A DNA stretch of 63,579 bases, filler included, from 4 parts of 4 records of this genome joined end to end with filler, not necessarily neighbours in it, one strand, 5' to 3'. Positions 1 to 63,579 are shown, counted from the whole stretch's first letter. The notes: generated by a model not told the origin, from the sequence alone. A program made the numbers and translations.

Positions 1-348
1 GCGCGCATAGACCGGATCAAGCGCATGCTCAGCATCCACAAATGCGCAAATGCCGCCATCTTTTTGCGCTTCTGCAATTGTGTGCAGCGCCAAAGTGGTT
101 TTACCAGAGCTTTCAGGCCCATAAATCTCAACAATACGTCCCTTAGGAAGGCCGCCCACACCCAACGCAATATCCAACGATATTGAACCGGTGGAAATTG
201 TTTCAATTTCTACGATTTTCTCATTGGCACCCAAGCGCATGATTGAGCCTTTGCCAAATGAGCGCTCGATCTGCGCCAATGCGGCGTCCAAAGCTTTTGA
301 TTTGTCCACTGACTTTCCCTCAACTAAACGCAAGCTGTTCTGGGCCAT
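1..348 (-). CDS. recA: Recombinase RecA, 5' part (runs off the window start)
   Basis: Hand translation from ATG at 348 gives [40 protein letters not shown], followed by the Walker A motif GPESSGKTT. Not in the ORF track because no stop is present. Confidence 0.97.
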
Positions 349-407
349 ATTATCCACCTTTTTGATAGCGCACGCCACCCGTGCAATTTACTCATCCTGC
401 GTTTAAT

Positions 408-422
408 GTACCGCATTTGTTC
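408..422 (-). promoter_or_regulatory. Alphaproteobacterial LexA (SOS) box GAAC-N7-GTAC upstream of recA
   Basis: Plus strand reads GTAC-cgcattt-GTTC, 60 nt upstream of the recA start; matches the Rhizobiales recA SOS box pattern. Confidence 0.8.
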
Positions 423-554
423 TCATTTAGCAACATCGATATATCATTGAAAAATATGGATAATTGGAATTTGTTCTTCTTATGTATCTAAATTGGAACA
501 AAACTGAACGGACATTTTTGTCGTTTTCAGCGCGGTTGATAGTTTAGAATCACC

Positions 555-1541
555 TTGCGGTTTAAAGCTTCTGATCTTAGTCAGTCCCTACCCCCTAATT
601 GGAGCAATCATTTGACGGATCTATTGGCCATTGGTGGTGCGCATATTGACCGGACAGCGCGGCTGGTCGGCCCGCATATTGCTGGTGCGTCCAACCCTGC
701 CCGTTTTACATCTTTTGTCGGCGGCGGCGCGTTTAATGGCGCGCGCGTCGCTAAGCTGCGCGGCGTTAAAAACGTCGCAATGATGTCCGTGCGCGGCGGT
801 GATGCGGGCGGCGCAGATGTGGAAGCGGCGCTCGAAAAATCAGGCATTTACGATTTTAGCGGCACCTTTATGGACCGAGCAACGCCCAGCTACACAGCGA
901 TTCTTGATGTTGATGGTGAACTTGTTACAGCGCTGGCAGATATGGACCTTTATGAAATGGGCTTTGCGCGCCAGGTGCGCCGCTTGGAAGGGCGCGAGCA
1001 CATTCACAGCGCCAAGGCACTGCTGATTGATGCAAATATGCCGGAAAGTGCTATCAGCCGTGTGGCTGAAGAAGCGACAGCGCCCATTTTTGCCATCGCG
1101 ATATCGCCTGCCAAAGTGGTACGTCTTAGTGCCATTGCCTCGCGCATAGACATCATCTTCATGAACCGGCGCGAAGTCTTTGCGCTCACTGTTGAAAATG
1201 ATATTTCTAAGGCCGCGCCAGCGCTCTCAGCGCTTGGATTTTCCCGCGCGGTTATTTCGAATGGTGCAAGCTCTGTCTTGGTATTTGAGGACGGTCAAAT
1301 CACTGAGATTAACGTCCCCGCTTCCGACACTGTTATCGATGTCACTGGCGCTGGCGATGCTTTAGCCGGTGGCACAATCGCTGCTTTGTTGAGCGCCCCT
1401 TCCCGCACCTTGGTAAAATCTGTGCTCGAAGGCGTTGCCTGCGCGCGCTTGGCCTTGCAGGTGGCGGGCCCTCTATGCGAAGGCCACGATATGGACAAAT
1501 TTAGCGCCGCATTAGACGTGGTTATCGCTGCACAAAATTAA
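555..1541 (+). CDS. PfkB-family carbohydrate kinase, probable pseudouridine kinase (true start probably TTG near 612)
   Basis: GGGAFN N-terminal motif and DVTGAGDALAGG PfkB signature; directly upstream of psuG. Confidence 0.8.
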   Translation: MRFKASDLSQSLPPNWSNHLTDLLAIGGAHIDRTARLVGPHIAGASNPARFTSFVGGGAFNGARVAKLRGVKNVAMMSVRGGDAGGADVEAALEKSGIYDFSGTFMDRATPSYTAILDVDGELVTALADMDLYEMGFARQVRRLEGREHIHSAKALLIDANMPESAISRVAEEATAPIFAIAISPAKVVRLSAIASRIDIIFMNRREVFALTVENDISKAAPALSALGFSRAVISNGASSVLVFEDGQITEINVPASDTVIDVTGAGDALAGGTIAALLSAPSRTLVKSVLEGVACARLALQVAGPLCEGHDMDKFSAALDVVIAAQN

Positions 1542-1542
1542 A

Positions 1543-2472
1543 ATGGAAATGTTGATGGATATTCAATTCACACCCGAAATTGCTCAAGCGCTACAAGATA
1601 AAGCGCCAATTGTTGCGCTCGAATCAACGATCATCACCCATGGCATGCCTTTTCCCGACAATATGGCGATGCAGAATGCGGTAGAAGCCGTTATCCGCGC
1701 TAATGGCGCTATTCCCGCCACGATCGCCGTCATTAAAGGCAAATTGCATATCGGCCTTGATGAGGCACAAGCAACGGCGCTTGCCCAAACAAAAGACGCG
1801 CTCAAATTATCACGCGCCGACATGGCTTTTGCGATGACGCGCGGACTTACCGGCGGCACCACCGTTGCAGCCACCATGATGGGCGCTGCGGCCGCGGGCA
1901 TTGCGGTTTTTGCCACTGGCGGCATTGGCGGCGTTCATAAGGGCGCAGAAACCAGTTTTGATATCTCTGCCGATCTTGATGAATTATCGCGCACGCCGGT
2001 GACTGTTGTGAGCGCCGGCGCGAAGGCTATTCTTGATATTCCCAAAACAATGGAAGCGCTGGAAACCCGCGGCGTGCCTGTTATCGCCTTTGGCCAAGAC
2101 ATGCTGCCAGCCTTCTGGTCACGCTCTAGCGGCATGAAAGCGCCGCTGCGCATGGATTCGGCTGCTGAAATCGCTGACTTTATGGCTGTTCGGGCTAAGC
2201 AAGTGGCGTTTGGCCATGGTGGTATACTAATTACCAACCCAGTGCCTGTAGCCGATGAGATTGCGACCGATGAAATGGCTGGTTACATTGCCCAAGCGCA
2301 AAGCGAAGCTGCCGCGCAAGGCGTCAGTGGAAAAGCCGTAACCCCTTGGCTTTTAAGTCGAATTCTTGAAATCACTGATGGAAAAAGCTTGAAAACCAAC
2401 ATCGCATTGGTGAAACATAACGCCGAACTTGCGGCTAAAATTTCGGTTTCATATGCTGAAAAACAAGCCTGA
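1543..2472 (+). CDS. psuG: Pseudouridine-5'-phosphate glycosidase
   Basis: PIVALESTIITHGMPFP, TTVAATM, ATGGIGGVH and DISADL motifs. Confidence 0.95.
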   Translation: MEMLMDIQFTPEIAQALQDKAPIVALESTIITHGMPFPDNMAMQNAVEAVIRANGAIPATIAVIKGKLHIGLDEAQATALAQTKDALKLSRADMAFAMTRGLTGGTTVAATMMGAAAAGIAVFATGGIGGVHKGAETSFDISADLDELSRTPVTVVSAGAKAILDIPKTMEALETRGVPVIAFGQDMLPAFWSRSSGMKAPLRMDSAAEIADFMAVRAKQVAFGHGGILITNPVPVADEIATDEMAGYIAQAQSEAAAQGVSGKAVTPWLLSRILEITDGKSLKTNIALVKHNAELAAKISVSYAEKQA

Positions 2473-2726
2473 TTTTGCCACATCAGGCCTTGTATTTTTT
2501 AAATCATGGCCTGCCCCGTGCGGAATTATTTCAAACTTTGCTGTAATTTCTTGCATTTGACATATTTTACCACTAGGTTTGTCGCATCGAAATTGACGGA
2601 CTATTGAATTGCTTCGCCCAGACTAACGGTCGCGCAGGTTTAAGACTTCTTCTAAATTCGACTAACCGGAGAAGTTAAATAGTTAGCAACTCCACGCGCA
2701 GACTACAGTGAGAAGGAATTCACATC

Positions 2727-2936
2727 ATGGCTACAGGTACAGTTAAATTTTACAACGACCAAAAAGGTTACGGCTTCATCGCTCCTGACGATGGTTCAAA
2801 AGACGTATTCGTTCATGCAACAGCTCTAGAACGTGCTGGCATCAACGGCCTTTCAGAAGGTCAAAAAGTCAACTTCGAAACAGATGTTGACCAGCGTTCA
2901 GGCAAAACAGCGGTTTCTACAATCTCTGCTGGCTAA
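2727..2936 (+). CDS. Cold-shock protein (CspA family)
   Basis: [15 protein letters not shown] (RNP1) and DVFVH (RNP2); AAGGA ribosome-binding site. Confidence 0.97.
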
Positions 2937-2970
2937 TATGATTTAGCAGCCTTGCTGCTTTAGAATATTG

Positions 2971-3005
2971 AAAACCGTCATATCGCAAGATATGGCGGTT
3001 TTTTT
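2971..3005 (+). terminator. Rho-independent terminator after csp
   Basis: ACCGTCATATC-GCAA-GATATGGCGGT hairpin followed by a T run. Confidence 0.85.
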
Positions 3006-3093
3006 ATGTGTATCACTAAAGGCTGTTCATTGGTTTAAGTAAATTTATTGTCTATTCTTAATAAATTCAAACTCATGTCAATCTGGCTAAACC

Positions 3094-4302
3094 ATGATCA
3101 CTCTATCCAAATTCAAGCGCGAAGAAAACGAAACAGGCATTCGCCTTAGCTGTTCTGCCTATATCGATGGCAACAGTGAATTGGTTTATTTTGACATTGA
3201 AGGACCAGAGGAAAAGCTTAGGCAAATCACACCCGATCCATCATCATTCTTGATCGGTATGCTGATTGCGGGAATGGAGCGCGGCGAAGATATCCACGTT
3301 GACGGCAATGTACCTGGCACTTTCTTGCACCATATAAACGCATTCCTTGTGCCGTTTTTAATTGCCTGTTGGCCTTCGCGCCACCACATCAAAGTCACGG
3401 CGGCAGCTGAAAACGAATGGCCTAACAAAGCCAAGGGTGCTGGGGCTATGACAGGTCTCAGCTGCGGCGTTGATTCAATGTATACGCTTCTGGAATATAC
3501 AAACAAAAATCTTCCCGCAGCCTATAGGCTCAAATCATTTGCTGTTTTCGATGTTGGTGCATTTGGTGAAAAAGTAAGTGAAATTTCTAAAGCGCGCCGT
3601 ACACAAGTCGAAAACAATGCTCGCGCTATTGTCGATCAATTAGGCAGTGATTTTTACAAGATTAGAAGCAATATTAGAAGCTGGCATAAATGCGCTTTTC
3701 CAAAATCAGTTACCGTTGTGAATTGTGCTTGCGCGCTGACATTAGCAGATGTGTGTGACAGTTACCTGCCCGCATCGGCCTCAGCTTATGCAACTTTTAG
3801 TATGCTAGATCAAAAAACCGATGGCATTGATAACGCCGACGCGATATTGTTGCCGCTTATCAGTAGCAATCGATTAGAAATTTTTTCATCTGGAGCTGGA
3901 ACAGATCGCTTTCAAAAAACGATAAATCTCCTCGATCACTCACCTTACCTCAATAAATTGACACCTTGCGTGCGCATAAATCCGCTCGTTGGCGGTGGTA
4001 AAAATTGTGGCACCTGTGCAAAGTGCGGGCAACTACTTCTAATTGCTGAGGCGGAAGGTAAATTAGACACATTTGAGAAAAACTTCGACATCACCGCTTA
4101 CCAACGGCGCAAATGGCGTGTCTGTCAGCGCATTACAACAATGGCTTGGGCAAAAAAATTCCCAACAACAAACAGCGAAGCCATTGAATTTGTTCGTAAA
4201 AGAGGCGTCAAATTTCCAACATCTGCGCTATTTGCCTCCTTTGTCCTGAGTCGCCTTCATCGCATCGCGCCCAATATCTTTAAGGTTGCGCAAAGTAACT
4301 AG
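3094..4302 (+). CDS. PP-loop-like (QueC/MurL-like adenine-nucleotide alpha hydrolase fold) Zn-binding protein, paralog 1
   Basis: GLSCGVDS (SGGxDS-like) motif and C...NCGTCAKC cluster; clearly homologous to the next two ORFs. Confidence 0.6.
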   Translation: MITLSKFKREENETGIRLSCSAYIDGNSELVYFDIEGPEEKLRQITPDPSSFLIGMLIAGMERGEDIHVDGNVPGTFLHHINAFLVPFLIACWPSRHHIKVTAAAENEWPNKAKGAGAMTGLSCGVDSMYTLLEYTNKNLPAAYRLKSFAVFDVGAFGEKVSEISKARRTQVENNARAIVDQLGSDFYKIRSNIRSWHKCAFPKSVTVVNCACALTLADVCDSYLPASASAYATFSMLDQKTDGIDNADAILLPLISSNRLEIFSSGAGTDRFQKTINLLDHSPYLNKLTPCVRINPLVGGGKNCGTCAKCGQLLLIAEAEGKLDTFEKNFDITAYQRRKWRVCQRITTMAWAKKFPTTNSEAIEFVRKRGVKFPTSALFASFVLSRLHRIAPNIFKVAQSN

Positions 4303-4386
4303 AGTTCGTTTTGAATTGGCACTTGTACTTCATCATTACGAAACTCGCATATAGCTGAAAATTTCAAAGTCACACTTGGGACCATC

Positions 4387-5583
4387 ATGATCAACCTTAG
4401 CGAGTTTAAACGCCAGCCGAATGCATCAGGCATTCGCCTAAGCTGTAACGCTTACATTGATGATGCGAATGAACTGGTCTACTTCGACATAGAAGGTCCG
4501 CAGGAAAAATTAGCGCAAATCACGCCCGATCCATCCTCATTCTTAATCGGGATGCTCATAGCGGCAATGGAACGCGGCGAAGATTTGCATATTGAAGGCA
4601 ATCTTCCTGAAACTTTTCTGCATCATGTGAACACTTTTCTCGTGCCATTTCTCATTGCTTGCAAGCCGAATCGTCACCGCATCTATGTCACCGCTAAGAC
4701 AATTACCGATTGGCCTAGCAAGGCCAAGGATTTAGGCGCAATGACGGGCCTGAGCTGCGGCGTCGATTCAATGTATACAGTCATGGAATATGCAAAGGAT
4801 GATCTACCTCCCGCCTATAAACTAAAGTCAATTGCGGTATTTGACGTTGGTGCTTTTGGTGCGAACATAGATAAAGTCTACCTTGGTCGCCGCGCGCAAA
4901 CAGAACAGCGGGCGCGGGAAATTATGCGCGATATTGGTTGTGACTACTATATGGTGAAAAGCAATCTCGAGCAGTGGCAACAGGTTCCGTTTCACTCGAT
5001 TGTTAGTATTTTAAATTGCGCCTGTGCGCTTTCACTGGCGGATATATGCGCGACATATATGCCTGCGTCATCGGCGCCCTATGCCGATGTTAATGTTGCT
5101 GGGCAGCGCAGTAAAAGAGCAGGCATCGATAATGTTGATCCAATATTATTGCCGCTCATTAGCAGCTGCAGGCTCGAAATCTTCTCTTCAGGCGGCGGAA
5201 CGGATCGATTTAGAAAAACTTTGGCGCTGATAGATCGCTCTCCTTATCTCGATAAAATCACAACATGCACGCGGATCAACCCATTCGTGGATGGTGGAAA
5301 GAACTGTGGAACCTGCACCAAATGCGGCCAATTGTTACTTATCGCAGAAGCGAAGAAAGTCCTTGATAAATTTAGCGGTAATTTTGATCTTGCAGCCTAT
5401 CACCGGCGAAAATGGCGTGCTTGCCAACGCATTACGACCAATACTTGGGGCAGTGATAATGCTGCCACAGAGCACGACATCATCAAATTTGTGCGTGAAA
5501 ATGGCGTAAAATTTCCAATGTCGGCACTGATCGTCTCCTACATTCTTAGCCGACTACACCGCATTGCACCCAAATACTTCTAA
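4387..5583 (+). CDS. PP-loop-like Zn-binding protein, paralog 2
   Basis: GLSCGVDS and NCGTCTKC; collinear with paralogs 1 and 3. Confidence 0.6.
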   Translation: MINLSEFKRQPNASGIRLSCNAYIDDANELVYFDIEGPQEKLAQITPDPSSFLIGMLIAAMERGEDLHIEGNLPETFLHHVNTFLVPFLIACKPNRHRIYVTAKTITDWPSKAKDLGAMTGLSCGVDSMYTVMEYAKDDLPPAYKLKSIAVFDVGAFGANIDKVYLGRRAQTEQRAREIMRDIGCDYYMVKSNLEQWQQVPFHSIVSILNCACALSLADICATYMPASSAPYADVNVAGQRSKRAGIDNVDPILLPLISSCRLEIFSSGGGTDRFRKTLALIDRSPYLDKITTCTRINPFVDGGKNCGTCTKCGQLLLIAEAKKVLDKFSGNFDLAAYHRRKWRACQRITTNTWGSDNAATEHDIIKFVRENGVKFPMSALIVSYILSRLHRIAPKYF

Positions 5584-5729
5584 AGTTAGAGACTTGTAGT
5601 TAGCACCAGCAACGGTTCTAACTTTACGAAGAATATTGTTTTTCGCACTCGCGAAAATGATGAGTAGTGATTTGTGATAATTTATATTAAGATTTTTTAG
5701 AAATTTTCTTAGGCGCGTTTGACTGTAGC

Positions 5730-6932
5730 ATGATCACACTCACAAATTTCAAATGTAGCGCTTTAGATTCAGGCGTTCGCCTTAGCTGCGAGACCACAAT
5801 TTCTGGCAAAAATGAACTGATTTTTTTTGACATTGATGGGCCTGAGGAAAAGCTTCGGCAAATCACGCCCGACCCCTCGCCGTTTTTAATCGGTATGCTA
5901 ATCGCAGCAATGGAACGCGGCGAAGACCTCCACATTGACGGCAATATCCCCGCCACTTTTTTACACCATGTGAACGCGTTTCTCGTACCGTTTCTCATTG
6001 CCTGCTGGCCTGCACGCCGCCACATCAAAGTCACGGCCTCTGCAGATGAAGAATGGCCCAGCAAGCCAAAAGAAGGCCTCGGTGCCATGACCGGGCTTAG
6101 TTGCGGCGTTGATTCCCTTTATACGCTCATGGAGTATACCGGCAAAGATGTACCCGCTGCCTATAGATTGAAATCATTTGCTGTTTTTGATGTTGGTGCG
6201 TTTAACGAAATCAACGATGAACTTTCGGCGGCGCGCTTTCAACAAACCAAAGAGCGAGCCGCGGTCATAGTCAACGATATTGGTTGTGACCTTTACACCG
6301 TTAAAAGTAATTTGAGGCAGTGGCAAAGTGATCCATTTAGGAGGGTCGCGACTATGGTGAATTGTGCTTGCGCCCTTGCGCTAGCTGATATTTGCGAAAC
6401 CTATCTTCCTGCGTCCTCCGAGACATATGAGGATATAAAGGTCTCAGATCAGCTTGGTAGAAGAAGACGAAGCATCGATAATCTAGATCCAATTTTGCTG
6501 CCTCTTATCAGTAATAGTCGATTGGAGATATTTTCGTCCGGTGGTGGCACCAACAGATTTCGCAAAACGCTCGCCCTGCTCGACCGCTCAGCCTATCTTG
6601 ATAAACTGACAACATGTACGCGGATCAATCCATTTGTTAACGGTGGCAAAAATTGTGGAACCTGCGGCAAATGCGGTCAGTTTTTGCTGATTGCAGAGGC
6701 AAAAAATGCACTCGATCAATTTAGCGGCAATTTCGATCTTGGGGCCTATCATCGACGCAAATGGCGCATCTGTCAGCGTCTCATCTCAAGATGTTGGGAA
6801 AGCGACAACCAAGCAATAGTCAGAGAAGCGGTCAAATTCGCGCAGGAAAATGGCGTAAAAATTCCGATTTTCGCCTATATCGCTTCTTATTGCGTATGCT
6901 TTATGCACCGCATTGCACCCAAATATTTCTAA
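5730..6932 (+). CDS. PP-loop-like Zn-binding protein, paralog 3
   Basis: GLSCGVDS and NCGTCGKC; shares the HRIAPKYF C-terminus with paralog 2. Confidence 0.6.
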   Translation: MITLTNFKCSALDSGVRLSCETTISGKNELIFFDIDGPEEKLRQITPDPSPFLIGMLIAAMERGEDLHIDGNIPATFLHHVNAFLVPFLIACWPARRHIKVTASADEEWPSKPKEGLGAMTGLSCGVDSLYTLMEYTGKDVPAAYRLKSFAVFDVGAFNEINDELSAARFQQTKERAAVIVNDIGCDLYTVKSNLRQWQSDPFRRVATMVNCACALALADICETYLPASSETYEDIKVSDQLGRRRRSIDNLDPILLPLISNSRLEIFSSGGGTNRFRKTLALLDRSAYLDKLTTCTRINPFVNGGKNCGTCGKCGQFLLIAEAKNALDQFSGNFDLGAYHRRKWRICQRLISRCWESDNQAIVREAVKFAQENGVKIPIFAYIASYCVCFMHRIAPKYF

Positions 6933-7005
6933 GGCCGCTTCCCCAAACATTTGCAGGCGCTGAATTTCTCCAGCGCCTGCAAGTCATTTGATCTTAGACA
7001 AAGCC

Positions 7006-8607
7006 TTATTCAGCGGCTTCAAACTGGTTCATGGTATTGTGTGAACCACCGGCTTTGAGCGCTGCTTCACCGGCAAAATATTCTTTATGGTCATCGCCCA
7101 TATCCGAGCCTGCCATGTTCTGGTGCTTGACGCAGGCGATGCCCTGACGGATCTCTTTGCGTTGAACCCCTTCAACATAACCAAGCATGCCCTGATCGCC
7201 GAAGTATTCTTTTGCGAGATTGTCCGTAGACAAGGCAGCCGTGTGATAGGTCGGCAATGTGATTAGATGATGGAAGATGCCCGCATCACGCGCCGCATCG
7301 CGCTGGAATGTGCGAATGCGCTCGTCAGCTTCTTTACCAAGTTCCGTTTTATCATAGTCAACACTCATCAAGCGATCACGCTGATAGTCTGTTACGTCCT
7401 TGCCTTCATCCAACCAAGTGTCGAAAACCTGCTGGCGGAAGTTCAGCGTCCAGTTAAAGCTAGGTGAATTGTTATAAACCAATTTTGCATTCGGCATAAC
7501 TTCACGAATGCGGTTCACCATGCCGCCAATCTGGCCAATATGTGGTTTTTCAGTTTCAATCCAAAGCAGGTCTGCACCGTTTTGCAATGATGTGATGCAA
7601 TCGAGAACGCAGCGGTCTTCGCCTGTGCCAGCGCGGAATTGATAAAGGTTTGACGGAAGGCGCTTAGGTCGCAGTAATTTGCCATCGCGTTTGATCAAAA
7701 CGTCGCCATTGCCGAGTTCGTCTGTGGTGATTTCTTCGCAATCCAAGAATGAATTATAAAGATCGCCAATATCGCCCGGCTCTTTAGAAACCGCGATTTG
7801 TTTTGTCAGGCCTGCGCCCAGCGAATCTGTGCGCGTAACGATGATGCCGTCTTCAACACCCAGTTCCATAAAGGCATAACGACACGCGCGGATTTTCGCT
7901 AAGAAGTCCTCGTGCGGAACCGTAACTTTGCCGTCTTGGTGGCCACATTGTTTCTCATCAGAAACCTGATTTTCGATCTGCAAGGCACAGGCGCCCGCTT
8001 CAATCATTTTCTTGGCCAAAAGATAGGTTGCTTCAGCATTGCCGAAACCGGCATCAATATCGGCAATAATCGGAACAATATGCGTCTGGTGGGCATCGAT
8101 CTCTTTTTGAATGCTCGCTGCTTTTACATCATCGCCTGCTTCACGTGCCGCGTCTAAATCGCGGAACATACCGCCCAATTCGCGGGCATCGGCTTGGCGC
8201 AGGAATGTGTAAAGTTCTTCAATCAACGCTGGAACCGAAGTTTTCTCGTGCATGGATTGATCTGGCAGCGGGCCAAACTCTGAACGCAGCGCAGCAACCA
8301 TCCAACCAGAAAGATAAAGGTAGCGGCCCTTGGTCGTTCCGAAATGTTTTTTGATCGAAATCATTTTTTGCTGACCGATAAAGCCGTGCCAGCAGCCCAA
8401 TGACTGGGTGTAGTTTGCTGGATCGCGGTCATAGCCGGCCATGTCTTCGCGCATGATTTTTGCCGTATAACGGGCAATATCAAGGCCAGACTGGAATTTG
8501 TTCTGGGCACGCATACGCGCAACCGATTCCGCGTCAATACCGCTCCATGTCGGACCGTTTTTAGCAATGGTCGTTTGTGCCGCTTGAATTAGATCTGAAT
8601 AGCTCAT
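7006..8607 (-). CDS. aceA: Isocitrate lyase
   Basis: Catalytic loop EKQCGHQ, plus IIADIDAGFG and LWIETEKP; ATG at 8607 preceded by GGAGG. Confidence 0.97.
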   Translation of the reverse strand: MSYSDLIQAAQTTIAKNGPTWSGIDAESVARMRAQNKFQSGLDIARYTAKIMREDMAGYDRDPANYTQSLGCWHGFIGQQKMISIKKHFGTTKGRYLYLSGWMVAALRSEFGPLPDQSMHEKTSVPALIEELYTFLRQADARELGGMFRDLDAAREAGDDVKAASIQKEIDAHQTHIVPIIADIDAGFGNAEATYLLAKKMIEAGACALQIENQVSDEKQCGHQDGKVTVPHEDFLAKIRACRYAFMELGVEDGIIVTRTDSLGAGLTKQIAVSKEPGDIGDLYNSFLDCEEITTDELGNGDVLIKRDGKLLRPKRLPSNLYQFRAGTGEDRCVLDCITSLQNGADLLWIETEKPHIGQIGGMVNRIREVMPNAKLVYNNSPSFNWTLNFRQQVFDTWLDEGKDVTDYQRDRLMSVDYDKTELGKEADERIRTFQRDAARDAGIFHHLITLPTYHTAALSTDNLAKEYFGDQGMLGYVEGVQRKEIRQGIACVKHQNMAGSDMGDDHKEYFAGEAALKAGGSHNTMNQFEAAE

Positions 8608-8649
8608 TTTTTCCTCCACTTGAGTGCGCTTGGTGACGACACTCTAAAT

Positions 8650-8812
8650 TGTAAATTCTGTCACAGCGAACTTATTCGCCGTGTTCATGAAGCAATGTCT
8701 AATGAGTGCAGCGCAGCTAAAGCCAGAAAAATCGCAAAAAACAGCGCAAAAATGATGTAAAACCGTGACAGAAGATTGTGTGGTGCTTTGTCGGATTGTA
8801 AAAATTGTGACA
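8650..8812. promoter_or_regulatory. Three copies of TGTAAA-N3/4-GT(C/G)ACA upstream of aceA; putative operator sites
   Basis: TGTAAATTCTGTCACA (8650-8665), TGTAAAACCGTGACA (8756-8770), TGTAAAAATTGTGACA (8797-8812). Confidence 0.5.
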
Positions 8813-8860
8813 GGACATCTTTTCTTTCTGGTATGCGCAAGTCTCTTGTTACGCTATTAT

Positions 8861-9757
8861 ATGAATTCTATGCAGATTGTTGATTCTGAGGAATGGAAGA
8901 GTATGTTCGACTGGATAAAGCCCTCAGGTGACTCTGTTTTCAACGAATTTCTCAACCAGTTTTTCAAGTGTAAACGCGGTGCTTATTCGATTGTCACCAA
9001 GCGTGAAGTCCACGATCATCAAATTACTGTCACTGCTAATGAGAAAAGTATTTTCAAAGATTTTTTCAAAAACCACACCCGCGGACAGGTGGCGAAGGAT
9101 GGATCTGATGAAAAAACTTTCAAGCTCTTTCCTAATGGCGAGGAGATAAGATTAAACGTCAACTATCCTAAAGCCAAAGGAAATGAACTCCGGCTCTATA
9201 TTCGAGGCGGAACATTTCTTCCTGCTGCCGGGTCAGTCTGGTTCGTCTTCGAACGGCAGAGCGCAATTTGGATAGGCAGCTTAGATCAAATTTCCTTTGG
9301 TCGGGCCCTCGATGGACTTGTGTTTGGGCCCAGCAAGACTTTAGTTGATTTAACGGATGATGAGTTCACAGCGGCTATTTTAATGCCACCCGCACCGGGC
9401 AAAGAGCAATTAATAATTGAAAGAACCAAACGAAATCCTTCTACCGCAAGGGCTGTTTTAGCCAAGAACTCATCGTGCGAAATACTTCCTGAACTTCCCA
9501 CGTTTATTTCTAAGTCAACAGGAAAAGTCTTCCTTGAAGCGCATCATCTGGTGCCTATGAGTTTGCAACCAAGGTTCGAAGTCAGCCTCGATGTCGCCGA
9601 AAACATTTGCGCTTTGAATCCATATTCTCATAGAATGTTGCATCACGCGAGTATGGATGAGATAGAGCAACACTTAGAAACTTTGGCAAAAAATCATTCT
9701 GCCTTTCTCAAGCAACTTGGAATTGACGCCAATTATGTCAAAGAATGTTATGCCTAA
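8861..9757 (+). CDS. HNH endonuclease, putative restriction endonuclease (start likely 8861 or 8870)
   Basis: C-terminal LEAHHLVP...DVAENICALNPYSHRMLH McrA-like HNH motif; overlaps the start of a C5 methyltransferase. Confidence 0.75.
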   Translation: MNSMQIVDSEEWKSMFDWIKPSGDSVFNEFLNQFFKCKRGAYSIVTKREVHDHQITVTANEKSIFKDFFKNHTRGQVAKDGSDEKTFKLFPNGEEIRLNVNYPKAKGNELRLYIRGGTFLPAAGSVWFVFERQSAIWIGSLDQISFGRALDGLVFGPSKTLVDLTDDEFTAAILMPPAPGKEQLIIERTKRNPSTARAVLAKNSSCEILPELPTFISKSTGKVFLEAHHLVPMSLQPRFEVSLDVAENICALNPYSHRMLHHASMDEIEQHLETLAKNHSAFLKQLGIDANYVKECYA

Positions 9758-10802
9758 AGATAACAAGTTCAAATTCATTGACCTCTTCGCGGGCATTGGC
9801 GGCTTTCACTTGGCATTAAAAGCGCTGGGTGGAGAATGTGTATTCGCAAGTGAAATTGACCCAAAAGCTCAGCAAACATATAAAGCTAACCACGGTGGAG
9901 AAGTTCACGGTGATATTAGAAAAATTACCGCGCCGGAAAAACTGGACGAGCTCATTGATTTAATGATCGATGACCATGAAGTTCTGGCTGCAGGCTTTCC
10001 TTGCCAGCCCTTCAGTCTGGCCGGTGTATCCGCACGAAATTCGCTTGGCCAATCGCACGGTCTTTTGGATGAAGCGCAAGGCACATTGTTTTATGATATT
10101 GCGCGCATAGTAAGAGTTAAACGGCCGCGTATCATGATATTGGAAAACGTAAGCAATATCGTGAACCATGACGGTGGCCGTACCTTTGAAACAATTAGAG
10201 AAATTATCAGCAAAGAACTTGGGTATCATTTTCATTTCGACGTAATTAATTCTGAAAGAATGTTGCCTCAACGCAGAAGACGCTGTTTCATGGTTGCTTT
10301 TAGAGAACCTGTCAGCAACTTTAAGTTCCCGGAACCTCAAGGCGCCTCAATTCCGCTTTTTACAGCTTTGGAAAATAATGTCGGTGAGCAATATACTATT
10401 TCTGACCGTGCATGGATTGGGCATCAACGCAGAACCAAAGCAAATCTGGAGCGAGGAACCGGCTTTACAGCCTATGAGGCTGATTTAAGCCGTCCTGCAA
10501 ATACGCTCGTTGCACGTTATTACAAAGACGGCAAAGAGTGCCTGATTCCGCAAATTGGAAAGAATCCACGCATGCTCACCCCAAGAGAGTGCGCACGGCT
10601 TCAAGGGTTTCCTGAAGATTTTGTACCACACCCATCGAAATCTGTTGCTTACAAACAATTTGGGAACGCAGTACCGGTACCGGTCGTTAGAGCAGTAGCT
10701 CAAAATGCTCTGGAGGCTGTGAAGGATTACGATAATGACAGATCGACTTTCACCGAAAGAACGATCCCGGAACATGGCGGCGATAAAGTCATCCAACACT
10801 AA
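9750..10802 (+). CDS. dcm: DNA cytosine-5 methyltransferase, Dcm/EcoRII-like
   Basis: Motif I DLFAGIGG, motif IV GFPCQPFS, motif VI ENV, PQRRRR, LTPRECARLQGFP and QFGNAV; ARYYKDG segment typical of Dcm/EcoRII-type enzymes. Confidence 0.93.
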   Translation: MPKDNKFKFIDLFAGIGGFHLALKALGGECVFASEIDPKAQQTYKANHGGEVHGDIRKITAPEKLDELIDLMIDDHEVLAAGFPCQPFSLAGVSARNSLGQSHGLLDEAQGTLFYDIARIVRVKRPRIMILENVSNIVNHDGGRTFETIREIISKELGYHFHFDVINSERMLPQRRRRCFMVAFREPVSNFKFPEPQGASIPLFTALENNVGEQYTISDRAWIGHQRRTKANLERGTGFTAYEADLSRPANTLVARYYKDGKECLIPQIGKNPRMLTPRECARLQGFPEDFVPHPSKSVAYKQFGNAVPVPVVRAVAQNALEAVKDYDNDRSTFTERTIPEHGGDKVIQH

Positions 10803-11171
10803 GCCGGAACTGGTTGTCCGGAAATATTTGCACTCAAGGGGTTTGCGTTATTCGCTGCACCGCAAGGATTTACCCGGCAAGCCTGATATAGTTCTTGCAG
10901 GCCGACGATCTGTAATATTTGTACATGGATGTTTTTGGCACGGGCACCAAAATTGTAAACACTTTAGAATTCCAAAAACCCGGAGTGATTGGTGGCGCAA
11001 TAAAATTGAAAAAATATTGCTCGCGATCAATCAAATATAGAAACCCTTTTACAGGCAGATTGGAAAGTTGAAGTAATCTGGGCCTGCCAGATAAATTCAA
11101 CTAGCCTTATCCAATTAGCTGATAAGTTACGGTCTAGAAACTTATCCACCCCACCATCGCCTTCCCCATAA
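10735..11171 (+). pseudogene. vsr: Very-short-patch repair endonuclease Vsr, frameshifted at an A6 run (11009-11014)
   Basis: RSRNMAAIKSSNTKPE, LPGKPDIV and FVHGCFWHGH motifs. The in-frame ORF stops at 11040, but the expected C-terminus NIARDQSNIETLLQADWKVEVIWACQ continues in the -1 frame to TAA at 11171. Confidence 0.8.
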
Positions 11172-11197
11172 TGCTCTGCAACCAGAACGGAGCGCGT

Positions 11198-11686
11198 ATG
11201 AACATCGCCGTCGCCATAGAAAGAAACAGGATTGCGCTTTTGCGGATTGTTTTTTGCTGGCTAAGCGCGGCCTATGCCATCAATGTGCGCGCAGACAAAC
11301 CGCTACCGCGCCGCCTGTCCGCATGGGCTCTTGAGCTCATCATAAATGCTGAAAAAGCCGCCGGATGCTTGCTGGTCGCGATTTTCTATCATGGCCAAAC
11401 CAATAAGCGTTTTGCGCCGGACTATGAGAAAGCGGCGCGTGTCTTTATGGCTTTCAACAGCGCGATCACGCCAGGCACGCTTACAATTGGTGGCATTATC
11501 AAACGCCTAAAATCTCTGCGTTATATATTGCTTAATCTGCGCGCTATCGTGCGGCGATTGGCTCATAGTATTGCTGCCCGAGCGCGGGTTGAGGCGATGA
11601 AACTTGCCGCGCAAGGCAATGCGTTTTCTCACAGCACCTCCACGACGCGCCCTGCCCTTAAGCTTGAACACGCCATCCCGCCCTGA
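11198..11686 (+). CDS. Hypothetical protein
   Basis: ORF with GGAG ribosome-binding site before ATG 11198; no recognisable motif. Confidence 0.55.
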   Translation: MNIAVAIERNRIALLRIVFCWLSAAYAINVRADKPLPRRLSAWALELIINAEKAAGCLLVAIFYHGQTNKRFAPDYEKAARVFMAFNSAITPGTLTIGGIIKRLKSLRYILLNLRAIVRRLAHSIAARARVEAMKLAAQGNAFSHSTSTTRPALKLEHAIPP

Positions 11687-11781
11687 TGCCACTTACATTG
11701 CTGTGTCGTTTACATTGCCTCAAAACCCGAGTGTGATGATGCAGGTGCACATCATGTCAGTAAACAGAAGTTCGCGCTTTG

Positions 11782-11849
11782 TTTAAACCGATTTAAAACA
11801 TTTAAATTTACCAAGTCTGTGAATTCTTCATGATTTCAATCGTTTAATA
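11782..11849. promoter_or_regulatory. Two LacI-type palindromes upstream of gap (PckR-like sites)
   Basis: TTTAAACCGATTTAAA (11782-11797) and TTTCAATCGTTTAATA (11834-11849), both with the AAnCGnTT core of LacI-family operators. Confidence 0.5.
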
Positions 11850-11935
11850 AATTTTTAGAGGGTTTCGTTTTTAAAAAAATTAAACTAAGTGGCGGCAACC
11901 AAACGTGAATCAACGATACAATCTGGAGATTATTG

Positions 11936-12988
11936 ATGACTATTCGTGTTGCCATTAACGGATTCGGACGCATTGGCCGACTGACTTACCGCGCCATTCA
12001 TGAGCTTGGTTGTGATGATATTGAAGTTGTTGCGATTAACAATTCTGGTCCGGTTTCCACCCACGCACATTTGCTTCGTTATGATTCTGTACACGGCCTT
12101 TTTCCGGGTGAAGTCACCGAAGTCGAAAAAGGCTTTGATACCGGTCGCGGTTTAGTGCCGTTTTTTGCAGACCGCAATCCGGCCAATTTGCCTTGGGCCG
12201 ATCTGGGTGTTGATATTGTGCTGGAATGTACGGGCGCATTTAATTCGACTGAAAAATCCATGCCGCATATAGAGGCAGGCGCAAAGCGCGTGCTCTTATC
12301 CGCACCAGGAAAACCTGCTGATAAAACCATTGTTTACGGCGTAAACCACGATGAAATCACGCCGGATGATCTGGTGGTTTCCGCTGCTTCCTGCACCACC
12401 AATTGCCTTGCGCCGATTGCCTATATTCTCAACGATGCTGTGGGCATAGAACACGGGTTTATGACGACGGTTCACTCTTTTACAGGCGACCAGCCAACGC
12501 TCGACCGTCACCATAAGGATGTTTACCGGGCCCGCGGCGCGGCCAATTCCATGATCCCGACATCCACAGGCGCGGCAAAGGCTGTGGGTCTTGTGATCCC
12601 TGAACTGAATGGCAAGCTCGACGGTTCGTCTGTGCGCGTGCCAACACCGAATGTGTCGCTAGTTGATTTGAAATTTGTTGCCTCACGCCAAACGTCCATC
12701 GCCGAGATCAACGCCGCTATGCGCGTTGCCGCCGAGAACCGCTTTAAAGGCATCGTTTCTTACGATCCGGCACCGAAGGTTTCCATCGACTTTAATCACA
12801 ATCCGGCATCATCATGCTTTGCCCCTGCACAGACAAAAGTCATGAGTGGCACCATGGTTCAGGTGATGGCTTGGTATGACAATGAATGGGGCTTTTCCTG
12901 CCGCATGACAGATGTCGCACGGCATATGGGAAAAGTCATGCGAGCGGCGCAGCCCGTCAAAGATGATAGATTGGTAGCTGCCGCTTAG
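11936..12988 (+). CDS. gap: Type I glyceraldehyde-3-phosphate dehydrogenase
   Basis: INGFGRIGR, catalytic ASCTTNCL and WYDNEWGF motifs. Confidence 0.95.
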   Translation: MTIRVAINGFGRIGRLTYRAIHELGCDDIEVVAINNSGPVSTHAHLLRYDSVHGLFPGEVTEVEKGFDTGRGLVPFFADRNPANLPWADLGVDIVLECTGAFNSTEKSMPHIEAGAKRVLLSAPGKPADKTIVYGVNHDEITPDDLVVSAASCTTNCLAPIAYILNDAVGIEHGFMTTVHSFTGDQPTLDRHHKDVYRARGAANSMIPTSTGAAKAVGLVIPELNGKLDGSSVRVPTPNVSLVDLKFVASRQTSIAEINAAMRVAAENRFKGIVSYDPAPKVSIDFNHNPASSCFAPAQTKVMSGTMVQVMAWYDNEWGFSCRMTDVARHMGKVMRAAQPVKDDRLVAAA

Positions 12989-13087
12989 AGCGTTTCGCGT
13001 TTAACTTGAAGCATAAAGTATCAGTTAACGCGTTGAAATCTTTGATTGCAGGCGACGGTAAATGATGGAGGTTTAACGCGAAACGCT
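12989..13087. repeat. About 100-bp element with 17-bp terminal inverted repeats between convergent gap and prfB
   Basis: AGCGTTTCGCGTTTAAC (12989-13005) and GTTTAACGCGAAACGCT (13071-13087) are complementary at 16 of 17 positions. Confidence 0.75.
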
Positions 13088-14212
13088 TAATTCAGATCTT
13101 CGACCTCATCCGTGCCGCCATTCACTTTGGCGGCCAAGGCCGCTTCCATGAATGGATCAAGCGCACCATCGAGCACATCGTTTGGCGAGGTTGATTCAAC
13201 GCCTGTGCGCAGATCTTTGACAAGCTGATAGGGCTGCAAAACATAAGAGCGAATTTGATGGCCCCAGCCAATATCGGTTTTGCCATCATGTTCAGATGCG
13301 GCTGCATCTTCGCGCTTTTTCATTTCCATATCATAGAGGCGCGCGCGCAATGCTTTCATACAGTTGGCGCGGTTCTGGTGCTGTGACTTTTCAGATGAAG
13401 TCACAACGATGCCCGTTGGAAAGTGCGTGATACGCACAGCCGAGTCGGTCGTATTGACGTGCTGACCGCCCGCGCCTGATGAGCGGAACGTATCAATGCG
13501 GATGTCTTTATCCAACACTTCCACTTCGATGTTATCGTCAATTACTGGATAAACACCGACAGAGGAGAACGATGTGTGGCGGCGGTCATTGGAATCAAAC
13601 GGCGAAATACGCACCAAGCGATGCACGCCTGTTTCCGTTTTAAGCCAGCCATAGGCATTGTGGCCTTTTACCAAAATCGTTGCTGATTTGATGCCCGCTT
13701 CATCGCCCGATGAATATTCCTGCAGTTCGACTTTAAAGCCGCGGCGTTCCGCCCAGCGCGAATACATGCGGAACAGCATGCTTGCCCAGTCTTGGCTTTC
13801 TGTGCCGCCAGCGCCCGAATGCACCTCGACGAATGTATCGCTGGAATCAAGCTCGCCAGACAGCAACGCTTCAATCGACATTTTTTCAATGTCGCCTTGC
13901 ATCGCGCGGATGGCTTCTTCGGCGTCGGTAACCGTTTCCTGATCGCTCTCCTCTTCGCCCATGGCGATGAGTTCGATATTGTCTGCCAAGCCTTGGTCAA
14001 AGCTGATGATTGCTTTGGTCATTTCCTCAAGGCGTTGGCGCTCCTGCATCAGCTTTTGGGCTTCGGCAGGATCGTTCCACAAATCAGGGTCTTCAGCGCA
14101 GGAGTTTAAATAGTCGAGCCGTTTAGATGCGACATCCCAGTCAAAGATGCCTCCTCAGCAGGGCGATCGCCTGCTTAATGTCGTCGACAAGTGCCGAAAT
14201 TTCCGCGCGCAT
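13087..14212 (-). CDS. prfB: Peptide chain release factor 2, with programmed +1 frameshift
   Basis: ATG 14212 gives MRAEISALVDDIKQAIALLRRHL, then CTT TGA C, then DWDVASKRLDYL in the +1 frame; SPF and GGQ motifs present. Confidence 0.97.
14140..14155 (-). promoter_or_regulatory. prfB +1 frameshift cassette (AGGAGG-cat-CTTTGAC)
   Basis: Internal Shine-Dalgarno AGGAGG lies 3 nt before the CTT TGA C slippery stop. Confidence 0.95.
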
Positions 14213-14311
14213 TTATTTAGTCCAATATTTTAAGGTGAGAGCAAAGATGCTCGTTGTCGGCTTGTAGGAAAGGTTTGAGGGGCTTGTAAAGGCCCAATAG
14301 GATCTGGCGCG

Positions 14312-16777
14312 TCAGAAAAGACCGCCGGACCCTTGTTGAATGGCTTCATGCACCTGCGGCGAGATTTCCATCTGGCGCTGTTGTTCCTGCTCCATCGTAA
14401 ATTGATCACCAATCACAAAGTATGAGTCTGCAGGTCCTGTGCCCGGTTTGAACGCTTCGACAATTGTGTCTTCGCCTTCTTCACCCGTTGCTGCCATACC
14501 GGTTTTGCGGTTGATTTTAATCAACGACATACCATCAGGTACTTTGAACGAAACAGGCGGTTGGTCTTTAAGCGCAGCTTCCATAAACTCTTTGAACACA
14601 GGCGCGGCCAAGCCGCCGCCAGTAGAGGCGCGGCCCATGGATTTAGGGTTGTCAAAGCCAATGAATACGCCGGTCACCATATTGGGCGTATAGCCGATGA
14701 ACCAGGCGTCTTTATAATCGTTGGTTGTGCCTGTTTTACCAGCGATTGGACGGCCAAGCACTTTAAGGCTTGTTGCCGTACCGCGCTGAATAACGCCTTC
14801 CATCATCGATGTGATCTGGTAGGCAGTCATCGGGTCAAGAACCTGATCGCGTGTATCGACCAATTCAGGCTCTGGCTGATCGAGCCATTGCGTAGCACTA
14901 CAGCCCTCACAAAGGCGGCTGTCTTGCTTGTAGATCGTTTTGCCGTAGCGGTCTTGCACACGGTCAATGATAGACGGTTTGATTTGGCGGCCGCCATTGG
15001 CAAGCACAGAATAGGCTGAAACCATGCGCATGACGGTTGTTTCACCAGAACCAAGCGCCATGGCGAGCACTGGCAGCATTTTGTCATAAATACCAAATTG
15101 CTCAGCATATTCGGCAACCAGACGCATGCCCATATCTTGGGCCAAGCGCACGGTCATCAAGTTACGTGATTTTTCGATGCCAAGACGCAAAGTCGACGGA
15201 CCTGCGCCCTCGCCTGAATAGTTTTTCGGCTCCCACAATTTACCGCCTGAAACAAGGCTGATGGGTGCATCAAGAATAACAGATGCTGGCGTGTAGCCAT
15301 TATCAAGCGCTGCCGCATAGACGAACGGCTTGAATGATGAGCCAGGCTGGCGATAGGCCTGCGTGGCGCGGTTAAACTGTGATTGATAATAGGAAAATCC
15401 ACCTGTCATCGCCAAAACACGGCCGGTATTTGGATCCATAGAGACCAAAGCGCCAGACACTTTAGGCAATTGGCGCAAACCATAAGTGTTTTCGGCTTCT
15501 ATATACTCAACATAAACAACATCGCCAGGCTTTACTACTTCTGAGACAGACTTCGCTGTAACGCGGTTGTCGTTGCTATCGCGCATTTTGAAAGCCCATT
15601 TCAGGTTTTCAGTGGTGATCTCACCTGTTTTGCGGGTTCCATCAACAGTGCCTGCGATATCTTTTGAAGGGCGCAGACCAAAGGTGATACCCTCTTCGCT
15701 TACGGTTAGAACCACAGCAACCTTCCACTCTGGGCGGTCGTTTAATTCGCTTTCATCGGCAAGCGGAATGCCCCAGTCGCCTGAAACATCAATATGTCTC
15801 TTCGGCGCGCGCCAACCCCATGATTTGTCGAAATTGATCAACGCATCTTGTAGCGCGATACGCGCAAGGTCTTGCAAATGCGGATCAAGTGTTGTGCGGA
15901 CAGAAAGGCCACCTTCATAGAGAGCCTTCTCTCCATAGCGGTTTATGACCTCTTTGCGGGCTTCTTCAGTGAAGTATTCGGCTGAGAACACATAGTCGCC
16001 AGAACGACGATAATTGACGTCCAAACCTTTGGCTTGCGCGATGTCGCCCTCTTCTCGGGTTACGTAGCCATTTTCAACCATACGGTCGATGATCCAGTTA
16101 CGGCGCTCAATAGCGGCTTCGGTATCATCAAAAGGATCGTAGTTGCTTGGCGCTTTAGGCAGTGTTGCAAGATAGGCTGCTTCGTGCAGATCAAGCTCGT
16201 TCACTGCTTTGCCAAAATAGGTCAAAGCTGCGCCAGCGAGACCATAAGCGCCTTTACCAAAGAAAATTTCATTAAGGTAAAGTTCGAGAATGCGGTCTTT
16301 AGAATAGGCTTGTTCAATTCTGAACGCCAAAATCGCTTCTTTGAGTTTACGTGTGTAAGTGCGTTCATTGGTCAGCAGGAAGTTTTTTGCGACCTGCTGC
16401 GTGATCGTAGAGGCACCAACAAGGCGCTTTCCTTCAGCAAGGCGTTTAAGATTGCCAACCATTGCGCGTGAAAGCGCGAAGAAGTCTACACCGCGGTGCG
16501 AGTAGAAGTTTTTATCTTCTGCTGACAAGAATGCTGCTTTTACGCGATCAGGTACGGCTTGAATGGGAATATAAAGGCGGCGTTCACGCGCAAACTCACC
16601 CATAAGCTGGCCATCAACGGAGTGAATACGCGTTGTTACCGGCGGTTCATAGTTTTCTAAAACCTCATAGTCCGGTAATTCCTTCGACAAGTCGCCGATG
16701 AAAATGAATACACCCGCAGCGACGAGCAAAAACAGCACGATACCAATGCCGAAAAAATATCCCAGTAGTCTTAACAT
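14312..16777 (-). CDS. mrcA: Penicillin-binding protein 1A
   Basis: Transglycosylase EDKNFYSHRG and GASTITQQ; transpeptidase SSFK, SRN and KTG motifs. Confidence 0.95.
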   Translation of the reverse strand: MLRLLGYFFGIGIVLFLLVAAGVFIFIGDLSKELPDYEVLENYEPPVTTRIHSVDGQLMGEFARERRLYIPIQAVPDRVKAAFLSAEDKNFYSHRGVDFFALSRAMVGNLKRLAEGKRLVGASTITQQVAKNFLLTNERTYTRKLKEAILAFRIEQAYSKDRILELYLNEIFFGKGAYGLAGAALTYFGKAVNELDLHEAAYLATLPKAPSNYDPFDDTEAAIERRNWIIDRMVENGYVTREEGDIAQAKGLDVNYRRSGDYVFSAEYFTEEARKEVINRYGEKALYEGGLSVRTTLDPHLQDLARIALQDALINFDKSWGWRAPKRHIDVSGDWGIPLADESELNDRPEWKVAVVLTVSEEGITFGLRPSKDIAGTVDGTRKTGEITTENLKWAFKMRDSNDNRVTAKSVSEVVKPGDVVYVEYIEAENTYGLRQLPKVSGALVSMDPNTGRVLAMTGGFSYYQSQFNRATQAYRQPGSSFKPFVYAAALDNGYTPASVILDAPISLVSGGKLWEPKNYSGEGAGPSTLRLGIEKSRNLMTVRLAQDMGMRLVAEYAEQFGIYDKMLPVLAMALGSGETTVMRMVSAYSVLANGGRQIKPSIIDRVQDRYGKTIYKQDSRLCEGCSATQWLDQPEPELVDTRDQVLDPMTAYQITSMMEGVIQRGTATSLKVLGRPIAGKTGTTNDYKDAWFIGYTPNMVTGVFIGFDNPKSMGRASTGGGLAAPVFKEFMEAALKDQPPVSFKVPDGMSLIKINRKTGMAATGEEGEDTIVEAFKPGTGPADSYFVIGDQFTMEQEQQRQMEISPQVHEAIQQGSGGLF

Positions 16778-16964
16778 AAGGCAATATTACCTGCGTGAGT
16801 GTGTGCGCAAAGCGCTAAAATTAATGTTCTTCAAAGCCAATGGTACCCAATTTAGACGTTAAAAAGGCGAACCGCGGCAAAAGAATCGTTATCATCATAC
16901 AGCGTTCGTCGGCGTTGCTAAAGTACAACAAGACAGTTTCGACAAAGCGATGTCATTGCGCCCC

Positions 16965-18242
16965 TTACTGAGCGCCGCCAATTTCGATTGAATGGCCTGA
17001 TAGTTCAGCGAATCTGGCAATCGACTGCGCAATTTGAGCGGCAGTTTTCTCGCGCCATTCTGGATCGGTTAGTTGCGCTTCATCTTGCCGATTGGATAAA
17101 AAGCCAAGCTCAATAAGGACCGATGGCACATCTGGCGCTTTCAATACGCGAAAACCTGCATGACGGTGCGGATTCTTGATCATATTTGTGACTTTGCTGA
17201 TGGCATCCACGGCAAGGCGTGCAAATTGCACAGAAAAGCCCAAAGTTTCACGCCGCGCCAGATCGATTAGAATATTCGAGACATTGTCCGGTTCATCATC
17301 GAAGGTCAGACCCGCAATAGCATCCGATTTGTTCTCTGATTCTGCCAGTTGCGCGGCAACACGGTCAGATGCGCGTTCAGAGATGGTGTAAACTGTTGCG
17401 CCGCGCACATCGCGCTCTCGAACAGAATCGGCATGAAGAGAAACGAAAAGTGACGCGTTGCGTTCACGCGCGAAGCGCACCCGCCCGCCCAGCGAAATGA
17501 ACACATCGTCTTCGCGCGACAGAACCGCCTCAATGCCGGAAATTTTATCGAGTTCGGCTTTGAGCGATTTAGCAAAAGCCAGCGTGATATGTTTTTCTAG
17601 GATGCGTTTGTCGCCAACCGCGCCGCTATCAATGCCGCCGTGGCCGGCGTCAACAACAACGATAAAGCGGTCTTTTCGCTGAATTGTGCCCTGCTCTGCA
17701 CCCAGTCGGTCGCTTTTATCTGCGGTGCTTACGACAGCACTTGTACGCATCCGGTCAAACATCGCCGCGCGAAACTGGTCTGGGTCGGTTTTAACAATGT
17801 CGATCACCAGACGCTGTGTTTGCGTTTGCGGATTATCGAGCATTTCCATTTTGACGATTTTAAATGGTTTTTCCATTTCAAAGATCATCCGCGAACTGGC
17901 TTCGCTCATATCGCCCCACCGCATATCTGTGGCAAAACCAGACCATGTGTCTGGTTTGGGGGCAAAGCTAAACCCAATACGGTCAAAATCGAGAACCAAG
18001 CGCCAAGGATGCTCTAACAGCTGTGGAACTGCATCCACCGTCCGGTCAAAATCGATGATTATGCGACTTGAATTGTCATCACCAACAACGCGCACATCAA
18101 GAGCAAGCGCACGCGGCACTGAATTAGACGCCTGAGCCCATGTTGGATTGACGAATTGACAATGCAAAAGCGCAATCAACAACGCGCCCAAAATTGCGCG
18201 CAAAGCCGAGTTTCGCGTTGATTTTGGTAATTCAAATGCCAA
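16965..18242 (-). CDS. amiC: N-acetylmuramoyl-L-alanine amidase (AMIN plus Amidase_3)
   Basis: DAGHGGID, SLHAD and PSVLIELGFLSN motifs; signal peptide; usual rne-amiC-mrcA-prfB gene order. Confidence 0.9.
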   Translation of the reverse strand: MAFELPKSTRNSALRAILGALLIALLHCQFVNPTWAQASNSVPRALALDVRVVGDDNSSRIIIDFDRTVDAVPQLLEHPWRLVLDFDRIGFSFAPKPDTWSGFATDMRWGDMSEASSRMIFEMEKPFKIVKMEMLDNPQTQTQRLVIDIVKTDPDQFRAAMFDRMRTSAVVSTADKSDRLGAEQGTIQRKDRFIVVVDAGHGGIDSGAVGDKRILEKHITLAFAKSLKAELDKISGIEAVLSREDDVFISLGGRVRFARERNASLFVSLHADSVRERDVRGATVYTISERASDRVAAQLAESENKSDAIAGLTFDDEPDNVSNILIDLARRETLGFSVQFARLAVDAISKVTNMIKNPHRHAGFRVLKAPDVPSVLIELGFLSNRQDEAQLTDPEWREKTAAQIAQSIARFAELSGHSIEIGGAQ

Positions 18243-18763
18243 CGGTATCCATTCCCTTTTGGCCGGTGATTGCGGTTGCCCACAGTAGAATAATTATGGT
18301 TAACCAGATGTTTATTTTTCAAGCAATTGCTCAATTTGGAAATTTTTAAACGGTAAAATTAAAACACTTGCACCAAGACCTGCAAAAAACTAAGTATAGG
18401 TATCGCTCCAAGGATGCAGCGAGCAACAGAATTTATCGTTGACCGATATGCTAGGTCGCCGATTTTAACAGGGATCAAACGATCCCCACCTGATTAATTA
18501 GGTGTAATCACCGGTCGTGTATGAAGCGACCTTATTTAAATGGAATGCCGGTTCGGCCATGGGAATGTTTACAAACGCAATCAGGATAGTGAGTTCGCAC
18601 TTAGCGATTCATCCGATTGCGACTACCATGCGCCGCCGATGCCATCATAACAAATCAGCCCGCCGCGGCGCACTCATAAACATGCGATCGTTAGAAAACG
18701 CGCATTGCTTGAGCTTTAATGGGTCTCCCATCCCGTCCGCGCGGCCTGCCGGAATAAAATATA

Positions 18764-20255
18764 ATGTCCAACAAAATGCTTATCGATTCCTCCCACCCGG
18801 AGGAAACACGGGTCGTCGTTGTCAAAGGTAATCGCCTAGAAGATTTTGATTTCGAATCACAACATAAACGTCAAATTCGCGGGAATATCTATCTCGCAAA
18901 AGTTACACGTGTAGAACCATCGCTACAGGCTGCTTTCGTCGATTACGGCGGGAATCGCCACGGCTTTCTCGCGTTTAGCGAAATTCATCCTGATTATTAT
19001 CAAATTCCTTTAGCAGACCGTCAGGCGCTGCTTGAAGAAGAAGCTGCTTTGGCCGATGCCGAAGAAGCTGATGATGATGCAGAAGCTGAAGCACGCAGCC
19101 AAGGCGGCAATCGCAATCGTGGCCGCAAGAGCCGCGGTGATGATCGCAACAGCCGGGGCCGTAACCGCCGTGGTCGCGGCAACAACAACAATTCAAACAA
19201 TACCAATGTGCCAGCGGCTGAGCCAGTCAATTTTGAAGAAATCTTGGCAGCTTACGAAGCCAAGCTTCCAAAAGAAGAAGAAACCATAAGCATCGCTGCT
19301 CTGGTTGAAGGCGCTGAAACAATTTCTGAAGATGTCGACATTGATGATAATGACGATGATGATTCAGATGATGAAGATGCACCCGAAGAGGCGGACGTTG
19401 TTGCTGATAGCGACGATGCGATAGAAGACAGCCGCCCTCGCCGCCGTTCATCACGTCGCCAATATAAAATTCAAGAAGTGATTAAACGCCGCCAAGTTAT
19501 TCTTGTGCAGGTCGTTAAAGAAGAACGCGGCAACAAAGGCGCAGCGCTTACAACTTATATGTCGCTTGCTGGCCGTTATTCTGTGCTGATGCCAAATACG
19601 GCGCGCGGCGGCGGTATTTCGCGCAAGATTACGAATATTGCTGACCGCAAACGTCTTAAAGACATGGTCAAAGATCTTGATGTGCCAAAAGGCATGGGCG
19701 TTATCCTTCGCACAGCGGGTGCTAACCGCACACGCGGTGAAGTCAAACGCGACTATGAATATTTGATGCGCCTATGGGACAATGTTCGTGATCTAACGCT
19801 TTCATCAAGCGCGCCAACGCTTGTGTATGAAGAAGGCAGTTTGATTAAGCGCTCTATCCGCGATCTGTTCACAAAAGAAATCAGTGAAGTTGTTGTGGCG
19901 GGTGAAGCTGGTTTCCGCGAAGCCAAAGAATTTATGCGTATGTTGATGCCAGGCAGTGCCAAACAGGTAAAGCCTTGGCTGGAAAACTCGCCGATTTTTG
20001 CCCGCACGGGCATGGAAGCGCAGCTTGATCGTCTGATGACGCCGCAAGTGACGTTGAAATCTGGTGGTTACCTCATCATCAACCAGACAGAAGCTTTGGT
20101 AGCCATCGATGTGAACTCTGGCAAATCAACACGCGAACATTCGGTTGAAGAAACGGCGATTGCGACCAACCTTGAGGCGGCCGAAGAAGTGGCCCGTCAG
20201 CTGCGCCTGCGCGACCTTGCTGGTTTGATCGTGATCGACTTCATCGACATGGAAG
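18764..20255 (+). CDS. rne: Ribonuclease E, 5' part (truncated at contig end)
   Basis: MLIDSSHPEETRV, EPSLQAAFVDYG and IDVNSG motifs; Arg/Asp-rich insert in the S1 domain as in alphaproteobacteria. Confidence 0.96.
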
Positions 20256-20355
20256 NNNNNNNNNNNNNNNNNNNNNNNNNNNNNNNNNNNNNNNNNNNNT
20301 TAATTAATTAANNNNNNNNNNNNNNNNNNNNNNNNNNNNNNNNNNNNNNNNNNNN
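20256..20355. other. Artificial contig spacer (N44-TTAATTAATTAA-N44)
   Basis: Identical linker at all three gaps; gene content and composition change across it. Confidence 0.99.
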
Positions 20356-20383
20356 GTGTGTGTGCGTGCGTGCGTGTGTGTGT
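20356..20383. repeat. (GT)n/(GCGT)n microsatellite at contig start
   Basis: gtgtgtgtgcgtgcgtgcgtgtgtgtgt. Confidence 0.85.
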
Positions 20384-20413
20384 GATCATCACCGTGGTGG
20401 ATACGTTCCGGCA

Positions 20414-23400
20414 ATGGGCACAGGGTCGTCTGTTCCAGATGTGTTCAAAGATCTCGAAGAGTCTGCGAACAAAGAGGAGCTGGGCAAGCGCCGTGAGAGC
20501 GCCACGGCCGAGTTGCGCGGCAACGGCCACGTTGGTGGTGTGTCTGAGAGTGTGGGCAAAGGCGGTGGCGGCGGGAGCACATTTCTGGGCAAGATTCTGC
20601 GACTTTTGAGATCTGCAGACGTCGGCAAACTCGTCTCTGCAGCCTCTCTCGAGCAACTGGACGAGCTAAACCGTGTGCTCTGCCGCCCAGCAGTCACCGA
20701 GCTCGAGCGAAAGTTGGCGAAAGCCTCGAGGGAGGCGCAGCCAACGATAAAACTCCTCCTGGCTGCCAGCATGGCAGACCAGTCGAAGCTGTACGGTGAG
20801 GAAAAGAGCGACGGTGGTCTCTATGATGGTGGCGTGATTAGCGAGTTGTTTGGGCCTGAGGGCCACCGTGCTGTCGTGCATCATGCAGTTGATTGGGCAG
20901 TGACTGCCGCGTCTTTTGCGCCAGCATCTCCACCCGACGGCACCGGTCCTGCCGTGGTCCAGAGTTTGCACCGGCTGCTCTGCTGTGCTGGGTTCATTCA
21001 TGGCCTTGCCATTGACCAAGGCGCGCCCAGCAATGGCAAACGCGCGAGCTCAGCTCGAGACCTGCACGGTGGTGAAGTTGCCGAGGGGCGCGACGGTGGG
21101 CCTTCGCGGTGTGCGGCGAAGAGCCTGCAACCTCGTCATCTTGGTGATGAAGTCACAACCACAATTTTGACTCAGTCTTCCGCAATTCGCGGCTCAGTTG
21201 ACGACACGTCGGCCACCGACACTATTCGAGGGCCTCAGACATCATTGCAACTTCTTCACAACGGATGTGTCGACCGCTTGTTGAAGCTTGGTACGTGGTT
21301 TTTCAGTGCGCAATCCAAACTGGGCACGCGTGCTCATTTCCGGAGTATGTTGCGGTTGGGCTGCTGCTCTTGTTGCTCGCGGCTGCTGCGACACCTTGAC
21401 TTTGACCCTCCCTTTGCTGCTGCGCATGTAGGTGAACACCTGGAAAGTGCCCATTTCAACAAACGGAAACTTGGCAAGGTCTTGGGCGAGTACCAACCAC
21501 TCATGCGTGACCGCAGTCGATATGACAGCGATGGCATCTCTGAGGCAAATAGTCCTGGAGCCTTTCGTTCCCACGGTGCAGATGAACATCGTACCGCGTC
21601 AGCCCCTGTGGGTGGGGCGATGGCAGGAAATAGGCCCAGCGTGTCGGCATACCGAGTTCGGCAGTTTGTTCCTCCACAATGCGACCAAAATACAGCTGCG
21701 GATGTCGTCGAACAGCACGCACTGGAATGTGTTTACATTCACTTCAATCGATTAATCGCGTTGTCGCTGGACTTGCCCTTCCAGGACCGTGTGAATCGCG
21801 TTCTTGCGGTCGAACGTGAGTATGTGCTCGGCGACGAGGACGTCCAGCGGGTTGAAGACCATGTGAAGAGTGCCAACTCAACCCGCGGTTGGAGCCGATT
21901 CAATCGACCTCTTGCTGGCCGCTCTTCACGTCGACATTTGGGTGGCGGACTGCTCGACCCAGCGAATCTGGTGTCGCCCTTGGTTGGTGGCGGCGTCTCT
22001 TCGGGCGGAATTAAAAGTTTTGAGCGGATGCACCAAAGAATGCTCAGCGAGCAACCAGGGTGGGGTCATGGAAAACGCCCATTTCCGCGAGCTGCTCATG
22101 ATGGCGACGTTTTGCGTTGCACAGCGACCTTTGACGACATAGATACGATGATGCGGAGTTTGGATGCTCTGGGTGAAAGCTTTGGCTCCGGAGATGGGTT
22201 TGTTGACTTTCAAAATGGATTTCAATGGACTGCGGACGAGGTATGGAATGTACTTATTTTTTCTTAGCATTCAGATTGTGTGCAGTTGTCCCAACTCGCC
22301 GCGCGCATCCAGCTGCCCCCACCGCAGCTGCTGCCCTTTTGCTTACTTGCGTGTGGTTATAGTCAGAGCATTCATTTTGCTGCTCATTGTCACAATCTAG
22401 GCCCGACAGCACTACTTTGTGCGAGAGGTTGTGGCCACGGTCGATTACTGCCCTCAGTGGCCTCCCCCGGCACGTGACACTGCCACAACAATAAGTGCTT
22501 CTCAGGCCGGCACACCGCTGAGTAAAAGCAGCAAACGCGGTCGAACTAAAGGCTCTCGCTCAATGGGGTCGCGCAATCATCCGCGCGCGCGCACCCCGCC
22601 GCTGGCTGTGCGCCGCCGCCCGGCGACGTTCGGCCTTCTTCGAGAGGACCCAATGGTGCGATGTATTTGGGACAACTACCTCGAAACTGAGCACATTGCT
22701 CATGGGTTTTCGCGGGGAACGTGGCGAGGCCATGTCCTCCAAGCATTGTCATGGATTGACGGACTTCCCGAAGACACGCCCGTGCACATGGATGCAGAAG
22801 TTCGATGCGTCCTGCGGGAGTACCGGGATGTCTGTGACAGAGACATGGAGGTGGTACGAGAGGTAGCTCGAGCTACAAGCACGGGCACCGCCCTTATGGT
22901 GGAGAGTTTCTTTCGTAAGTATGGCGAACGACATTCGGTCACAGAAGCCTTCGAAGCGGATGGAGCAACAGAGCTCATGAGGGCGTGCCGCGATGGTGCA
23001 GTTGACAGGGTAAAACAGCTTCTTCTCAATGCTGCAGCTAGCAGCAACAACGTGGAGTCTGCAGACTTGATTGATGGTGTACGTTTTGGTCCCTTCTCAT
23101 CAGCGTGCTTTTGAACGGACGACGTTGCGCACCTTGTCGTTTGATCTGTGATTACTGTTCGCTCGAATTCCTTCGCTGATACGAACGTTTACAGCTCGGC
23201 GTAGCGGCAGCGTATGTTCAGTTAGGTTGTGTTGATGCGCTCATCGGTCACGTGGGGCCTGAGGCGTTGGATGACATGGGTGCTCGCAGCAAGCAAACTG
23301 CGTTGCACCGCGCTTGTGCAGGAAGCCCTTCCTGCTCGCAGTTTTCATTGGACGGGGCTCGCGCTGCGGTGGTCATGAAGCTACTTGAGTAGGTCGAGAA

Positions 23401-24390
23401 CAATTTTGCGGCGTGTACTCCTGTTTTCCAATCAGGCCTGACATTTTGCTTGTGTTTTGGGGCTGTACTTATCAAAGGTATAATGCTGATGCCAATGTTC
23501 CTCGCGAGACTGATGGGGCAACACCACTTTTCGTGGCTGCCCAACATAGCTACCAAGGGGTGGTGCGCGTGCTGCTTTCAACCGTGAACCCTGATGGTAT
23601 TGATGCTATGACGAACGCAGGCGCAACGCCCTTGTGGGTCGCTGCGCGAAACAACCACCGCGATTCTGCATCAATGTTGCTCAGCGCTAAAGCAAATCCA
23701 AACGCTGCTGACAATAGACGGCGCACCCCACTCCACCAAGCGGCTCGCGGGGATAATTTGGAGTGCATAAAGCTGCTCCTTCGACGCAAAGCTGACCTTG
23801 ATGCTTGTGCTGTTCCTCCACGAAATTTGACACCGCTGCTTGTTGCAGCCGATCGCGGTGCTGCCGCAGCAGTTGACTACTTATTGCGCGCGAAGGCTGA
23901 CCACTTGGCCCGGGATGGAAATGGGCGCACTGCATTAGAGTGTGCCAAAAAGCAAGGACATAAAAATGTCATTAGGATATTTGCGGAGTGGGATCTAGAA
24001 TTGCGCCGGCGCGAGTCTCTGCGTCCACGCCTTGTTGCAGGAGCAATGGATAGCGGAGGTGCAGAAGACAGTGCGCCCATCACACGCCGTGTTAGCGTTC
24101 GAAACAGTGCCCGTAATTTGATGGCACCCCTCGAAGAAGGCGATCACGAAGATGACGAGGATGATGGGTCGCACAAAGTCTGTAACGGCAGTTCATCCCC
24201 GGCAGTGTCCGTATCGGCACAATCATCCATGTCGCGTTTGACATTATCTCTGACCCCGTCAACTCGAATGGCGGTTGCAGGCAGCCGTGACCAACCCGCC
24301 GCATCGCATGGTCAGAGTGCTGATAAGTCCAACGCTACCCGCCCTCGCTCATCGCATGGGCGCATCCGTATCAGTCGTAGTCCGAAGTGA
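20414..24390 (+). CDS. Eukaryotic 4-exon gene (20414-22240, 22401-23078, 23195-23388, 23478-24390; 1203 aa): MGxxxS N-terminus, putative RelA/SpoT-like nucleotidyltransferase region, ankyrin repeats
   Basis: GT-AG introns of 160, 116 and 89 nt join the exons in frame (3612 nt total). Ankyrin motifs GATPLFVAA, GATPLWVAA, TPLHQAA, TPLLVAA and GRTALECA. Confidence 0.75.
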
Positions 24391-24589
24391 ATCCAATCGA
24401 CGGTCACTTGTCCGTGGGCGTGGTTTCATGCTCACTTCATTGTGCAGTTTCAATAAAAGGAGTAAGCTCAAAAACAACCAGTGGAGCAAGTTTGTTATCG
24501 TTTAGAAAAAAAAAAACATGGAAGTAAGTTAAGTATCAACACAGGAGTTGTTGACAAGTCTGAGCGAATAAATCCAGCTCAGCAAACTT

Positions 24590-27500
24590 CTATGCAACGT
24601 CCGGTCGCGACACAGCTCCGGCAATTCCACTCTGCGTCGGGAAACGAGACTTGCTCATGCGGTGCCGATTGTGGGAGCTATCGGGTTGCCCCATGATTTC
24701 CTTGCTCGACATTGAGGCTTCGTTGTGGGCATGCTGTGCCTCGGGGCGTTCCTCGTCCTCTGAGCCGTCTGATTCAAATCCTTTCAAGTCCGCCCCACGC
24801 TTCGCTTGTGCATTTAACATAGCCCGCTTGTCTGCTGCTTCAAGTTCCATGACTTCGCGCCGTGTTCGCGTCTGAGATAATTGTACTGTCGACGAAACTA
24901 GCGGCGGTAAATGACTCGCCCCAAATATAGCATCGGCATCAGTGTTTCGCTCAGCGACCTAAATGCAAGACCCAAAGTCAAAACGAAATACGAACACATA
25001 CATAATGCGGAACCGCAATTGATACGTTATTAGGTGTTTGGCCTCACCTGCTTGGAGAGTTGTCGGGGAGGAGCCCGGATCGTCAAAGGCAATGAGCGTT
25101 GTGCACGTCGCTGGCCTTCCAGGTGGCGCTGTTTCGCGTAATTATGGGCCGACCCCACAGACGGTGAGGGCACAACAGCTGCGTTTTTCGCCTTGATCGC
25201 GGCGCCTGCCGAAGCAATCGAAAGATCCGGACCAGCGTTGCGTGCTGCTGTGGCAAGCTCCTCCGATGACAACACATCTTGAGGCCCGCGGCGAGCACTT
25301 CTACTGGAGTTGGCACGCTCAATATTTGATGGCGAACGAGCCAATGACAAGTCAAGCGAGCCAGCGTAAGCAAGTGGAGACTCTGAGGGCACAACCCGTT
25401 CGCGAAGGCCGAAAGCTCGACCTATTCCGGGAATATTTTCTAGCGGCGTCTGTAACTCGCGGGGATTCGACGCACCTTGATGCAGAGAAAACTCCTTCTT
25501 TGGAACACTCACCTGAAGCTGCCCACGATGGAAATACAGAGTTTGCTGCGATTGTTGATTGGCTGATGCGCTTGTGGGTATTTGCGACGCCCGCTGCCGT
25601 GCGCGCTCTTCAGCAACAAATGCAGCAACATCGTCGCCATCGTCAGCCAGAGACGCAGTGCCATCATTGTCGTCGATTTGATCTTCGTCATCGCCTTCGG
25701 CTGTGTGCAGGTCGCGCTGTAGTTTTGCAATATCCGTAAAGCTGGATCCACTCAGCAAAGGGTCTGGACGCAAGTTCACAGTCTGGTACATCGGGCGCTG
25801 CCCCGGACGCCGAGCTGGCGCAGTTGCCGGGAGCGCGTACCGATACGCATCATAATACTCGTAATTCCCCTCCACTTCACCAGCCTGTTCGTTTCCTTCG
25901 CCGCTGGCGTACCGATGGTGGTATATGTCGGCATTTCCTGAAGGTACAAATCCAGGCATCAAGTCCTCTGCTCCAGACCCCGTCTCAAACCCATCGGAAG
26001 GATGGTGGTGATGGCGATGACCGTTGTGACTGGCATTGTCATCATTATCCAACGAGCCGAATCGCTTTTGGTGGCTTTGTTCCGAAAATTGTGCCTTGAG
26101 CATGAAGTCCTTTTCTGAAATCGGCAGTCGCTGCGCTGCCTCACCTTCCAGCGAAGCAGGGTAGTGGTCGCTGTGCGTGTCATCAGGGGTCAGAAAGTCA
26201 CCGTCGCTACCCTCTTGATCTATGATTGCTGCGAGCTTGGAAGAACCCGGTACTGAGCCTAGTTCCCGCTCTGTTGGAGTGCCGTTTACCAGATTACGCT
26301 CCAAGCTGCTGGTCACATTTTGCTTCACGTCAAAGCTCCAGCGGCGCGACGAAACGCGCCGAGCAAGATGTGGTGAAGACGCTTCTGCAGTATCGTTTGT
26401 CGACATCTCAATGGGTCGGCGTCCACGGCCATGGTCATGTGGACTGTCAACAACATGACTGCGGTCATCTGCCAAGATGGCACGTGGCTCACTACGCACA
26501 CTTGCTGTTCCAGATGTACTTTGACGACTGCGCGGTATAATTTCTTTTTCCTGTTCAGAGGAGTTTCCAGATCTTGTTGCTTGGCGATCGCAACTGCTAA
26601 CCCGACTTGGTGGACGATTGATGTTGACGCTTTCCTCAGCAGAGTTTTCGTTTTCTTCATCGCCTGTGGCAATCTCAGGCTCGTGATCAAGAGATGATGA
26701 GTCATTTGACACAGCCTGGGACCGGACAAGTTCGGGCTGAATGCCTTGTGGCCGAGAGAGGGACGTTGGGGGCGGAGAGGCATCTGCGGCTGCTGAAGAA
26801 AACACAGGGTGGTCTAGAATACTCTCATGTGACACCACAACAGGTGTCGAGAGCCGTGACCTGCGAGCACCCGCAGCGGTCGATGGTCTGCTCGACGGCA
26901 ACTGGCTCACCCGTGACTCACTCTCCGCCGCCAAAGCAGCTTCTTGCTCAATGGCTGCCATCAACACGTCAGCGTGCGAAATTCGAGTCTCGTTTGTCAC
27001 AACCGTATTGTCATGGGCTTCGTTCTGGCTCTTCGGCTCGTCAGTTTTGTCGTCGAAATCGCCAACCTCGCCTCCTTCAACGATCGTTGTTTGGCGGTGC
27101 CCTGTTGACATTCGTGAGCCAGGTCTCCGCGACCCTCGTGAGGTGCTGTGGCGAGAGTTTGGTCTTGACAAACGGGCGCCGCCGCTGTGGTCTTCCCTTG
27201 TAGTTGTTGCTAAGCGTGATGTGGCCTCGGGGCCAGGTGTACTGTTACGCGAATTCCCCGCAATAGATGCCACTTTTTCGACCGACAAGGTGTAGCGCTC
27301 TGCGGAGCCTGCATCTGCGGAACAGGGCAAAAAAGGATTGGGCTGCGCGAGTCGCTCCGGGTTTGCAGCGAGCGAGAGGTTATTGAAAGCACTGAACGTA
27401 TGCGCAGCATCTTCGCGACGTTTCGTATTGTGATGCGATTCCTGAATACTGGTTGCCAAAGTTTCGTCTCCCTCTGTCGTTTTGTGAAAGCCAAGTACGG

Positions 27501-30500
27501 TATCATCGCTATCGCCACGTGCTTCCTCAGCGCTATTCTCCTGCGCCGGGGAGCCGCCAGACTCCGCACTTGCACTGACATCTGTGTTTTGCTCGCTGGA
27601 AGTATTGCCGGTTGTCGCGGCCACAGCGCTCGTCATCTCTCCAGACTTGGTGACCCGCGCGAATTTGGAGCGGCCTGGTTGAAGTGTGATCAAGGTCGCT
27701 GGAAGAACTTGTTGGCCAGGATCGGCCTGCCAAAAAGATTTTGCTTTCTCGATTTCAGCCATGTGTTCTGCCGTTTCGTCTGGTTCTGCATCTACCCGGC
27801 GACCATTGACGAGAACGACCACCCGCGGACGCCCCGCACTTGCGGCTCTGGGTTGGCGCGGCGGTGCTGGGGCTTTGCGGTACGTTTTCCTTGAAGACGT
27901 GGCACCCATTTCTAAAGAAAGCATCTGCTTGTAGTACGGAACATCCGAAGTGGCTGCAAACTGTTCCAGACCGTTAGGCCTGGTCTCCATGTTCGGGCTT
28001 GCAAGGCTGCCAGTGGATGCGCCCGTCAATGACCCTGTGACAGCCATTTCAGGCTTTGAAGCAACGCGTTGCTGCTGTTCAGATGCTGCTTCTGCGGCTG
28101 CTGCGCGTCTTTCGGCGCCGGCTATTGCTTTTTTAGTTGCTTCATCTATTTCGTCGTCACCGTCCTCCTCACTTTCTCCAAGGAGTGGCACATGCCCGAC
28201 AAGGAAATTGCCGCCAACGTAACCCAGACCAGCAGTAAGGTCTTTCAGAACGGGTGCTTCGGTGGCGTCCGCATCAGCTTCGGATTCACTAACGTCACCG
28301 CTTTCCTCGCTATCACTTCCTGTTGTGTCTCCGTGGTTGCCGCCAGTGCTGTCGTCTGGCTGGTTGAGTGTGGCCAGGAGACTGGAGTCTCCAACTTCCC
28401 GGTAGAACTGGCGTTCCCTGCCAAAGGCCACGCCCTTGCTCTGCTCGTACACAAGCTCAAGTTGTTCTCTCTTATCTAAGCCAGCGGACAGACCTCCACC
28501 GTAAGATGAAAAAGTTGTGTTGTCGTCCTCATCCCCATCATCGGTCATGGAGCCTTTATCGTTCACTTCATTTTGACCAACACTGGCGGAGTTTGCATTC
28601 GTGCCCTTGTCTGCCTTGACCATGCTTCGTCCCACTGATTCAGGTGAATCAAGTGCATCCTCTGGCAACAAGCCTGCACCTTTTCGCTTTGCCCGAGTAG
28701 ACTTTGCTGCACGAGCTGCACTGCCAGTCCCACTGGAACCAACAGACAGTGTTAGTTGCTTTTGGGCCAGTGTCTCCTGCTCTTGAAGTTCTTTGAGCCG
28801 ATCGGCATTTGTGGGTTTTCGGTTAAGCATTTTGTTGAAGTGTTTTACCAACGACACTGCATGCGCTTCGAAGGCGGCGTGCCGCTTCTCAAGGAGTTCA
28901 ATTTCCCCAAGAGCTGCCGATGCTTGCTGTAAACGCATGTCGCCACATTGGCAGCGCTCACGCCACTCCGTGACCTCAGCGACACGCTGAGCAAAAACTC
29001 GCTTCGCTTCGTCCATGTCATCCAAGGTAGTCATCACAAATTGCTGCTGCTGCAGCACAGCTTGATCAAGTACTTCCCTGCTTGCTTGAAGAATTTTGGC
29101 AGATTTGACCAGCGTGTTGTCGTTCCTCACACGTCGCGCTTCAGCCTCAAGTAGCTCTTTTGTTGTATTTTCGAGTCTGAATCGCAAGCTTTTCACCGTC
29201 TTTTTCATTGCCTTCAGGGCATTCTCAGCTGCCACAATTTCTGGAGACCCCTTCGGGTTGGTGCAAGCAAGTTTGAGCTCCTTCACCTCGTCAGCCATGT
29301 CTTCGACAAGCAATGATTTGGCAAGATACCTAAACGCAGTTCAATTCAATATCCGCTGTTAGGAGACAATCAAAGCCACCAGCGGCACATCGAATCGGTA
29401 ACAAAGGAAAACAAAAACTGTCAAACCACGTACTCTCTTTGAGTACTTTCTTTGAGTTTCTGAAGGGCAGGAATATGGTCAACAAGATGCCCATTCGATG
29501 CTGCTGCGTCAGCAAGCCGTTTGGTGTGCATCACGATGGTTTTTTCGGTGCTGTGCTTGCGCGTTTTAAACGCAGCGTTCGCTTTGTGCAACTTGCTCGA
29601 CAACGCATCGACAGCAGCCTTCGCAGAGACTTCTCCGCTCTGCGCTCGACGCAACTCAGCTCGCAGTCGATTTACAAAGTCCACAGCTGCTGCTCGCGAA
29701 GCTCGCTGATCTTCTGCCTTCGGAGCAATCACAGACCTCCAATCGGTGTGATACTGTTGCCACTTGAGCCAGAAACGTAGCGACCCATGAAGATCAAACT
29801 GCTTAGCCTCACACTGCGGCTGGGCTGCAGGCACTGGCACCAGGCGCAACGCTTTAATGTACACGTCCACCACGCGGCTGTGGGTGCACCACCGACGCAC
29901 TGGAGGGCGAAAACATTCAGCATGCTCGCCCACGAGCGGCGTGAACCCATCGCCCGAGTCCGATTCTGCTGCATCAACGCCAGGTTTCTCGTCAAGACAA
30001 TCTGATTTCACGGTTGCCACGCCGGTGGGTGGCCCTCGGCTGCGGCGGATATGAATTGGAACGTACAGCTGGTCTTCTGTGATGTGATGCACTGTGAACG
30101 GCGAAAATCGGGCAAAACGTGTCAGGGCAACATGGGTATTTGCGAGTTTCTCCCCGGTTCCATCTTTGGTGGACTTTGGATCCCCCACACGTGATTTTTT
30201 GCTGTTCGACCTTTTGCCTGCAATGGGAACCGCAGTTTCGAGATCATCTAGTGTCGGCCGCACCTCGACGCCAACAACGGGATATGTATTCCGATGCTTG
30301 AACACTGTGAGATGGATTTGCTCTGCCGACAGTTGGCGCAGATCAACATTGTCATCGCCACTGCCGACCAATGGTTCCAGCTCGACAGGCCCACGCGCGA
30401 TTTCCGGAGCGACTGACGAACTTTCTGAAATGACCGACGAGGCGCCGGTGGCATCATCTTCGAGGTCGTCGTCATCGCTCGCACTGCCCGCGTTTCTAGC

Positions 30501-33500
30501 AGAGGCAGTGGAGACCGGGAGAGTGGACGGGCCCGTGCGTTCTCGAAAAGCAGTAATCGCCGTGCGGTACTCATACCGCTGCACAAGTGCGTCGTCGCGA
30601 GCATCTTGTCGAACCCTCGTGCGCAATACAACTGCGTTGCGCTTGTCGTGCCGCTGCCGAAGCAATCGCAGTACCTTCCGCTCTGACGATTTGCGTCCCG
30701 CAAATGATGGGGTACTGATGCGACCTCCAACAGCAGACGAGGGTCTCGACGACGAACGAGAGGCCAAGCCTGACCTCGAGCCATCCGCTTGCTGATCCAT
30801 GACCGTTGCCAAGAACCCTTTTGCTGCAGCGAGGCGCCCTAAGTACGACGATTCTGCTCGACGCGCCTCGGCAACGCCACGGCGAGTTTCATGAGCTTCA
30901 ATCTGGCGTTTGCTGTCCCAATCCACCAGCTTACCAGCACAGAATTCCCAAATGAGGTGGAAGCTGAATAGTGCCCATTTTTCGAGCATAGCGAGCCGAT
31001 ACTCACGCCTCTCGCTCTTCAAAAACTGTTGCATACTGACACGTCGCAAGTGAATGTCAAGCACTGTGTGGGCAGGTGTCCGATAGGCAGACGCGATCTC
31101 CAATGCCGATTGGTATTCATCCTCTTCTGCAACCTGAGCTGCATTCTCATCGTCGCTGTCAACATCCATGTTTGAGGTGCTCTCCTCTGACTTCGGGATT
31201 CGTGCTTTTGCCTTCAAGGGAGCCCCAGCTTCGAGGAGGCGATGCACACATTGGAAGTGAGCAAAGCTCGGCACTTGGGCAGCAAGAATAAGCGCCGTTG
31301 CCCCAGTTTTGTCCCGGAGGGTGGCCGGCTGACCATTGTTAATCAAACGCTGCACGTGGTCACAACGACCGCGACGGGCCGCGACCAGCAACCGCGGCCG
31401 TTCTGCGACAAGATGTGTTTGTAGTTCTGCGTACTCTGCTCCCTTGAGATCCTTCTTTCGCAGACACTGGAGCGGACTCAAGAAAGCAGCGGTTTCAGTC
31501 TGGGCCAATGCTTTCCCCTGACGCGCGCGCGCGTCCGGGGCAAGCATTGAACGATCAAGTGCAATTGTTTGTAGTGCCATCAGGTCTTTGCTGTCCAGCA
31601 CAGCTTCCTCGTTTTCGTACCTTTGAAGCATTAACATGAACCACAGCAAACCGAATGGTCAAAGCGTTGTTTCCCCACCACACGAAGCCAAGCAGAAAAG
31701 TGGTGCACCACACATAAATATATTTAGCCAATTCGTTTTCGCAAAACACGCTAACGCACTGGAGTTCGCGCATTGTGTGCGTAGCAAAGGTTTTTGACTG
31801 GGCAACAAGGTGCAGAAGTTGTCCTTTCAGCTCCATTGTTGTCACCAGCCGTTTTCGAGATTCTGCCGCGATCAGACGCCAAGCTTTGAAACACCGCCCG
31901 CACACGTTGCGAACCCTTGCTTTGAGATACGTAAATAAAAAACACTCCCAACGCTTGCGGCGCGCCACGACACTTCGCCACTCGCGCCACGCCTGCAACT
32001 GTGTAACTTTGGTGGAGTAGCCAAGCCAGACCCGCAGGGCCTGCTGCGCTGGCCTCGACCTGCGAGTCAACAATGATTACCCTGTTGCGTTAAACTGAGA
32101 CGGTACTTGCACAATGGCTCATGAACACATTTGGCTGACTTGTGTCGGACTTACCCTCGTGGCGCAAGAAGCTTGTGACGCCCATGTGCTCTAAGAACGC
32201 GCAATTCGCCAACCGTGAAGCGCAGTGCTGCCATGTGGACCTTAAGAATTTTTCTTTCGCGCCGACGCGTGAGTTTCCTGTGAATCGCACGGTGCAGTAC
32301 TTGCTGCCGGGCAATGCCTCGCCACTGGCGGACCACTTTGCGCAAAAACCGTCGGTCTTTCCCCTGAGAGCGCACGTAGTTGGACCAATGCCGAAGCACG
32401 AGTCTACAGTGGAACTGACGAGCCCTACTCTCGTTGACACGGTCAGCAACGCGCGCTCGGCAGAATGATTTCCATCGCCACAAAAACCGTCTGACAAAAT
32501 TGAATGCTCCCAGAACGGACGACCGATATGCCCTCAGCTTTCGTGCTTCGTGTGCACGCAACCATTTGTCCCAAGTCGCCCACGGTTTCTCAAAGCGCGG
32601 AAGCCCGGGTCGGTTCTCCCGCACGTGCTTTTTGAAAACAGAATAGCGATGCCACATTTGCACAATAATGCTGAGCCACTCGCCGATCCATATTTGAGAT
32701 CCTTGCTCTGCAGCAGGCAACATCTTATTGGCGTTTCTAATATGCGTGGCGAACTGGAGTCGGAGGCGATGCAACCGAATAGAAAACACTCGCCACAGCT
32801 TGAAGTACTTTTTCATGAGATGAACTCGAAGCTGATACCTGCATAGTCGTGAGCGGCAAGGATTAGTGGCGCGCGAAAGAGGGCCGAGTTGGCATCTTCA
32901 TAGCAACAAGCTCGATGATGCAAAACGCAGTCCATACTCACATGCCCAGCGCGCGACGTTGCTCTGCGTTTTTGCGAGCCTCTGCCGACCCTTCCATCTC
33001 ACCCATGCTTTCTGACGCCGTGCCAATTCCAAGCAATAACGCCATGTTCCCTGCCACCGTCTTTGATTCAGACACAGCATCAAACACGTTCTGTTGGGCC
33101 TTGTTCTTGTACTTTTTTCGATGCGCAAATTCGCGCCATTTGAGAAAGACTGCTCGGCCTTGAATTCGACGATTCATTCGGGCGGCCAAATACAACGCCT
33201 TAAAAGCCAAAAAATGCCTCGTGCGATTCGCTTTGCGGCGGGTCCGCCAACGCTGCAGTTTCGCGAAGGGTTTAGCCATACGATACCACGTTTGGATCTG
33301 CATTACGCCATCAGTCAACCTGAACTGTCGTCGGTAGCTGCGAGTCCACGCATTGATTTCTGCATCGTCATCAACCTCGCTTTCGGTCTCGAAGTTGTCA
33401 ACAGCGGGCGCCCTCCGCTGAGCATTGTTGCTTCTGGAAGGTACAGTCCGAGAACGAGCCGGCGCAGCTCCAGCACCGAAGCCGCCACCAATTCCAAGTC

Positions 33501-34173
33501 CGGCACCGCGACCATTCCCATCGCCTTTTGAAAATGATTGAGCAGACGTCGAACGATGGGAAGCGGCAGTTGACCGCCTGGACGCAGGAGATGACGGGAA
33601 TAGTGCATCCCCTGGGGCAGCAGACGCTTGGTTCGCTTCTGCCACAAAACGCTCTGCAGCCAAGACTCGCTCCTCGAGGTCTCCGAAGGCGCCTTGGATT
33701 GCATTCGTCTGCCCACGAATTGTACGCTGCGTCGGCGCAGTCTGATGAAGAACGACCCGGGTGAAATCGGGCGTCCCCAGCGAAGCGACAAAGTCGAACG
33801 GCTTGGGGGCAAAGTTGTTGCTCCGGGCCACCGTGCGCCGGTAGGCCCGTTCCTGCCTTTCCACTTCTTGTTGGAGCCCGCGCCCCACGAGTCGGCGCGG
33901 AACGTCCGTGGGTCTGCGCTGGAAACTGCGCTTGTCTATCGGGGACTTCACGACTCTCGACCCTTGGAACCACTCAGCCTTGCCCGGCACGCGCCCGCCA
34001 GGGGGTGGCTGCAGCAGCTTCTCTGTTCTTGCCTCCTTCAGAGTGCCTGCGACGCTGCCAGGCCCTTTGAGGGCGTCTCTCGTCGTCGGGACTGCGGGCT
34101 TTGGTTGAAGCCCGTACTTGTTCTCTCGCACCGACTTCTTGCGCTTCGACCGCGTCTTCTGCGATGAAGACAT
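24590..34173 (-). CDS. Eukaryotic 6-exon gene (34173-32942, 32838-32155, 32059-31760, 31620-29434, 29329-25048, 24871-24590; 2988 aa): IQ motif, Sfi1-like W repeats, ankyrin, coiled coil, long disordered tail
   Basis: Five GT-AG introns (donors GTGAGT, GTAAGT, GTGCGT, GTACGT, GTGAGG) join six ORF-track ORFs in frame (8967 nt total). IQTWYR motif, repeated F/LxxW motifs and a GATALILAA ankyrin motif. Confidence 0.75.
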
Positions 34174-34198
34174 TGTTGTTGTTGTTGTTGTTGTTGTT
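34174..34198. repeat. (GTT)n microsatellite at contig end
   Basis: tgttgttgttgttgttgttgttgtt immediately upstream of the minus-strand ATG. Confidence 0.9.
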
Positions 34199-34298
34199 NN
34201 NNNNNNNNNNNNNNNNNNNNNNNNNNNNNNNNNNNNNNNNNNTTAATTAATTAANNNNNNNNNNNNNNNNNNNNNNNNNNNNNNNNNNNNNNNNNNNN
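34199..34298. other. Artificial contig spacer
   Basis: N44-TTAATTAATTAA-N44. Confidence 0.99.
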
Positions 34299-34361
34299 CC
34301 CTTTGAAGGCGGTCCGACGTTTCGGGGGCGTGTGAAGGCTTGAGGGAAGGAGGGGGATGTT
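34299..34361 (-). repeat. REP-like element, family AACATCCCC...TTCAAAGGGGG, copy 1
   Basis: Its reverse complement aacatccccc...cccgaaacgtcggaccgccttcaaaggg matches copies at 38383-38433 and 39133-39212. Confidence 0.7.
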
Positions 34362-34491
34362 TCTACGCCCGAAGTACCATTCATCTATTTGAAATAGAAG
34401 GATAAGAAAGCGTAGCTACAACCTACGCTTAGGTTGGTTTAGTCATCCTCGTTACAAACGAGGACGAGATGAGGTTAAGTAAGTATATATG

Positions 34492-35373
34492 TTATCTAAA
34501 TATCGCCTTTTTATCAGTAATGTAAGATGGAGTTATATTTAATAATGCACGATCCTTTATATAGTAGCCATTTATAACGTAGACAAGATTAGAAAGTGTG
34601 ATTGGAAATTTAACTCCATCGTCAAAGATTTGATTAAGAAATTCATTTCTATCTACCCTAAGAATTTGTTTAATAAGGTTATCATCCGAGTTATTAATAA
34701 CCTTCATCAATGCGGGCTCAATTGGTTCATTGCTAACTCTTACTCTAAACTTGTTCCTCAACATAGCTGGAAGGTTTTTTGCCTTGTAGTGTTCATATGC
34801 CAGCTTGTCAAATAATGACAATATTGACCAATCGTTGGTCTCTAATGCTGCATACAATCCATTTAATGTTCTAGAGAGTTCTTGAAAATCTTCCCAATCC
34901 TCGCTGCATTTATATCTTAAGTCGTGTTCAATTTCATGCCATCCTTCTGATAGCATTGTTCGAATCTGTACTTCATAAGTGGTGTCTATATATCGATAAT
35001 CTCTAATTATTGTATCTGTAACCTCTTCCTGATAGTCTTTCTTAAGCCTAAAAATCAAATTGATTCTGTTTGGAGCAAATACTGTTTCTTCAGCCTCATC
35101 AATTGTTTCATCAACAAATTCAAATTTTGATTTTAGAGCTTTGTATACAAGAGGGATATCATCTTTGAAGTATAGAACAACTCTGATCCCAATTAGATCT
35201 TGCATCAACTTTCCATTGGAATCTAGGTGGTACTTTTTCCGCTCCAGTTTTCTTTTTAATGACTCCTCAGATTTCGCACGATCAAAAATTCTAAACAGTA
35301 ATCCAATTCTTTCCAGCTCTGATTCAATTTCAGACGAAATACCTCTCGCAATTCTGTCTAACCCAGCATTCAT
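34492..35373 (-). CDS. RelA/SpoT-family (small alarmone synthetase-like) nucleotidyltransferase with a helical C-terminal extension
   Basis: RAKSEESLKRK, QDLIGIRVV and YEVQIRTMLSEGWHEIEHDLRYK synthetase motifs; no HD hydrolase domain. Confidence 0.9.
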   Translation of the reverse strand: MNAGLDRIARGISSEIESELERIGLLFRIFDRAKSEESLKRKLERKKYHLDSNGKLMQDLIGIRVVLYFKDDIPLVYKALKSKFEFVDETIDEAEETVFAPNRINLIFRLKKDYQEEVTDTIIRDYRYIDTTYEVQIRTMLSEGWHEIEHDLRYKCSEDWEDFQELSRTLNGLYAALETNDWSILSLFDKLAYEHYKAKNLPAMLRNKFRVRVSNEPIEPALMKVINNSDDNLIKQILRVDRNEFLNQIFDDGVKFPITLSNLVYVINGYYIKDRALLNITPSYITDKKAIFR

Positions 35374-37487
35374 TACTTAATTCTTTTTTTAACTTCCTCA
35401 AGCTTATTCATACTTAAATGAACATCCATGCCATTAACTACTAAATACCCATTCTTGGCTAGGTTTTGAATCTCATTTTGAACTGTTTTTCGTTTTGCCT
35501 TATCATACTCTTTAATAAGGTGCAATAATTTTTGCGTTCTATGTTTACTTTCTAGTTCATAGATTTTTTTGAGGATTTCATTTTGAAAGATTTCATCAGC
35601 AGTGTATTCTTCTTCTAGGAAATGTCTTGAATTATAATAGAAAATATTGCAATCGGTTTCAGTACAGGAAATTGATGAGTTCTCGGTCTTATAGTCTAGA
35701 TAATCACCTCCAATAACTTCACACGAGTCAAAATGACATTGAATAAATGTAGAGCCTTTAAATGCTGAGATTTGAAATTTACACTTCTTGAATTTGCAGC
35801 TAATAAATACGGTAGAGTCTATTGTGCAACTTTCATCAAAGAAGACTTGGTAAGCTTGAATCGAAGTTACGGTGGTACTTTTTATGGGCCGAAGCAACTT
35901 TCCTCTCAATGTGACGTCAAAGTTGAAAAGTACATTTGTAGGAAATTTATGCTTTAGCAACTCTACTTTATCCCAAAGCAGCTTCTTATTGGCACTATTC
36001 TGAACCCTGAACGCAGTAGCTCCTAGCTCTACCATATAAGCAGAGAAATTCTTTTCAATTTCTTGAGGGCTTGTTTCACACATTATCTCCCCAATGAAAT
36101 TTCCAAATACAAAGTCATTTATAAAACCAACTTGATTTTCTTCTCTTCCTTTTCTGTCCAGAATTGCATGGTTTATTAATTTATCACTTATGGTATCGAT
36201 TGATGGACTACCAGGGTAAGCTTTTAGTGCTTTTTCTAAGATTTTGCGATTTTCGTCTTCTATAACATCGCGCATAAATTGTCTTTTTTCAGATGATAGG
36301 TCAAACTGAATAAGCATTTTTACCACGTTTTTGAAAATCTGGTATTGATCATATGGATCGATGTAAAGCTCTTGGCGTGCTTTTTCTCTCTCCATTAATG
36401 AGAAAAAGTATTTTTGGACAATTAGGTCGGGCTCTAGTAAGTGGTTATTAAAATCGTCTTTTGTGAGATTTCTTAAATAGGTTAATAATACAGGGTTTGC
36501 TATTTGATCTATTGGGATATTTTTTTCTTTAACCTCATTTACTCTTTCTTTTCCTAGCCAATCTTTGATCCTAGGTATTTCAATTGTAAATCGGTTTACT
36601 TGAAAGGCGTTTTTCCATCTTTTAAACCAATCCCTAAATTCAGATCCTCCAAAAATCGCCGTTTTTCTTGTTGTTAGTATTAGTTTGGCTTTTCCCGTTA
36701 GCATCTTACCAATTGTATCAAGCATGGGTTCAACTTCACCAAATACTTCATGCTCCTGGTCAGACACTAAATCAGATTTGTGTAACAATTCATCAAAGCC
36801 ATCTATTATTAGAGGAATCCTGCCACTTTGAATTTCATGCTTAACGAGTTTTGAATCTAAATTTGGATATTCACGATCTATTTCATCCAATAGGATATAT
36901 CTGAAAATATTAGCTCCTCGATTTCTTGACAGCTCTGTCATTATTGGATTGCCACAATCACCATTATTAGTTAGGCTATTTAATATTTCATAAGAAGTAC
37001 AAGTTTTACCATATCCAGCGGCAGCTTCTATAATTATTAGTTGAGGTGATGATGACCTGAGATATCTCCTTATTTCAGTAATTATATCAGTTGAGGGGTT
37101 CTCATTATTAATTTGATATTGTGAGTTAATGTATTTGTAGGGCGTACCACCGTTTAATTTGGTTTGATTCTTTGAAAAAAGCTTGTACTTAGATTTTAAT
37201 CTTTTTAATGTGGATTGGTATGCAAAAAAGCTTTTATATAGCTCATCAGCAGCTTCATCAATATTATTTATTTTTCTTATTTGAACGGCATAACCACCAT
37301 CTGCATACTCTTTCCTTATTTTCTCAATTTCAGACTCTGTCTCAGAGTTATTTTTAATAGGGATTATATCAACACCGAAATAGCGACCTTCTTCATACAA
37401 ATAAACACGCAGGTTGTCATTAGTCGCTTTTTTCTTGTATCCGTATTTTGAGTAAACATTATCTAATTCAGATATATTAATTGGCAT
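35373..37487 (-). CDS. STAND/NACHT-type P-loop NTPase with pentapeptide-like repeats and a possible C-terminal winged helix
   Basis: Walker A IIIEAAAGYGKT, Walker B LIIDGFDE, LILTTR sensor and NPVLL motif; STVFISCKFKKCKF...STFIQCHFDSC repeats. Stop overlaps the next start (TAATG). Confidence 0.85.
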   Translation of the reverse strand: MPINISELDNVYSKYGYKKKATNDNLRVYLYEEGRYFGVDIIPIKNNSETESEIEKIRKEYADGGYAVQIRKINNIDEAADELYKSFFAYQSTLKRLKSKYKLFSKNQTKLNGGTPYKYINSQYQINNENPSTDIITEIRRYLRSSSPQLIIIEAAAGYGKTCTSYEILNSLTNNGDCGNPIMTELSRNRGANIFRYILLDEIDREYPNLDSKLVKHEIQSGRIPLIIDGFDELLHKSDLVSDQEHEVFGEVEPMLDTIGKMLTGKAKLILTTRKTAIFGGSEFRDWFKRWKNAFQVNRFTIEIPRIKDWLGKERVNEVKEKNIPIDQIANPVLLTYLRNLTKDDFNNHLLEPDLIVQKYFFSLMEREKARQELYIDPYDQYQIFKNVVKMLIQFDLSSEKRQFMRDVIEDENRKILEKALKAYPGSPSIDTISDKLINHAILDRKGREENQVGFINDFVFGNFIGEIMCETSPQEIEKNFSAYMVELGATAFRVQNSANKKLLWDKVELLKHKFPTNVLFNFDVTLRGKLLRPIKSTTVTSIQAYQVFFDESCTIDSTVFISCKFKKCKFQISAFKGSTFIQCHFDSCEVIGGDYLDYKTENSSISCTETDCNIFYYNSRHFLEEEYTADEIFQNEILKKIYELESKHRTQKLLHLIKEYDKAKRKTVQNEIQNLAKNGYLVVNGMDVHLSMNKLEEVKKRIK

Positions 37488-37618
37488 AACGGTGATTAAA
37501 GGAGTGGAAAATGTTATCTCGTTAAGTTAAATATTATTAGAACAAGAAAAAATATTCATTGAATGGTTGATATTTCACTCCCTCTAGCACAAGCGGACGC
37601 TTGTGCTTTCATCTATGA

Positions 37619-37648
37619 AGATACCGCATCGTGGTGCGGTATGACAGA
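37619..37648. repeat. REP-like palindrome AGATACCGCATC..GTGCGGTATGACAGA (second copy at 39458-39486)
   Basis: Near-identical hairpin copies at 37619 and 39458. Confidence 0.75.
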
Positions 37649-37705
37649 TAAATGGTGTCATGCCCTCCTTAGAAATAGCATTCTACACTATGTTTGAGAT
37701 GAGAT

Positions 37706-38281
37706 ATGAAAAAAATAGTTGTTCTCCTTCTCGGTCTTTTAGTGCTTTTCTTTCTCGTAGAGAGGGTCTACAGGTTTGTTGAGTCCGACAAATGTCTTGA
37801 TAGGGGAGGAAGCTGGAACTACGCAAAGGACACTTGTGATTATGGACTTAACGTAAAGTATGAGGGTTATTGGATTACAGATTTTAAATCGCTATTTGAT
37901 ACATCTTCAATTGAAGAGAGTTTTGAGCTTGAACCGACCATTCGATATACCATAGAAACGGATAGTGGTTCATATGATCACATATACAAGGGGGACACGC
38001 TGATCGATATTCGCTTATCGAATGAAATTGACCTAATGGAATTTAGGTTTACTGATGATATTAAAGGAGTTCTAAATTACTTTTCCTGGGATTCAACAAC
38101 GAATATTTCTATTACTGAACCCAGTATTGTTTTCTACTCGTCTCGTTTTGAGTTCTTGGCATATGATAAAGTAAGATTGATGGATGATCAGGAATTCTCG
38201 GATACCTTAGATATTAGATCATTAAAGCCTGATGTAATAAAAATTGGAATGGATACACTTTATAGATTTAATATTCAATAA
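37706..38281 (+). CDS. Hypothetical membrane-anchored or exported protein
   Basis: N-terminal hydrophobic segment; CLDRGGSWNY...C motif. Confidence 0.65.
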   Translation: MKKIVVLLLGLLVLFFLVERVYRFVESDKCLDRGGSWNYAKDTCDYGLNVKYEGYWITDFKSLFDTSSIEESFELEPTIRYTIETDSGSYDHIYKGDTLIDIRLSNEIDLMEFRFTDDIKGVLNYFSWDSTTNISITEPSIVFYSSRFEFLAYDKVRLMDDQEFSDTLDIRSLKPDVIKIGMDTLYRFNIQ

Positions 38282-38382
38282 CCTTCACTAGGGCAAGCGT
38301 CCGCTTGTGCTTTATTATAACTTAAAATCAATGCACCTCCCTCTCCAGCCTTCGTTGGTGTTGTTACCAACGAACGTGCAAT

Positions 38383-38433
38383 AACATCCCCCTGCTCTCG
38401 CTCAATCCCGACGCACCCCCCTTCAAAGGGGGA
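38383..38433 (+). repeat. REP-like element, copy 2
   Basis: aacatccccctg...ccccccttcaaaggggga. Confidence 0.7.
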
Positions 38434-38606
38434 ATTAGTTCTTAAAAGGAGAATAACTTCTGAGATCAAGGCACTTCCCTTAGCGATTTAGACGATCCTG
38501 CAGGTTGGGCTTTTGGCGTACTTCCGCTACTTTTAATGCTACGGTGGGTACACAGTCGGATAGATTGGCTTGTGCCTCATCAATCATACCTAAACGACTG
38601 CATGCA

Positions 38607-39023
38607 ATGAGCGAATTACCTTTTGAATACTGGAATAAACTCTCCAATCATTTCATTCTAATATCTGTGTTTCTTGGTGGTTTTTCCATCGCATTAACGG
38701 CCAACCTACTGATCAATAAATCGAATGATCGACTTCAGAATACTATTTTGAAATTGGCTACTACTTCATCCGGAGGCTTCCTCACGGCTGTTTTTGGCAT
38801 GACAAATATCTTGATGGTAACCACACAGGGCTACCCTGTTGAGGTGACTCAAGATGATTTAAATATGCCCAGGTTCATTGGGTTCCTGGGATATTTGGTT
38901 GGTGTTCTATCGCTGTTCACCATTATCGGATTGTCTGGCTGGACAAAGTCCAGGGGAACAGGAATTTTCACAACGGTCGTTAGCGTAATTACATTGATCC
39001 TCTTTATCATTTTAGTTTCTTAG
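38607..39023 (+). CDS. Hypothetical small multi-pass membrane protein (about 4 TM segments)
   Basis: ATG 38607 gives MSELPFEYW; four hydrophobic stretches. Confidence 0.7.
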   Translation: MSELPFEYWNKLSNHFILISVFLGGFSIALTANLLINKSNDRLQNTILKLATTSSGGFLTAVFGMTNILMVTTQGYPVEVTQDDLNMPRFIGFLGYLVGVLSLFTIIGLSGWTKSRGTGIFTTVVSVITLILFIILVS

Positions 39024-39132
39024 TCGGGATAGATGCTGAAACAAGTGCGGGCGGCTAGTCTCAGCATGACTTAATATTCTTTGTTTGGTGCGAATAATGT
39101 AAGAAAGTCACCCTGAATTTATTTCAGGGTCG

Positions 39133-39212
39133 AACATCCCCAGCTTTCGCTCTGGCCGACACACCCTCGAATCGTCGAACCGCCCGAAGCGTCGGACCGT
39201 TTCAAAGGGGGA
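39133..39212 (+). repeat. REP-like element, copy 3
   Basis: aacatcccc...cgaagcgtcggaccgtttcaaaggggga. Confidence 0.7.
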
Positions 39213-39492
39213 TTGGATCAAGGCGGATTGCTTTGCGATTTAGACGGGACAGAAGCCGACACAACGTAAGGCGGATGGCGCGAATATCAGTGGAGGTGGA
39301 ATGGAGGGTGGTCTCTGCTGGATTTAGAGAGATGGTGCCAATTCCATTGTGGATTACGTCGTTGACTGGATTAACTGACTGTCATGCCGTTCTCCGAAAC
39401 GGCATCTTCCATAACTAAAGCGGAAGATTCAGTATTGCTATTACATGCTATAGTGGAAGATACCGCATCAAGTGCGGTATGACAGATTAGGG

Positions 39493-40584
39493 TTACAAAA
39501 CCTCCTCCAATGCCTGGATGCACATTTGGTTTTCTTCGGGGCGGCCGACGGAGATGCGGATGCAGTGGCTGATGGGGTCGTAGAGTGGGCGTACGAGCAC
39601 GCCGCGTTCCATGAGCGCATTGAAGATCTTCATCACTTCGTCTTTGTCCTTCCAGACGGTCATCACAAAGTTGGCGTAGGAGGGGACGTAGCGGATGCCG
39701 AGCCGGTCGAATTCCTTGTAGAGGTACTTGAGCTGCTGGGTGTTGTTGTCGATGGATTTTTTGAGGAAGGCGGTATCCTGTAGCGCGCCAATGCCGGCGG
39801 CCTGTGCCAGTGCGGTGGGCTCAAAGGTGAGCTTTACCTTGTTGAGCGCATCGATGATCTTTTCATGTCCGATTCCGAATCCGAGTCGTACGCCGGCGAT
39901 CCCGTAGGCTTTACTGAAGGTGCGCAGCGTCAGGATGTTTGGGTAGTCCATCTCGAGGGAATTGGGGAAGTCGGGGAGCAGCGCCTCGGAGTATTCGAAG
40001 TAGGCTTCATCCACGATCACGAGGATATGGTCGGGGACGTGCTGCATAAAGCTGTCGAGCTCCTGCTGGGTGATCATGGTGCCGGTCGGGTTGTTGACGT
40101 TGGCGAGGTAGATCACTTTGGTGTTCCGGTTGATCCGGCTTTTGATGGCTTCCAGGTCGAAGGCGTAGTTGTCGGTCATCGGCATGGCGACACACCGCAC
40201 ATTGTTGATGCGGGCCCAGTTGTAGATGATCACAAAGCCTCCTTCGGAGGTGAGGAACTCATCGTCTCCGGTGCACATCGCGCGGATGGCGTGCATGAGC
40301 ACGGACTCTGAGCCATTGCCCATGAAAATTTGGTTTTCTGACTTGCCGTATCGTTTGGCCAGGGCAGCTTTCAGGTCACGGGAGACCGGGTCGGGGTAGT
40401 AGTTGATGGATTCATACGCATCGATCACCGCCTGCTTGGACTTGGGCGAGTAGCCGAGCGTGTTTTCGTTGTTCCAGAGGATGGCGACCTTTTCCCAGCC
40501 ATATTCTTCCTTTAGCTGTGGGATGGTCTTGCCTGGCTGGTAGCTTTTGATTGCTGCGATGTGGTCAGGTATTTGTACGTTCAT
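39493..40584 (-). CDS. hisC: HisC/Pat-family PLP aminotransferase
   Basis: NEN, YYPDP, GNGSE, NNPTG, VDEAYFEY and LRTFSKAYGIAGVRLG motifs. Confidence 0.85.
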   Translation of the reverse strand: MNVQIPDHIAAIKSYQPGKTIPQLKEEYGWEKVAILWNNENTLGYSPKSKQAVIDAYESINYYPDPVSRDLKAALAKRYGKSENQIFMGNGSESVLMHAIRAMCTGDDEFLTSEGGFVIIYNWARINNVRCVAMPMTDNYAFDLEAIKSRINRNTKVIYLANVNNPTGTMITQQELDSFMQHVPDHILVIVDEAYFEYSEALLPDFPNSLEMDYPNILTLRTFSKAYGIAGVRLGFGIGHEKIIDALNKVKLTFEPTALAQAAGIGALQDTAFLKKSIDNNTQQLKYLYKEFDRLGIRYVPSYANFVMTVWKDKDEVMKIFNALMERGVLVRPLYDPISHCIRISVGRPEENQMCIQALEEVL

Positions 40585-40626
40585 TGGTTGCGAGTGAATA
40601 CTACGTGTGACTTAATATAAACAGTT

Positions 40627-41043
40627 TTATTCTTCAATCTCCCACCGCTCTTCTTTTCTAAAAACCACTCCTTTAAACAGTCCAACGAGCTCATTGTTTC
40701 GTGTAACGCGCACAATGTATTGGCCCAGGCTTTTGGAGATGCTTTCCTTTTCAGCAGTGGCGATCAGCTCATCACCCTCGAAAATCGGTTTGATGTGATT
40801 GATCGACGTTTCAATGGAAACCGCTTTTTGTCCGTGGGAGTTCGAGGCAAATGCAAAAGCAGAATCAGCCAATGAAAAAGAGATGCCTCCATGCGCCACG
40901 CGGTGACCGTTGAGCATTTCTTCCCGTACGGTCATCTTAATTTGGGCATAGCCTTCCCGCACTTCGAGCACGTCTACTCCCAGCCATTGACTGAAGGAGT
41001 CGTTGGCCATCATTTGGGACACTATGTCATTCGCTTTGCTCAT
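40627..41043 (-). CDS. paaI: Hydroxyphenylacetyl-CoA thioesterase (hotdog fold)
   Basis: NGHRVAHGGISFSLADSAFAFASNS motif; paa gene context. Confidence 0.9.
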   Translation of the reverse strand: MSKANDIVSQMMANDSFSQWLGVDVLEVREGYAQIKMTVREEMLNGHRVAHGGISFSLADSAFAFASNSHGQKAVSIETSINHIKPIFEGDELIATAEKESISKSLGQYIVRVTRNNELVGLFKGVVFRKEERWEIEE

Positions 41044-41051
41044 TCCTTGTT

Positions 41052-41093
41052 TGGTTACTAGTTGCTAGTTGCTAGTTGCTGGTCACTAGTCAA
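41052..41093. repeat. Tandem 7-bp repeats (TAGTTGC-like)
   Basis: tggttac tagttgc tagttgc tagttgc tggtcac tagtcaa. Confidence 0.7.
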
Positions 41094-41201
41094 CTAATTT
41101 ACTAATCATCCATTTAGATTTGGTCATTTTTTTGTTGTCTGCTTCGAGGGCCTCAGCATGACAACAGTGGGAGTGTCACCCTGAGGTTCTCGAAGGGTGT
41201 A

Positions 41202-42359
41202 TCAATAAAACGTTTTCCCCTCCTCTTTCATTCTTCGCAACAGCGGGCTGCAACGGTAGCGGTCTTCTCGGTACTCGTCGTACAGGGCTTCCATTTTCTC
41301 CACGCACCAGTCGATTCCTTTTTCATCGGCCCACTTCAGCAATCCTTTCGGGTAATTCACTCCTTTGGTCATGGCCGTATCAATGTCTTCCCGGCTGGCG
41401 ATGTTCAGGAACAGTGCATCTGCCGCTTCGTTGATGAGCATGGCTAGGGTGCGATCGAGAATGGCTTGCCCTAATTTCTCGTCCTTTTTCGGTTCCGGTT
41501 TCTCAGCTCCCTCTGCATAATCGTAATACCCTCGATCTGATTTACGCCCCAGGAATCCGGCTTCCGACATACGTTTCTGCGTGAAGGACGGTCGGTAGCG
41601 TGGATCGTAGAAGAACGATGCAAAAACCGTTTCCGTTACCGTATAGTTAATGTCGTTTCCGATGAAGTCCATCAGCTCGAATGGTCCCATGCGGAAGCCG
41701 CCCAGCTCTTTCATCGCCCAGTCGATCGTGGCGAAATCGGCTATGCCTTCTTCGTACATGCGCAGCGATTCTCCGTAAAATGGTCGGGCCACCCTGTTCA
41801 CAATGAAGCCCGGCGTGTCTTTGGCCAGCACGGTCAGTTTCTTCCAGCTGTCGACCCAGTCTTTGGCTTGTTGGGTGGTGGCCTCTACCGTTTGTACAGC
41901 AGGGATGATTTCTACCAGGGGCATCAAGGGAGCGGGATTGAAAAAGTGAATGCCCACAAATCTGGACGGGTCTTTCAGTGCCGATCCGATGGAGGCCAGC
42001 GAAAGCGAGCTGGTATTGGACGCAATGATGGTGTCTTCGCGTACAATCTCTTCGACGGCTTTAAATACTTTTTGCTTGATCTCCAGGTTTTCAACGATCG
42101 CCTCGATCACCAAATCAGAGTTTTCGAAGTACTGCTGGTCTTCTGTGAAGTCGATCCGTCCGAGGATTTTGTCTGCCGTTTCCTGATCGATCTTTTCTTT
42201 TTCCACCAGTCGGTTCATCACCTTGACCAGGCTGGCAGATGATTTCTCAAGAATGTCACTGTTGGTATCGTTGATCACCACATCCCATCCGGCTGTGGCG
42301 GCTACCTGCGCTATGCCGGTTCCCATGGTTCCAGCTCCTATCACACTTAATTTTGGCAT
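41202..42359 (-). CDS. paaH: 3-hydroxyacyl-CoA (3-hydroxyadipyl-CoA) dehydrogenase
   Basis: GAGTMGTGIA, EAIVENL, SNTSS, HFFNP and PGFIVNR motifs; lies between paaG and paaI. Confidence 0.88.
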   Translation of the reverse strand: MPKLSVIGAGTMGTGIAQVAATAGWDVVINDTNSDILEKSSASLVKVMNRLVEKEKIDQETADKILGRIDFTEDQQYFENSDLVIEAIVENLEIKQKVFKAVEEIVREDTIIASNTSSLSLASIGSALKDPSRFVGIHFFNPAPLMPLVEIIPAVQTVEATTQQAKDWVDSWKKLTVLAKDTPGFIVNRVARPFYGESLRMYEEGIADFATIDWAMKELGGFRMGPFELMDFIGNDINYTVTETVFASFFYDPRYRPSFTQKRMSEAGFLGRKSDRGYYDYAEGAEKPEPKKDEKLGQAILDRTLAMLINEAADALFLNIASREDIDTAMTKGVNYPKGLLKWADEKGIDWCVEKMEALYDEYREDRYRCSPLLRRMKEEGKTFY

Positions 42360-43138
42360 TACTCTCCTTTAAATTCAGGTTTTCGTTTCTTGATGAAGGC
42401 TTGCACGCCTTCTTTGTAATCGTATGTTTCGGTGGCTTTGAACTGCCACTCTTTTTCCAGTTCCAGCTGCTGGTTCAGGTCATTGGTGAATGACTGATTC
42501 AACAGGTGCTTCGTATAGGCCAGTCCTTTGGTTGGCATGTTGGCGAGGGTCTGAGCGATCTTTTCGGCTTCTTCTGCAAAGGAATCATCAGGGAATACCT
42601 TGTAGATCATGCCCATCTTTTCAGCATCCGTTGCGGATACTTTGTCGCCCAGCATCATCAATGCAGAGGCTTTGCCAAACCCGATAATTCGAGGCAGGGT
42701 AAATGTCCCTCCACTGTCAGGCACCAATCCGATTTTGCTGAATGCCTGAATGAAGGCTGAGGACGCTGTAGCTACACATACGTCACAGGCCAGTGCGATA
42801 TTGGCACCTGCACCCGCAGCGACTCCATTCACCGCGGCGATGATCGGTTTCTCAATCGTTCGAATCTGCTTGATGATCGGGTTGTAGTGCTCGTCTACAA
42901 TCTGCTCGATCTCCAGTCCATTGTCGGCGATGGCTTCCTGCAGGTCCTGTCCGGCACAGAATGCTTTGCCATTTCCGGTAAGCATAATCGCTCGCACGGA
43001 ATCATCTTTAGCAAAATCATCCAATGCTTTTTGGACGGCCATAGCCAGCTCTTTATTGAAGCTATTGAAGACATCAGGACGGTTGAACGTCAGGATGCCG
43101 AGGGTGTCTTTTTTGGTTATTTGAAGGGTGTCTGACAT
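42359..43138 (-). CDS. paaG: Ring-1,2-epoxyphenylacetyl-CoA isomerase (crotonase family)
   Basis: FCAGQDL, AAGAGANIALACD and FIQAFSKIGLVPDSGG motifs. Confidence 0.88.
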   Translation of the reverse strand: MSDTLQITKKDTLGILTFNRPDVFNSFNKELAMAVQKALDDFAKDDSVRAIMLTGNGKAFCAGQDLQEAIADNGLEIEQIVDEHYNPIIKQIRTIEKPIIAAVNGVAAGAGANIALACDVCVATASSAFIQAFSKIGLVPDSGGTFTLPRIIGFGKASALMMLGDKVSATDAEKMGMIYKVFPDDSFAEEAEKIAQTLANMPTKGLAYTKHLLNQSFTNDLNQQLELEKEWQFKATETYDYKEGVQAFIKKRKPEFKGE

Positions 43139-43294
43139 GTGGGTAATGTTTGTGTTGGCGAAGTTAAAAGATTTGTGGTTTTTGCCTTAGGCCGGCAGGC
43201 CCCTACTTTTTCTTGATAAAAAGTAGGCAAAAATCAAGGCTGATTCAGAAATGACTAAAAATGTCTCATTACGCCTAAAATCCTCGAAACTCGC

Positions 43295-43394
43295 NNNNNN
43301 NNNNNNNNNNNNNNNNNNNNNNNNNNNNNNNNNNNNNNTTAATTAATTAANNNNNNNNNNNNNNNNNNNNNNNNNNNNNNNNNNNNNNNNNNNN
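43295..43394. other. Artificial contig spacer
   Basis: N44-TTAATTAATTAA-N44. Confidence 0.99.
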
Positions 43395-43584
43395 CGCCTG
43401 TGTGTCCTTCATAAAAAAATGCCCTGACGGGCAAATGTGAGCGGCAAAATTAGCAACATTTGTAAAACCTGAGAAATGACACTATCCGATTGAGTAATCG
43501 TGTATTTAAGTTGATAAATTATACTTATAATCTTTTCCTCCTAAACAATATCGACAAAGCCTCATGTTCTACCTTCTATTCTGT

Positions 43585-43592
43585 TATTTTTG
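43585..43592 (+). promoter_or_regulatory. Bacteroidota -7 promoter element TAnnTTTG upstream of ndk
   Basis: TATTTTTG 44 nt before the ATG; the same element precedes dxs (44915), the dipeptidase (55343) and pruA (58450). Confidence 0.6.
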
Positions 43593-43635
43593 CGCCGATT
43601 TTTAAAAAAGAGCACAAATTTTCAAAAAATAAGTA

Positions 43636-44055
43636 ATGGCAGGAAAAACAACATTTACAATGATTAAGCCGGATGCTTTTGCAGCAGGCAATTCAGGTGC
43701 AATCATCAAAATAATCGAAGAGGCAGGATTTGAACTTAAAGCCGCAAAATTGACTAAACTTTCTTCTGAAAGAGCTGGACAGTTCTACGAAGTACACAAG
43801 GAGCGTCCATTCTACAACGACCTTGTTTCTTATATGTCATCTGGACCAATCATAGCGATGGTTTTGGAGAAAGACAATGCTGTGGAAGATTTCAGAAAGC
43901 TTATCGGAGCAACAAATCCTGCTGAAGCTGCTGAGGGTACTATCAGAAAGCTGTTTGCTAAGTCAATCGAAGCAAATGCAATTCACGGTTCTGATTCTGA
44001 TGAAAATGCTGCCATTGAAGCAGGCTTTTTCTTCTCTCGAACTGAGAGATTCTAA
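43636..44055 (+). CDS. ndk: Nucleoside-diphosphate kinase
   Basis: TFTMIKPDA and NAIHGSDS motifs. Confidence 0.97.
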
Positions 44056-44072
44056 AAATATCCAACCCACGA

Positions 44073-44852
44073 TTACTTCGATTGATCGTGGGTTACTTTA
44101 TTGCTTTCATCCCTTCTTTCGATCCAGAAATTATTAAAGCCTTCACCCAACTGGATCACAATCTGCTTCAACTGAAGTAATTCAAGAATTGATAAGAAAT
44201 TGTAGATAACAAGGATTTTATCTGGTTTTTCTTCAATCATTTCGGTAAAAGCGAGACGCTTTCCATACACCAATCGCTCCATCAACTTCGCTTTTTGTTT
44301 CTCGATTGTATATGGATACTGCACAACCTGATGCACCGGCTTGTTTTGTTCAAACTCGTAGCGTTTCATCACCTTTTGAAACACTTTCATCATTTTGTAT
44401 AGATCCAGATCCTGGAGCTCAGCCTCAACATTGATGGTTTCAGATAAGTGTCGGATTTCCTTTTTAAGGTTGCCACGTTTCTCCCTGTTCATGCGATCTG
44501 CCTCCATATCTGCAAGAGTGGCAACAACAGATTTATATTTCTTGTATTCCAACAGGTGCTTGACCAGTTCCTCACGAGGATCTATTTCATTTCCTTCTTC
44601 ATCAATGACCGGTCTGGGCAATAACATCTTGGCTTTGATGCGCATAAGAGTGGCTGCAACAAGAATAAATTCACTCGCTACCTCTACATTCATTTTTTCA
44701 AGATGAGCTAGATATTCCAGAAAGTCATCCGTGATTTTAGAAATGGGAATGTCATAAATATCCAACTCATCTCTTTCTATAAAGAAGAGAAGTAAGTCAA
44801 ATGGTCCCTCAAAAAGGGGGAGTTTTATCTCGAATTTTTGGTCTGTAGCCAC
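44073..44852 (-). CDS. scpA: Segregation and condensation protein A
   Basis: FEGPFDLLL, DIYDIPIS and FLSILEL motifs. Confidence 0.93.
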   Translation of the reverse strand: MATDQKFEIKLPLFEGPFDLLLFFIERDELDIYDIPISKITDDFLEYLAHLEKMNVEVASEFILVAATLMRIKAKMLLPRPVIDEEGNEIDPREELVKHLLEYKKYKSVVATLADMEADRMNREKRGNLKKEIRHLSETINVEAELQDLDLYKMMKVFQKVMKRYEFEQNKPVHQVVQYPYTIEKQKAKLMERLVYGKRLAFTEMIEEKPDKILVIYNFLSILELLQLKQIVIQLGEGFNNFWIERRDESNKVTHDQSK

Positions 44853-44997
44853 AGCTCAAAATTACCCAGAATGATGAATTTGAACTTAATTAAATTACCT
44901 TTCAATTGAATTAGTAGTTTTGCAAACTATCTCATAACCAAATGAAACATATCCAAACATTCTGAGTATCATTTAGTTTGGTAGAAATACATCGCAT

Positions 44998-46914
44998 ATG
45001 GAGATAAAACCCGGACCACTTCTAGCAGGAATCAATTCGCCAGCTGACCTGAAAAAGGTCGATGTAAGGCAATTGACTCAGGTTTGTCACGAGCTTCGAG
45101 AATACATCATCGACAATGTTTCAGTATACGGAGGACATTTTGGGGCAAGCTTGGGAGTAACTGAGTTGACAGTGGCACTTCACTATGTATTCAATACGCC
45201 GGAGGATCAGTTGGTTTGGGATGTAGGACACCAGGCGTATGGTCACAAAATTCTTACCGGGAGAAAGGAAAGTTTCCACACGAATAGAAAATACAAAGGC
45301 ATATCGGGCTTCCCTAAGCGAAGCGAAAGTGAATATGATACTTTTGGAGTAGGTCACTCTTCAACTTCAATTTCGGCAGCCTTAGGAATGGCCGAGGGAT
45401 CTAAACTCAAAAATGATCCAAACAAGCAACATATTGCCGTAATCGGGGATGGCGCCATGACCGGAGGGATGGCCTTTGAAGCGATGAATCATGCAGGTGT
45501 TTCGAATTCAAATTTGTTGATCGTCCTGAATGATAATTGCATGTCGATCGATCCGAATGTGGGGGCTTTAAAAGACTATTTAACGGATATCACCACAAGC
45601 CAAACGTACAACAAGATCAAAGATGAAGTTTGGAAGATTCTTGGTAAGCTGAGCAAGTTTGGACCTAATGCACAGGAGATTGCGGCGAAAGTGGAGCACT
45701 CCATGAAATCACTTTTGCTTAAACAAAGCAATCTTTTTGAATCATTAAATCTGAGATATTTCGGGCCGATTGATGGCCATGATGTAAACCACCTCGTGGA
45801 TGTGATGGAGGATCTTAAAAAGATTCCAGGGCCAAAGATTTTGCATTGCTTGACAGTAAAAGGAAAAGGTTATGCGCTGGCAGAGAAAGATCAGACGCTG
45901 TGGCATGCCCCTGGCACTTTTGATAAAATTACTGGCGCAATCAACAAGAAAACCCATGACACTCCTCAGCCGCCTAAATACCAAGATGTATTCGGTCATA
46001 CCTTGGTTGAAATAGCCAAGAAAAATGATAAAGTGGTTGGGATAACGCCAGCCATGCCTTCAGGTTCATCCATGAAGATCATGATGGAGGAGATGCCGGA
46101 AAGATCCTATGATGTAGGTATTGCTGAGCAACATGCTGTCACTTTTTCAGCAGGATTGGCTACTCAGGGCATGATTCCTTTCTGCAACATATACAGCTCC
46201 TTTATGCAAAGAGCGTATGATCAGGTGATTCATGATGTATGTATACAAAAACTTCCTGTTGTACTCTGTATGGATAGGGCCGGTGTAGCTGGAGCTGACG
46301 GGCCGACCCATCATGGAGCATATGATATTGCCTATATGAGATGTATTCCGCATATGGTGGTTTCAGCCCCTCTTAACGAGCAGGAATTACGAAATCTCAT
46401 GTATACTGCCAGCGAGCACAATGGCCCGTTCTCAATCCGATATCCGCGTGGAAATGGTGTTATGCCGGAGTGGAGAACTCCGCTGGAGAAAATCGAAATT
46501 GGCACAGGTCAAAAATTGGTAGAGGGTGAAGAAGTAGCCATTTTATCTATTGGTCATATCGGAAATTATGCACTATCTGCCGCGGCTGAATTGGCGAAGG
46601 AGGGGATAAATCCCGCAGTTTACGATATGCGTTTTGTAAAACCACTTGATGAAGCCTTGCTTCATGAAATATTCAAGAAATTCAAAAAGGTAGTGACGAT
46701 TGAAGATGGTTGCGTCATGGGGGGATTTGGTTCTGCGGTTCTTGAGTTTGTCGCAGATCATCAATACACTGCACATATCAAGCGTTTAGGTATTCCCGAT
46801 AGAATCGTGGAGCATGGTGAACAACCGCAGCTTCATAAAGAATGTGGATATGATGAGGAGGCAATTAAAAATGCGGTCTACGACCTGATCGCTAAAAAAG
46901 AGGTGCTCGCCTAA
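44998..46914 (+). CDS. dxs: 1-deoxy-D-xylulose-5-phosphate synthase
   Basis: WDVGHQAY, GDGAMTGG...NDN, DVGIAEQHA and DGPTHHG motifs. Confidence 0.97.
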   Translation: MEIKPGPLLAGINSPADLKKVDVRQLTQVCHELREYIIDNVSVYGGHFGASLGVTELTVALHYVFNTPEDQLVWDVGHQAYGHKILTGRKESFHTNRKYKGISGFPKRSESEYDTFGVGHSSTSISAALGMAEGSKLKNDPNKQHIAVIGDGAMTGGMAFEAMNHAGVSNSNLLIVLNDNCMSIDPNVGALKDYLTDITTSQTYNKIKDEVWKILGKLSKFGPNAQEIAAKVEHSMKSLLLKQSNLFESLNLRYFGPIDGHDVNHLVDVMEDLKKIPGPKILHCLTVKGKGYALAEKDQTLWHAPGTFDKITGAINKKTHDTPQPPKYQDVFGHTLVEIAKKNDKVVGITPAMPSGSSMKIMMEEMPERSYDVGIAEQHAVTFSAGLATQGMIPFCNIYSSFMQRAYDQVIHDVCIQKLPVVLCMDRAGVAGADGPTHHGAYDIAYMRCIPHMVVSAPLNEQELRNLMYTASEHNGPFSIRYPRGNGVMPEWRTPLEKIEIGTGQKLVEGEEVAILSIGHIGNYALSAAAELAKEGINPAVYDMRFVKPLDEALLHEIFKKFKKVVTIEDGCVMGGFGSAVLEFVADHQYTAHIKRLGIPDRIVEHGEQPQLHKECGYDEEAIKNAVYDLIAKKEVLA

Positions 46915-46980
46915 AAGAGGGTCCAACTAAACCAACTCTCCTCCAACTTTGTTGGAAATTTAGTATTTTAAGTATTGAAC

Positions 46981-48465
46981 ATGAGAGTGCCACCTACTTA
47001 TACCGTTCTCTTATCAATCTTATTGTTGATCATTTCAGGTTGTAGACAATCTACGTCTAGTGCCACTGGTTCAGATATCAAGGATCGGGAAGAATTCATT
47101 GCTGACTTTGATCTGGATAAAATCAAAGAAAGAGGTTATCTCGTGGCAATTATGGACAATAGCTCTACCGGGCTATTTGTCTACAAAGGAAAAACAATGG
47201 GCTATGAGTATGAGCTGCTGAAAATGTTTTGCCAGGAACAGAATATCCAACTTCGGATCAACATTACACAAAATCTTAAGGAAGCCTTCAACAAACTGAA
47301 TACTGGAGAAGGCGACATCATGGCCTATAATCTTACCGTAACGAAAGAACGGAAGAAAAGAATAGATTTTACACATTACCACAATCTCCAAAGACAGGTG
47401 TTGATACAGCGAAAACCGGATAATTGGAGAGAGCTCAAACTGCATGAAATAGAAGCACAGTTGATCCGAAATCCGGTAGAATTAATTGGTCGGGAAGTTG
47501 TGGTGAGACCTTACTCTTCCTACTATGACAGGTTGGCGAATTTGTCGGATGAGATTGGGGGTGACATTAAAATTGTACCCGGAGACACCAATGTAGAAAC
47601 TGAACAGCTTATTCGGATGGTTGCCGAAGGAAAGATTGATTACACGGTAGCAGAAGAAGACATTGCCCTGGTCAATTCCACCTATTATCCCAACTTGGAT
47701 ATCAAAACACCTGTTAGCTTCCCCACACAAATTGCATGGGGTGTTAGAAAGAATGCTGTTGATCTACTTTCGGCATTAAATAGCTGGATAGATCGGATGA
47801 GAAAGACCACTGATTACTACGTGATTTATGACAAGTATTTCAAAAGTTCTAAGTCTGCATTGCGAAGATCCAGAAGCCGGTATTCCACAATAAATGGTGA
47901 GACAGGTGATATCTCACCCTATGATTCATTGATCCAGGAGGCGGCCGCCAAATTGGATTGGGATTGGTACCTACTTGCAGCACAGATATTTCGTGAATCA
48001 AAATTCAATGCGAAGGCTGAATCATGGGCCGGTGCTATCGGATTGATGCAAGTCATGCCTCGTACAGGGAACGAGTATGGGGTTAAGAATTTGTACAACG
48101 CAGAAGAAAATATGTATGCTGGAACCCAGCATCTGCTTTGGCTGCAGGAGCAATGGATGGATAAAATTGTAGATAAAAATGAACGCATAAAATTTGTCCT
48201 CGCCTCCTATAATGTAGGACTGGGTCATTTGCAGGATGCTGTAAGGTTGACAAAGAAGTATGGTGGGGACCCTACTAGTTGGACTGACGTTAGTAGCTAC
48301 CTTTTGAAGAAATCGTATAAAAAATACTTCACTGATCCGGTGGTTGAATTTGGCTACTGCAGGGGTTCCGAGCCCGTGGAATATGTAAACAGAGTGCTCG
48401 ACATTTATCAGAATTACAAAGAGATTCTCAAAATCACATCACCGCAAGGGGAGTTGGCCAGTTAG
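46981..48465 (+). CDS. MltF-like lytic transglycosylase (substrate-binding domain plus SLT), lipoprotein
   Basis: Lipobox ISGC; GYEYELL; SLT motifs RESKF, GLMQVMP and ASYNVG. Confidence 0.85.
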   Translation: MRVPPTYTVLLSILLLIISGCRQSTSSATGSDIKDREEFIADFDLDKIKERGYLVAIMDNSSTGLFVYKGKTMGYEYELLKMFCQEQNIQLRINITQNLKEAFNKLNTGEGDIMAYNLTVTKERKKRIDFTHYHNLQRQVLIQRKPDNWRELKLHEIEAQLIRNPVELIGREVVVRPYSSYYDRLANLSDEIGGDIKIVPGDTNVETEQLIRMVAEGKIDYTVAEEDIALVNSTYYPNLDIKTPVSFPTQIAWGVRKNAVDLLSALNSWIDRMRKTTDYYVIYDKYFKSSKSALRRSRSRYSTINGETGDISPYDSLIQEAAAKLDWDWYLLAAQIFRESKFNAKAESWAGAIGLMQVMPRTGNEYGVKNLYNAEENMYAGTQHLLWLQEQWMDKIVDKNERIKFVLASYNVGLGHLQDAVRLTKKYGGDPTSWTDVSSYLLKKSYKKYFTDPVVEFGYCRGSEPVEYVNRVLDIYQNYKEILKITSPQGELAS

Positions 48466-48584
48466 CAGATAAGACCACTGAAAAACCACTGATCATAAAA
48501 TCTGGGGTTACTTCAGGGGCTCTCACCGTATGTATCTAAACCTTCCTTATCTTTAAGTCTTCGTTTCATAATCATTACCACTGA

Positions 48585-49031
48585 ATGAATAATCAACACG
48601 AAATTCTACTTGAAGAGTATCATAAAATACGTAAGTCTGACCTATCCATAGATCAGTTTACTTATATCTTGAAAATTTACCCTTCTCTTTTGGTTTGCAT
48701 GAGTGATGGCAAACTAGACAAAGAAGAATGGGACGGGGTTCTTAATATTTCAAAAGGACTCGCACTGCTATACCTGGATCAGATGCCTAATACGAACGCT
48801 GAAAAGGTTGAAAATCTTTTTAGAACCGAGTTCAGATACCTTTTGGAAAACATTGACAAGTGGGAAAAGAAGTTTCTGAACACACTCAAGAACTATCTGG
48901 AAGAGCATCCGGGCGAAAAGGAGTTTGTATATGAGGCGATGTATCTGTTTGCGAATGCTGCTGATGGTATTTCACACGACGAGCAACGTTCTATCGATCA
49001 ACTCTCTAGCCGCCTTTCTTTAGAGTATTAA
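48585..49031 (+). CDS. Hypothetical protein, possibly TerB-like
   Basis: SDGKLDKEE and ADGISHDE motifs resemble TerB; 3' end overlaps convergent kmo. Confidence 0.55.
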   Translation: MNNQHEILLEEYHKIRKSDLSIDQFTYILKIYPSLLVCMSDGKLDKEEWDGVLNISKGLALLYLDQMPNTNAEKVENLFRTEFRYLLENIDKWEKKFLNTLKNYLEEHPGEKEFVYEAMYLFANAADGISHDEQRSIDQLSSRLSLEY

Positions 49032-50322
49032 ATCGGTCAATCAGTTTCTGAAAGTCAATATTCTCTGGGGACTGTGTGAGCACATCAGTCATAATTTCAT
49101 GTTGGATTTTACCTAATCTAAGTGCTTCTGAATAGGATAAATCCGAGAATGTAACCATGCTGTATAATGGTATCCAGTCTTCAGGGTAAGCATTTTGAAT
49201 TTGACTTTCCAGTTTTTTGCGTTTCAGGAAATTAGGATCGCCTACGTGATCTCGCATCTCAATGAAATTATGTAGGGCCAACTCTGATATTGCGTCTGCA
49301 TCTTTCTTTCGAGATGTTGAAAATGCAGGCAGAATGCTGTCCCAGTTCCAGTCCATTTGCTCTGCCATTTCAACAAATAAACGAACGTCTTCAAACCCGG
49401 AATTCATGCCCTGCCCATAAAAAGGCACAATGGCATGAGCAGAATCACCAAGCAGGATTGTTCGTTCCTTATGCCAAGGAAAGCATTTGACTGTGACAAG
49501 TGAGGAGGTAGGGTTTTTCGTGAATTGTGTCGTAAGATTCGGGATCAATTCAATCACATCCGGGAAATATTTTTGAAAGAATGCATTCACCTCACCCTCA
49601 GTATTTATTTCTGAAAATGATGGACTTCCTTCAAAAGGGAAAAACAAAGTGACGGTGAAAGTTTTGTCTGCATTGGGCAAGGCAATCAACATGAAATTAC
49701 CTCTGGGCCAGATGTGTAAATAATTAGGTTCAAGGCCAAATTCGCCTTTGATTGGCTCGATTGCTAATTCCTTATAACCATGTTCAATATAATGTTGTGA
49801 GTAGTTGAATCGATCTGTGAATTGCAAATGCTTTCTGATGGCAGAAAAGGCCCCATCTGTACCAATGATCAAATCAGATTTGATGGTCTTTCCATTTTCA
49901 AAGGTCACCTCACTTTTTTCGAAATCAACCTCCTCACACTTATAGTCGAAAAAGACCTCAACGCCAGCTTTTTCAGCTTCCTCTATTAGCGTTTCGTTGA
50001 GTTGAGCACGTGATACCGAGTTAATATATTGACCTTCTTTGCCATATGGCTGAAAAGTGAGTTTTCCCACTTCATCATGCATCATTCGCCCATTCATTGG
50101 AATAAGAAATGGTTCGATCTTGCTAAAGACTCCAGCCGCTTGCATTGGAAGGATGCCTCTTCTGCTCAAGGCAAGGTTGATTGATCTTCCTTCCGCTACT
50201 TCAGATTTCCTGGGGTCGCTTCTTTTTTCGAAAATAGATACTTGAAACCCCTTTTGCTTAAGTAATAATGCCAGAAGTGAGCCGACTAATCCAGCTCCTA
50301 CAATGCTGATTTTATCCTTCAT
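49006..50322 (-). CDS. kmo: Kynurenine 3-monooxygenase
   Basis: GAGLVG, GRSINLALSRRG, HIWPRG and GDSAHAIVPFYGQGMN motifs. Confidence 0.95.
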   Translation of the reverse strand: MKDKISIVGAGLVGSLLALLLKQKGFQVSIFEKRSDPRKSEVAEGRSINLALSRRGILPMQAAGVFSKIEPFLIPMNGRMMHDEVGKLTFQPYGKEGQYINSVSRAQLNETLIEEAEKAGVEVFFDYKCEEVDFEKSEVTFENGKTIKSDLIIGTDGAFSAIRKHLQFTDRFNYSQHYIEHGYKELAIEPIKGEFGLEPNYLHIWPRGNFMLIALPNADKTFTVTLFFPFEGSPSFSEINTEGEVNAFFQKYFPDVIELIPNLTTQFTKNPTSSLVTVKCFPWHKERTILLGDSAHAIVPFYGQGMNSGFEDVRLFVEMAEQMDWNWDSILPAFSTSRKKDADAISELALHNFIEMRDHVGDPNFLKRKKLESQIQNAYPEDWIPLYSMVTFSDLSYSEALRLGKIQHEIMTDVLTQSPENIDFQKLIDRFNTLKKGG

Positions 50323-51586
50323 TTTGAATAGCCTCCTCTAATATGGTAACAAATGAATATACATCGTTGAATGAGTTATAGAGTGGGACAGGTGCAACCC
50401 TGATGACGTTTGGTTCCCGCCAATCCAAAATAACTCCTTTGGAAACGATGGACTCAAAAACACTCTTACCATGGTTCAACAAGTAGAGAGATAATTGGCA
50501 TCCACGTTCTTCGGGATTGGTTGGGGTGAGAATTTTAATGTTTTTGCTTAAACGCTCACTTGATTGAATCATCTCCTCCATTAGACCAGTTAGCTTGATG
50601 CTTTTGGCCCTGAGATTTTCTATACCTGCCTCATCAAATACTTTGAGAGAGGCCAGATGTGCAGCATGAGACAAAATACTCACATTACTTAATTGCCAAC
50701 CATCCACTGTTGGGATAGGATTAATTTGATTGGCCATTTTAAAACGCACCTCTGCATCGTGTCCCCACCAGCCGGAGAGCCTTGGTAACTCCTTATTTTG
50801 ACCGTGTTTCTCATGGATAAATAATCCACCCACACCACCCGGTCCTGAATTCAGGTATTTATAGGTGCACCAGACAGCAAAATCAGCTTCGTCATCATGA
50901 AGCTTCAAAGGCAAGTTGCCTACTGCATGTGCCAGGTCAAAACCTACGTAAGCACCAACCTTATGGGCAGCTTGTGTGATACTTCTTAAATCAAAAAATT
51001 GACCAGTGTAATACTGAACTCCCGGAAACATAACTAGGGCAAGCTCATCACCAATTGATTCAATCGTTTTGATAATCTCCTCAGTGGACAGGTAATCCGA
51101 CCCATCAGAAGACTCAAGTTCTACCAGATCTTCTGTTGGATTTCCTCCTTTCATTACAATTTGAGAATGGACTGCATAGAAATCGCTTGGGAATGCCCCT
51201 TTCTCAATTAAAATCTTTGATCTCTTACCATTTGGATGATAAAAACTAGCCATCGCAAAATGCAGGTTCGAAGTAAGGTTGTTCATAGCAACCACTTCTG
51301 TAGTATTGGCACCCACGAGCCGGGCCAACGACTCTTTCGAATTTTGGTGATAGCTCACCCATGGTTTGTCACCTGTGAAGTGTCCCTCTACTCCATGATC
51401 CCTCCAGTGTTTCAATTCGGCATCCACAAATTGTTGAGTGGCAGCAGGCTGTAAGCCAAGGGAGTTGCCACATAGATATATGCAGTCTTTTCCGTCTTTT
51501 TTGGGGAAATGAAATTGGAGTCTGAAACGAGCTAGTTTATCATTTTGGTCTAGTTCGTCAGCTTTTTCGTTATATGAGGTGTCCAA
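50312..51586 (-). CDS. kynU: Kynureninase
   Basis: YLCGNSLGLQP, DLAHAVGN, WCTYKYLNSGPG and GWWGH motifs. Confidence 0.96.
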   Translation of the reverse strand: MDTSYNEKADELDQNDKLARFRLQFHFPKKDGKDCIYLCGNSLGLQPAATQQFVDAELKHWRDHGVEGHFTGDKPWVSYHQNSKESLARLVGANTTEVVAMNNLTSNLHFAMASFYHPNGKRSKILIEKGAFPSDFYAVHSQIVMKGGNPTEDLVELESSDGSDYLSTEEIIKTIESIGDELALVMFPGVQYYTGQFFDLRSITQAAHKVGAYVGFDLAHAVGNLPLKLHDDEADFAVWCTYKYLNSGPGGVGGLFIHEKHGQNKELPRLSGWWGHDAEVRFKMANQINPIPTVDGWQLSNVSILSHAAHLASLKVFDEAGIENLRAKSIKLTGLMEEMIQSSERLSKNIKILTPTNPEERGCQLSLYLLNHGKSVFESIVSKGVILDWREPNVIRVAPVPLYNSFNDVYSFVTILEEAIQNEG

Positions 51587-51590
51587 AGTT

Positions 51591-52121
51591 CTAATCTGTA
51601 AAGCGTGGGTCAGTTTCCATTACGTGACCGCAATTATCGCAAGTTCTTAATTCTTCTGAGTTGTAAAACTCTTTAAATCTGGGAAGGAAATCCTTTTCGA
51701 TATTAGTCAATTGAAAATAGGTGTCATGCAGCTTATTGTTGCAGTTGTCACAAAACCACATCAACCCATCCTTATGGTCAGGCTCCCGCTTTCGTTCAAT
51801 GACCAATCCAACTGTATTGGCAGGACGCGCAGGAGAGTGAGGAACCTTGGCCGGGTGTAAATACATTTCTCCCTCTTTAATTGGCACTTTCACAGCTTTA
51901 CCATCCTCCTGAATGGTAACCTCAATATCACCTTCAAGCTGGTAGAACAACTCCTCCGTTTCATTGTAATGGTAATCTTTTCGTGCATTTGGCCCACCTA
52001 CGATCATGACAATGTAATCACCAGCATCCGCATATAAATTTTTATTGCCGACAGGAGGTTTAAGGATATCCCGATTTTCATCTATCCATTTCTGAAGGTT
52101 GAAGGGTCTTTTTATCGCCAT
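51591..52121 (-). CDS. nbaC: 3-hydroxyanthranilate 3,4-dioxygenase
   Basis: LKPPVGNK, GGPNARKDYH, PHSP and CxxC...CxxC motifs. Confidence 0.95.
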   Translation of the reverse strand: MAIKRPFNLQKWIDENRDILKPPVGNKNLYADAGDYIVMIVGGPNARKDYHYNETEELFYQLEGDIEVTIQEDGKAVKVPIKEGEMYLHPAKVPHSPARPANTVGLVIERKREPDHKDGLMWFCDNCNNKLHDTYFQLTNIEKDFLPRFKEFYNSEELRTCDNCGHVMETDPRFTD

Positions 52122-52162
52122 GACAGAGATGTTTATTTTTGACAAAAAGTTAACGAAAAATC

Positions 52163-52939
52163 ATGGATTTAAACCTTAAAGGAAGAAGAGCTTTGGTTTG
52201 TGGAAGCACGCAGGGAATGGGCCTGGCGATTGCCAAAGAATTAGCACATCTTGGCGCAAGAGTTACACTATTTGCTCGCAACGAGAATGCCTTGCAATAT
52301 GTGGTGCAACAATTGGAAGGGGAAGGACATGATTATCTGGTAGCGGATTTTGATGACCTGGATAAGGTCAAGTCTCAGGTTGAAGGTGCACTTTCTAAAG
52401 GGGACTATCAAATTCTGATCAACAATACCGGAGGGCCAGCCCCTGGGCCTTTGTCGGACGCCTCTCTTGAGGAGTTTGATAAGGCGCTGAGCAGGCACCT
52501 TCATGTGAGTCACACACTTACGCAGTTGCTTCTTGAAGGCATGGAAAAAGTCAATTATGGAAGAATTGTCAATATCATTTCCACTTCAGTAAAAATTCCA
52601 ATCCCAAATCTTGGAGTGAGTAATACGGTGAGAGGGGCAATGGCAAGCTGGTCAAAAACCCTAGCCAATGAACTGGGACAGTATGGGATTACTGTTAACA
52701 ACATTCTACCAGGATTCATAAATACCGGACGTATCACTAGTCTCATCAGCAATAAGTCGAAGGCCTCTGGCCAATCGGAGGAGGAAGTTCAAAAGAGCAT
52801 GGTAAGCACCATTCCCGCCGGTCGATTTGGAGAGCCTGAAGAAATAGCTGCGTATGCAGCATTTTTGTGTAGCCCAAGTGGAGCATATATCAGTGGAACC
52901 AGCCTTAGGGTAGATGGTGGTAGAACCGGATCAATTTAA
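52163..52939 (+). CDS. SDR-family oxidoreductase
   Basis: CGSTQGMG and INNTGGP motifs; SNTVR in place of the catalytic YxxxK. Confidence 0.85.
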   Translation: MDLNLKGRRALVCGSTQGMGLAIAKELAHLGARVTLFARNENALQYVVQQLEGEGHDYLVADFDDLDKVKSQVEGALSKGDYQILINNTGGPAPGPLSDASLEEFDKALSRHLHVSHTLTQLLLEGMEKVNYGRIVNIISTSVKIPIPNLGVSNTVRGAMASWSKTLANELGQYGITVNNILPGFINTGRITSLISNKSKASGQSEEEVQKSMVSTIPAGRFGEPEEIAAYAAFLCSPSGAYISGTSLRVDGGRTGSI

Positions 52940-52942
52940 AAC

Positions 52943-54370
52943 ATGGAAAAAATTCAAAACTTTATAAACGGTGAATACTGTGATCCTGTAAAAGGTGGGT
53001 TCATCGATAATTATGAGCCTGGTACGGGTTCTATCTATTCACAGATACCTAACTCTAACCCTGAGGATCTCGAAAAGGCTGTTAAAGCTGCTAATGATGC
53101 CTTTCCAGCCTGGAGTAAGATGGCCATTGATAAAAGGAGCAGGATTCTGCACAAGCTTGCAGACCTGATTGAAGAAAACCTTGAAAACCTTGCTCAGGCA
53201 GAAAGTAAAGACAATGGAAAACCGCTGACTTTGGCAAGATCTGTGGATATTCCCAGGGCAAGTACAAATTTTCGGTTTTATGCTTCGGCTATTGTCAACT
53301 TTTCGTCTCAATCGCATATTGCTGAAGGCTTCATGGTCAACTATACTCGTAGAGCACCAATTGGAATTGTAGGATGTATTTCTCCCTGGAACCTGCCCCT
53401 ATATCTGTTCTCATGGAAAATTGCACCTGCATTGGCCATGGGAAACTGTGTGATTGCAAAGCCATCAGAGCTGACGCCAATGACTGCATATATGCTAGGG
53501 GAGCTGGCAAATCAGGCAGGAATGCCAAAGGGTGTTCTGAATATCCTCCATGGCGAAGGGAAAGGAATTGGCCAGGCGATCGTTGAGCATACTGCCACAA
53601 AAGCGATCTCTTTTACTGGAGGTACTACAACAGGAAAGGTGGTTGGAGCAACAGCATCTCAGCAATTCAAAAAAGTATCATTAGAACTTGGCGGCAAAAA
53701 TCCTAACCTGGTATTTGCAGATTGTGATCTGGATGAAGCAGTGACCATGAGCGTAAAGAGTTCTTTCACTAACCAGGGAGAGATTTGCCTCTGCGGATCA
53801 CGTATCTTAATCGAGGAATCGATCTACGATGAATTCAAAAAGAAATTTGTTGAGGAAACAAAGAAGCTGATTGTGGGAGATCCGGCAGATGAAAAGTCCA
53901 ATATGGGGGCGTTGGTTTCCGAAGGCCATCTGCAAAAGGTGGATTCCTATGTGAAATTGGCTGAGGAAGAAGGGGGCAACATATTGACCGGAGGCAAGCG
54001 AATCGGGCAGAAAGGATATTTCTACGAGCCTACAGTAATTGAAGGGCTGGATGAATCTTGCCGCACCAATCTTGAAGAAATATTTGGGCCGGTGGTTACT
54101 CTAAATCCATTTAAGTCAGAGGAGCAGGCAGTTCAGATCGCAAACTCCACCCGCTATGGTTTATCGTGTACCATCTGGACGAGCAATTTGAAAAGGGCCC
54201 ATCGAGTAGCACATGCTATTCAATCCGGTATTATTTGGGTTAACTGCTGGTTGCTGAGAGATTTAAGAACGCCTTTTGGAGGCATGAAAGATTCAGGAAT
54301 TGGCAGAGAAGGGGGAGAGGAAGCGTTGAGGTTCTTCTCTGAACCTCAGAATGTGTGCATTAAACTTTAG
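52943..54370 (+). CDS. Aldehyde dehydrogenase, probable 2-aminomuconate semialdehyde dehydrogenase
   Basis: ISPWNLPL, LELGGKNP, NQGEICLCGSRI and WLLRDLRTPFGG motifs; kynurenine cluster context. Confidence 0.85.
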   Translation: MEKIQNFINGEYCDPVKGGFIDNYEPGTGSIYSQIPNSNPEDLEKAVKAANDAFPAWSKMAIDKRSRILHKLADLIEENLENLAQAESKDNGKPLTLARSVDIPRASTNFRFYASAIVNFSSQSHIAEGFMVNYTRRAPIGIVGCISPWNLPLYLFSWKIAPALAMGNCVIAKPSELTPMTAYMLGELANQAGMPKGVLNILHGEGKGIGQAIVEHTATKAISFTGGTTTGKVVGATASQQFKKVSLELGGKNPNLVFADCDLDEAVTMSVKSSFTNQGEICLCGSRILIEESIYDEFKKKFVEETKKLIVGDPADEKSNMGALVSEGHLQKVDSYVKLAEEEGGNILTGGKRIGQKGYFYEPTVIEGLDESCRTNLEEIFGPVVTLNPFKSEEQAVQIANSTRYGLSCTIWTSNLKRAHRVAHAIQSGIIWVNCWLLRDLRTPFGGMKDSGIGREGGEEALRFFSEPQNVCIKL

Positions 54371-54376
54371 GCAATA

Positions 54377-54412
54377 AAAAACCCTGATTCCGAATTTCGA
54401 GATCAGGGTTTT
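54377..54412. terminator. Bidirectional Rho-independent terminator
   Basis: AAAACCCTGAT...ATCAGGGTTTT hairpin between convergent genes. Confidence 0.8.
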
Positions 54413-54429
54413 CGTTTATTTCTTGTGAA

Positions 54430-55164
54430 TTAAGCTTCAGCTCCGGCTTTCAGCCGTGCAATTTTGAATGACTTACGCTCTTTGTGTCCGCAATATCCAC
54501 AAGCGTAATACTTCATCAATTCACCTTCTTCAGTTTCCGTAGCAGTTTGAATCACTTCTTCTCTATCTACCTTCAAGGTCTGATAGTTACAGTTGCTGCA
54601 CTGAAGTGCGTGAAGCCTACCATTGTATTTTTCAATTTTTGTAAACCCTGACTCTTCGTCGATCCACACATCGTAATCAACTGAGAATGCATCTTCTTCA
54701 GCCTGCATACCTTCATCAAGGTAAACATCTTCTTCCTCTTCACTCAACAACTTCATTTTTCTTCCATCAGGAGAAGTTCTTGGGGTATATCTAAGTTTTT
54801 TCAACCTTTTCTCAATGAAGAAAGGGTAGTAGAATTTCAGTACGTTCTGGATGATTACGCCAAGAATAACGGCGAACATCGAACTCATGAAAAGTCTTAC
54901 GAAGAACCATAACCAGTTCGACTCATCAAAAATGGTGTTGAAATAAAGAGTCGCACCAACGATGATCAATAATGCTCCATTCCATAGCATATTGATTTCA
55001 TGCATGTTGATGTAGTCATACCTTGTCTTATAGTCACTTGTAGCCAGAAGTTTTAGATAATGGCCCAAAAGGATCAACACTCCGACACCAGCCACAGCCA
55101 TGGCGAGGTACCCTCCGTATAAATTCCAATTGCCAAGTAATTCAGGTGAAATAGGGTCAGTCAT
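54430..55164 (-). CDS. Membrane protein with C-terminal Zn ribbon
   Basis: Three hydrophobic segments; SVDYDVW, CSNC and CGYC motifs. Confidence 0.7.
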   Translation of the reverse strand: MTDPISPELLGNWNLYGGYLAMAVAGVGVLILLGHYLKLLATSDYKTRYDYINMHEINMLWNGALLIIVGATLYFNTIFDESNWLWFFVRLFMSSMFAVILGVIIQNVLKFYYPFFIEKRLKKLRYTPRTSPDGRKMKLLSEEEEDVYLDEGMQAEEDAFSVDYDVWIDEESGFTKIEKYNGRLHALQCSNCNYQTLKVDREEVIQTATETEEGELMKYYACGYCGHKERKSFKIARLKAGAEA

Positions 55165-55377
55165 AGTTTTTTATTATTAAGCGGAAAAACTCCTTACACA
55201 AAAATGTCACTTTTTTTTCGAAACTAAGCATCTCAAATTAAAAGAAGATGTTAGTAATTCCTTCAAATTTTCATGTAAAATATCAAAAAATTGTAACTCC
55301 AACAATGAAAAATAGGATGTCTGCAAGTTGCACCCAATTGGGTACATTTGTTGAAATCATTGAAATCCTACCAAAAT

Positions 55378-56649
55378 ATGAAGATATCTAAGTTAAAACT
55401 GCTTTCTACCTGCTTTATTGCCATCTTGATGATCGGCTGTGCATCTAATGAGTCAAAGGAAGAATTTGATGCAAGCACCATGTCTGATGAGGAATTAAAG
55501 GCGTATGCCGATAAGCTCGCTCACGATTATATCATTGCTGATGGTCACGTAGATCTGCCCTATCGAATGAACAGAAAAGGGTTTATGATCACGAAGACAG
55601 TGGAGGATGTTTCAGTGGAGACCTCAGGAAATTTTGATTATCCCAAAGCAAAGAAGGGTGGTTTGGATGCTCCTTTCATGTCCATTTATGTTCCTTCTTC
55701 CTATCAAAGAGATGGTGGAGCTAAGGCTTTCGCAGATTCGCTAATAGATATGGTTTCAAGAATACCGGTGATTTTTCCGGATCTTTTCGCAATGGCCAAT
55801 ACGCCTTCGGATGTTGAGGTGAATTTTAAGAACGGACTTATCTCACTCCCAATGGGTATGGAAAACGGCGCTCCGATTGAAGACGATATCAACAATGTCA
55901 AATATTTTGCCGAGCGAGGAATTCAGTACATCACACTCACACATTCGAAGGACAATCAAATATGTGATTCTTCTTACGATACTACATACACTTGGAATGG
56001 TGTAAGTCCTTTTGGAGAAGAGGTAATTAGAGAGATGAACAAGTGGGGGATTATGGTGGATATATCACACGTTACCGATAGCGCAGCTTTTGATGCTCTA
56101 AGACTTACCAAAGCGCCTGTGATTGCATCCCATTCTTCGTGTAGAAAATTTACTCCTGAATGGGAGCGCAATATGCCGGATAATTTAATCAAGGCGCTGG
56201 CTGAGAATGATGGAGTCATCCATATCAATTTCGGATCTACATTTCTATCCAAGGAGAATCAAGACAAGCGTGAAAAAATGCGTGAAGATCTTATCAACTA
56301 TAGAGCAGAAAACGACCTGACATCAGACGATTCAGTCTATCAGGCTTATGCTAAACAATATGCCATTGACAATGATGTCTATGAGGATATTGAAACAGTG
56401 GCCGATCACATTGATCATGTTGTTAGCCTTGTTGGAGTGGATTATGTTGGACTGGGCTCAGATTATGACGGAGTTGGAGATAGTTTACCTAAAGGATTGA
56501 AGGATGTTTCTACCTATCCTAACCTTATCTATGAGCTATTGAAAAGAGGATATAGCCCGGATGATATAGCTAAAATTTGTTACAAGAATACCTTTAGGGT
56601 TTGGAATAAAGTGCTAGAGGTAGCACAGGAAATACAGGCACAAGGCTAG
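55378..56649 (+). CDS. Membrane dipeptidase (M19), lipoprotein
   Basis: Lipobox MIGC; DGHVD, GMENG, ITLTH, DISH, ASHS and GSDYDG motifs. Confidence 0.9.
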   Translation: MKISKLKLLSTCFIAILMIGCASNESKEEFDASTMSDEELKAYADKLAHDYIIADGHVDLPYRMNRKGFMITKTVEDVSVETSGNFDYPKAKKGGLDAPFMSIYVPSSYQRDGGAKAFADSLIDMVSRIPVIFPDLFAMANTPSDVEVNFKNGLISLPMGMENGAPIEDDINNVKYFAERGIQYITLTHSKDNQICDSSYDTTYTWNGVSPFGEEVIREMNKWGIMVDISHVTDSAAFDALRLTKAPVIASHSSCRKFTPEWERNMPDNLIKALAENDGVIHINFGSTFLSKENQDKREKMREDLINYRAENDLTSDDSVYQAYAKQYAIDNDVYEDIETVADHIDHVVSLVGVDYVGLGSDYDGVGDSLPKGLKDVSTYPNLIYELLKRGYSPDDIAKICYKNTFRVWNKVLEVAQEIQAQG

Positions 56650-57267
56650 TTATCTCTTCCGTTTCAGAGAGTTTATAAACTGACTCCAGGCAAAAGGATT
56701 TAATAATTGATTCTGAGGAGGTGAGTATCTGTTGATATATGCTTGCCTTTGAAGATTCATAAAATACTGGTGATTCGCATTAGGAGAAGCAGGCAAATCA
56801 CGCCAGGCGGTTGCCATATACTCGCTGTTGAGCCATTGATAAATGTTGGCATATTCCTTTTGGTGAGGCAGTTCCATCGTAATGAGTGCCTCTTTGAACA
56901 TGCTTTCCGTCGGATATGGTCGGATCTCCACTTCTTCCAGGAAGGTGATATCTTCCTGCAAGGTCACAACAACCCTCAAGCTTGATTCACCTTCGTGTTT
57001 GGGAACAATAAAATAACCCCTTTTATATCCAACAGCACTGAATACTACACTATCACCCTCAAGCACTGGAAGACTGAAGAATCCATATGGGTTTGTGGTG
57101 GTGCCTCTTCCTGAGCTGGGTATATAAACGTGAGTACCTGGAATAACAGTGATGCTATCAATCCCGAAAACTACTCCGGTAAACTGAATGACTTGTTTGG
57201 AATTATCCTGAGCATTCGCAAATGCGAATGTCACCATCAACAGTATTATTCCGAGTAGATTTCTCAA
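56650..57267 (-). CDS. Exported protein with carboxypeptidase-like regulatory domain
   Basis: Signal peptide; GTTTNPYGFFS...FSAVGYK...LEEVEI pattern. Confidence 0.75.
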   Translation of the reverse strand: MRNLLGIILLMVTFAFANAQDNSKQVIQFTGVVFGIDSITVIPGTHVYIPSSGRGTTTNPYGFFSLPVLEGDSVVFSAVGYKRGYFIVPKHEGESSLRVVVTLQEDITFLEEVEIRPYPTESMFKEALITMELPHQKEYANIYQWLNSEYMATAWRDLPASPNANHQYFMNLQRQAYINRYSPPQNQLLNPFAWSQFINSLKRKR

Positions 57268-57336
57268 ATCAAGTTATTTAGCTTTAATAAGGCCTTTTAC
57301 AGCAGAAAAGTTTAACTTCCGTAAAACTACAAAAAA

Positions 57337-57720
57337 ATGAGGCTCAAGAATTTTAACCTTTCTTACGGCACTCAAATATTCAAGTCATTCTCAGATGAGT
57401 CCAGAACCCGAATCATTCACCTGCTCTATCGCAAGGATGAATTATGTATTTCTGATCTGGAAGCCATCCTGGATTTCACGCAAACTAAAACATCCAGACA
57501 TATAACGTATCTCAAAAATGCCGGTTTGGTCACTTACCGAAAATATGATCAATGGGTTTTTTACAGTATAAAAGAGGAAGGATACGACATGATCAGTCAA
57601 ATCTTTGAATTCCTAACCAAAGACCCCATTTTACAGAAGGATCTGGAAGTCTACAATACCATGAACGCTAACTTAGCCCTTGCAAAGAACAAAATAGAAG
57701 CGAAAAACTATAGGAGTTGA
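57337..57720 (+). CDS. ArsR/SmtB-family transcriptional regulator
   Basis: FKSFSDESRTRI...ELCISDL...SRHITYLKNAGLV. Confidence 0.88.
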   Translation: MRLKNFNLSYGTQIFKSFSDESRTRIIHLLYRKDELCISDLEAILDFTQTKTSRHITYLKNAGLVTYRKYDQWVFYSIKEEGYDMISQIFEFLTKDPILQKDLEVYNTMNANLALAKNKIEAKNYRS

Positions 57721-58403
57721 AAGGAATAAAGCACATTTTCTTCGATCTGGACCACACGTTATGGGACTATGATCGAAGTGCACAGGAGACGTTGAGGGAG
57801 ATTTATGAGCAATTCGAATTGTCATCGAGTGGTATCCCAGAGAAGAAGTTCATCGACGCTTTTTATACCATTAATGATCAATTGTGGCATAAATACAACC
57901 ATGGAGAAATTGATCGGGATTACATCAAGAAACACAGGTTTGTTAAGATATTCGAATCACTCCGATTTGAATCGAATCACTCCGGTGATGCCTCTGACTA
58001 TTTCATGACGCATTGTTCTTCAAAACCCTATTTGATGCCTGATGCTGACACAGCCCTGTGCTATCTGGAAGGCAAATATGAATTACACATCATTACCAAT
58101 GGTTTTCTCAATGCACAGGAAAAAAAACTGGAGAGTTCCGGCATCACAAAATTCTTCAAAGTCATGGTGACCTCAGAATGCGCCAACTCACGAAAGCCGT
58201 CAGGGGAGATTTTTGATTACTCATTGGAAAAAGCCGGGGCGACAAAGGAAAACAGCATTATGATTGGGGATAATCCCAAAACCGATATTCATGGTGCCAT
58301 GGAATACGGTATGAAAACGATCTTTTACGATCCATCAGGAAAAAGGAGAGCCATGGCAGACTACACCATTCAATCACATATGGAGCTGTTAAAGATATTT
58401 TGA
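57717..58403 (+). CDS. YjjG-like HAD pyrimidine nucleotidase
   Basis: FDLDHTLWD, ITNG, KP and IGD...D motifs. Confidence 0.88.
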   Translation: MKGIKHIFFDLDHTLWDYDRSAQETLREIYEQFELSSSGIPEKKFIDAFYTINDQLWHKYNHGEIDRDYIKKHRFVKIFESLRFESNHSGDASDYFMTHCSSKPYLMPDADTALCYLEGKYELHIITNGFLNAQEKKLESSGITKFFKVMVTSECANSRKPSGEIFDYSLEKAGATKENSIMIGDNPKTDIHGAMEYGMKTIFYDPSGKRRAMADYTIQSHMELLKIF

Positions 58404-58485
58404 TCCTCCTGAATCACTTTGATCCTCCATTTGTTATCTCCTAAAAGGTTATTTTTGCCGACCTCAAATTCTAACTAAAAACGAC

Positions 58486-60111
58486 ATGCCCAAAGGAAAT
58501 TTTTTCGTCCCTGCTCCCGTTAACGAGCCAGTTCTAAGTTATGCTCCCGGATCCCCAGAAAGAGATGAGCTTCTGGCGAAATACAAAGAAATGTTTAGTG
58601 AGCAGATTGATGCTCCCATGTATATTGGCAATCAGGAGGTAAGAACAAAAACCAAGATTGCCATGACTTGCCCCCATGATCACAAACATGTGTTGGGACA
58701 CTTTTCTGAAGGAGATGCTTCTCACGTAAATCAGGCCATAGATGCTGCCTTGAAAGCAAAGGAAGATTGGGAGAATATGACTTGGGAAAACAGGGCGAGT
58801 ATTTTTCTGAAGGCTGCAGATTTACTAGCTGGTCCATATCGAGCAAAAATCAATGCTGCTACCATGCTCGGACAAGGCAAAAATGCGCACCAGGCTGAGA
58901 TTGATGCAGCGTGTGAATTCATTGACTTTCTACGATTCAATGTTTCCTTTATGCAGGAAATGTACATGCAACAGCCGGACTCCTCTGATGGCATATGGAA
59001 TAGAATGGAATACAGACCACTAGAAGGTTTTGTGTTCGCTATCACGCCTTTCAACTTTACTGCTATTTCCGGAAATCTGCCTGCAGCCCCTGCCATGTTG
59101 GGGAATACAGTAGTTTGGAAGCCTAGTTATACCCAAGTGTATTCAGCGCAAGTCATCATGGAAGTTTTCAAAAAAGCCGGACTTCCTGATGGGGTTATTA
59201 ATCTGATCTATGTTGACGGGCCTGTGGCAGGAGATGTTGTATTTAAACACCCTGATTTTGCGGCACTCCACTTTACCGGAAGCACAGGTGTGTTCAAAAC
59301 CCTATGGAAAACAATTGGCCAAAATCTGGATGCCTATAAAACGTATCCAAGGATCGTTGGAGAAACAGGGGGAAAGGATTTTGTAGTTGCTCATAAATCA
59401 GCCGATGCAAAAGAAGTTGCAACCGGATTGGTTAGAGGAGCATTTGAGTTTCAGGGTCAGAAATGTAGTGCGGCATCCAGGGCATACATTCCATCAAACT
59501 TGTGGGGTGATGTAAAAAAGTACATGGTAGAGGATTTGAAGTCTATCAAAATGGGTAGTCCCGAAGACTTTAGCAACTTCGTTAATGCTGTGATTGATGA
59601 AAGAGCGTTCAGGAAAATAGCCGGTTATATCGATGAAGCCAAACTGGATAAAAACGTTGAATTGGTAGCTGGAGGATCGTACGACGATTCCAAAGGATGG
59701 TTCATTGAGCCTACTGTACTTGAGGCGAAAGATCCAAAATACAAGACCATGTGCGAGGAGATTTTTGGCCCGGTACTGACCATCCATGTTTACGATGAAA
59801 ACAAGTTTGAAGAAACACTTGATTTGGTGGATACTACTTCGCCATACGCTTTAACAGGAGCAATTTTTAGCAAAGACAGGTATGCTGTAGACCTGGCAAC
59901 AAAGAAACTTAGAAATGCTGCGGGTAATTTTTACATCAATGACAAGCCTACCGGAGCGGTCGTGGGTCAGCAGCCATTTGGTGGAGCAAGAGGCTCAGGA
60001 ACCAATGATAAGGCAGGGGCCATGATGAACTTACTGCGATGGGTGAGTGCGAGAACCATTAAAGAGACTTTTGTTTCTCCGACTGATTACCGTTATCCTT
60101 TTCTCGGATGA
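58486..60111 (+). CDS. pruA: L-glutamate gamma-semialdehyde (P5C) dehydrogenase
   Basis: [16 protein letters not shown] and GSGTNDK motifs. Confidence 0.95.
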
Positions 60112-60527
60112 GTAAATTGAGACCATTCCACCTGGCGATTCCCGTGAGAGATCTTGACGAGACGAGGACTTTTTACAGGGATGTGATGGGTTTCGAAGAA
60201 GGACGATCCTCCGATAGGTGGGTTGATTTCAATTTTTATGGTCATCAGTTCGTCATCCATATGACTGATGAAAAAGGAGAACTAATCCACAACCCAGTGG
60301 ACAACCACGATGTGCCGGTCCCACATTTTGGAGTGGTGCTGGAATGGAATGACTGGGAAATGCTCGAAAGTAGACTTAGAAAGGCAGACATAAAATTTGT
60401 CATTGAACCTTACATTCGTTTCAAAGGGGAAGTTGGCGAACAGGCCACTATGTTTTTCCTTGATCCATCCGGAAATGCACTAGAATTCAAGGCATTTAAG
60501 GATGACGGGCAGCTTTTTGCCAAATAG
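60108..60527 (+). CDS. VOC/glyoxalase family protein
   Basis: FHLAIPV, VPHFG and [10 protein letters not shown] motifs. Confidence 0.88.
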
Positions 60528-60545
60528 AATAGTAGATTTAAGTCT

Positions 60546-61331
60546 ATGAGTCAGGCATCCAGTCGTACAGAGGCGATAATCAAACTTGCCAAGTCATCAT
60601 CTCTGCATGGTGGTAAATTCAAAGATTTTACTCTTGAGCTGCTTCCATATTTGTGCGAAAGCATGAAAGCCGTGAAGGCGAGCTTCTGGTTGTTTAGATC
60701 CAGTGATCAAATGTTTGAAAGCATTCAGACGTATGAGATTGCATCCGGCAAAGCGTCAACAGGAATTGCATTAGATGAAGCCAGATTCCCCTCGTTTACC
60801 AAAGAGCTAAAGGAAAACCATATTCTTGAAGTGATGATGGGGGATGCTCATCCTGATCATGAGGAATTCATTATGGAATACATGATCAAGCAGCGCGTGA
60901 AAACGTGGGTGAGTGTGCAGGTTTGGAATGACAATCGTCTTTTCGGCATTCTGTCGTTGGAGTGGACTACCAAACGGGATTTTACCGATCAGGATCGACT
61001 TACTCTTCTTACAGCTTCCTCTATGATCAGTCAGTGTTACGATGCGCTGATGCGGATGAAAGAAGAAATTCTTCATAAAAGTGAACTCAATAATTTAAAG
61101 GACGAAGGGCAGGAGCGTGAAAAACTAGCCAAGAAATTGGCGGATCATGCATTTTATACCTCTCATAGTATTCGCCACCCCCTTTCTACCATTCTCGCAT
61201 TAATTGACTTAATCAAGCTTAATTGGGAAAGTCGTGAAACCTATGAAGAGCTGATACAACAGCTGAAAATAGAAACGATGAATCTCGATGATGCCATTCG
61301 TGTGATGACAGCTAAGATTGAGTTAGATTAG
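60546..61331 (+). CDS. GAF plus HisKA (DHp) protein lacking a HATPase domain
   Basis: GAF-like N-terminal region; H-box AFYTSHSIRHPLSTI; the protein ends about 45 aa later. Confidence 0.7.
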   Translation: MSQASSRTEAIIKLAKSSSLHGGKFKDFTLELLPYLCESMKAVKASFWLFRSSDQMFESIQTYEIASGKASTGIALDEARFPSFTKELKENHILEVMMGDAHPDHEEFIMEYMIKQRVKTWVSVQVWNDNRLFGILSLEWTTKRDFTDQDRLTLLTASSMISQCYDALMRMKEEILHKSELNNLKDEGQEREKLAKKLADHAFYTSHSIRHPLSTILALIDLIKLNWESRETYEELIQQLKIETMNLDDAIRVMTAKIELD

Positions 61332-61361
61332 TAGCACCATAATCGTAGAACCACAGCCTAA

Positions 61362-62894
61362 ATGAAAAACCGCACCAATCGAGTGAAAGAAGTAATCCTT
61401 CGCCGGAGTAGCTTCATAATCATGCTCATCCTCATTCTCGGGGCTTTTGGTTTGCTAAGGATAGTCGCGACACATAAGGATATAGATGATGTTGCCAACA
61501 TTGATATTCCGGTCATTGAAATACTGACTGAGATAGAGACCAATCAATTGGAACAGTCGCTCGCATTTGAGCGAGCATTTCGATATGCAGAAGAATACTA
61601 CAAAAGTCCGGACCGAAACGAAGTGCTCTTAAGACGGTTTGCCAATGCTGACAGCACGTTTAGATACCTGGCCCAGCAAGTTGATTTAGGACTTCTTGCT
61701 GCTGATGAGGAGGTGCAAGAGGCGTTGAAGCGCACCGATCAGGAATCACAACGAATCAAGCTCAGACAACTGCTGTTGGCAATTCGCAAACTCGAAGGTG
61801 ACCATTCCAGATACGAAGAGCATGTAATCGGCGTGTTGGTGATGCTGGAACAAGGAGATGTAGAAGCTGCTTTGGTTTCCTCTGAGCAGGTAGAACAAGA
61901 GGAAGATCTTTTCAACAAGCAGGTTGAAGATGTGTTGATTCGGCTTGAAATGTTCACTGAATCATTGGTTCAGTTTGTTGAGCAAGAGGAAGTAATTTCC
62001 ATGAAATGGATTGTGACCCTCACTTTACTGTTCATCATTTTATCATTACTGGCTGTCTACTCATTTAGCTACAGAATCTGGCGGCCATTGGAAGATATCA
62101 GAAGTGGTGCCGAGCGAATTGGGAGTGGAAATCTTAAGGCCAGGGTGAAGATCCGGTCTTCAAGTATTACGTATGACATTGTTGAGGCATTCAATGACAT
62201 GGCTGAAAAGCTGGACGATTCCCAGCACGACATTGATCGTTTCATTCACTTCTCCTACAGCACTGCTAATGATCTGAAAGCACCAATCACCAACCTGAGT
62301 TCTTTGTTGGACATGTTTGACAAAGAGATGAGTGCCGGAAACTTCAAGGCCATTCTTAACAATGCGAAGAAAACAACCAATCAGTTGAATAAAACAGTTG
62401 AGGCGCTAACCGAAGTGAACAGGGTGAGAGAGGCTTTAACGGCAGAAAAAGATGAGTTGGTCATCGAAGATGTGCTTAAAGAAGTGGTGAGTAGAAATCT
62501 GGAGCAGATAAAAGCAGCTAAGGCGACCATCAAGAAGGATTTTTCCGAATGTCACATGGTGAGTTATCCGAAAAGTCAACTAAAGACAATTCTGCAAAAG
62601 CTATTGTCCAATTCATTGAAATACAGAGACCCTGAGAAACCATTGGTTATTAAAATGAAAACAAGGATGGTCAATGGTCACGTGACCTTGATATTCAATG
62701 ACAATGGCCTTGGATTTGATGCCTTGAAATACCGTGAAGAAATCCTGAAGCCATATACCCGAATTCATGCCCATGTCGATGGGTCAGGGCTTGGACTGTA
62801 CATGGTTAAAATGATCCTGGACTATCACAAAGGTGGAATAAGGATCGAAAGTGAACCGAAGAAAGGCGCAACATTCGCGCTAAGACTCAATTAA
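61362..62894 (+). CDS. Membrane sensor histidine kinase-like protein (HAMP, DHp with His to Asn, HATPase)
   Basis: Two TM segments and HAMP; FSYSTANDLKAPI at the H-box; LLSNSLKY, DNGLG and GSGLGL boxes. Confidence 0.8.
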   Translation: MKNRTNRVKEVILRRSSFIIMLILILGAFGLLRIVATHKDIDDVANIDIPVIEILTEIETNQLEQSLAFERAFRYAEEYYKSPDRNEVLLRRFANADSTFRYLAQQVDLGLLAADEEVQEALKRTDQESQRIKLRQLLLAIRKLEGDHSRYEEHVIGVLVMLEQGDVEAALVSSEQVEQEEDLFNKQVEDVLIRLEMFTESLVQFVEQEEVISMKWIVTLTLLFIILSLLAVYSFSYRIWRPLEDIRSGAERIGSGNLKARVKIRSSSITYDIVEAFNDMAEKLDDSQHDIDRFIHFSYSTANDLKAPITNLSSLLDMFDKEMSAGNFKAILNNAKKTTNQLNKTVEALTEVNRVREALTAEKDELVIEDVLKEVVSRNLEQIKAAKATIKKDFSECHMVSYPKSQLKTILQKLLSNSLKYRDPEKPLVIKMKTRMVNGHVTLIFNDNGLGFDALKYREEILKPYTRIHAHVDGSGLGLYMVKMILDYHKGGIRIESEPKKGATFALRLN

Positions 62895-63277
62895 GTCAGG
62901 TGCAGGGAATAAATATTCTCTAGTAGTTCAGGAGATAACGGCTTGGAGATGAATGCTGTAATATCTTCTGATGCTTTAGCTCGTTGCTCATCTTTCAGGG
63001 AAATAGAAGAAGTGAGCATAATGACTTTAGTGGTACCTCGTGATTTTAATTTGCTGAATTCATCCATAAAATCCCACCCATTCAAATCGGGCATGTTTAG
63101 ATCCAGAAAGATAACCTCAGGTAGGTGATCGTTTTTTGAGAGAAATTCAATCGCTTCCGGAACAGTGGTGAGTGAGACTACCTCTTCGGCAAATTTTGCA
63201 TGCTTTATGATGACTTTATTGATTGAATTCACAATGTCGTCATCATCGACAAGAAGTACTCTTTTGTAAGTTTCCAA
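62891..63277 (-). CDS. Single-domain response regulator
   Basis: LLVDDD, FLDLNMP, MLTSS and ISKP motifs. Confidence 0.92.
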   Translation of the reverse strand: METYKRVLLVDDDDIVNSINKVIIKHAKFAEEVVSLTTVPEAIEFLSKNDHLPEVIFLDLNMPDLNGWDFMDEFSKLKSRGTTKVIMLTSSISLKDEQRAKASEDITAFISKPLSPELLENIYSLHLT

Positions 63278-63480
63278 ATGGTTATTAATAGGTTGGTATC
63301 AACAAAAGTAGAAAAGGCAAAGTCAATCTAAATCCTTATTGGTTCTTTTTTGTAAAAAATTCGATGAGTGATGTATCCACGAGGGCTTTTCCTCCTCTTT
63401 GATCGATTGATTATTGAGTCTTGGAAAGCATCAATTAACTATAAATAAAAAAGCGAGATACATGTGTATCAGGCTTACTT

Positions 63481-63523
63481 GCTCTCCCTCTTGGGCCTGT
63501 CTGCCTACAGGCAGGCTCGAACC
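63481..63523 (-). other. tRNA 3'-end fragment (Asn-like) interrupted by a 20-bp palindromic REP
   Basis: Removing CCTGTCTGCCTACAGGCAGG (63496-63515) leaves GGTTCGAGCCCAAGAGGGAGAGC on the minus strand: T-loop, T-stem and acceptor strand. No 5' half is adjacent. Confidence 0.6.
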
Positions 63524-63579
63524 CACAACAAGTGAAGTAAATTCAATGCATGACCCGTCCTGAAAAAGGTTGACTGGGT

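Follow-up and report, generated by a model that had tools for sequence, protein, structure and literature searches.

What is the function of a gene for a STAND NTPase whose end overlaps the start of a gene for a RelA/SpoT-type synthetase? An original prediction had taken such a pair for an NLR-like sensor that controls a separately encoded toxic effector and thereby aborts phage infection. The pair lies in a window of 63,579 nucleotides, that is, the whole stretch of DNA that was analysed, which consists of four contigs joined via N44-TTAATTAATTAA-N44 linkers at positions 20256-20355, 34199-34298 and 43295-43394. The contig bearing the pair covers positions 34299-43294 (about 9 kb) and ends 193 nt past the synthetase stop, so that the lack of an adjacent hydrolase or antitoxin, noted in the prediction, is not judgeable from the window alone. 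Note that the earlier argument from genomic context treated the four concatenated contigs as one stretch. Both open reading frames are exactly as they had been described:

34492..35373, minus strand: gene for a 293-aa RelA/SpoT-type small synthetase, the predicted effector (ORF, PF04607, fold)
35373..37487, minus strand: gene for a 704-aa NACHT-type STAND NTPase, the predicted sensor/switch (ORF, Pfam, fold)

The overlap itself can be read at the junction (...AAG TAATG AAT...), where the TAA stop of the NTPase gene and the ATG start of the synthetase gene share one A, an overlap of 1 nt.

Is the pairing a coincidence? It is not. Among 80 related loci, which come from several phyla, 76 have the synthetase gene directly downstream of the NTPase gene and on its strand, and in 75 of these 76 the distance between stop and start ranges from -65 to +14 nt. 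Of the four loci that lack it, three stop at a contig end; in locus L005 the NTPase gene stands without a synthetase gene despite ample downstream sequence. Viral contigs gave 11 matches, among them seven relatives of the family (34-38% identity), all of which keep the pair, and of the six plasmid records with a match the two copies examined keep it as well. The pairwise divergences of NTPase and synthetase are correlated (r = 0.92, 73 pairs), a value that none of 999 permutations reached. No third gene of at least 80 aa recurs across the 80 loci, in a comparison of ORFs of 60 aa or more.

The NTPase can be divided into the following parts, all on the minus strand:

37107..37487, minus strand: residues 1-127, inactive restriction-endonuclease-fold domain NA-iREase2, the predicted synthetase docking site (PF22723)
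36573..37046, minus strand: residues 148-305, NACHT nucleotide-binding domain (Walker A GYGKT, Walker B IIDGFDE, sensor-1 TTR)
35898..36572, minus strand: residues 306-530, helical and winged-helix part of the NACHT module (helices of the AF2 model, NPVLL, invariant H440)
35643..35897, minus strand: residues 531-615, short pentapeptide-type beta-helix with a Phe/Cys ladder, a candidate sensor surface (F with period 5)
35376..35642, minus strand: residues 616-704, variable linker and C-terminal winged-helix-like domain (AF2 model)

The four motifs that had been named for this protein are all present in the translation (AAAGYGKT at residues 155-162, LIIDGFDE at 226-233, TTR at 272-274 and NPVLL at 331-335), and 50 relatives all keep K161, D229, D232, E233 and R274. 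The Walker A motif (GxxGxGK[ST]) has G160, K161 and T162 unchanged across 50 sequences. In NACHT domains, the Walker B motif is followed by extra acidic residues (hhhhDGxDE); here this is LIIDGFDEL at 226-234, with D229, G230, F231, D232, E233 and L234 invariant in the 50 relatives, as are P332 and L335 of NPVLL and also H440. The latter may correspond to the winged-helix histidine of NLRs, a conserved position that Kibby et al. name as H443 in NLRC4. The Pfam NACHT family PF05729 reaches 18.4 bits on the window NTPase, which is under the cut-off of 26.7, and several family members, for example P0028 and P0045, have a precomputed match to it. A Foldseek search of the PDB with the AF2 model (pLDDT 86) returns NLRP7, NOD2, NLRP2, NLRP14, NLRC4 and NLRP3 at the top (E 1e-9 to 1e-7) and Avs4 at rank 33; the TM-scores are low (0.2-0.33) because the multi-domain models differ in overall pose.

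At the N-terminus, PF22723 (NA-iREase2) matches residues 7-127 over its full profile (1-119 of 119; E 7e-23, 81.7 bits against a cut-off of 27). There are at least 1861 homologues of the NTPase, and the best 120 of them are 697-723 aa long and all carry PF22723. In residues 1-127 the invariant or near-invariant positions among the 50 relatives are Y12, Y15, G16, G65, L83, F87, F88, Y101, F104, Y117 and Y119, and none of these 11 is D, E or K. Judged from the alignment, the catalytic residues of a restriction endonuclease are lost in this domain.

In the C-terminal part, phenylalanine recurs with period five (FISCK FKKCK FQISA FKGST FIQCH FDSCE) and the model has short strands at 539-611, in agreement with the pentapeptide-like repeats proposed earlier; Pentapeptide_4 scores 19.2 bits, under its cut-off of 38. 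F561 and F566 are invariant and C564, C584 and C589 near-invariant in the 50 relatives. The winged helix that had been thought possible appears as a winged-helix-like topology at the C-terminus of the model, where residues 616-704, which match no Pfam family, run helix-helix-helix-hairpin-helix. Such a domain would suit a transcription regulator as well. By mean column entropy, the NACHT domain is the most conserved (1.41), the beta-helix is at 2.47, and the linker and the winged-helix-like domain are the most variable (2.92 and 2.63).

The synthetase has two parts:

34894..35298, minus strand: residues 26-160, synthetase catalytic core (invariant residues, profile match to RelQ/RelP)
34495..34893, minus strand: residues 161-293, C-terminal domain made of helices only, the predicted contact with the NTPase (AF2 model)

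It is synthetase-only, as described before: RelA_SpoT (PF04607) matches residues 32-158 (E 3.4e-17, 63.2 bits against a cut-off of 27), there is no HD hydrolase domain, and the only other family listed is PF23757 (13.8 bits against a cut-off of 27). The best PDB folds for its AF2 model (pLDDT 92) are RelQ/RelP small alarmone synthetases (E about 6e-7), and the family profile matches RelQ/RelP chains at 1.8e-13 to 2.2e-10. It is not a RelQ orthologue, since NCBIfam YjbM reaches 43.1 bits, far under the equivalog cut-off of 320. R32, K34, K42, D59, R64, D72, E134, Q136 and R138 are invariant in 64 of 64 synthetases, and so are E143-E147, H150 and R153-K155 of the motif EGWHExEHxxRYK. The basic residues that bind ATP and the catalytic Asp/Glu (DxxGxR ... 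ExQxRT) are found in all 64, and by these residues the synthetase is catalytically intact.

What the enzyme makes is a different matter. The RelQ-type 'GYRSYH' aligns with F99-x-P101-x-R103-x-N105, in which the tyrosine column is variable and the invariant F99 lies three residues upstream of it, although the alignment of this loop may be shifted. In CapRel (Y155) and Pag1B (Y129) the G-loop tyrosine stacks on the acceptor, according to the PANGU preprint. Because the canonical tyrosine is not aligned to a tyrosine in this family, the chemistry is not to be assumed, and with a Phe-x-Pro-x-Arg-x-Asn that is invariant in the family, product or target might differ from those of known toxSAS enzymes. 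The C-terminal domain directly follows a synthetase-length N-terminus in every sufficiently long protein of the best 150 of 235 representative clusters, and within these clusters the helical domain appears to be private to the synthetase family.

Do the two proteins bind each other? Modelling of the pair supports direct binding. The complex, predicted without alignments, scores 0.61 in all three runs against 0.01 for the best of 3 controls; in the calibration of the tool, 51 of 78 solved complexes score this high, as do 2 of 108 mismatched pairs, and 7 of 44 blind neighbouring gene pairs pass too. At least 89% of the contacts are common to the three runs, and the pLDDT of the partner is at least 81. 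The synthetase is predicted to dock with its C-terminal helical domain on the inactive-nuclease domain of the NTPase, through residues 212-219, 255-262 and 282-287 on its own side and residues 20-66 on the other. The synthetase residues in this putative interface vary more than those elsewhere in the enzyme (entropy 2.44 vs 1.95).

The distribution of the pair is that of a widely shared bacterial module that moves horizontally, as the following comparisons of sequences indicate. A locus that is 98.4% identical (L001) lies on a complete Ekhidna MAG chromosome, where an IS3-type transposase (rve) and then ORFs without a family follow the pair; between the two Ekhidna genomes the flanks are 87-95% identical. 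In a sample of 401 genomes of the phylum and in a set of 41 relatives, PF22723 turned up once each, both times in the L001 genome itself. The gene tree mixes Bacteroidota orders, and copies are found on conjugative and mobilizable plasmids, adjoining recombinases and IS elements; the GenBank phage collection gave no match. The pair is also, as had been stated, more AT-rich than the paa genes on its contig (aminotransferase, thioesterase and 3-hydroxyacyl-CoA dehydrogenase at 39200-43200), with a GC of 0.332 against 0.508 (33% vs 51%).

In counts over the 80 loci made without a background control, the neighbours include HsdM/HsdS of type I systems (15), ResIII helicases (8), HsdR (4), Schlafen-AlbA/HATPase_c_4 (4) and AbiEi/AbiEii (3); integrase genes are frequent as well. 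Among 137 immediate neighbours PADLOC finds MTase_I 9 times and Specificity_I 8 times, and most match no defence family. Such raw counts do not demonstrate enrichment in defence islands.

We consider it moderately probable that the pair is a self-contained, mobile two-gene conflict module of the bacterial NLR type, its role being most likely anti-phage. Of the original prediction, the functional coupling of an NLR-like sensor and a separate RelA/SpoT synthetase in a defence-type mobile module stands, having passed the checks set against it on co-conservation and on matches to named systems, and we infer the toxicity and abortive infection, along with phage protection and the product of the enzyme. 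The module might work as follows. Gene 2 would be translationally coupled to gene 1, and the synthetase would be held on the NTPase via its C-terminal domain and N-terminal helix, docked on the inactive-nuclease domain, which would serve as an effector-recruiting adaptor. If it behaves like NLRs, bNACHT and Avs proteins, the NTPase would perceive a trigger with its variable C-terminal part, and its NACHT module would then open or oligomerise in an NTP-dependent manner. The bound synthetase would thus be switched on and transfer pyrophosphate from ATP to an acceptor. This might be a purine nucleotide, in which case (pp)pGpp or (pp)pApp would result, or else the 3' end of tRNA. The outcome would presumably be growth arrest and an aborted infection.

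A second possibility, which we regard as unlikely, is that of a toxin-antitoxin or addiction module that stabilises mobile elements, with the synthetase as a toxSAS and the NTPase as its type II antitoxin that senses no phage. Conserved bicistronic operons of small alarmone synthetases indicate toxSAS (Jimmy 2020), and the overlapping bicistron with the antitoxin first is the layout by which Jimmy et al. predict toxSAS toxin-antitoxin pairs; the plasmid copies lie beside replication, recombinase and IS genes, and the modelled binding would suit an antitoxin too. However, an ATP-dependent multi-domain protein of the NLR type, 704 aa long and with invariant Walker motifs, goes far beyond what it takes to neutralise a toxin; the variability of the NTPase peaks in its C-terminal part, as it would in a sensor; and the genes that recur nearby belong to restriction-modification and Abi systems. 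Toxin-antitoxin and anti-phage roles are compatible with each other.

The order of events could also be reversed, which seems less probable still: the synthetase would be the upstream signal generator, and the NTPase or an unlinked host effector would read its product and execute the response. Kaur et al. and Kibby et al. do call RelA-type domains 'nucleotide-signal-generating'. Fifteen proteins of 597-1052 aa contain the whole synthetase module without a NACHT partner, fused to unknown extensions, and an 817-aa cluster joins the module (TM 0.87 over residues 2-286) to a NUDIX hydrolase; these relatives hint at a soluble nucleotide product. On the other hand, the NTPase has no recognisable executioner domain, its nuclease fold has no conserved acidic or lysine residues, and no third gene is conserved. 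To our knowledge, the STAND protein acts upstream in all characterised NLR-type systems.

Just as improbable is a housekeeping stress-signalling pair, in which the STAND protein would be a MalT/AfsR-like transcription regulator acting via its C-terminal winged helix and the (p)ppGpp made by the synthetase a physiological signal instead of a toxin: the topology of the model, the non-toxic RelQ/RelP as nearest solved relatives of the synthetase and the wHTH domains among the NACHT 'adaptors' in Kibby et al. would fit, but the distribution is sporadic (apart from the L001 genome, PF22723 is in none of the 400 genomes sampled from the phylum and none of the 40 relatives), foreign GC, the 98.4% identity against 87-95% in the flanks and the order-mixing tree are signs of transfer, the pair sits on plasmids and predicted proviral contigs, and no target operon is conserved nearby.

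How new is a conflict module of this kind? The original prediction did not recognise the pairing as a named system, and PADLOC-DB v2.0.0, which includes bNACHT/NLR-like and AVAST models, names none for it either. The best PADLOC matches are CARF3 (E 0.0065) and Cas3e (0.069) for the NTPase and PDC-S33 (3e-5, over residues 12-89 only, that is, 78 residues) for the synthetase. Nevertheless, the novelty is smaller than had been claimed, as the domain, the effector class, fungal fusions and a precedent in PANGU are already known. The Pfam name of PF22723, 'NACHT-associated inactive restriction endonuclease 2', means that the architecture has already been catalogued, and alarmone synthetases are among the effector domains of bacterial NACHT proteins in the Supplementary Discussion of the preprint by Kibby et al. 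The bNACHT proteins described there share a central NACHT module with intact Walker motifs, an effector on the N-terminal side and C-terminal superstructure-forming repeats of pentapeptide type, which are counted as sensors. In contrast, the enzyme of our pair is unfused and encoded by a separate, translationally coupled gene, and the N-terminal slot of the NTPase holds an inactive nuclease fold, the predicted docking adaptor. An NTPase/synthetase operon does not appear to be described in the text of Kibby et al., whose supplementary tables may list it.

Fungal NLRs carry a fused N-terminal RelA_SpoT effector domain (Dyrka 2014). Going by the domain description, they combine RelA_SpoT and NACHT in the same logic of an immune-type receptor with the synthetase as effector, but they are single fused polypeptides with WD40 or unknown sensors, and that description reports no inactive-nuclease adaptor. 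In PANGU type I, Pag1A activates the toxSAS Pag1B via the C-terminal domain of the latter, and infection is aborted via alarmone synthesis and NTP depletion (bioRxiv 10.64898/2026.04.06.716658). As far as Pag1B is described there, the likeness lies in two genes for a separate sensor and a toxSAS with an N-terminal synthetase domain, which is switched on when the sensor binds its C-terminal domain. The sensor Pag1A, however, is a small nucleoid-associated protein instead of a 704-aa NACHT NTPase, the C-terminal domain of Pag1B is an acidic DNA mimic and not a private helical domain, and Pag1B (a GRel toxSAS) keeps the G-loop tyrosine where our family has its invariant Phe-x-Pro-x-Arg-x-Asn. We rejected membership in PANGU type I, the partner gene encoding a NACHT NTPase and not Pag1A.

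With toxSAS toxin-antitoxin pairs, as characterised by Jimmy et al., the pair shares a small RelA/SpoT synthetase in a conserved overlapping bicistron (76 of 80 loci), and with these and CapRel a C-terminal extension on the synthetase and a context of defence or mobile elements; the partner, however, is a 704-aa NLR-type NTPase and not a small antitoxin or hydrolase. Membership in CapRel was rejected too: the family profile finds no CapRel chain at E <= 1 (RelQ/RelP 1e-13 to 1e-10), and of the CapRel structures (7ztb/9erv) 7ztb_B is a weak Foldseek match (E 2e-3, TM 0.38, rmsd 11.4). The C-terminal domain also differs from that of CapRel, being private to its own family among the best 150 of 235 clusters.

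Within the anti-phage reading we put forward, tentatively, a more specific idea. The NLR may recruit its executioner and not carry it, with a nuclease-fold adaptor that has lost catalysis docking a separate RelA/SpoT enzyme by the private helical domain of the latter, which NACHT oligomerisation would activate and which possibly makes a different product. If true, this would be a prokaryotic counterpart of the adaptor-mediated effector recruitment in inflammasomes, and an unfused, ancestor-like form of the fungal RelA_SpoT-NLRs.

Finally, we looked at the sequences that flank the genes. The REP-like repeats said to bound the pair were found in part: inverted copies do bracket the AT-rich stretch, and their match to that description is partial.

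34299..34361, no strand: inverted repeat, left copy bracketing the AT-rich island (pairs with 39133-39210, 75-79% complementary)
39133..39210, no strand: inverted repeat, right copy bracketing the AT-rich island (pairs with 34299-34361)
37488..37705, no strand: upstream intergenic region, shared with a divergent ORF (searched for Rfam families and promoters)
34408..34430, minus strand: terminator-like hairpin just past the synthetase gene (8-bp stem, then a T-rich tail; consensus match only)

In L001, a repeat on the far side of the IS element matches positions 34299-34409 at 86.7%, and the inverted-repeat element recurs in that locus at 4311-4427, 5466-5514 and 5734-5830. An 18-nt perfect hairpin unit is present in two copies (37586-37603 and 38294-38311). 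The upstream intergenic region has no Rfam match at E <= 0.1, and promoter-like sites are without excess (18 vs 17.0 +/- 3.9 in shuffles). Terminator-like sites number 9 in the region, against 3.3 +/- 1.9 in shuffles.

We find that the two genes are coupled, and ORF calling confirmed both of them at the positions given in the original prediction:

35373..37487, minus strand, NTPase gene (ORF of 704 aa)
34492..35373, minus strand, synthetase gene (ORF of 293 aa)

At the junction, which reads AAG-TAATG-AAT on the minus strand, the NTPase stop and the synthetase start share one base. The motifs quoted for the NTPase (AAAGYGKT, LIIDGFDE, TTR and NPVLL) are all present in its translation, and the pair is AT-rich as had been claimed, with 33.2% GC against 50.8% for the adjoining aminotransferase and paa-type genes. 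The window consists of four contigs with linkers of the form N44-TTAATTAATTAA-N44 at 20256-20355, 34199-34298 and 43295-43394; since these joins are artificial, genes flanking a linker are not genomic neighbours. The contig of the pair (34299-43294, about 9 kb) ends 193 nt past the synthetase stop and the downstream context is therefore absent from the window. A search of this contig for RNA elements gave no Rfam match at E <= 0.1, and predicted promoters around the pair were not in excess over shuffled sequences.

The pairing is conserved far beyond this locus. Of 7999 scored candidates, at least 1861 are homologues of the NTPase at E <= 0.001, and the best 120 of them are all 697-723 aa long and all contain PF22723. 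A scan of one genome per species, which relied on two exact peptide patterns and thus gives a lower bound, returned 122 relatives, of which the best 80 loci were kept. In 76 of these 80 loci a synthetase homologue lies directly downstream on the same strand, and in 75 of the 76 the distance from the NTPase stop to the first synthetase start codon is between -65 and +14 nt (most commonly +2, -4 and -1). Three of the four misses (loci L017, L032 and L036) are sequences that stop at the end of the NTPase gene or no more than about 250 nt past it. The fourth, L005, has 5.9 kb of downstream sequence and no synthetase, the one such case in which ample sequence follows the NTPase gene. Its NTPase (6001-8172, 723 aa) has a divergent C-terminal tail, and the copy may have decayed or been rearranged.

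The same arrangement is seen on mobile elements. Among IMG/VR viral contigs, all seven relatives of the family (34-38% identity) adjoin a synthetase; four further weak matches are other STAND proteins. A relative was found in six plasmid records (Pantoea, Yersinia, Klebsiella), and in the two that were examined a "NACHT domain-containing protein" or "hypothetical protein" is followed by a "RelA/SpoT domain-containing protein", amid recombinase and IS genes. In a Klebsiella pneumoniae IncF plasmid record (L083, 3610-6593), which is of a conjugative plasmid, an integrase and an IS3 transposase flank the pair, and a gene with the annotation pifC lies a few kb away. A tblastn search of the GenBank phage collection with the NTPase gave no match, and a megablast search of complete E. 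coli genomes, which detects close copies only, gave no match to the Klebsiella plasmid copy.

Most of the 80 loci come from Bacteroidota. The others are from Bacillota, Beta- and Gammaproteobacteria, delta-type lineages, Ignavibacteriota, one Deinococcales bin and one cyanobacterial bin, and errors in MAG binning may be behind some of these cross-phylum placements. In a FastTree phylogeny of the NTPases, near-identical sequences are found in different Bacteroidota orders; for example, Cyclobacteriaceae, Saprospiraceae, Chitinophagaceae, Marinilabiliales and Bacteroidales are mixed at branch lengths under 0.1. The PF22723 domain was found in one of 401 genomes that sample the phylum evenly and in one of the 41 nearest relatives, in both cases the Ekhidna sp. 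MAG genome that holds the closely similar locus L001. This genome, through its 99%-identical locus, served in place of the window's own. For 73 complete pairs, the divergences of the NTPase and of the synthetase are correlated with r = 0.92 (maximum 0.09 in 999 permutations), a value of which kinship alone can yield a part. Taken with the transfers between lineages, this correlation means that both genes travel as one unit. The original prediction would have failed had the homologues been unlinked; instead, the 76 of 80 loci, the seven of seven viral-contig relatives and the correlation of divergences show co-conservation. Adjacency by chance is ruled out by the 76 loci and the correlation.

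We next consider the two proteins. Residues 7-127 of the NTPase match the Pfam family NA-iREase2 ("NACHT-associated inactive restriction endonuclease 2", PF22723) with 81.7 bits against a cut-off of 27. The Pfam matches to NACHT (18.4 bits against 26.7) and to Pentapeptide_4 (19.2 bits against 38) are below threshold. In a set of 50 relatives whose identity goes as low as 31%, the invariant residues include the Walker A lysine, the DGFDEL Walker B motif, the TTR arginine, P332, L335 and H440. Between residues 1 and 127 conservation is confined to aromatic residues and glycines, in line with an "inactive" nuclease. The AF2 model (pLDDT 86, pTM 0.67) contains, in this order, an alpha/beta N-domain, the P-loop domain, helical and winged-helix parts, short strands at 539-611, which coincide with a period-5 Phe/Cys pattern, and a C-terminal unit folded as helix-helix-helix-hairpin-helix. 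A Foldseek search with this model is led by NLRP7, NOD2, NLRC4 and NLRP3, and Avs4 appears at rank 33. Variability differs between the parts of the protein, and the pattern is the one to expect of a C-terminus in contact with a ligand that changes.

Mean column entropy in the NTPase alignment
P-loop domain: 1.41
beta-helix: 2.47
residues 616-650: 2.92
C-terminal unit: 2.63

The 293-aa protein matches RelA_SpoT with 63.2 bits against a Pfam cut-off of 27. The ATP-binding residues R32, K34 and K42, as well as D59, R64, D72, E134, Q136 and R138, are invariant in 64 sequences, and so are the named residues of an EGWHExEHxxRYK helix, in which the x positions vary. Judged by the conserved residues, the active sites of both enzymes are intact. 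A search with the family profile picked up RelQ/RelP-type chains (1.8e-13 to 2.2e-10) and long Rel (8e-4), and no chain of CapRel, the fused toxSAS-antitoxin; likewise, the AF2 model (pLDDT 92) matches RelQ/RelP at E of about 6e-7 and CapRel at 2e-3 only. At the position of the RelQ GYRSYH motif this family has an invariant F99-x-P-x-R103-x-N105, and the acceptor can therefore not be read off.

Residues 161-293 of the synthetase form a helical domain with 235 relatives in 1.84 billion representative proteins. In the best 150 of the 235 this domain always follows an N-terminus of synthetase length, or the protein is a fragment; on this evidence it is private to the synthetase family, and the idea that it is an adaptor common to other effectors is ruled out. 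The whole module (core and C-terminal helical domain) is also found with no NACHT partner. In some proteins of about 600 aa it is fused to about 300 aa without a known family; one cluster of these fusions has 322 member sequences. The homologues P0121-P0134 (597-687 aa) have this build, and the extension of the 597-aa fusions gave no Pfam match and no usable match in the Atlas. In a structure search of the Atlas, the module aligned with an 817-aa cluster that has NUDIX and RelA_SpoT (TM 0.87 over residues 2-286). One enzyme module on different partners is what would be expected of an effector cassette. We looked for a fused NACHT-synthetase among 15 longer relatives (597-1052 aa); none of the seven scanned with Pfam had a NACHT match, and the 1052-aa protein has no similarity to the NTPase.

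The two proteins are predicted to bind each other. The complex scored 0.61 in three of three runs, against 0.01 for the best control; in the calibration, 51 of 78 solved complexes and two of 108 mismatched pairs got as high as this. The runs had at least 89% of contacts in common and a partner pLDDT of at least 81. The prediction used no supplied alignments. Since 7 of 44 blind neighbouring pairs also passed in the calibration, the score is support and not proof. The predicted interface comprises residues 20-66 (in the inactive-nuclease domain) and 194-209 of the NTPase and residues 3-24, 117-121, 212-219, 255-262 and 282-287 of the synthetase. On the NTPase its conservation is slightly above that of the remaining domain (entropy 1.74 vs 2.21), with G65, Y66 and Y61 largely kept. 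On the synthetase it is more variable than the rest (2.44 vs 1.95); P257, T259, N262 and R212 are largely kept despite this.

In the mechanism that we propose, the inactive-nuclease domain would be the adaptor that holds the synthetase and the variable C-terminal part of the NTPase would sense the trigger. The NACHT switch would then turn sensing into activation of the bound synthetase, whose pyrophosphokinase activity would stop growth. We infer the sensing, activation, toxicity and product from the precedents of NLRs, bNACHT, toxSAS enzymes and PANGU. As a hypothesis, this reading is well supported by the comparative evidence. The pair is thus a putative bacterial NLR-type defence with an enzyme effector, set apart by an effector that would be provided in trans and by an unusual acceptor loop; its distinguishing trait would be the predicted docking of the synthetase on an inactive-nuclease adaptor.

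Several parts of this scheme have precedents. The NTPase architecture is already catalogued as a Pfam family (NA-iREase2). In the Kibby preprint, the legend of Figure 2 has REase domains marked inactive and pentapeptide repeats, and the Supplementary Discussion mentions alarmone synthetases among NACHT effector domains. RelA_SpoT is an N-terminal effector of fungal NLRs according to Dyrka et al., and Kaur et al. describe other conflict systems with RelA domains among their effectors. Jimmy et al. report that toxic SAS enzymes can be predicted from conserved bicistronic operons. In PANGU (bioRxiv 10.64898/2026.04.06.716658), a separately encoded sensor binds the C-terminal domain of the toxSAS and switches on pppGpp synthesis; here, too, the NTPase and the synthetase are separate genes. 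In the literature searched we found no description of a NACHT-synthetase operon, and the supplementary tables of Kibby et al., Jimmy et al. and the STAND survey may list the family. The text of the 2026 STAND survey preprint does not contain "alarmone", "ppGpp" or "pentapeptide", and the main text of Jimmy 2020 does not contain "NACHT", "ATPase" or "NTPase". PADLOC v2 has no model for either protein, in agreement with the original prediction, in which the pairing was not recognised as a named system.

If the proposed mechanism is true, it represents a new wiring of the bacterial NLR, with an enzyme effector in trans on an inactive-nuclease adaptor. It would connect NLR-type immunity with alarmone or tRNA-pyrophosphorylation toxins, two fields that to date come together only in functionally uncharacterised fungal domain fusions, and the role of RelA_SpoT domains as NLR effectors would become open to asking. 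The family is workable, with its 1861 or more homologues in Bacteroidota, Bacillota, Pseudomonadota and others; given this wide spread and the copies on enterobacterial plasmids, tractable versions exist.

The pair has a mobile, defence-like context. We grouped the flanking ORFs with BLASTP (E <= 1e-8, coverage of 50% or more, single linkage) and annotated one representative of each cluster; no third gene of at least 80 aa is conserved across the 80 loci. The counts are a description without a background set and not a measured enrichment.

Neighbour clusters
type I HsdM/HsdS: 15 loci
ResIII-type helicase/restriction subunit: 8 loci
integrases: 6 loci
HsdR: 4 loci
Schlafen-AlbA/HATPase_c_4: 4 loci
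AbiEi and AbiEii: 3 loci each

Scanning 137 of the 140 immediate neighbours (three were dropped as past the locus end or longer than 1200 aa), PADLOC found 9 MTase_I and 8 Specificity_I, and Pfam found 8 Methylase_S, 6 N6_Mtase, 4 HATPase_c_4, 3 HSDR_N, 3 AAA_21 and 2 AbiEii. In loci L031, L032, L037 and L047 a fused hsdMS gene ends 5-66 nt ahead of the pair (about 3400-9050). There a ResIII-type subunit gene also precedes the pair, as if it were inside a type I restriction-modification operon.

L001, on a complete chromosome, holds the same pair. The pair with short flanks is 98.4% identical over 3143 nt, and the flanking housekeeping genes only 86.8-94.9%. In L001 an IS3-type transposase (rve domains) directly follows the synthetase; this insertion is absent from the window, which runs directly after the pair into the repeat that L001 has beyond the IS element. 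The segment 37609-38464 is missing from the otherwise collinear L001. REP-like repeats had been reported to bound the pair, and inverted copies of the repeat beyond the IS element, at 34299-34361 and 39133-39210, do bracket the entire AT-rich stretch. Foreign composition, conservation above that of the flanks and variable content at one site thus mark this stretch as an accessory island. That the GC step stems from a chimeric contig is ruled out, as the same junction is found in the complete chromosome.

A REP- or MITE-like repeat of about 100 nt occurs in several copies round the island in both Ekhidna genomes (window 39119-39316 and 34299-34409; L001 4311-4427, 5466-5514, 5734-5830 and 11302-11413), and the copy at the contig end may be the reason why the assembly broke there. 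Beside the pair are two small, AT-rich ORFs, 37706-38281 (191 aa, within the segment missing from L001) and 38505-39023 (172 aa); both look hydrophobic by eye and have no match above cut-off in Pfam, NCBIfam or PADLOC. The GC-rich ORFs at 20356-34198 belong to another contig and are therefore uninformative on the locus of the pair. The GC content of that contig is about 55%, and it contains very long ORFs (1427, 742, 635 and 411 aa) that are of low complexity, contain ankyrin repeats or lack any Pfam family, unlike the adjacent Bacteroidota-type contigs; it may be mis-binned or derived from a eukaryote.
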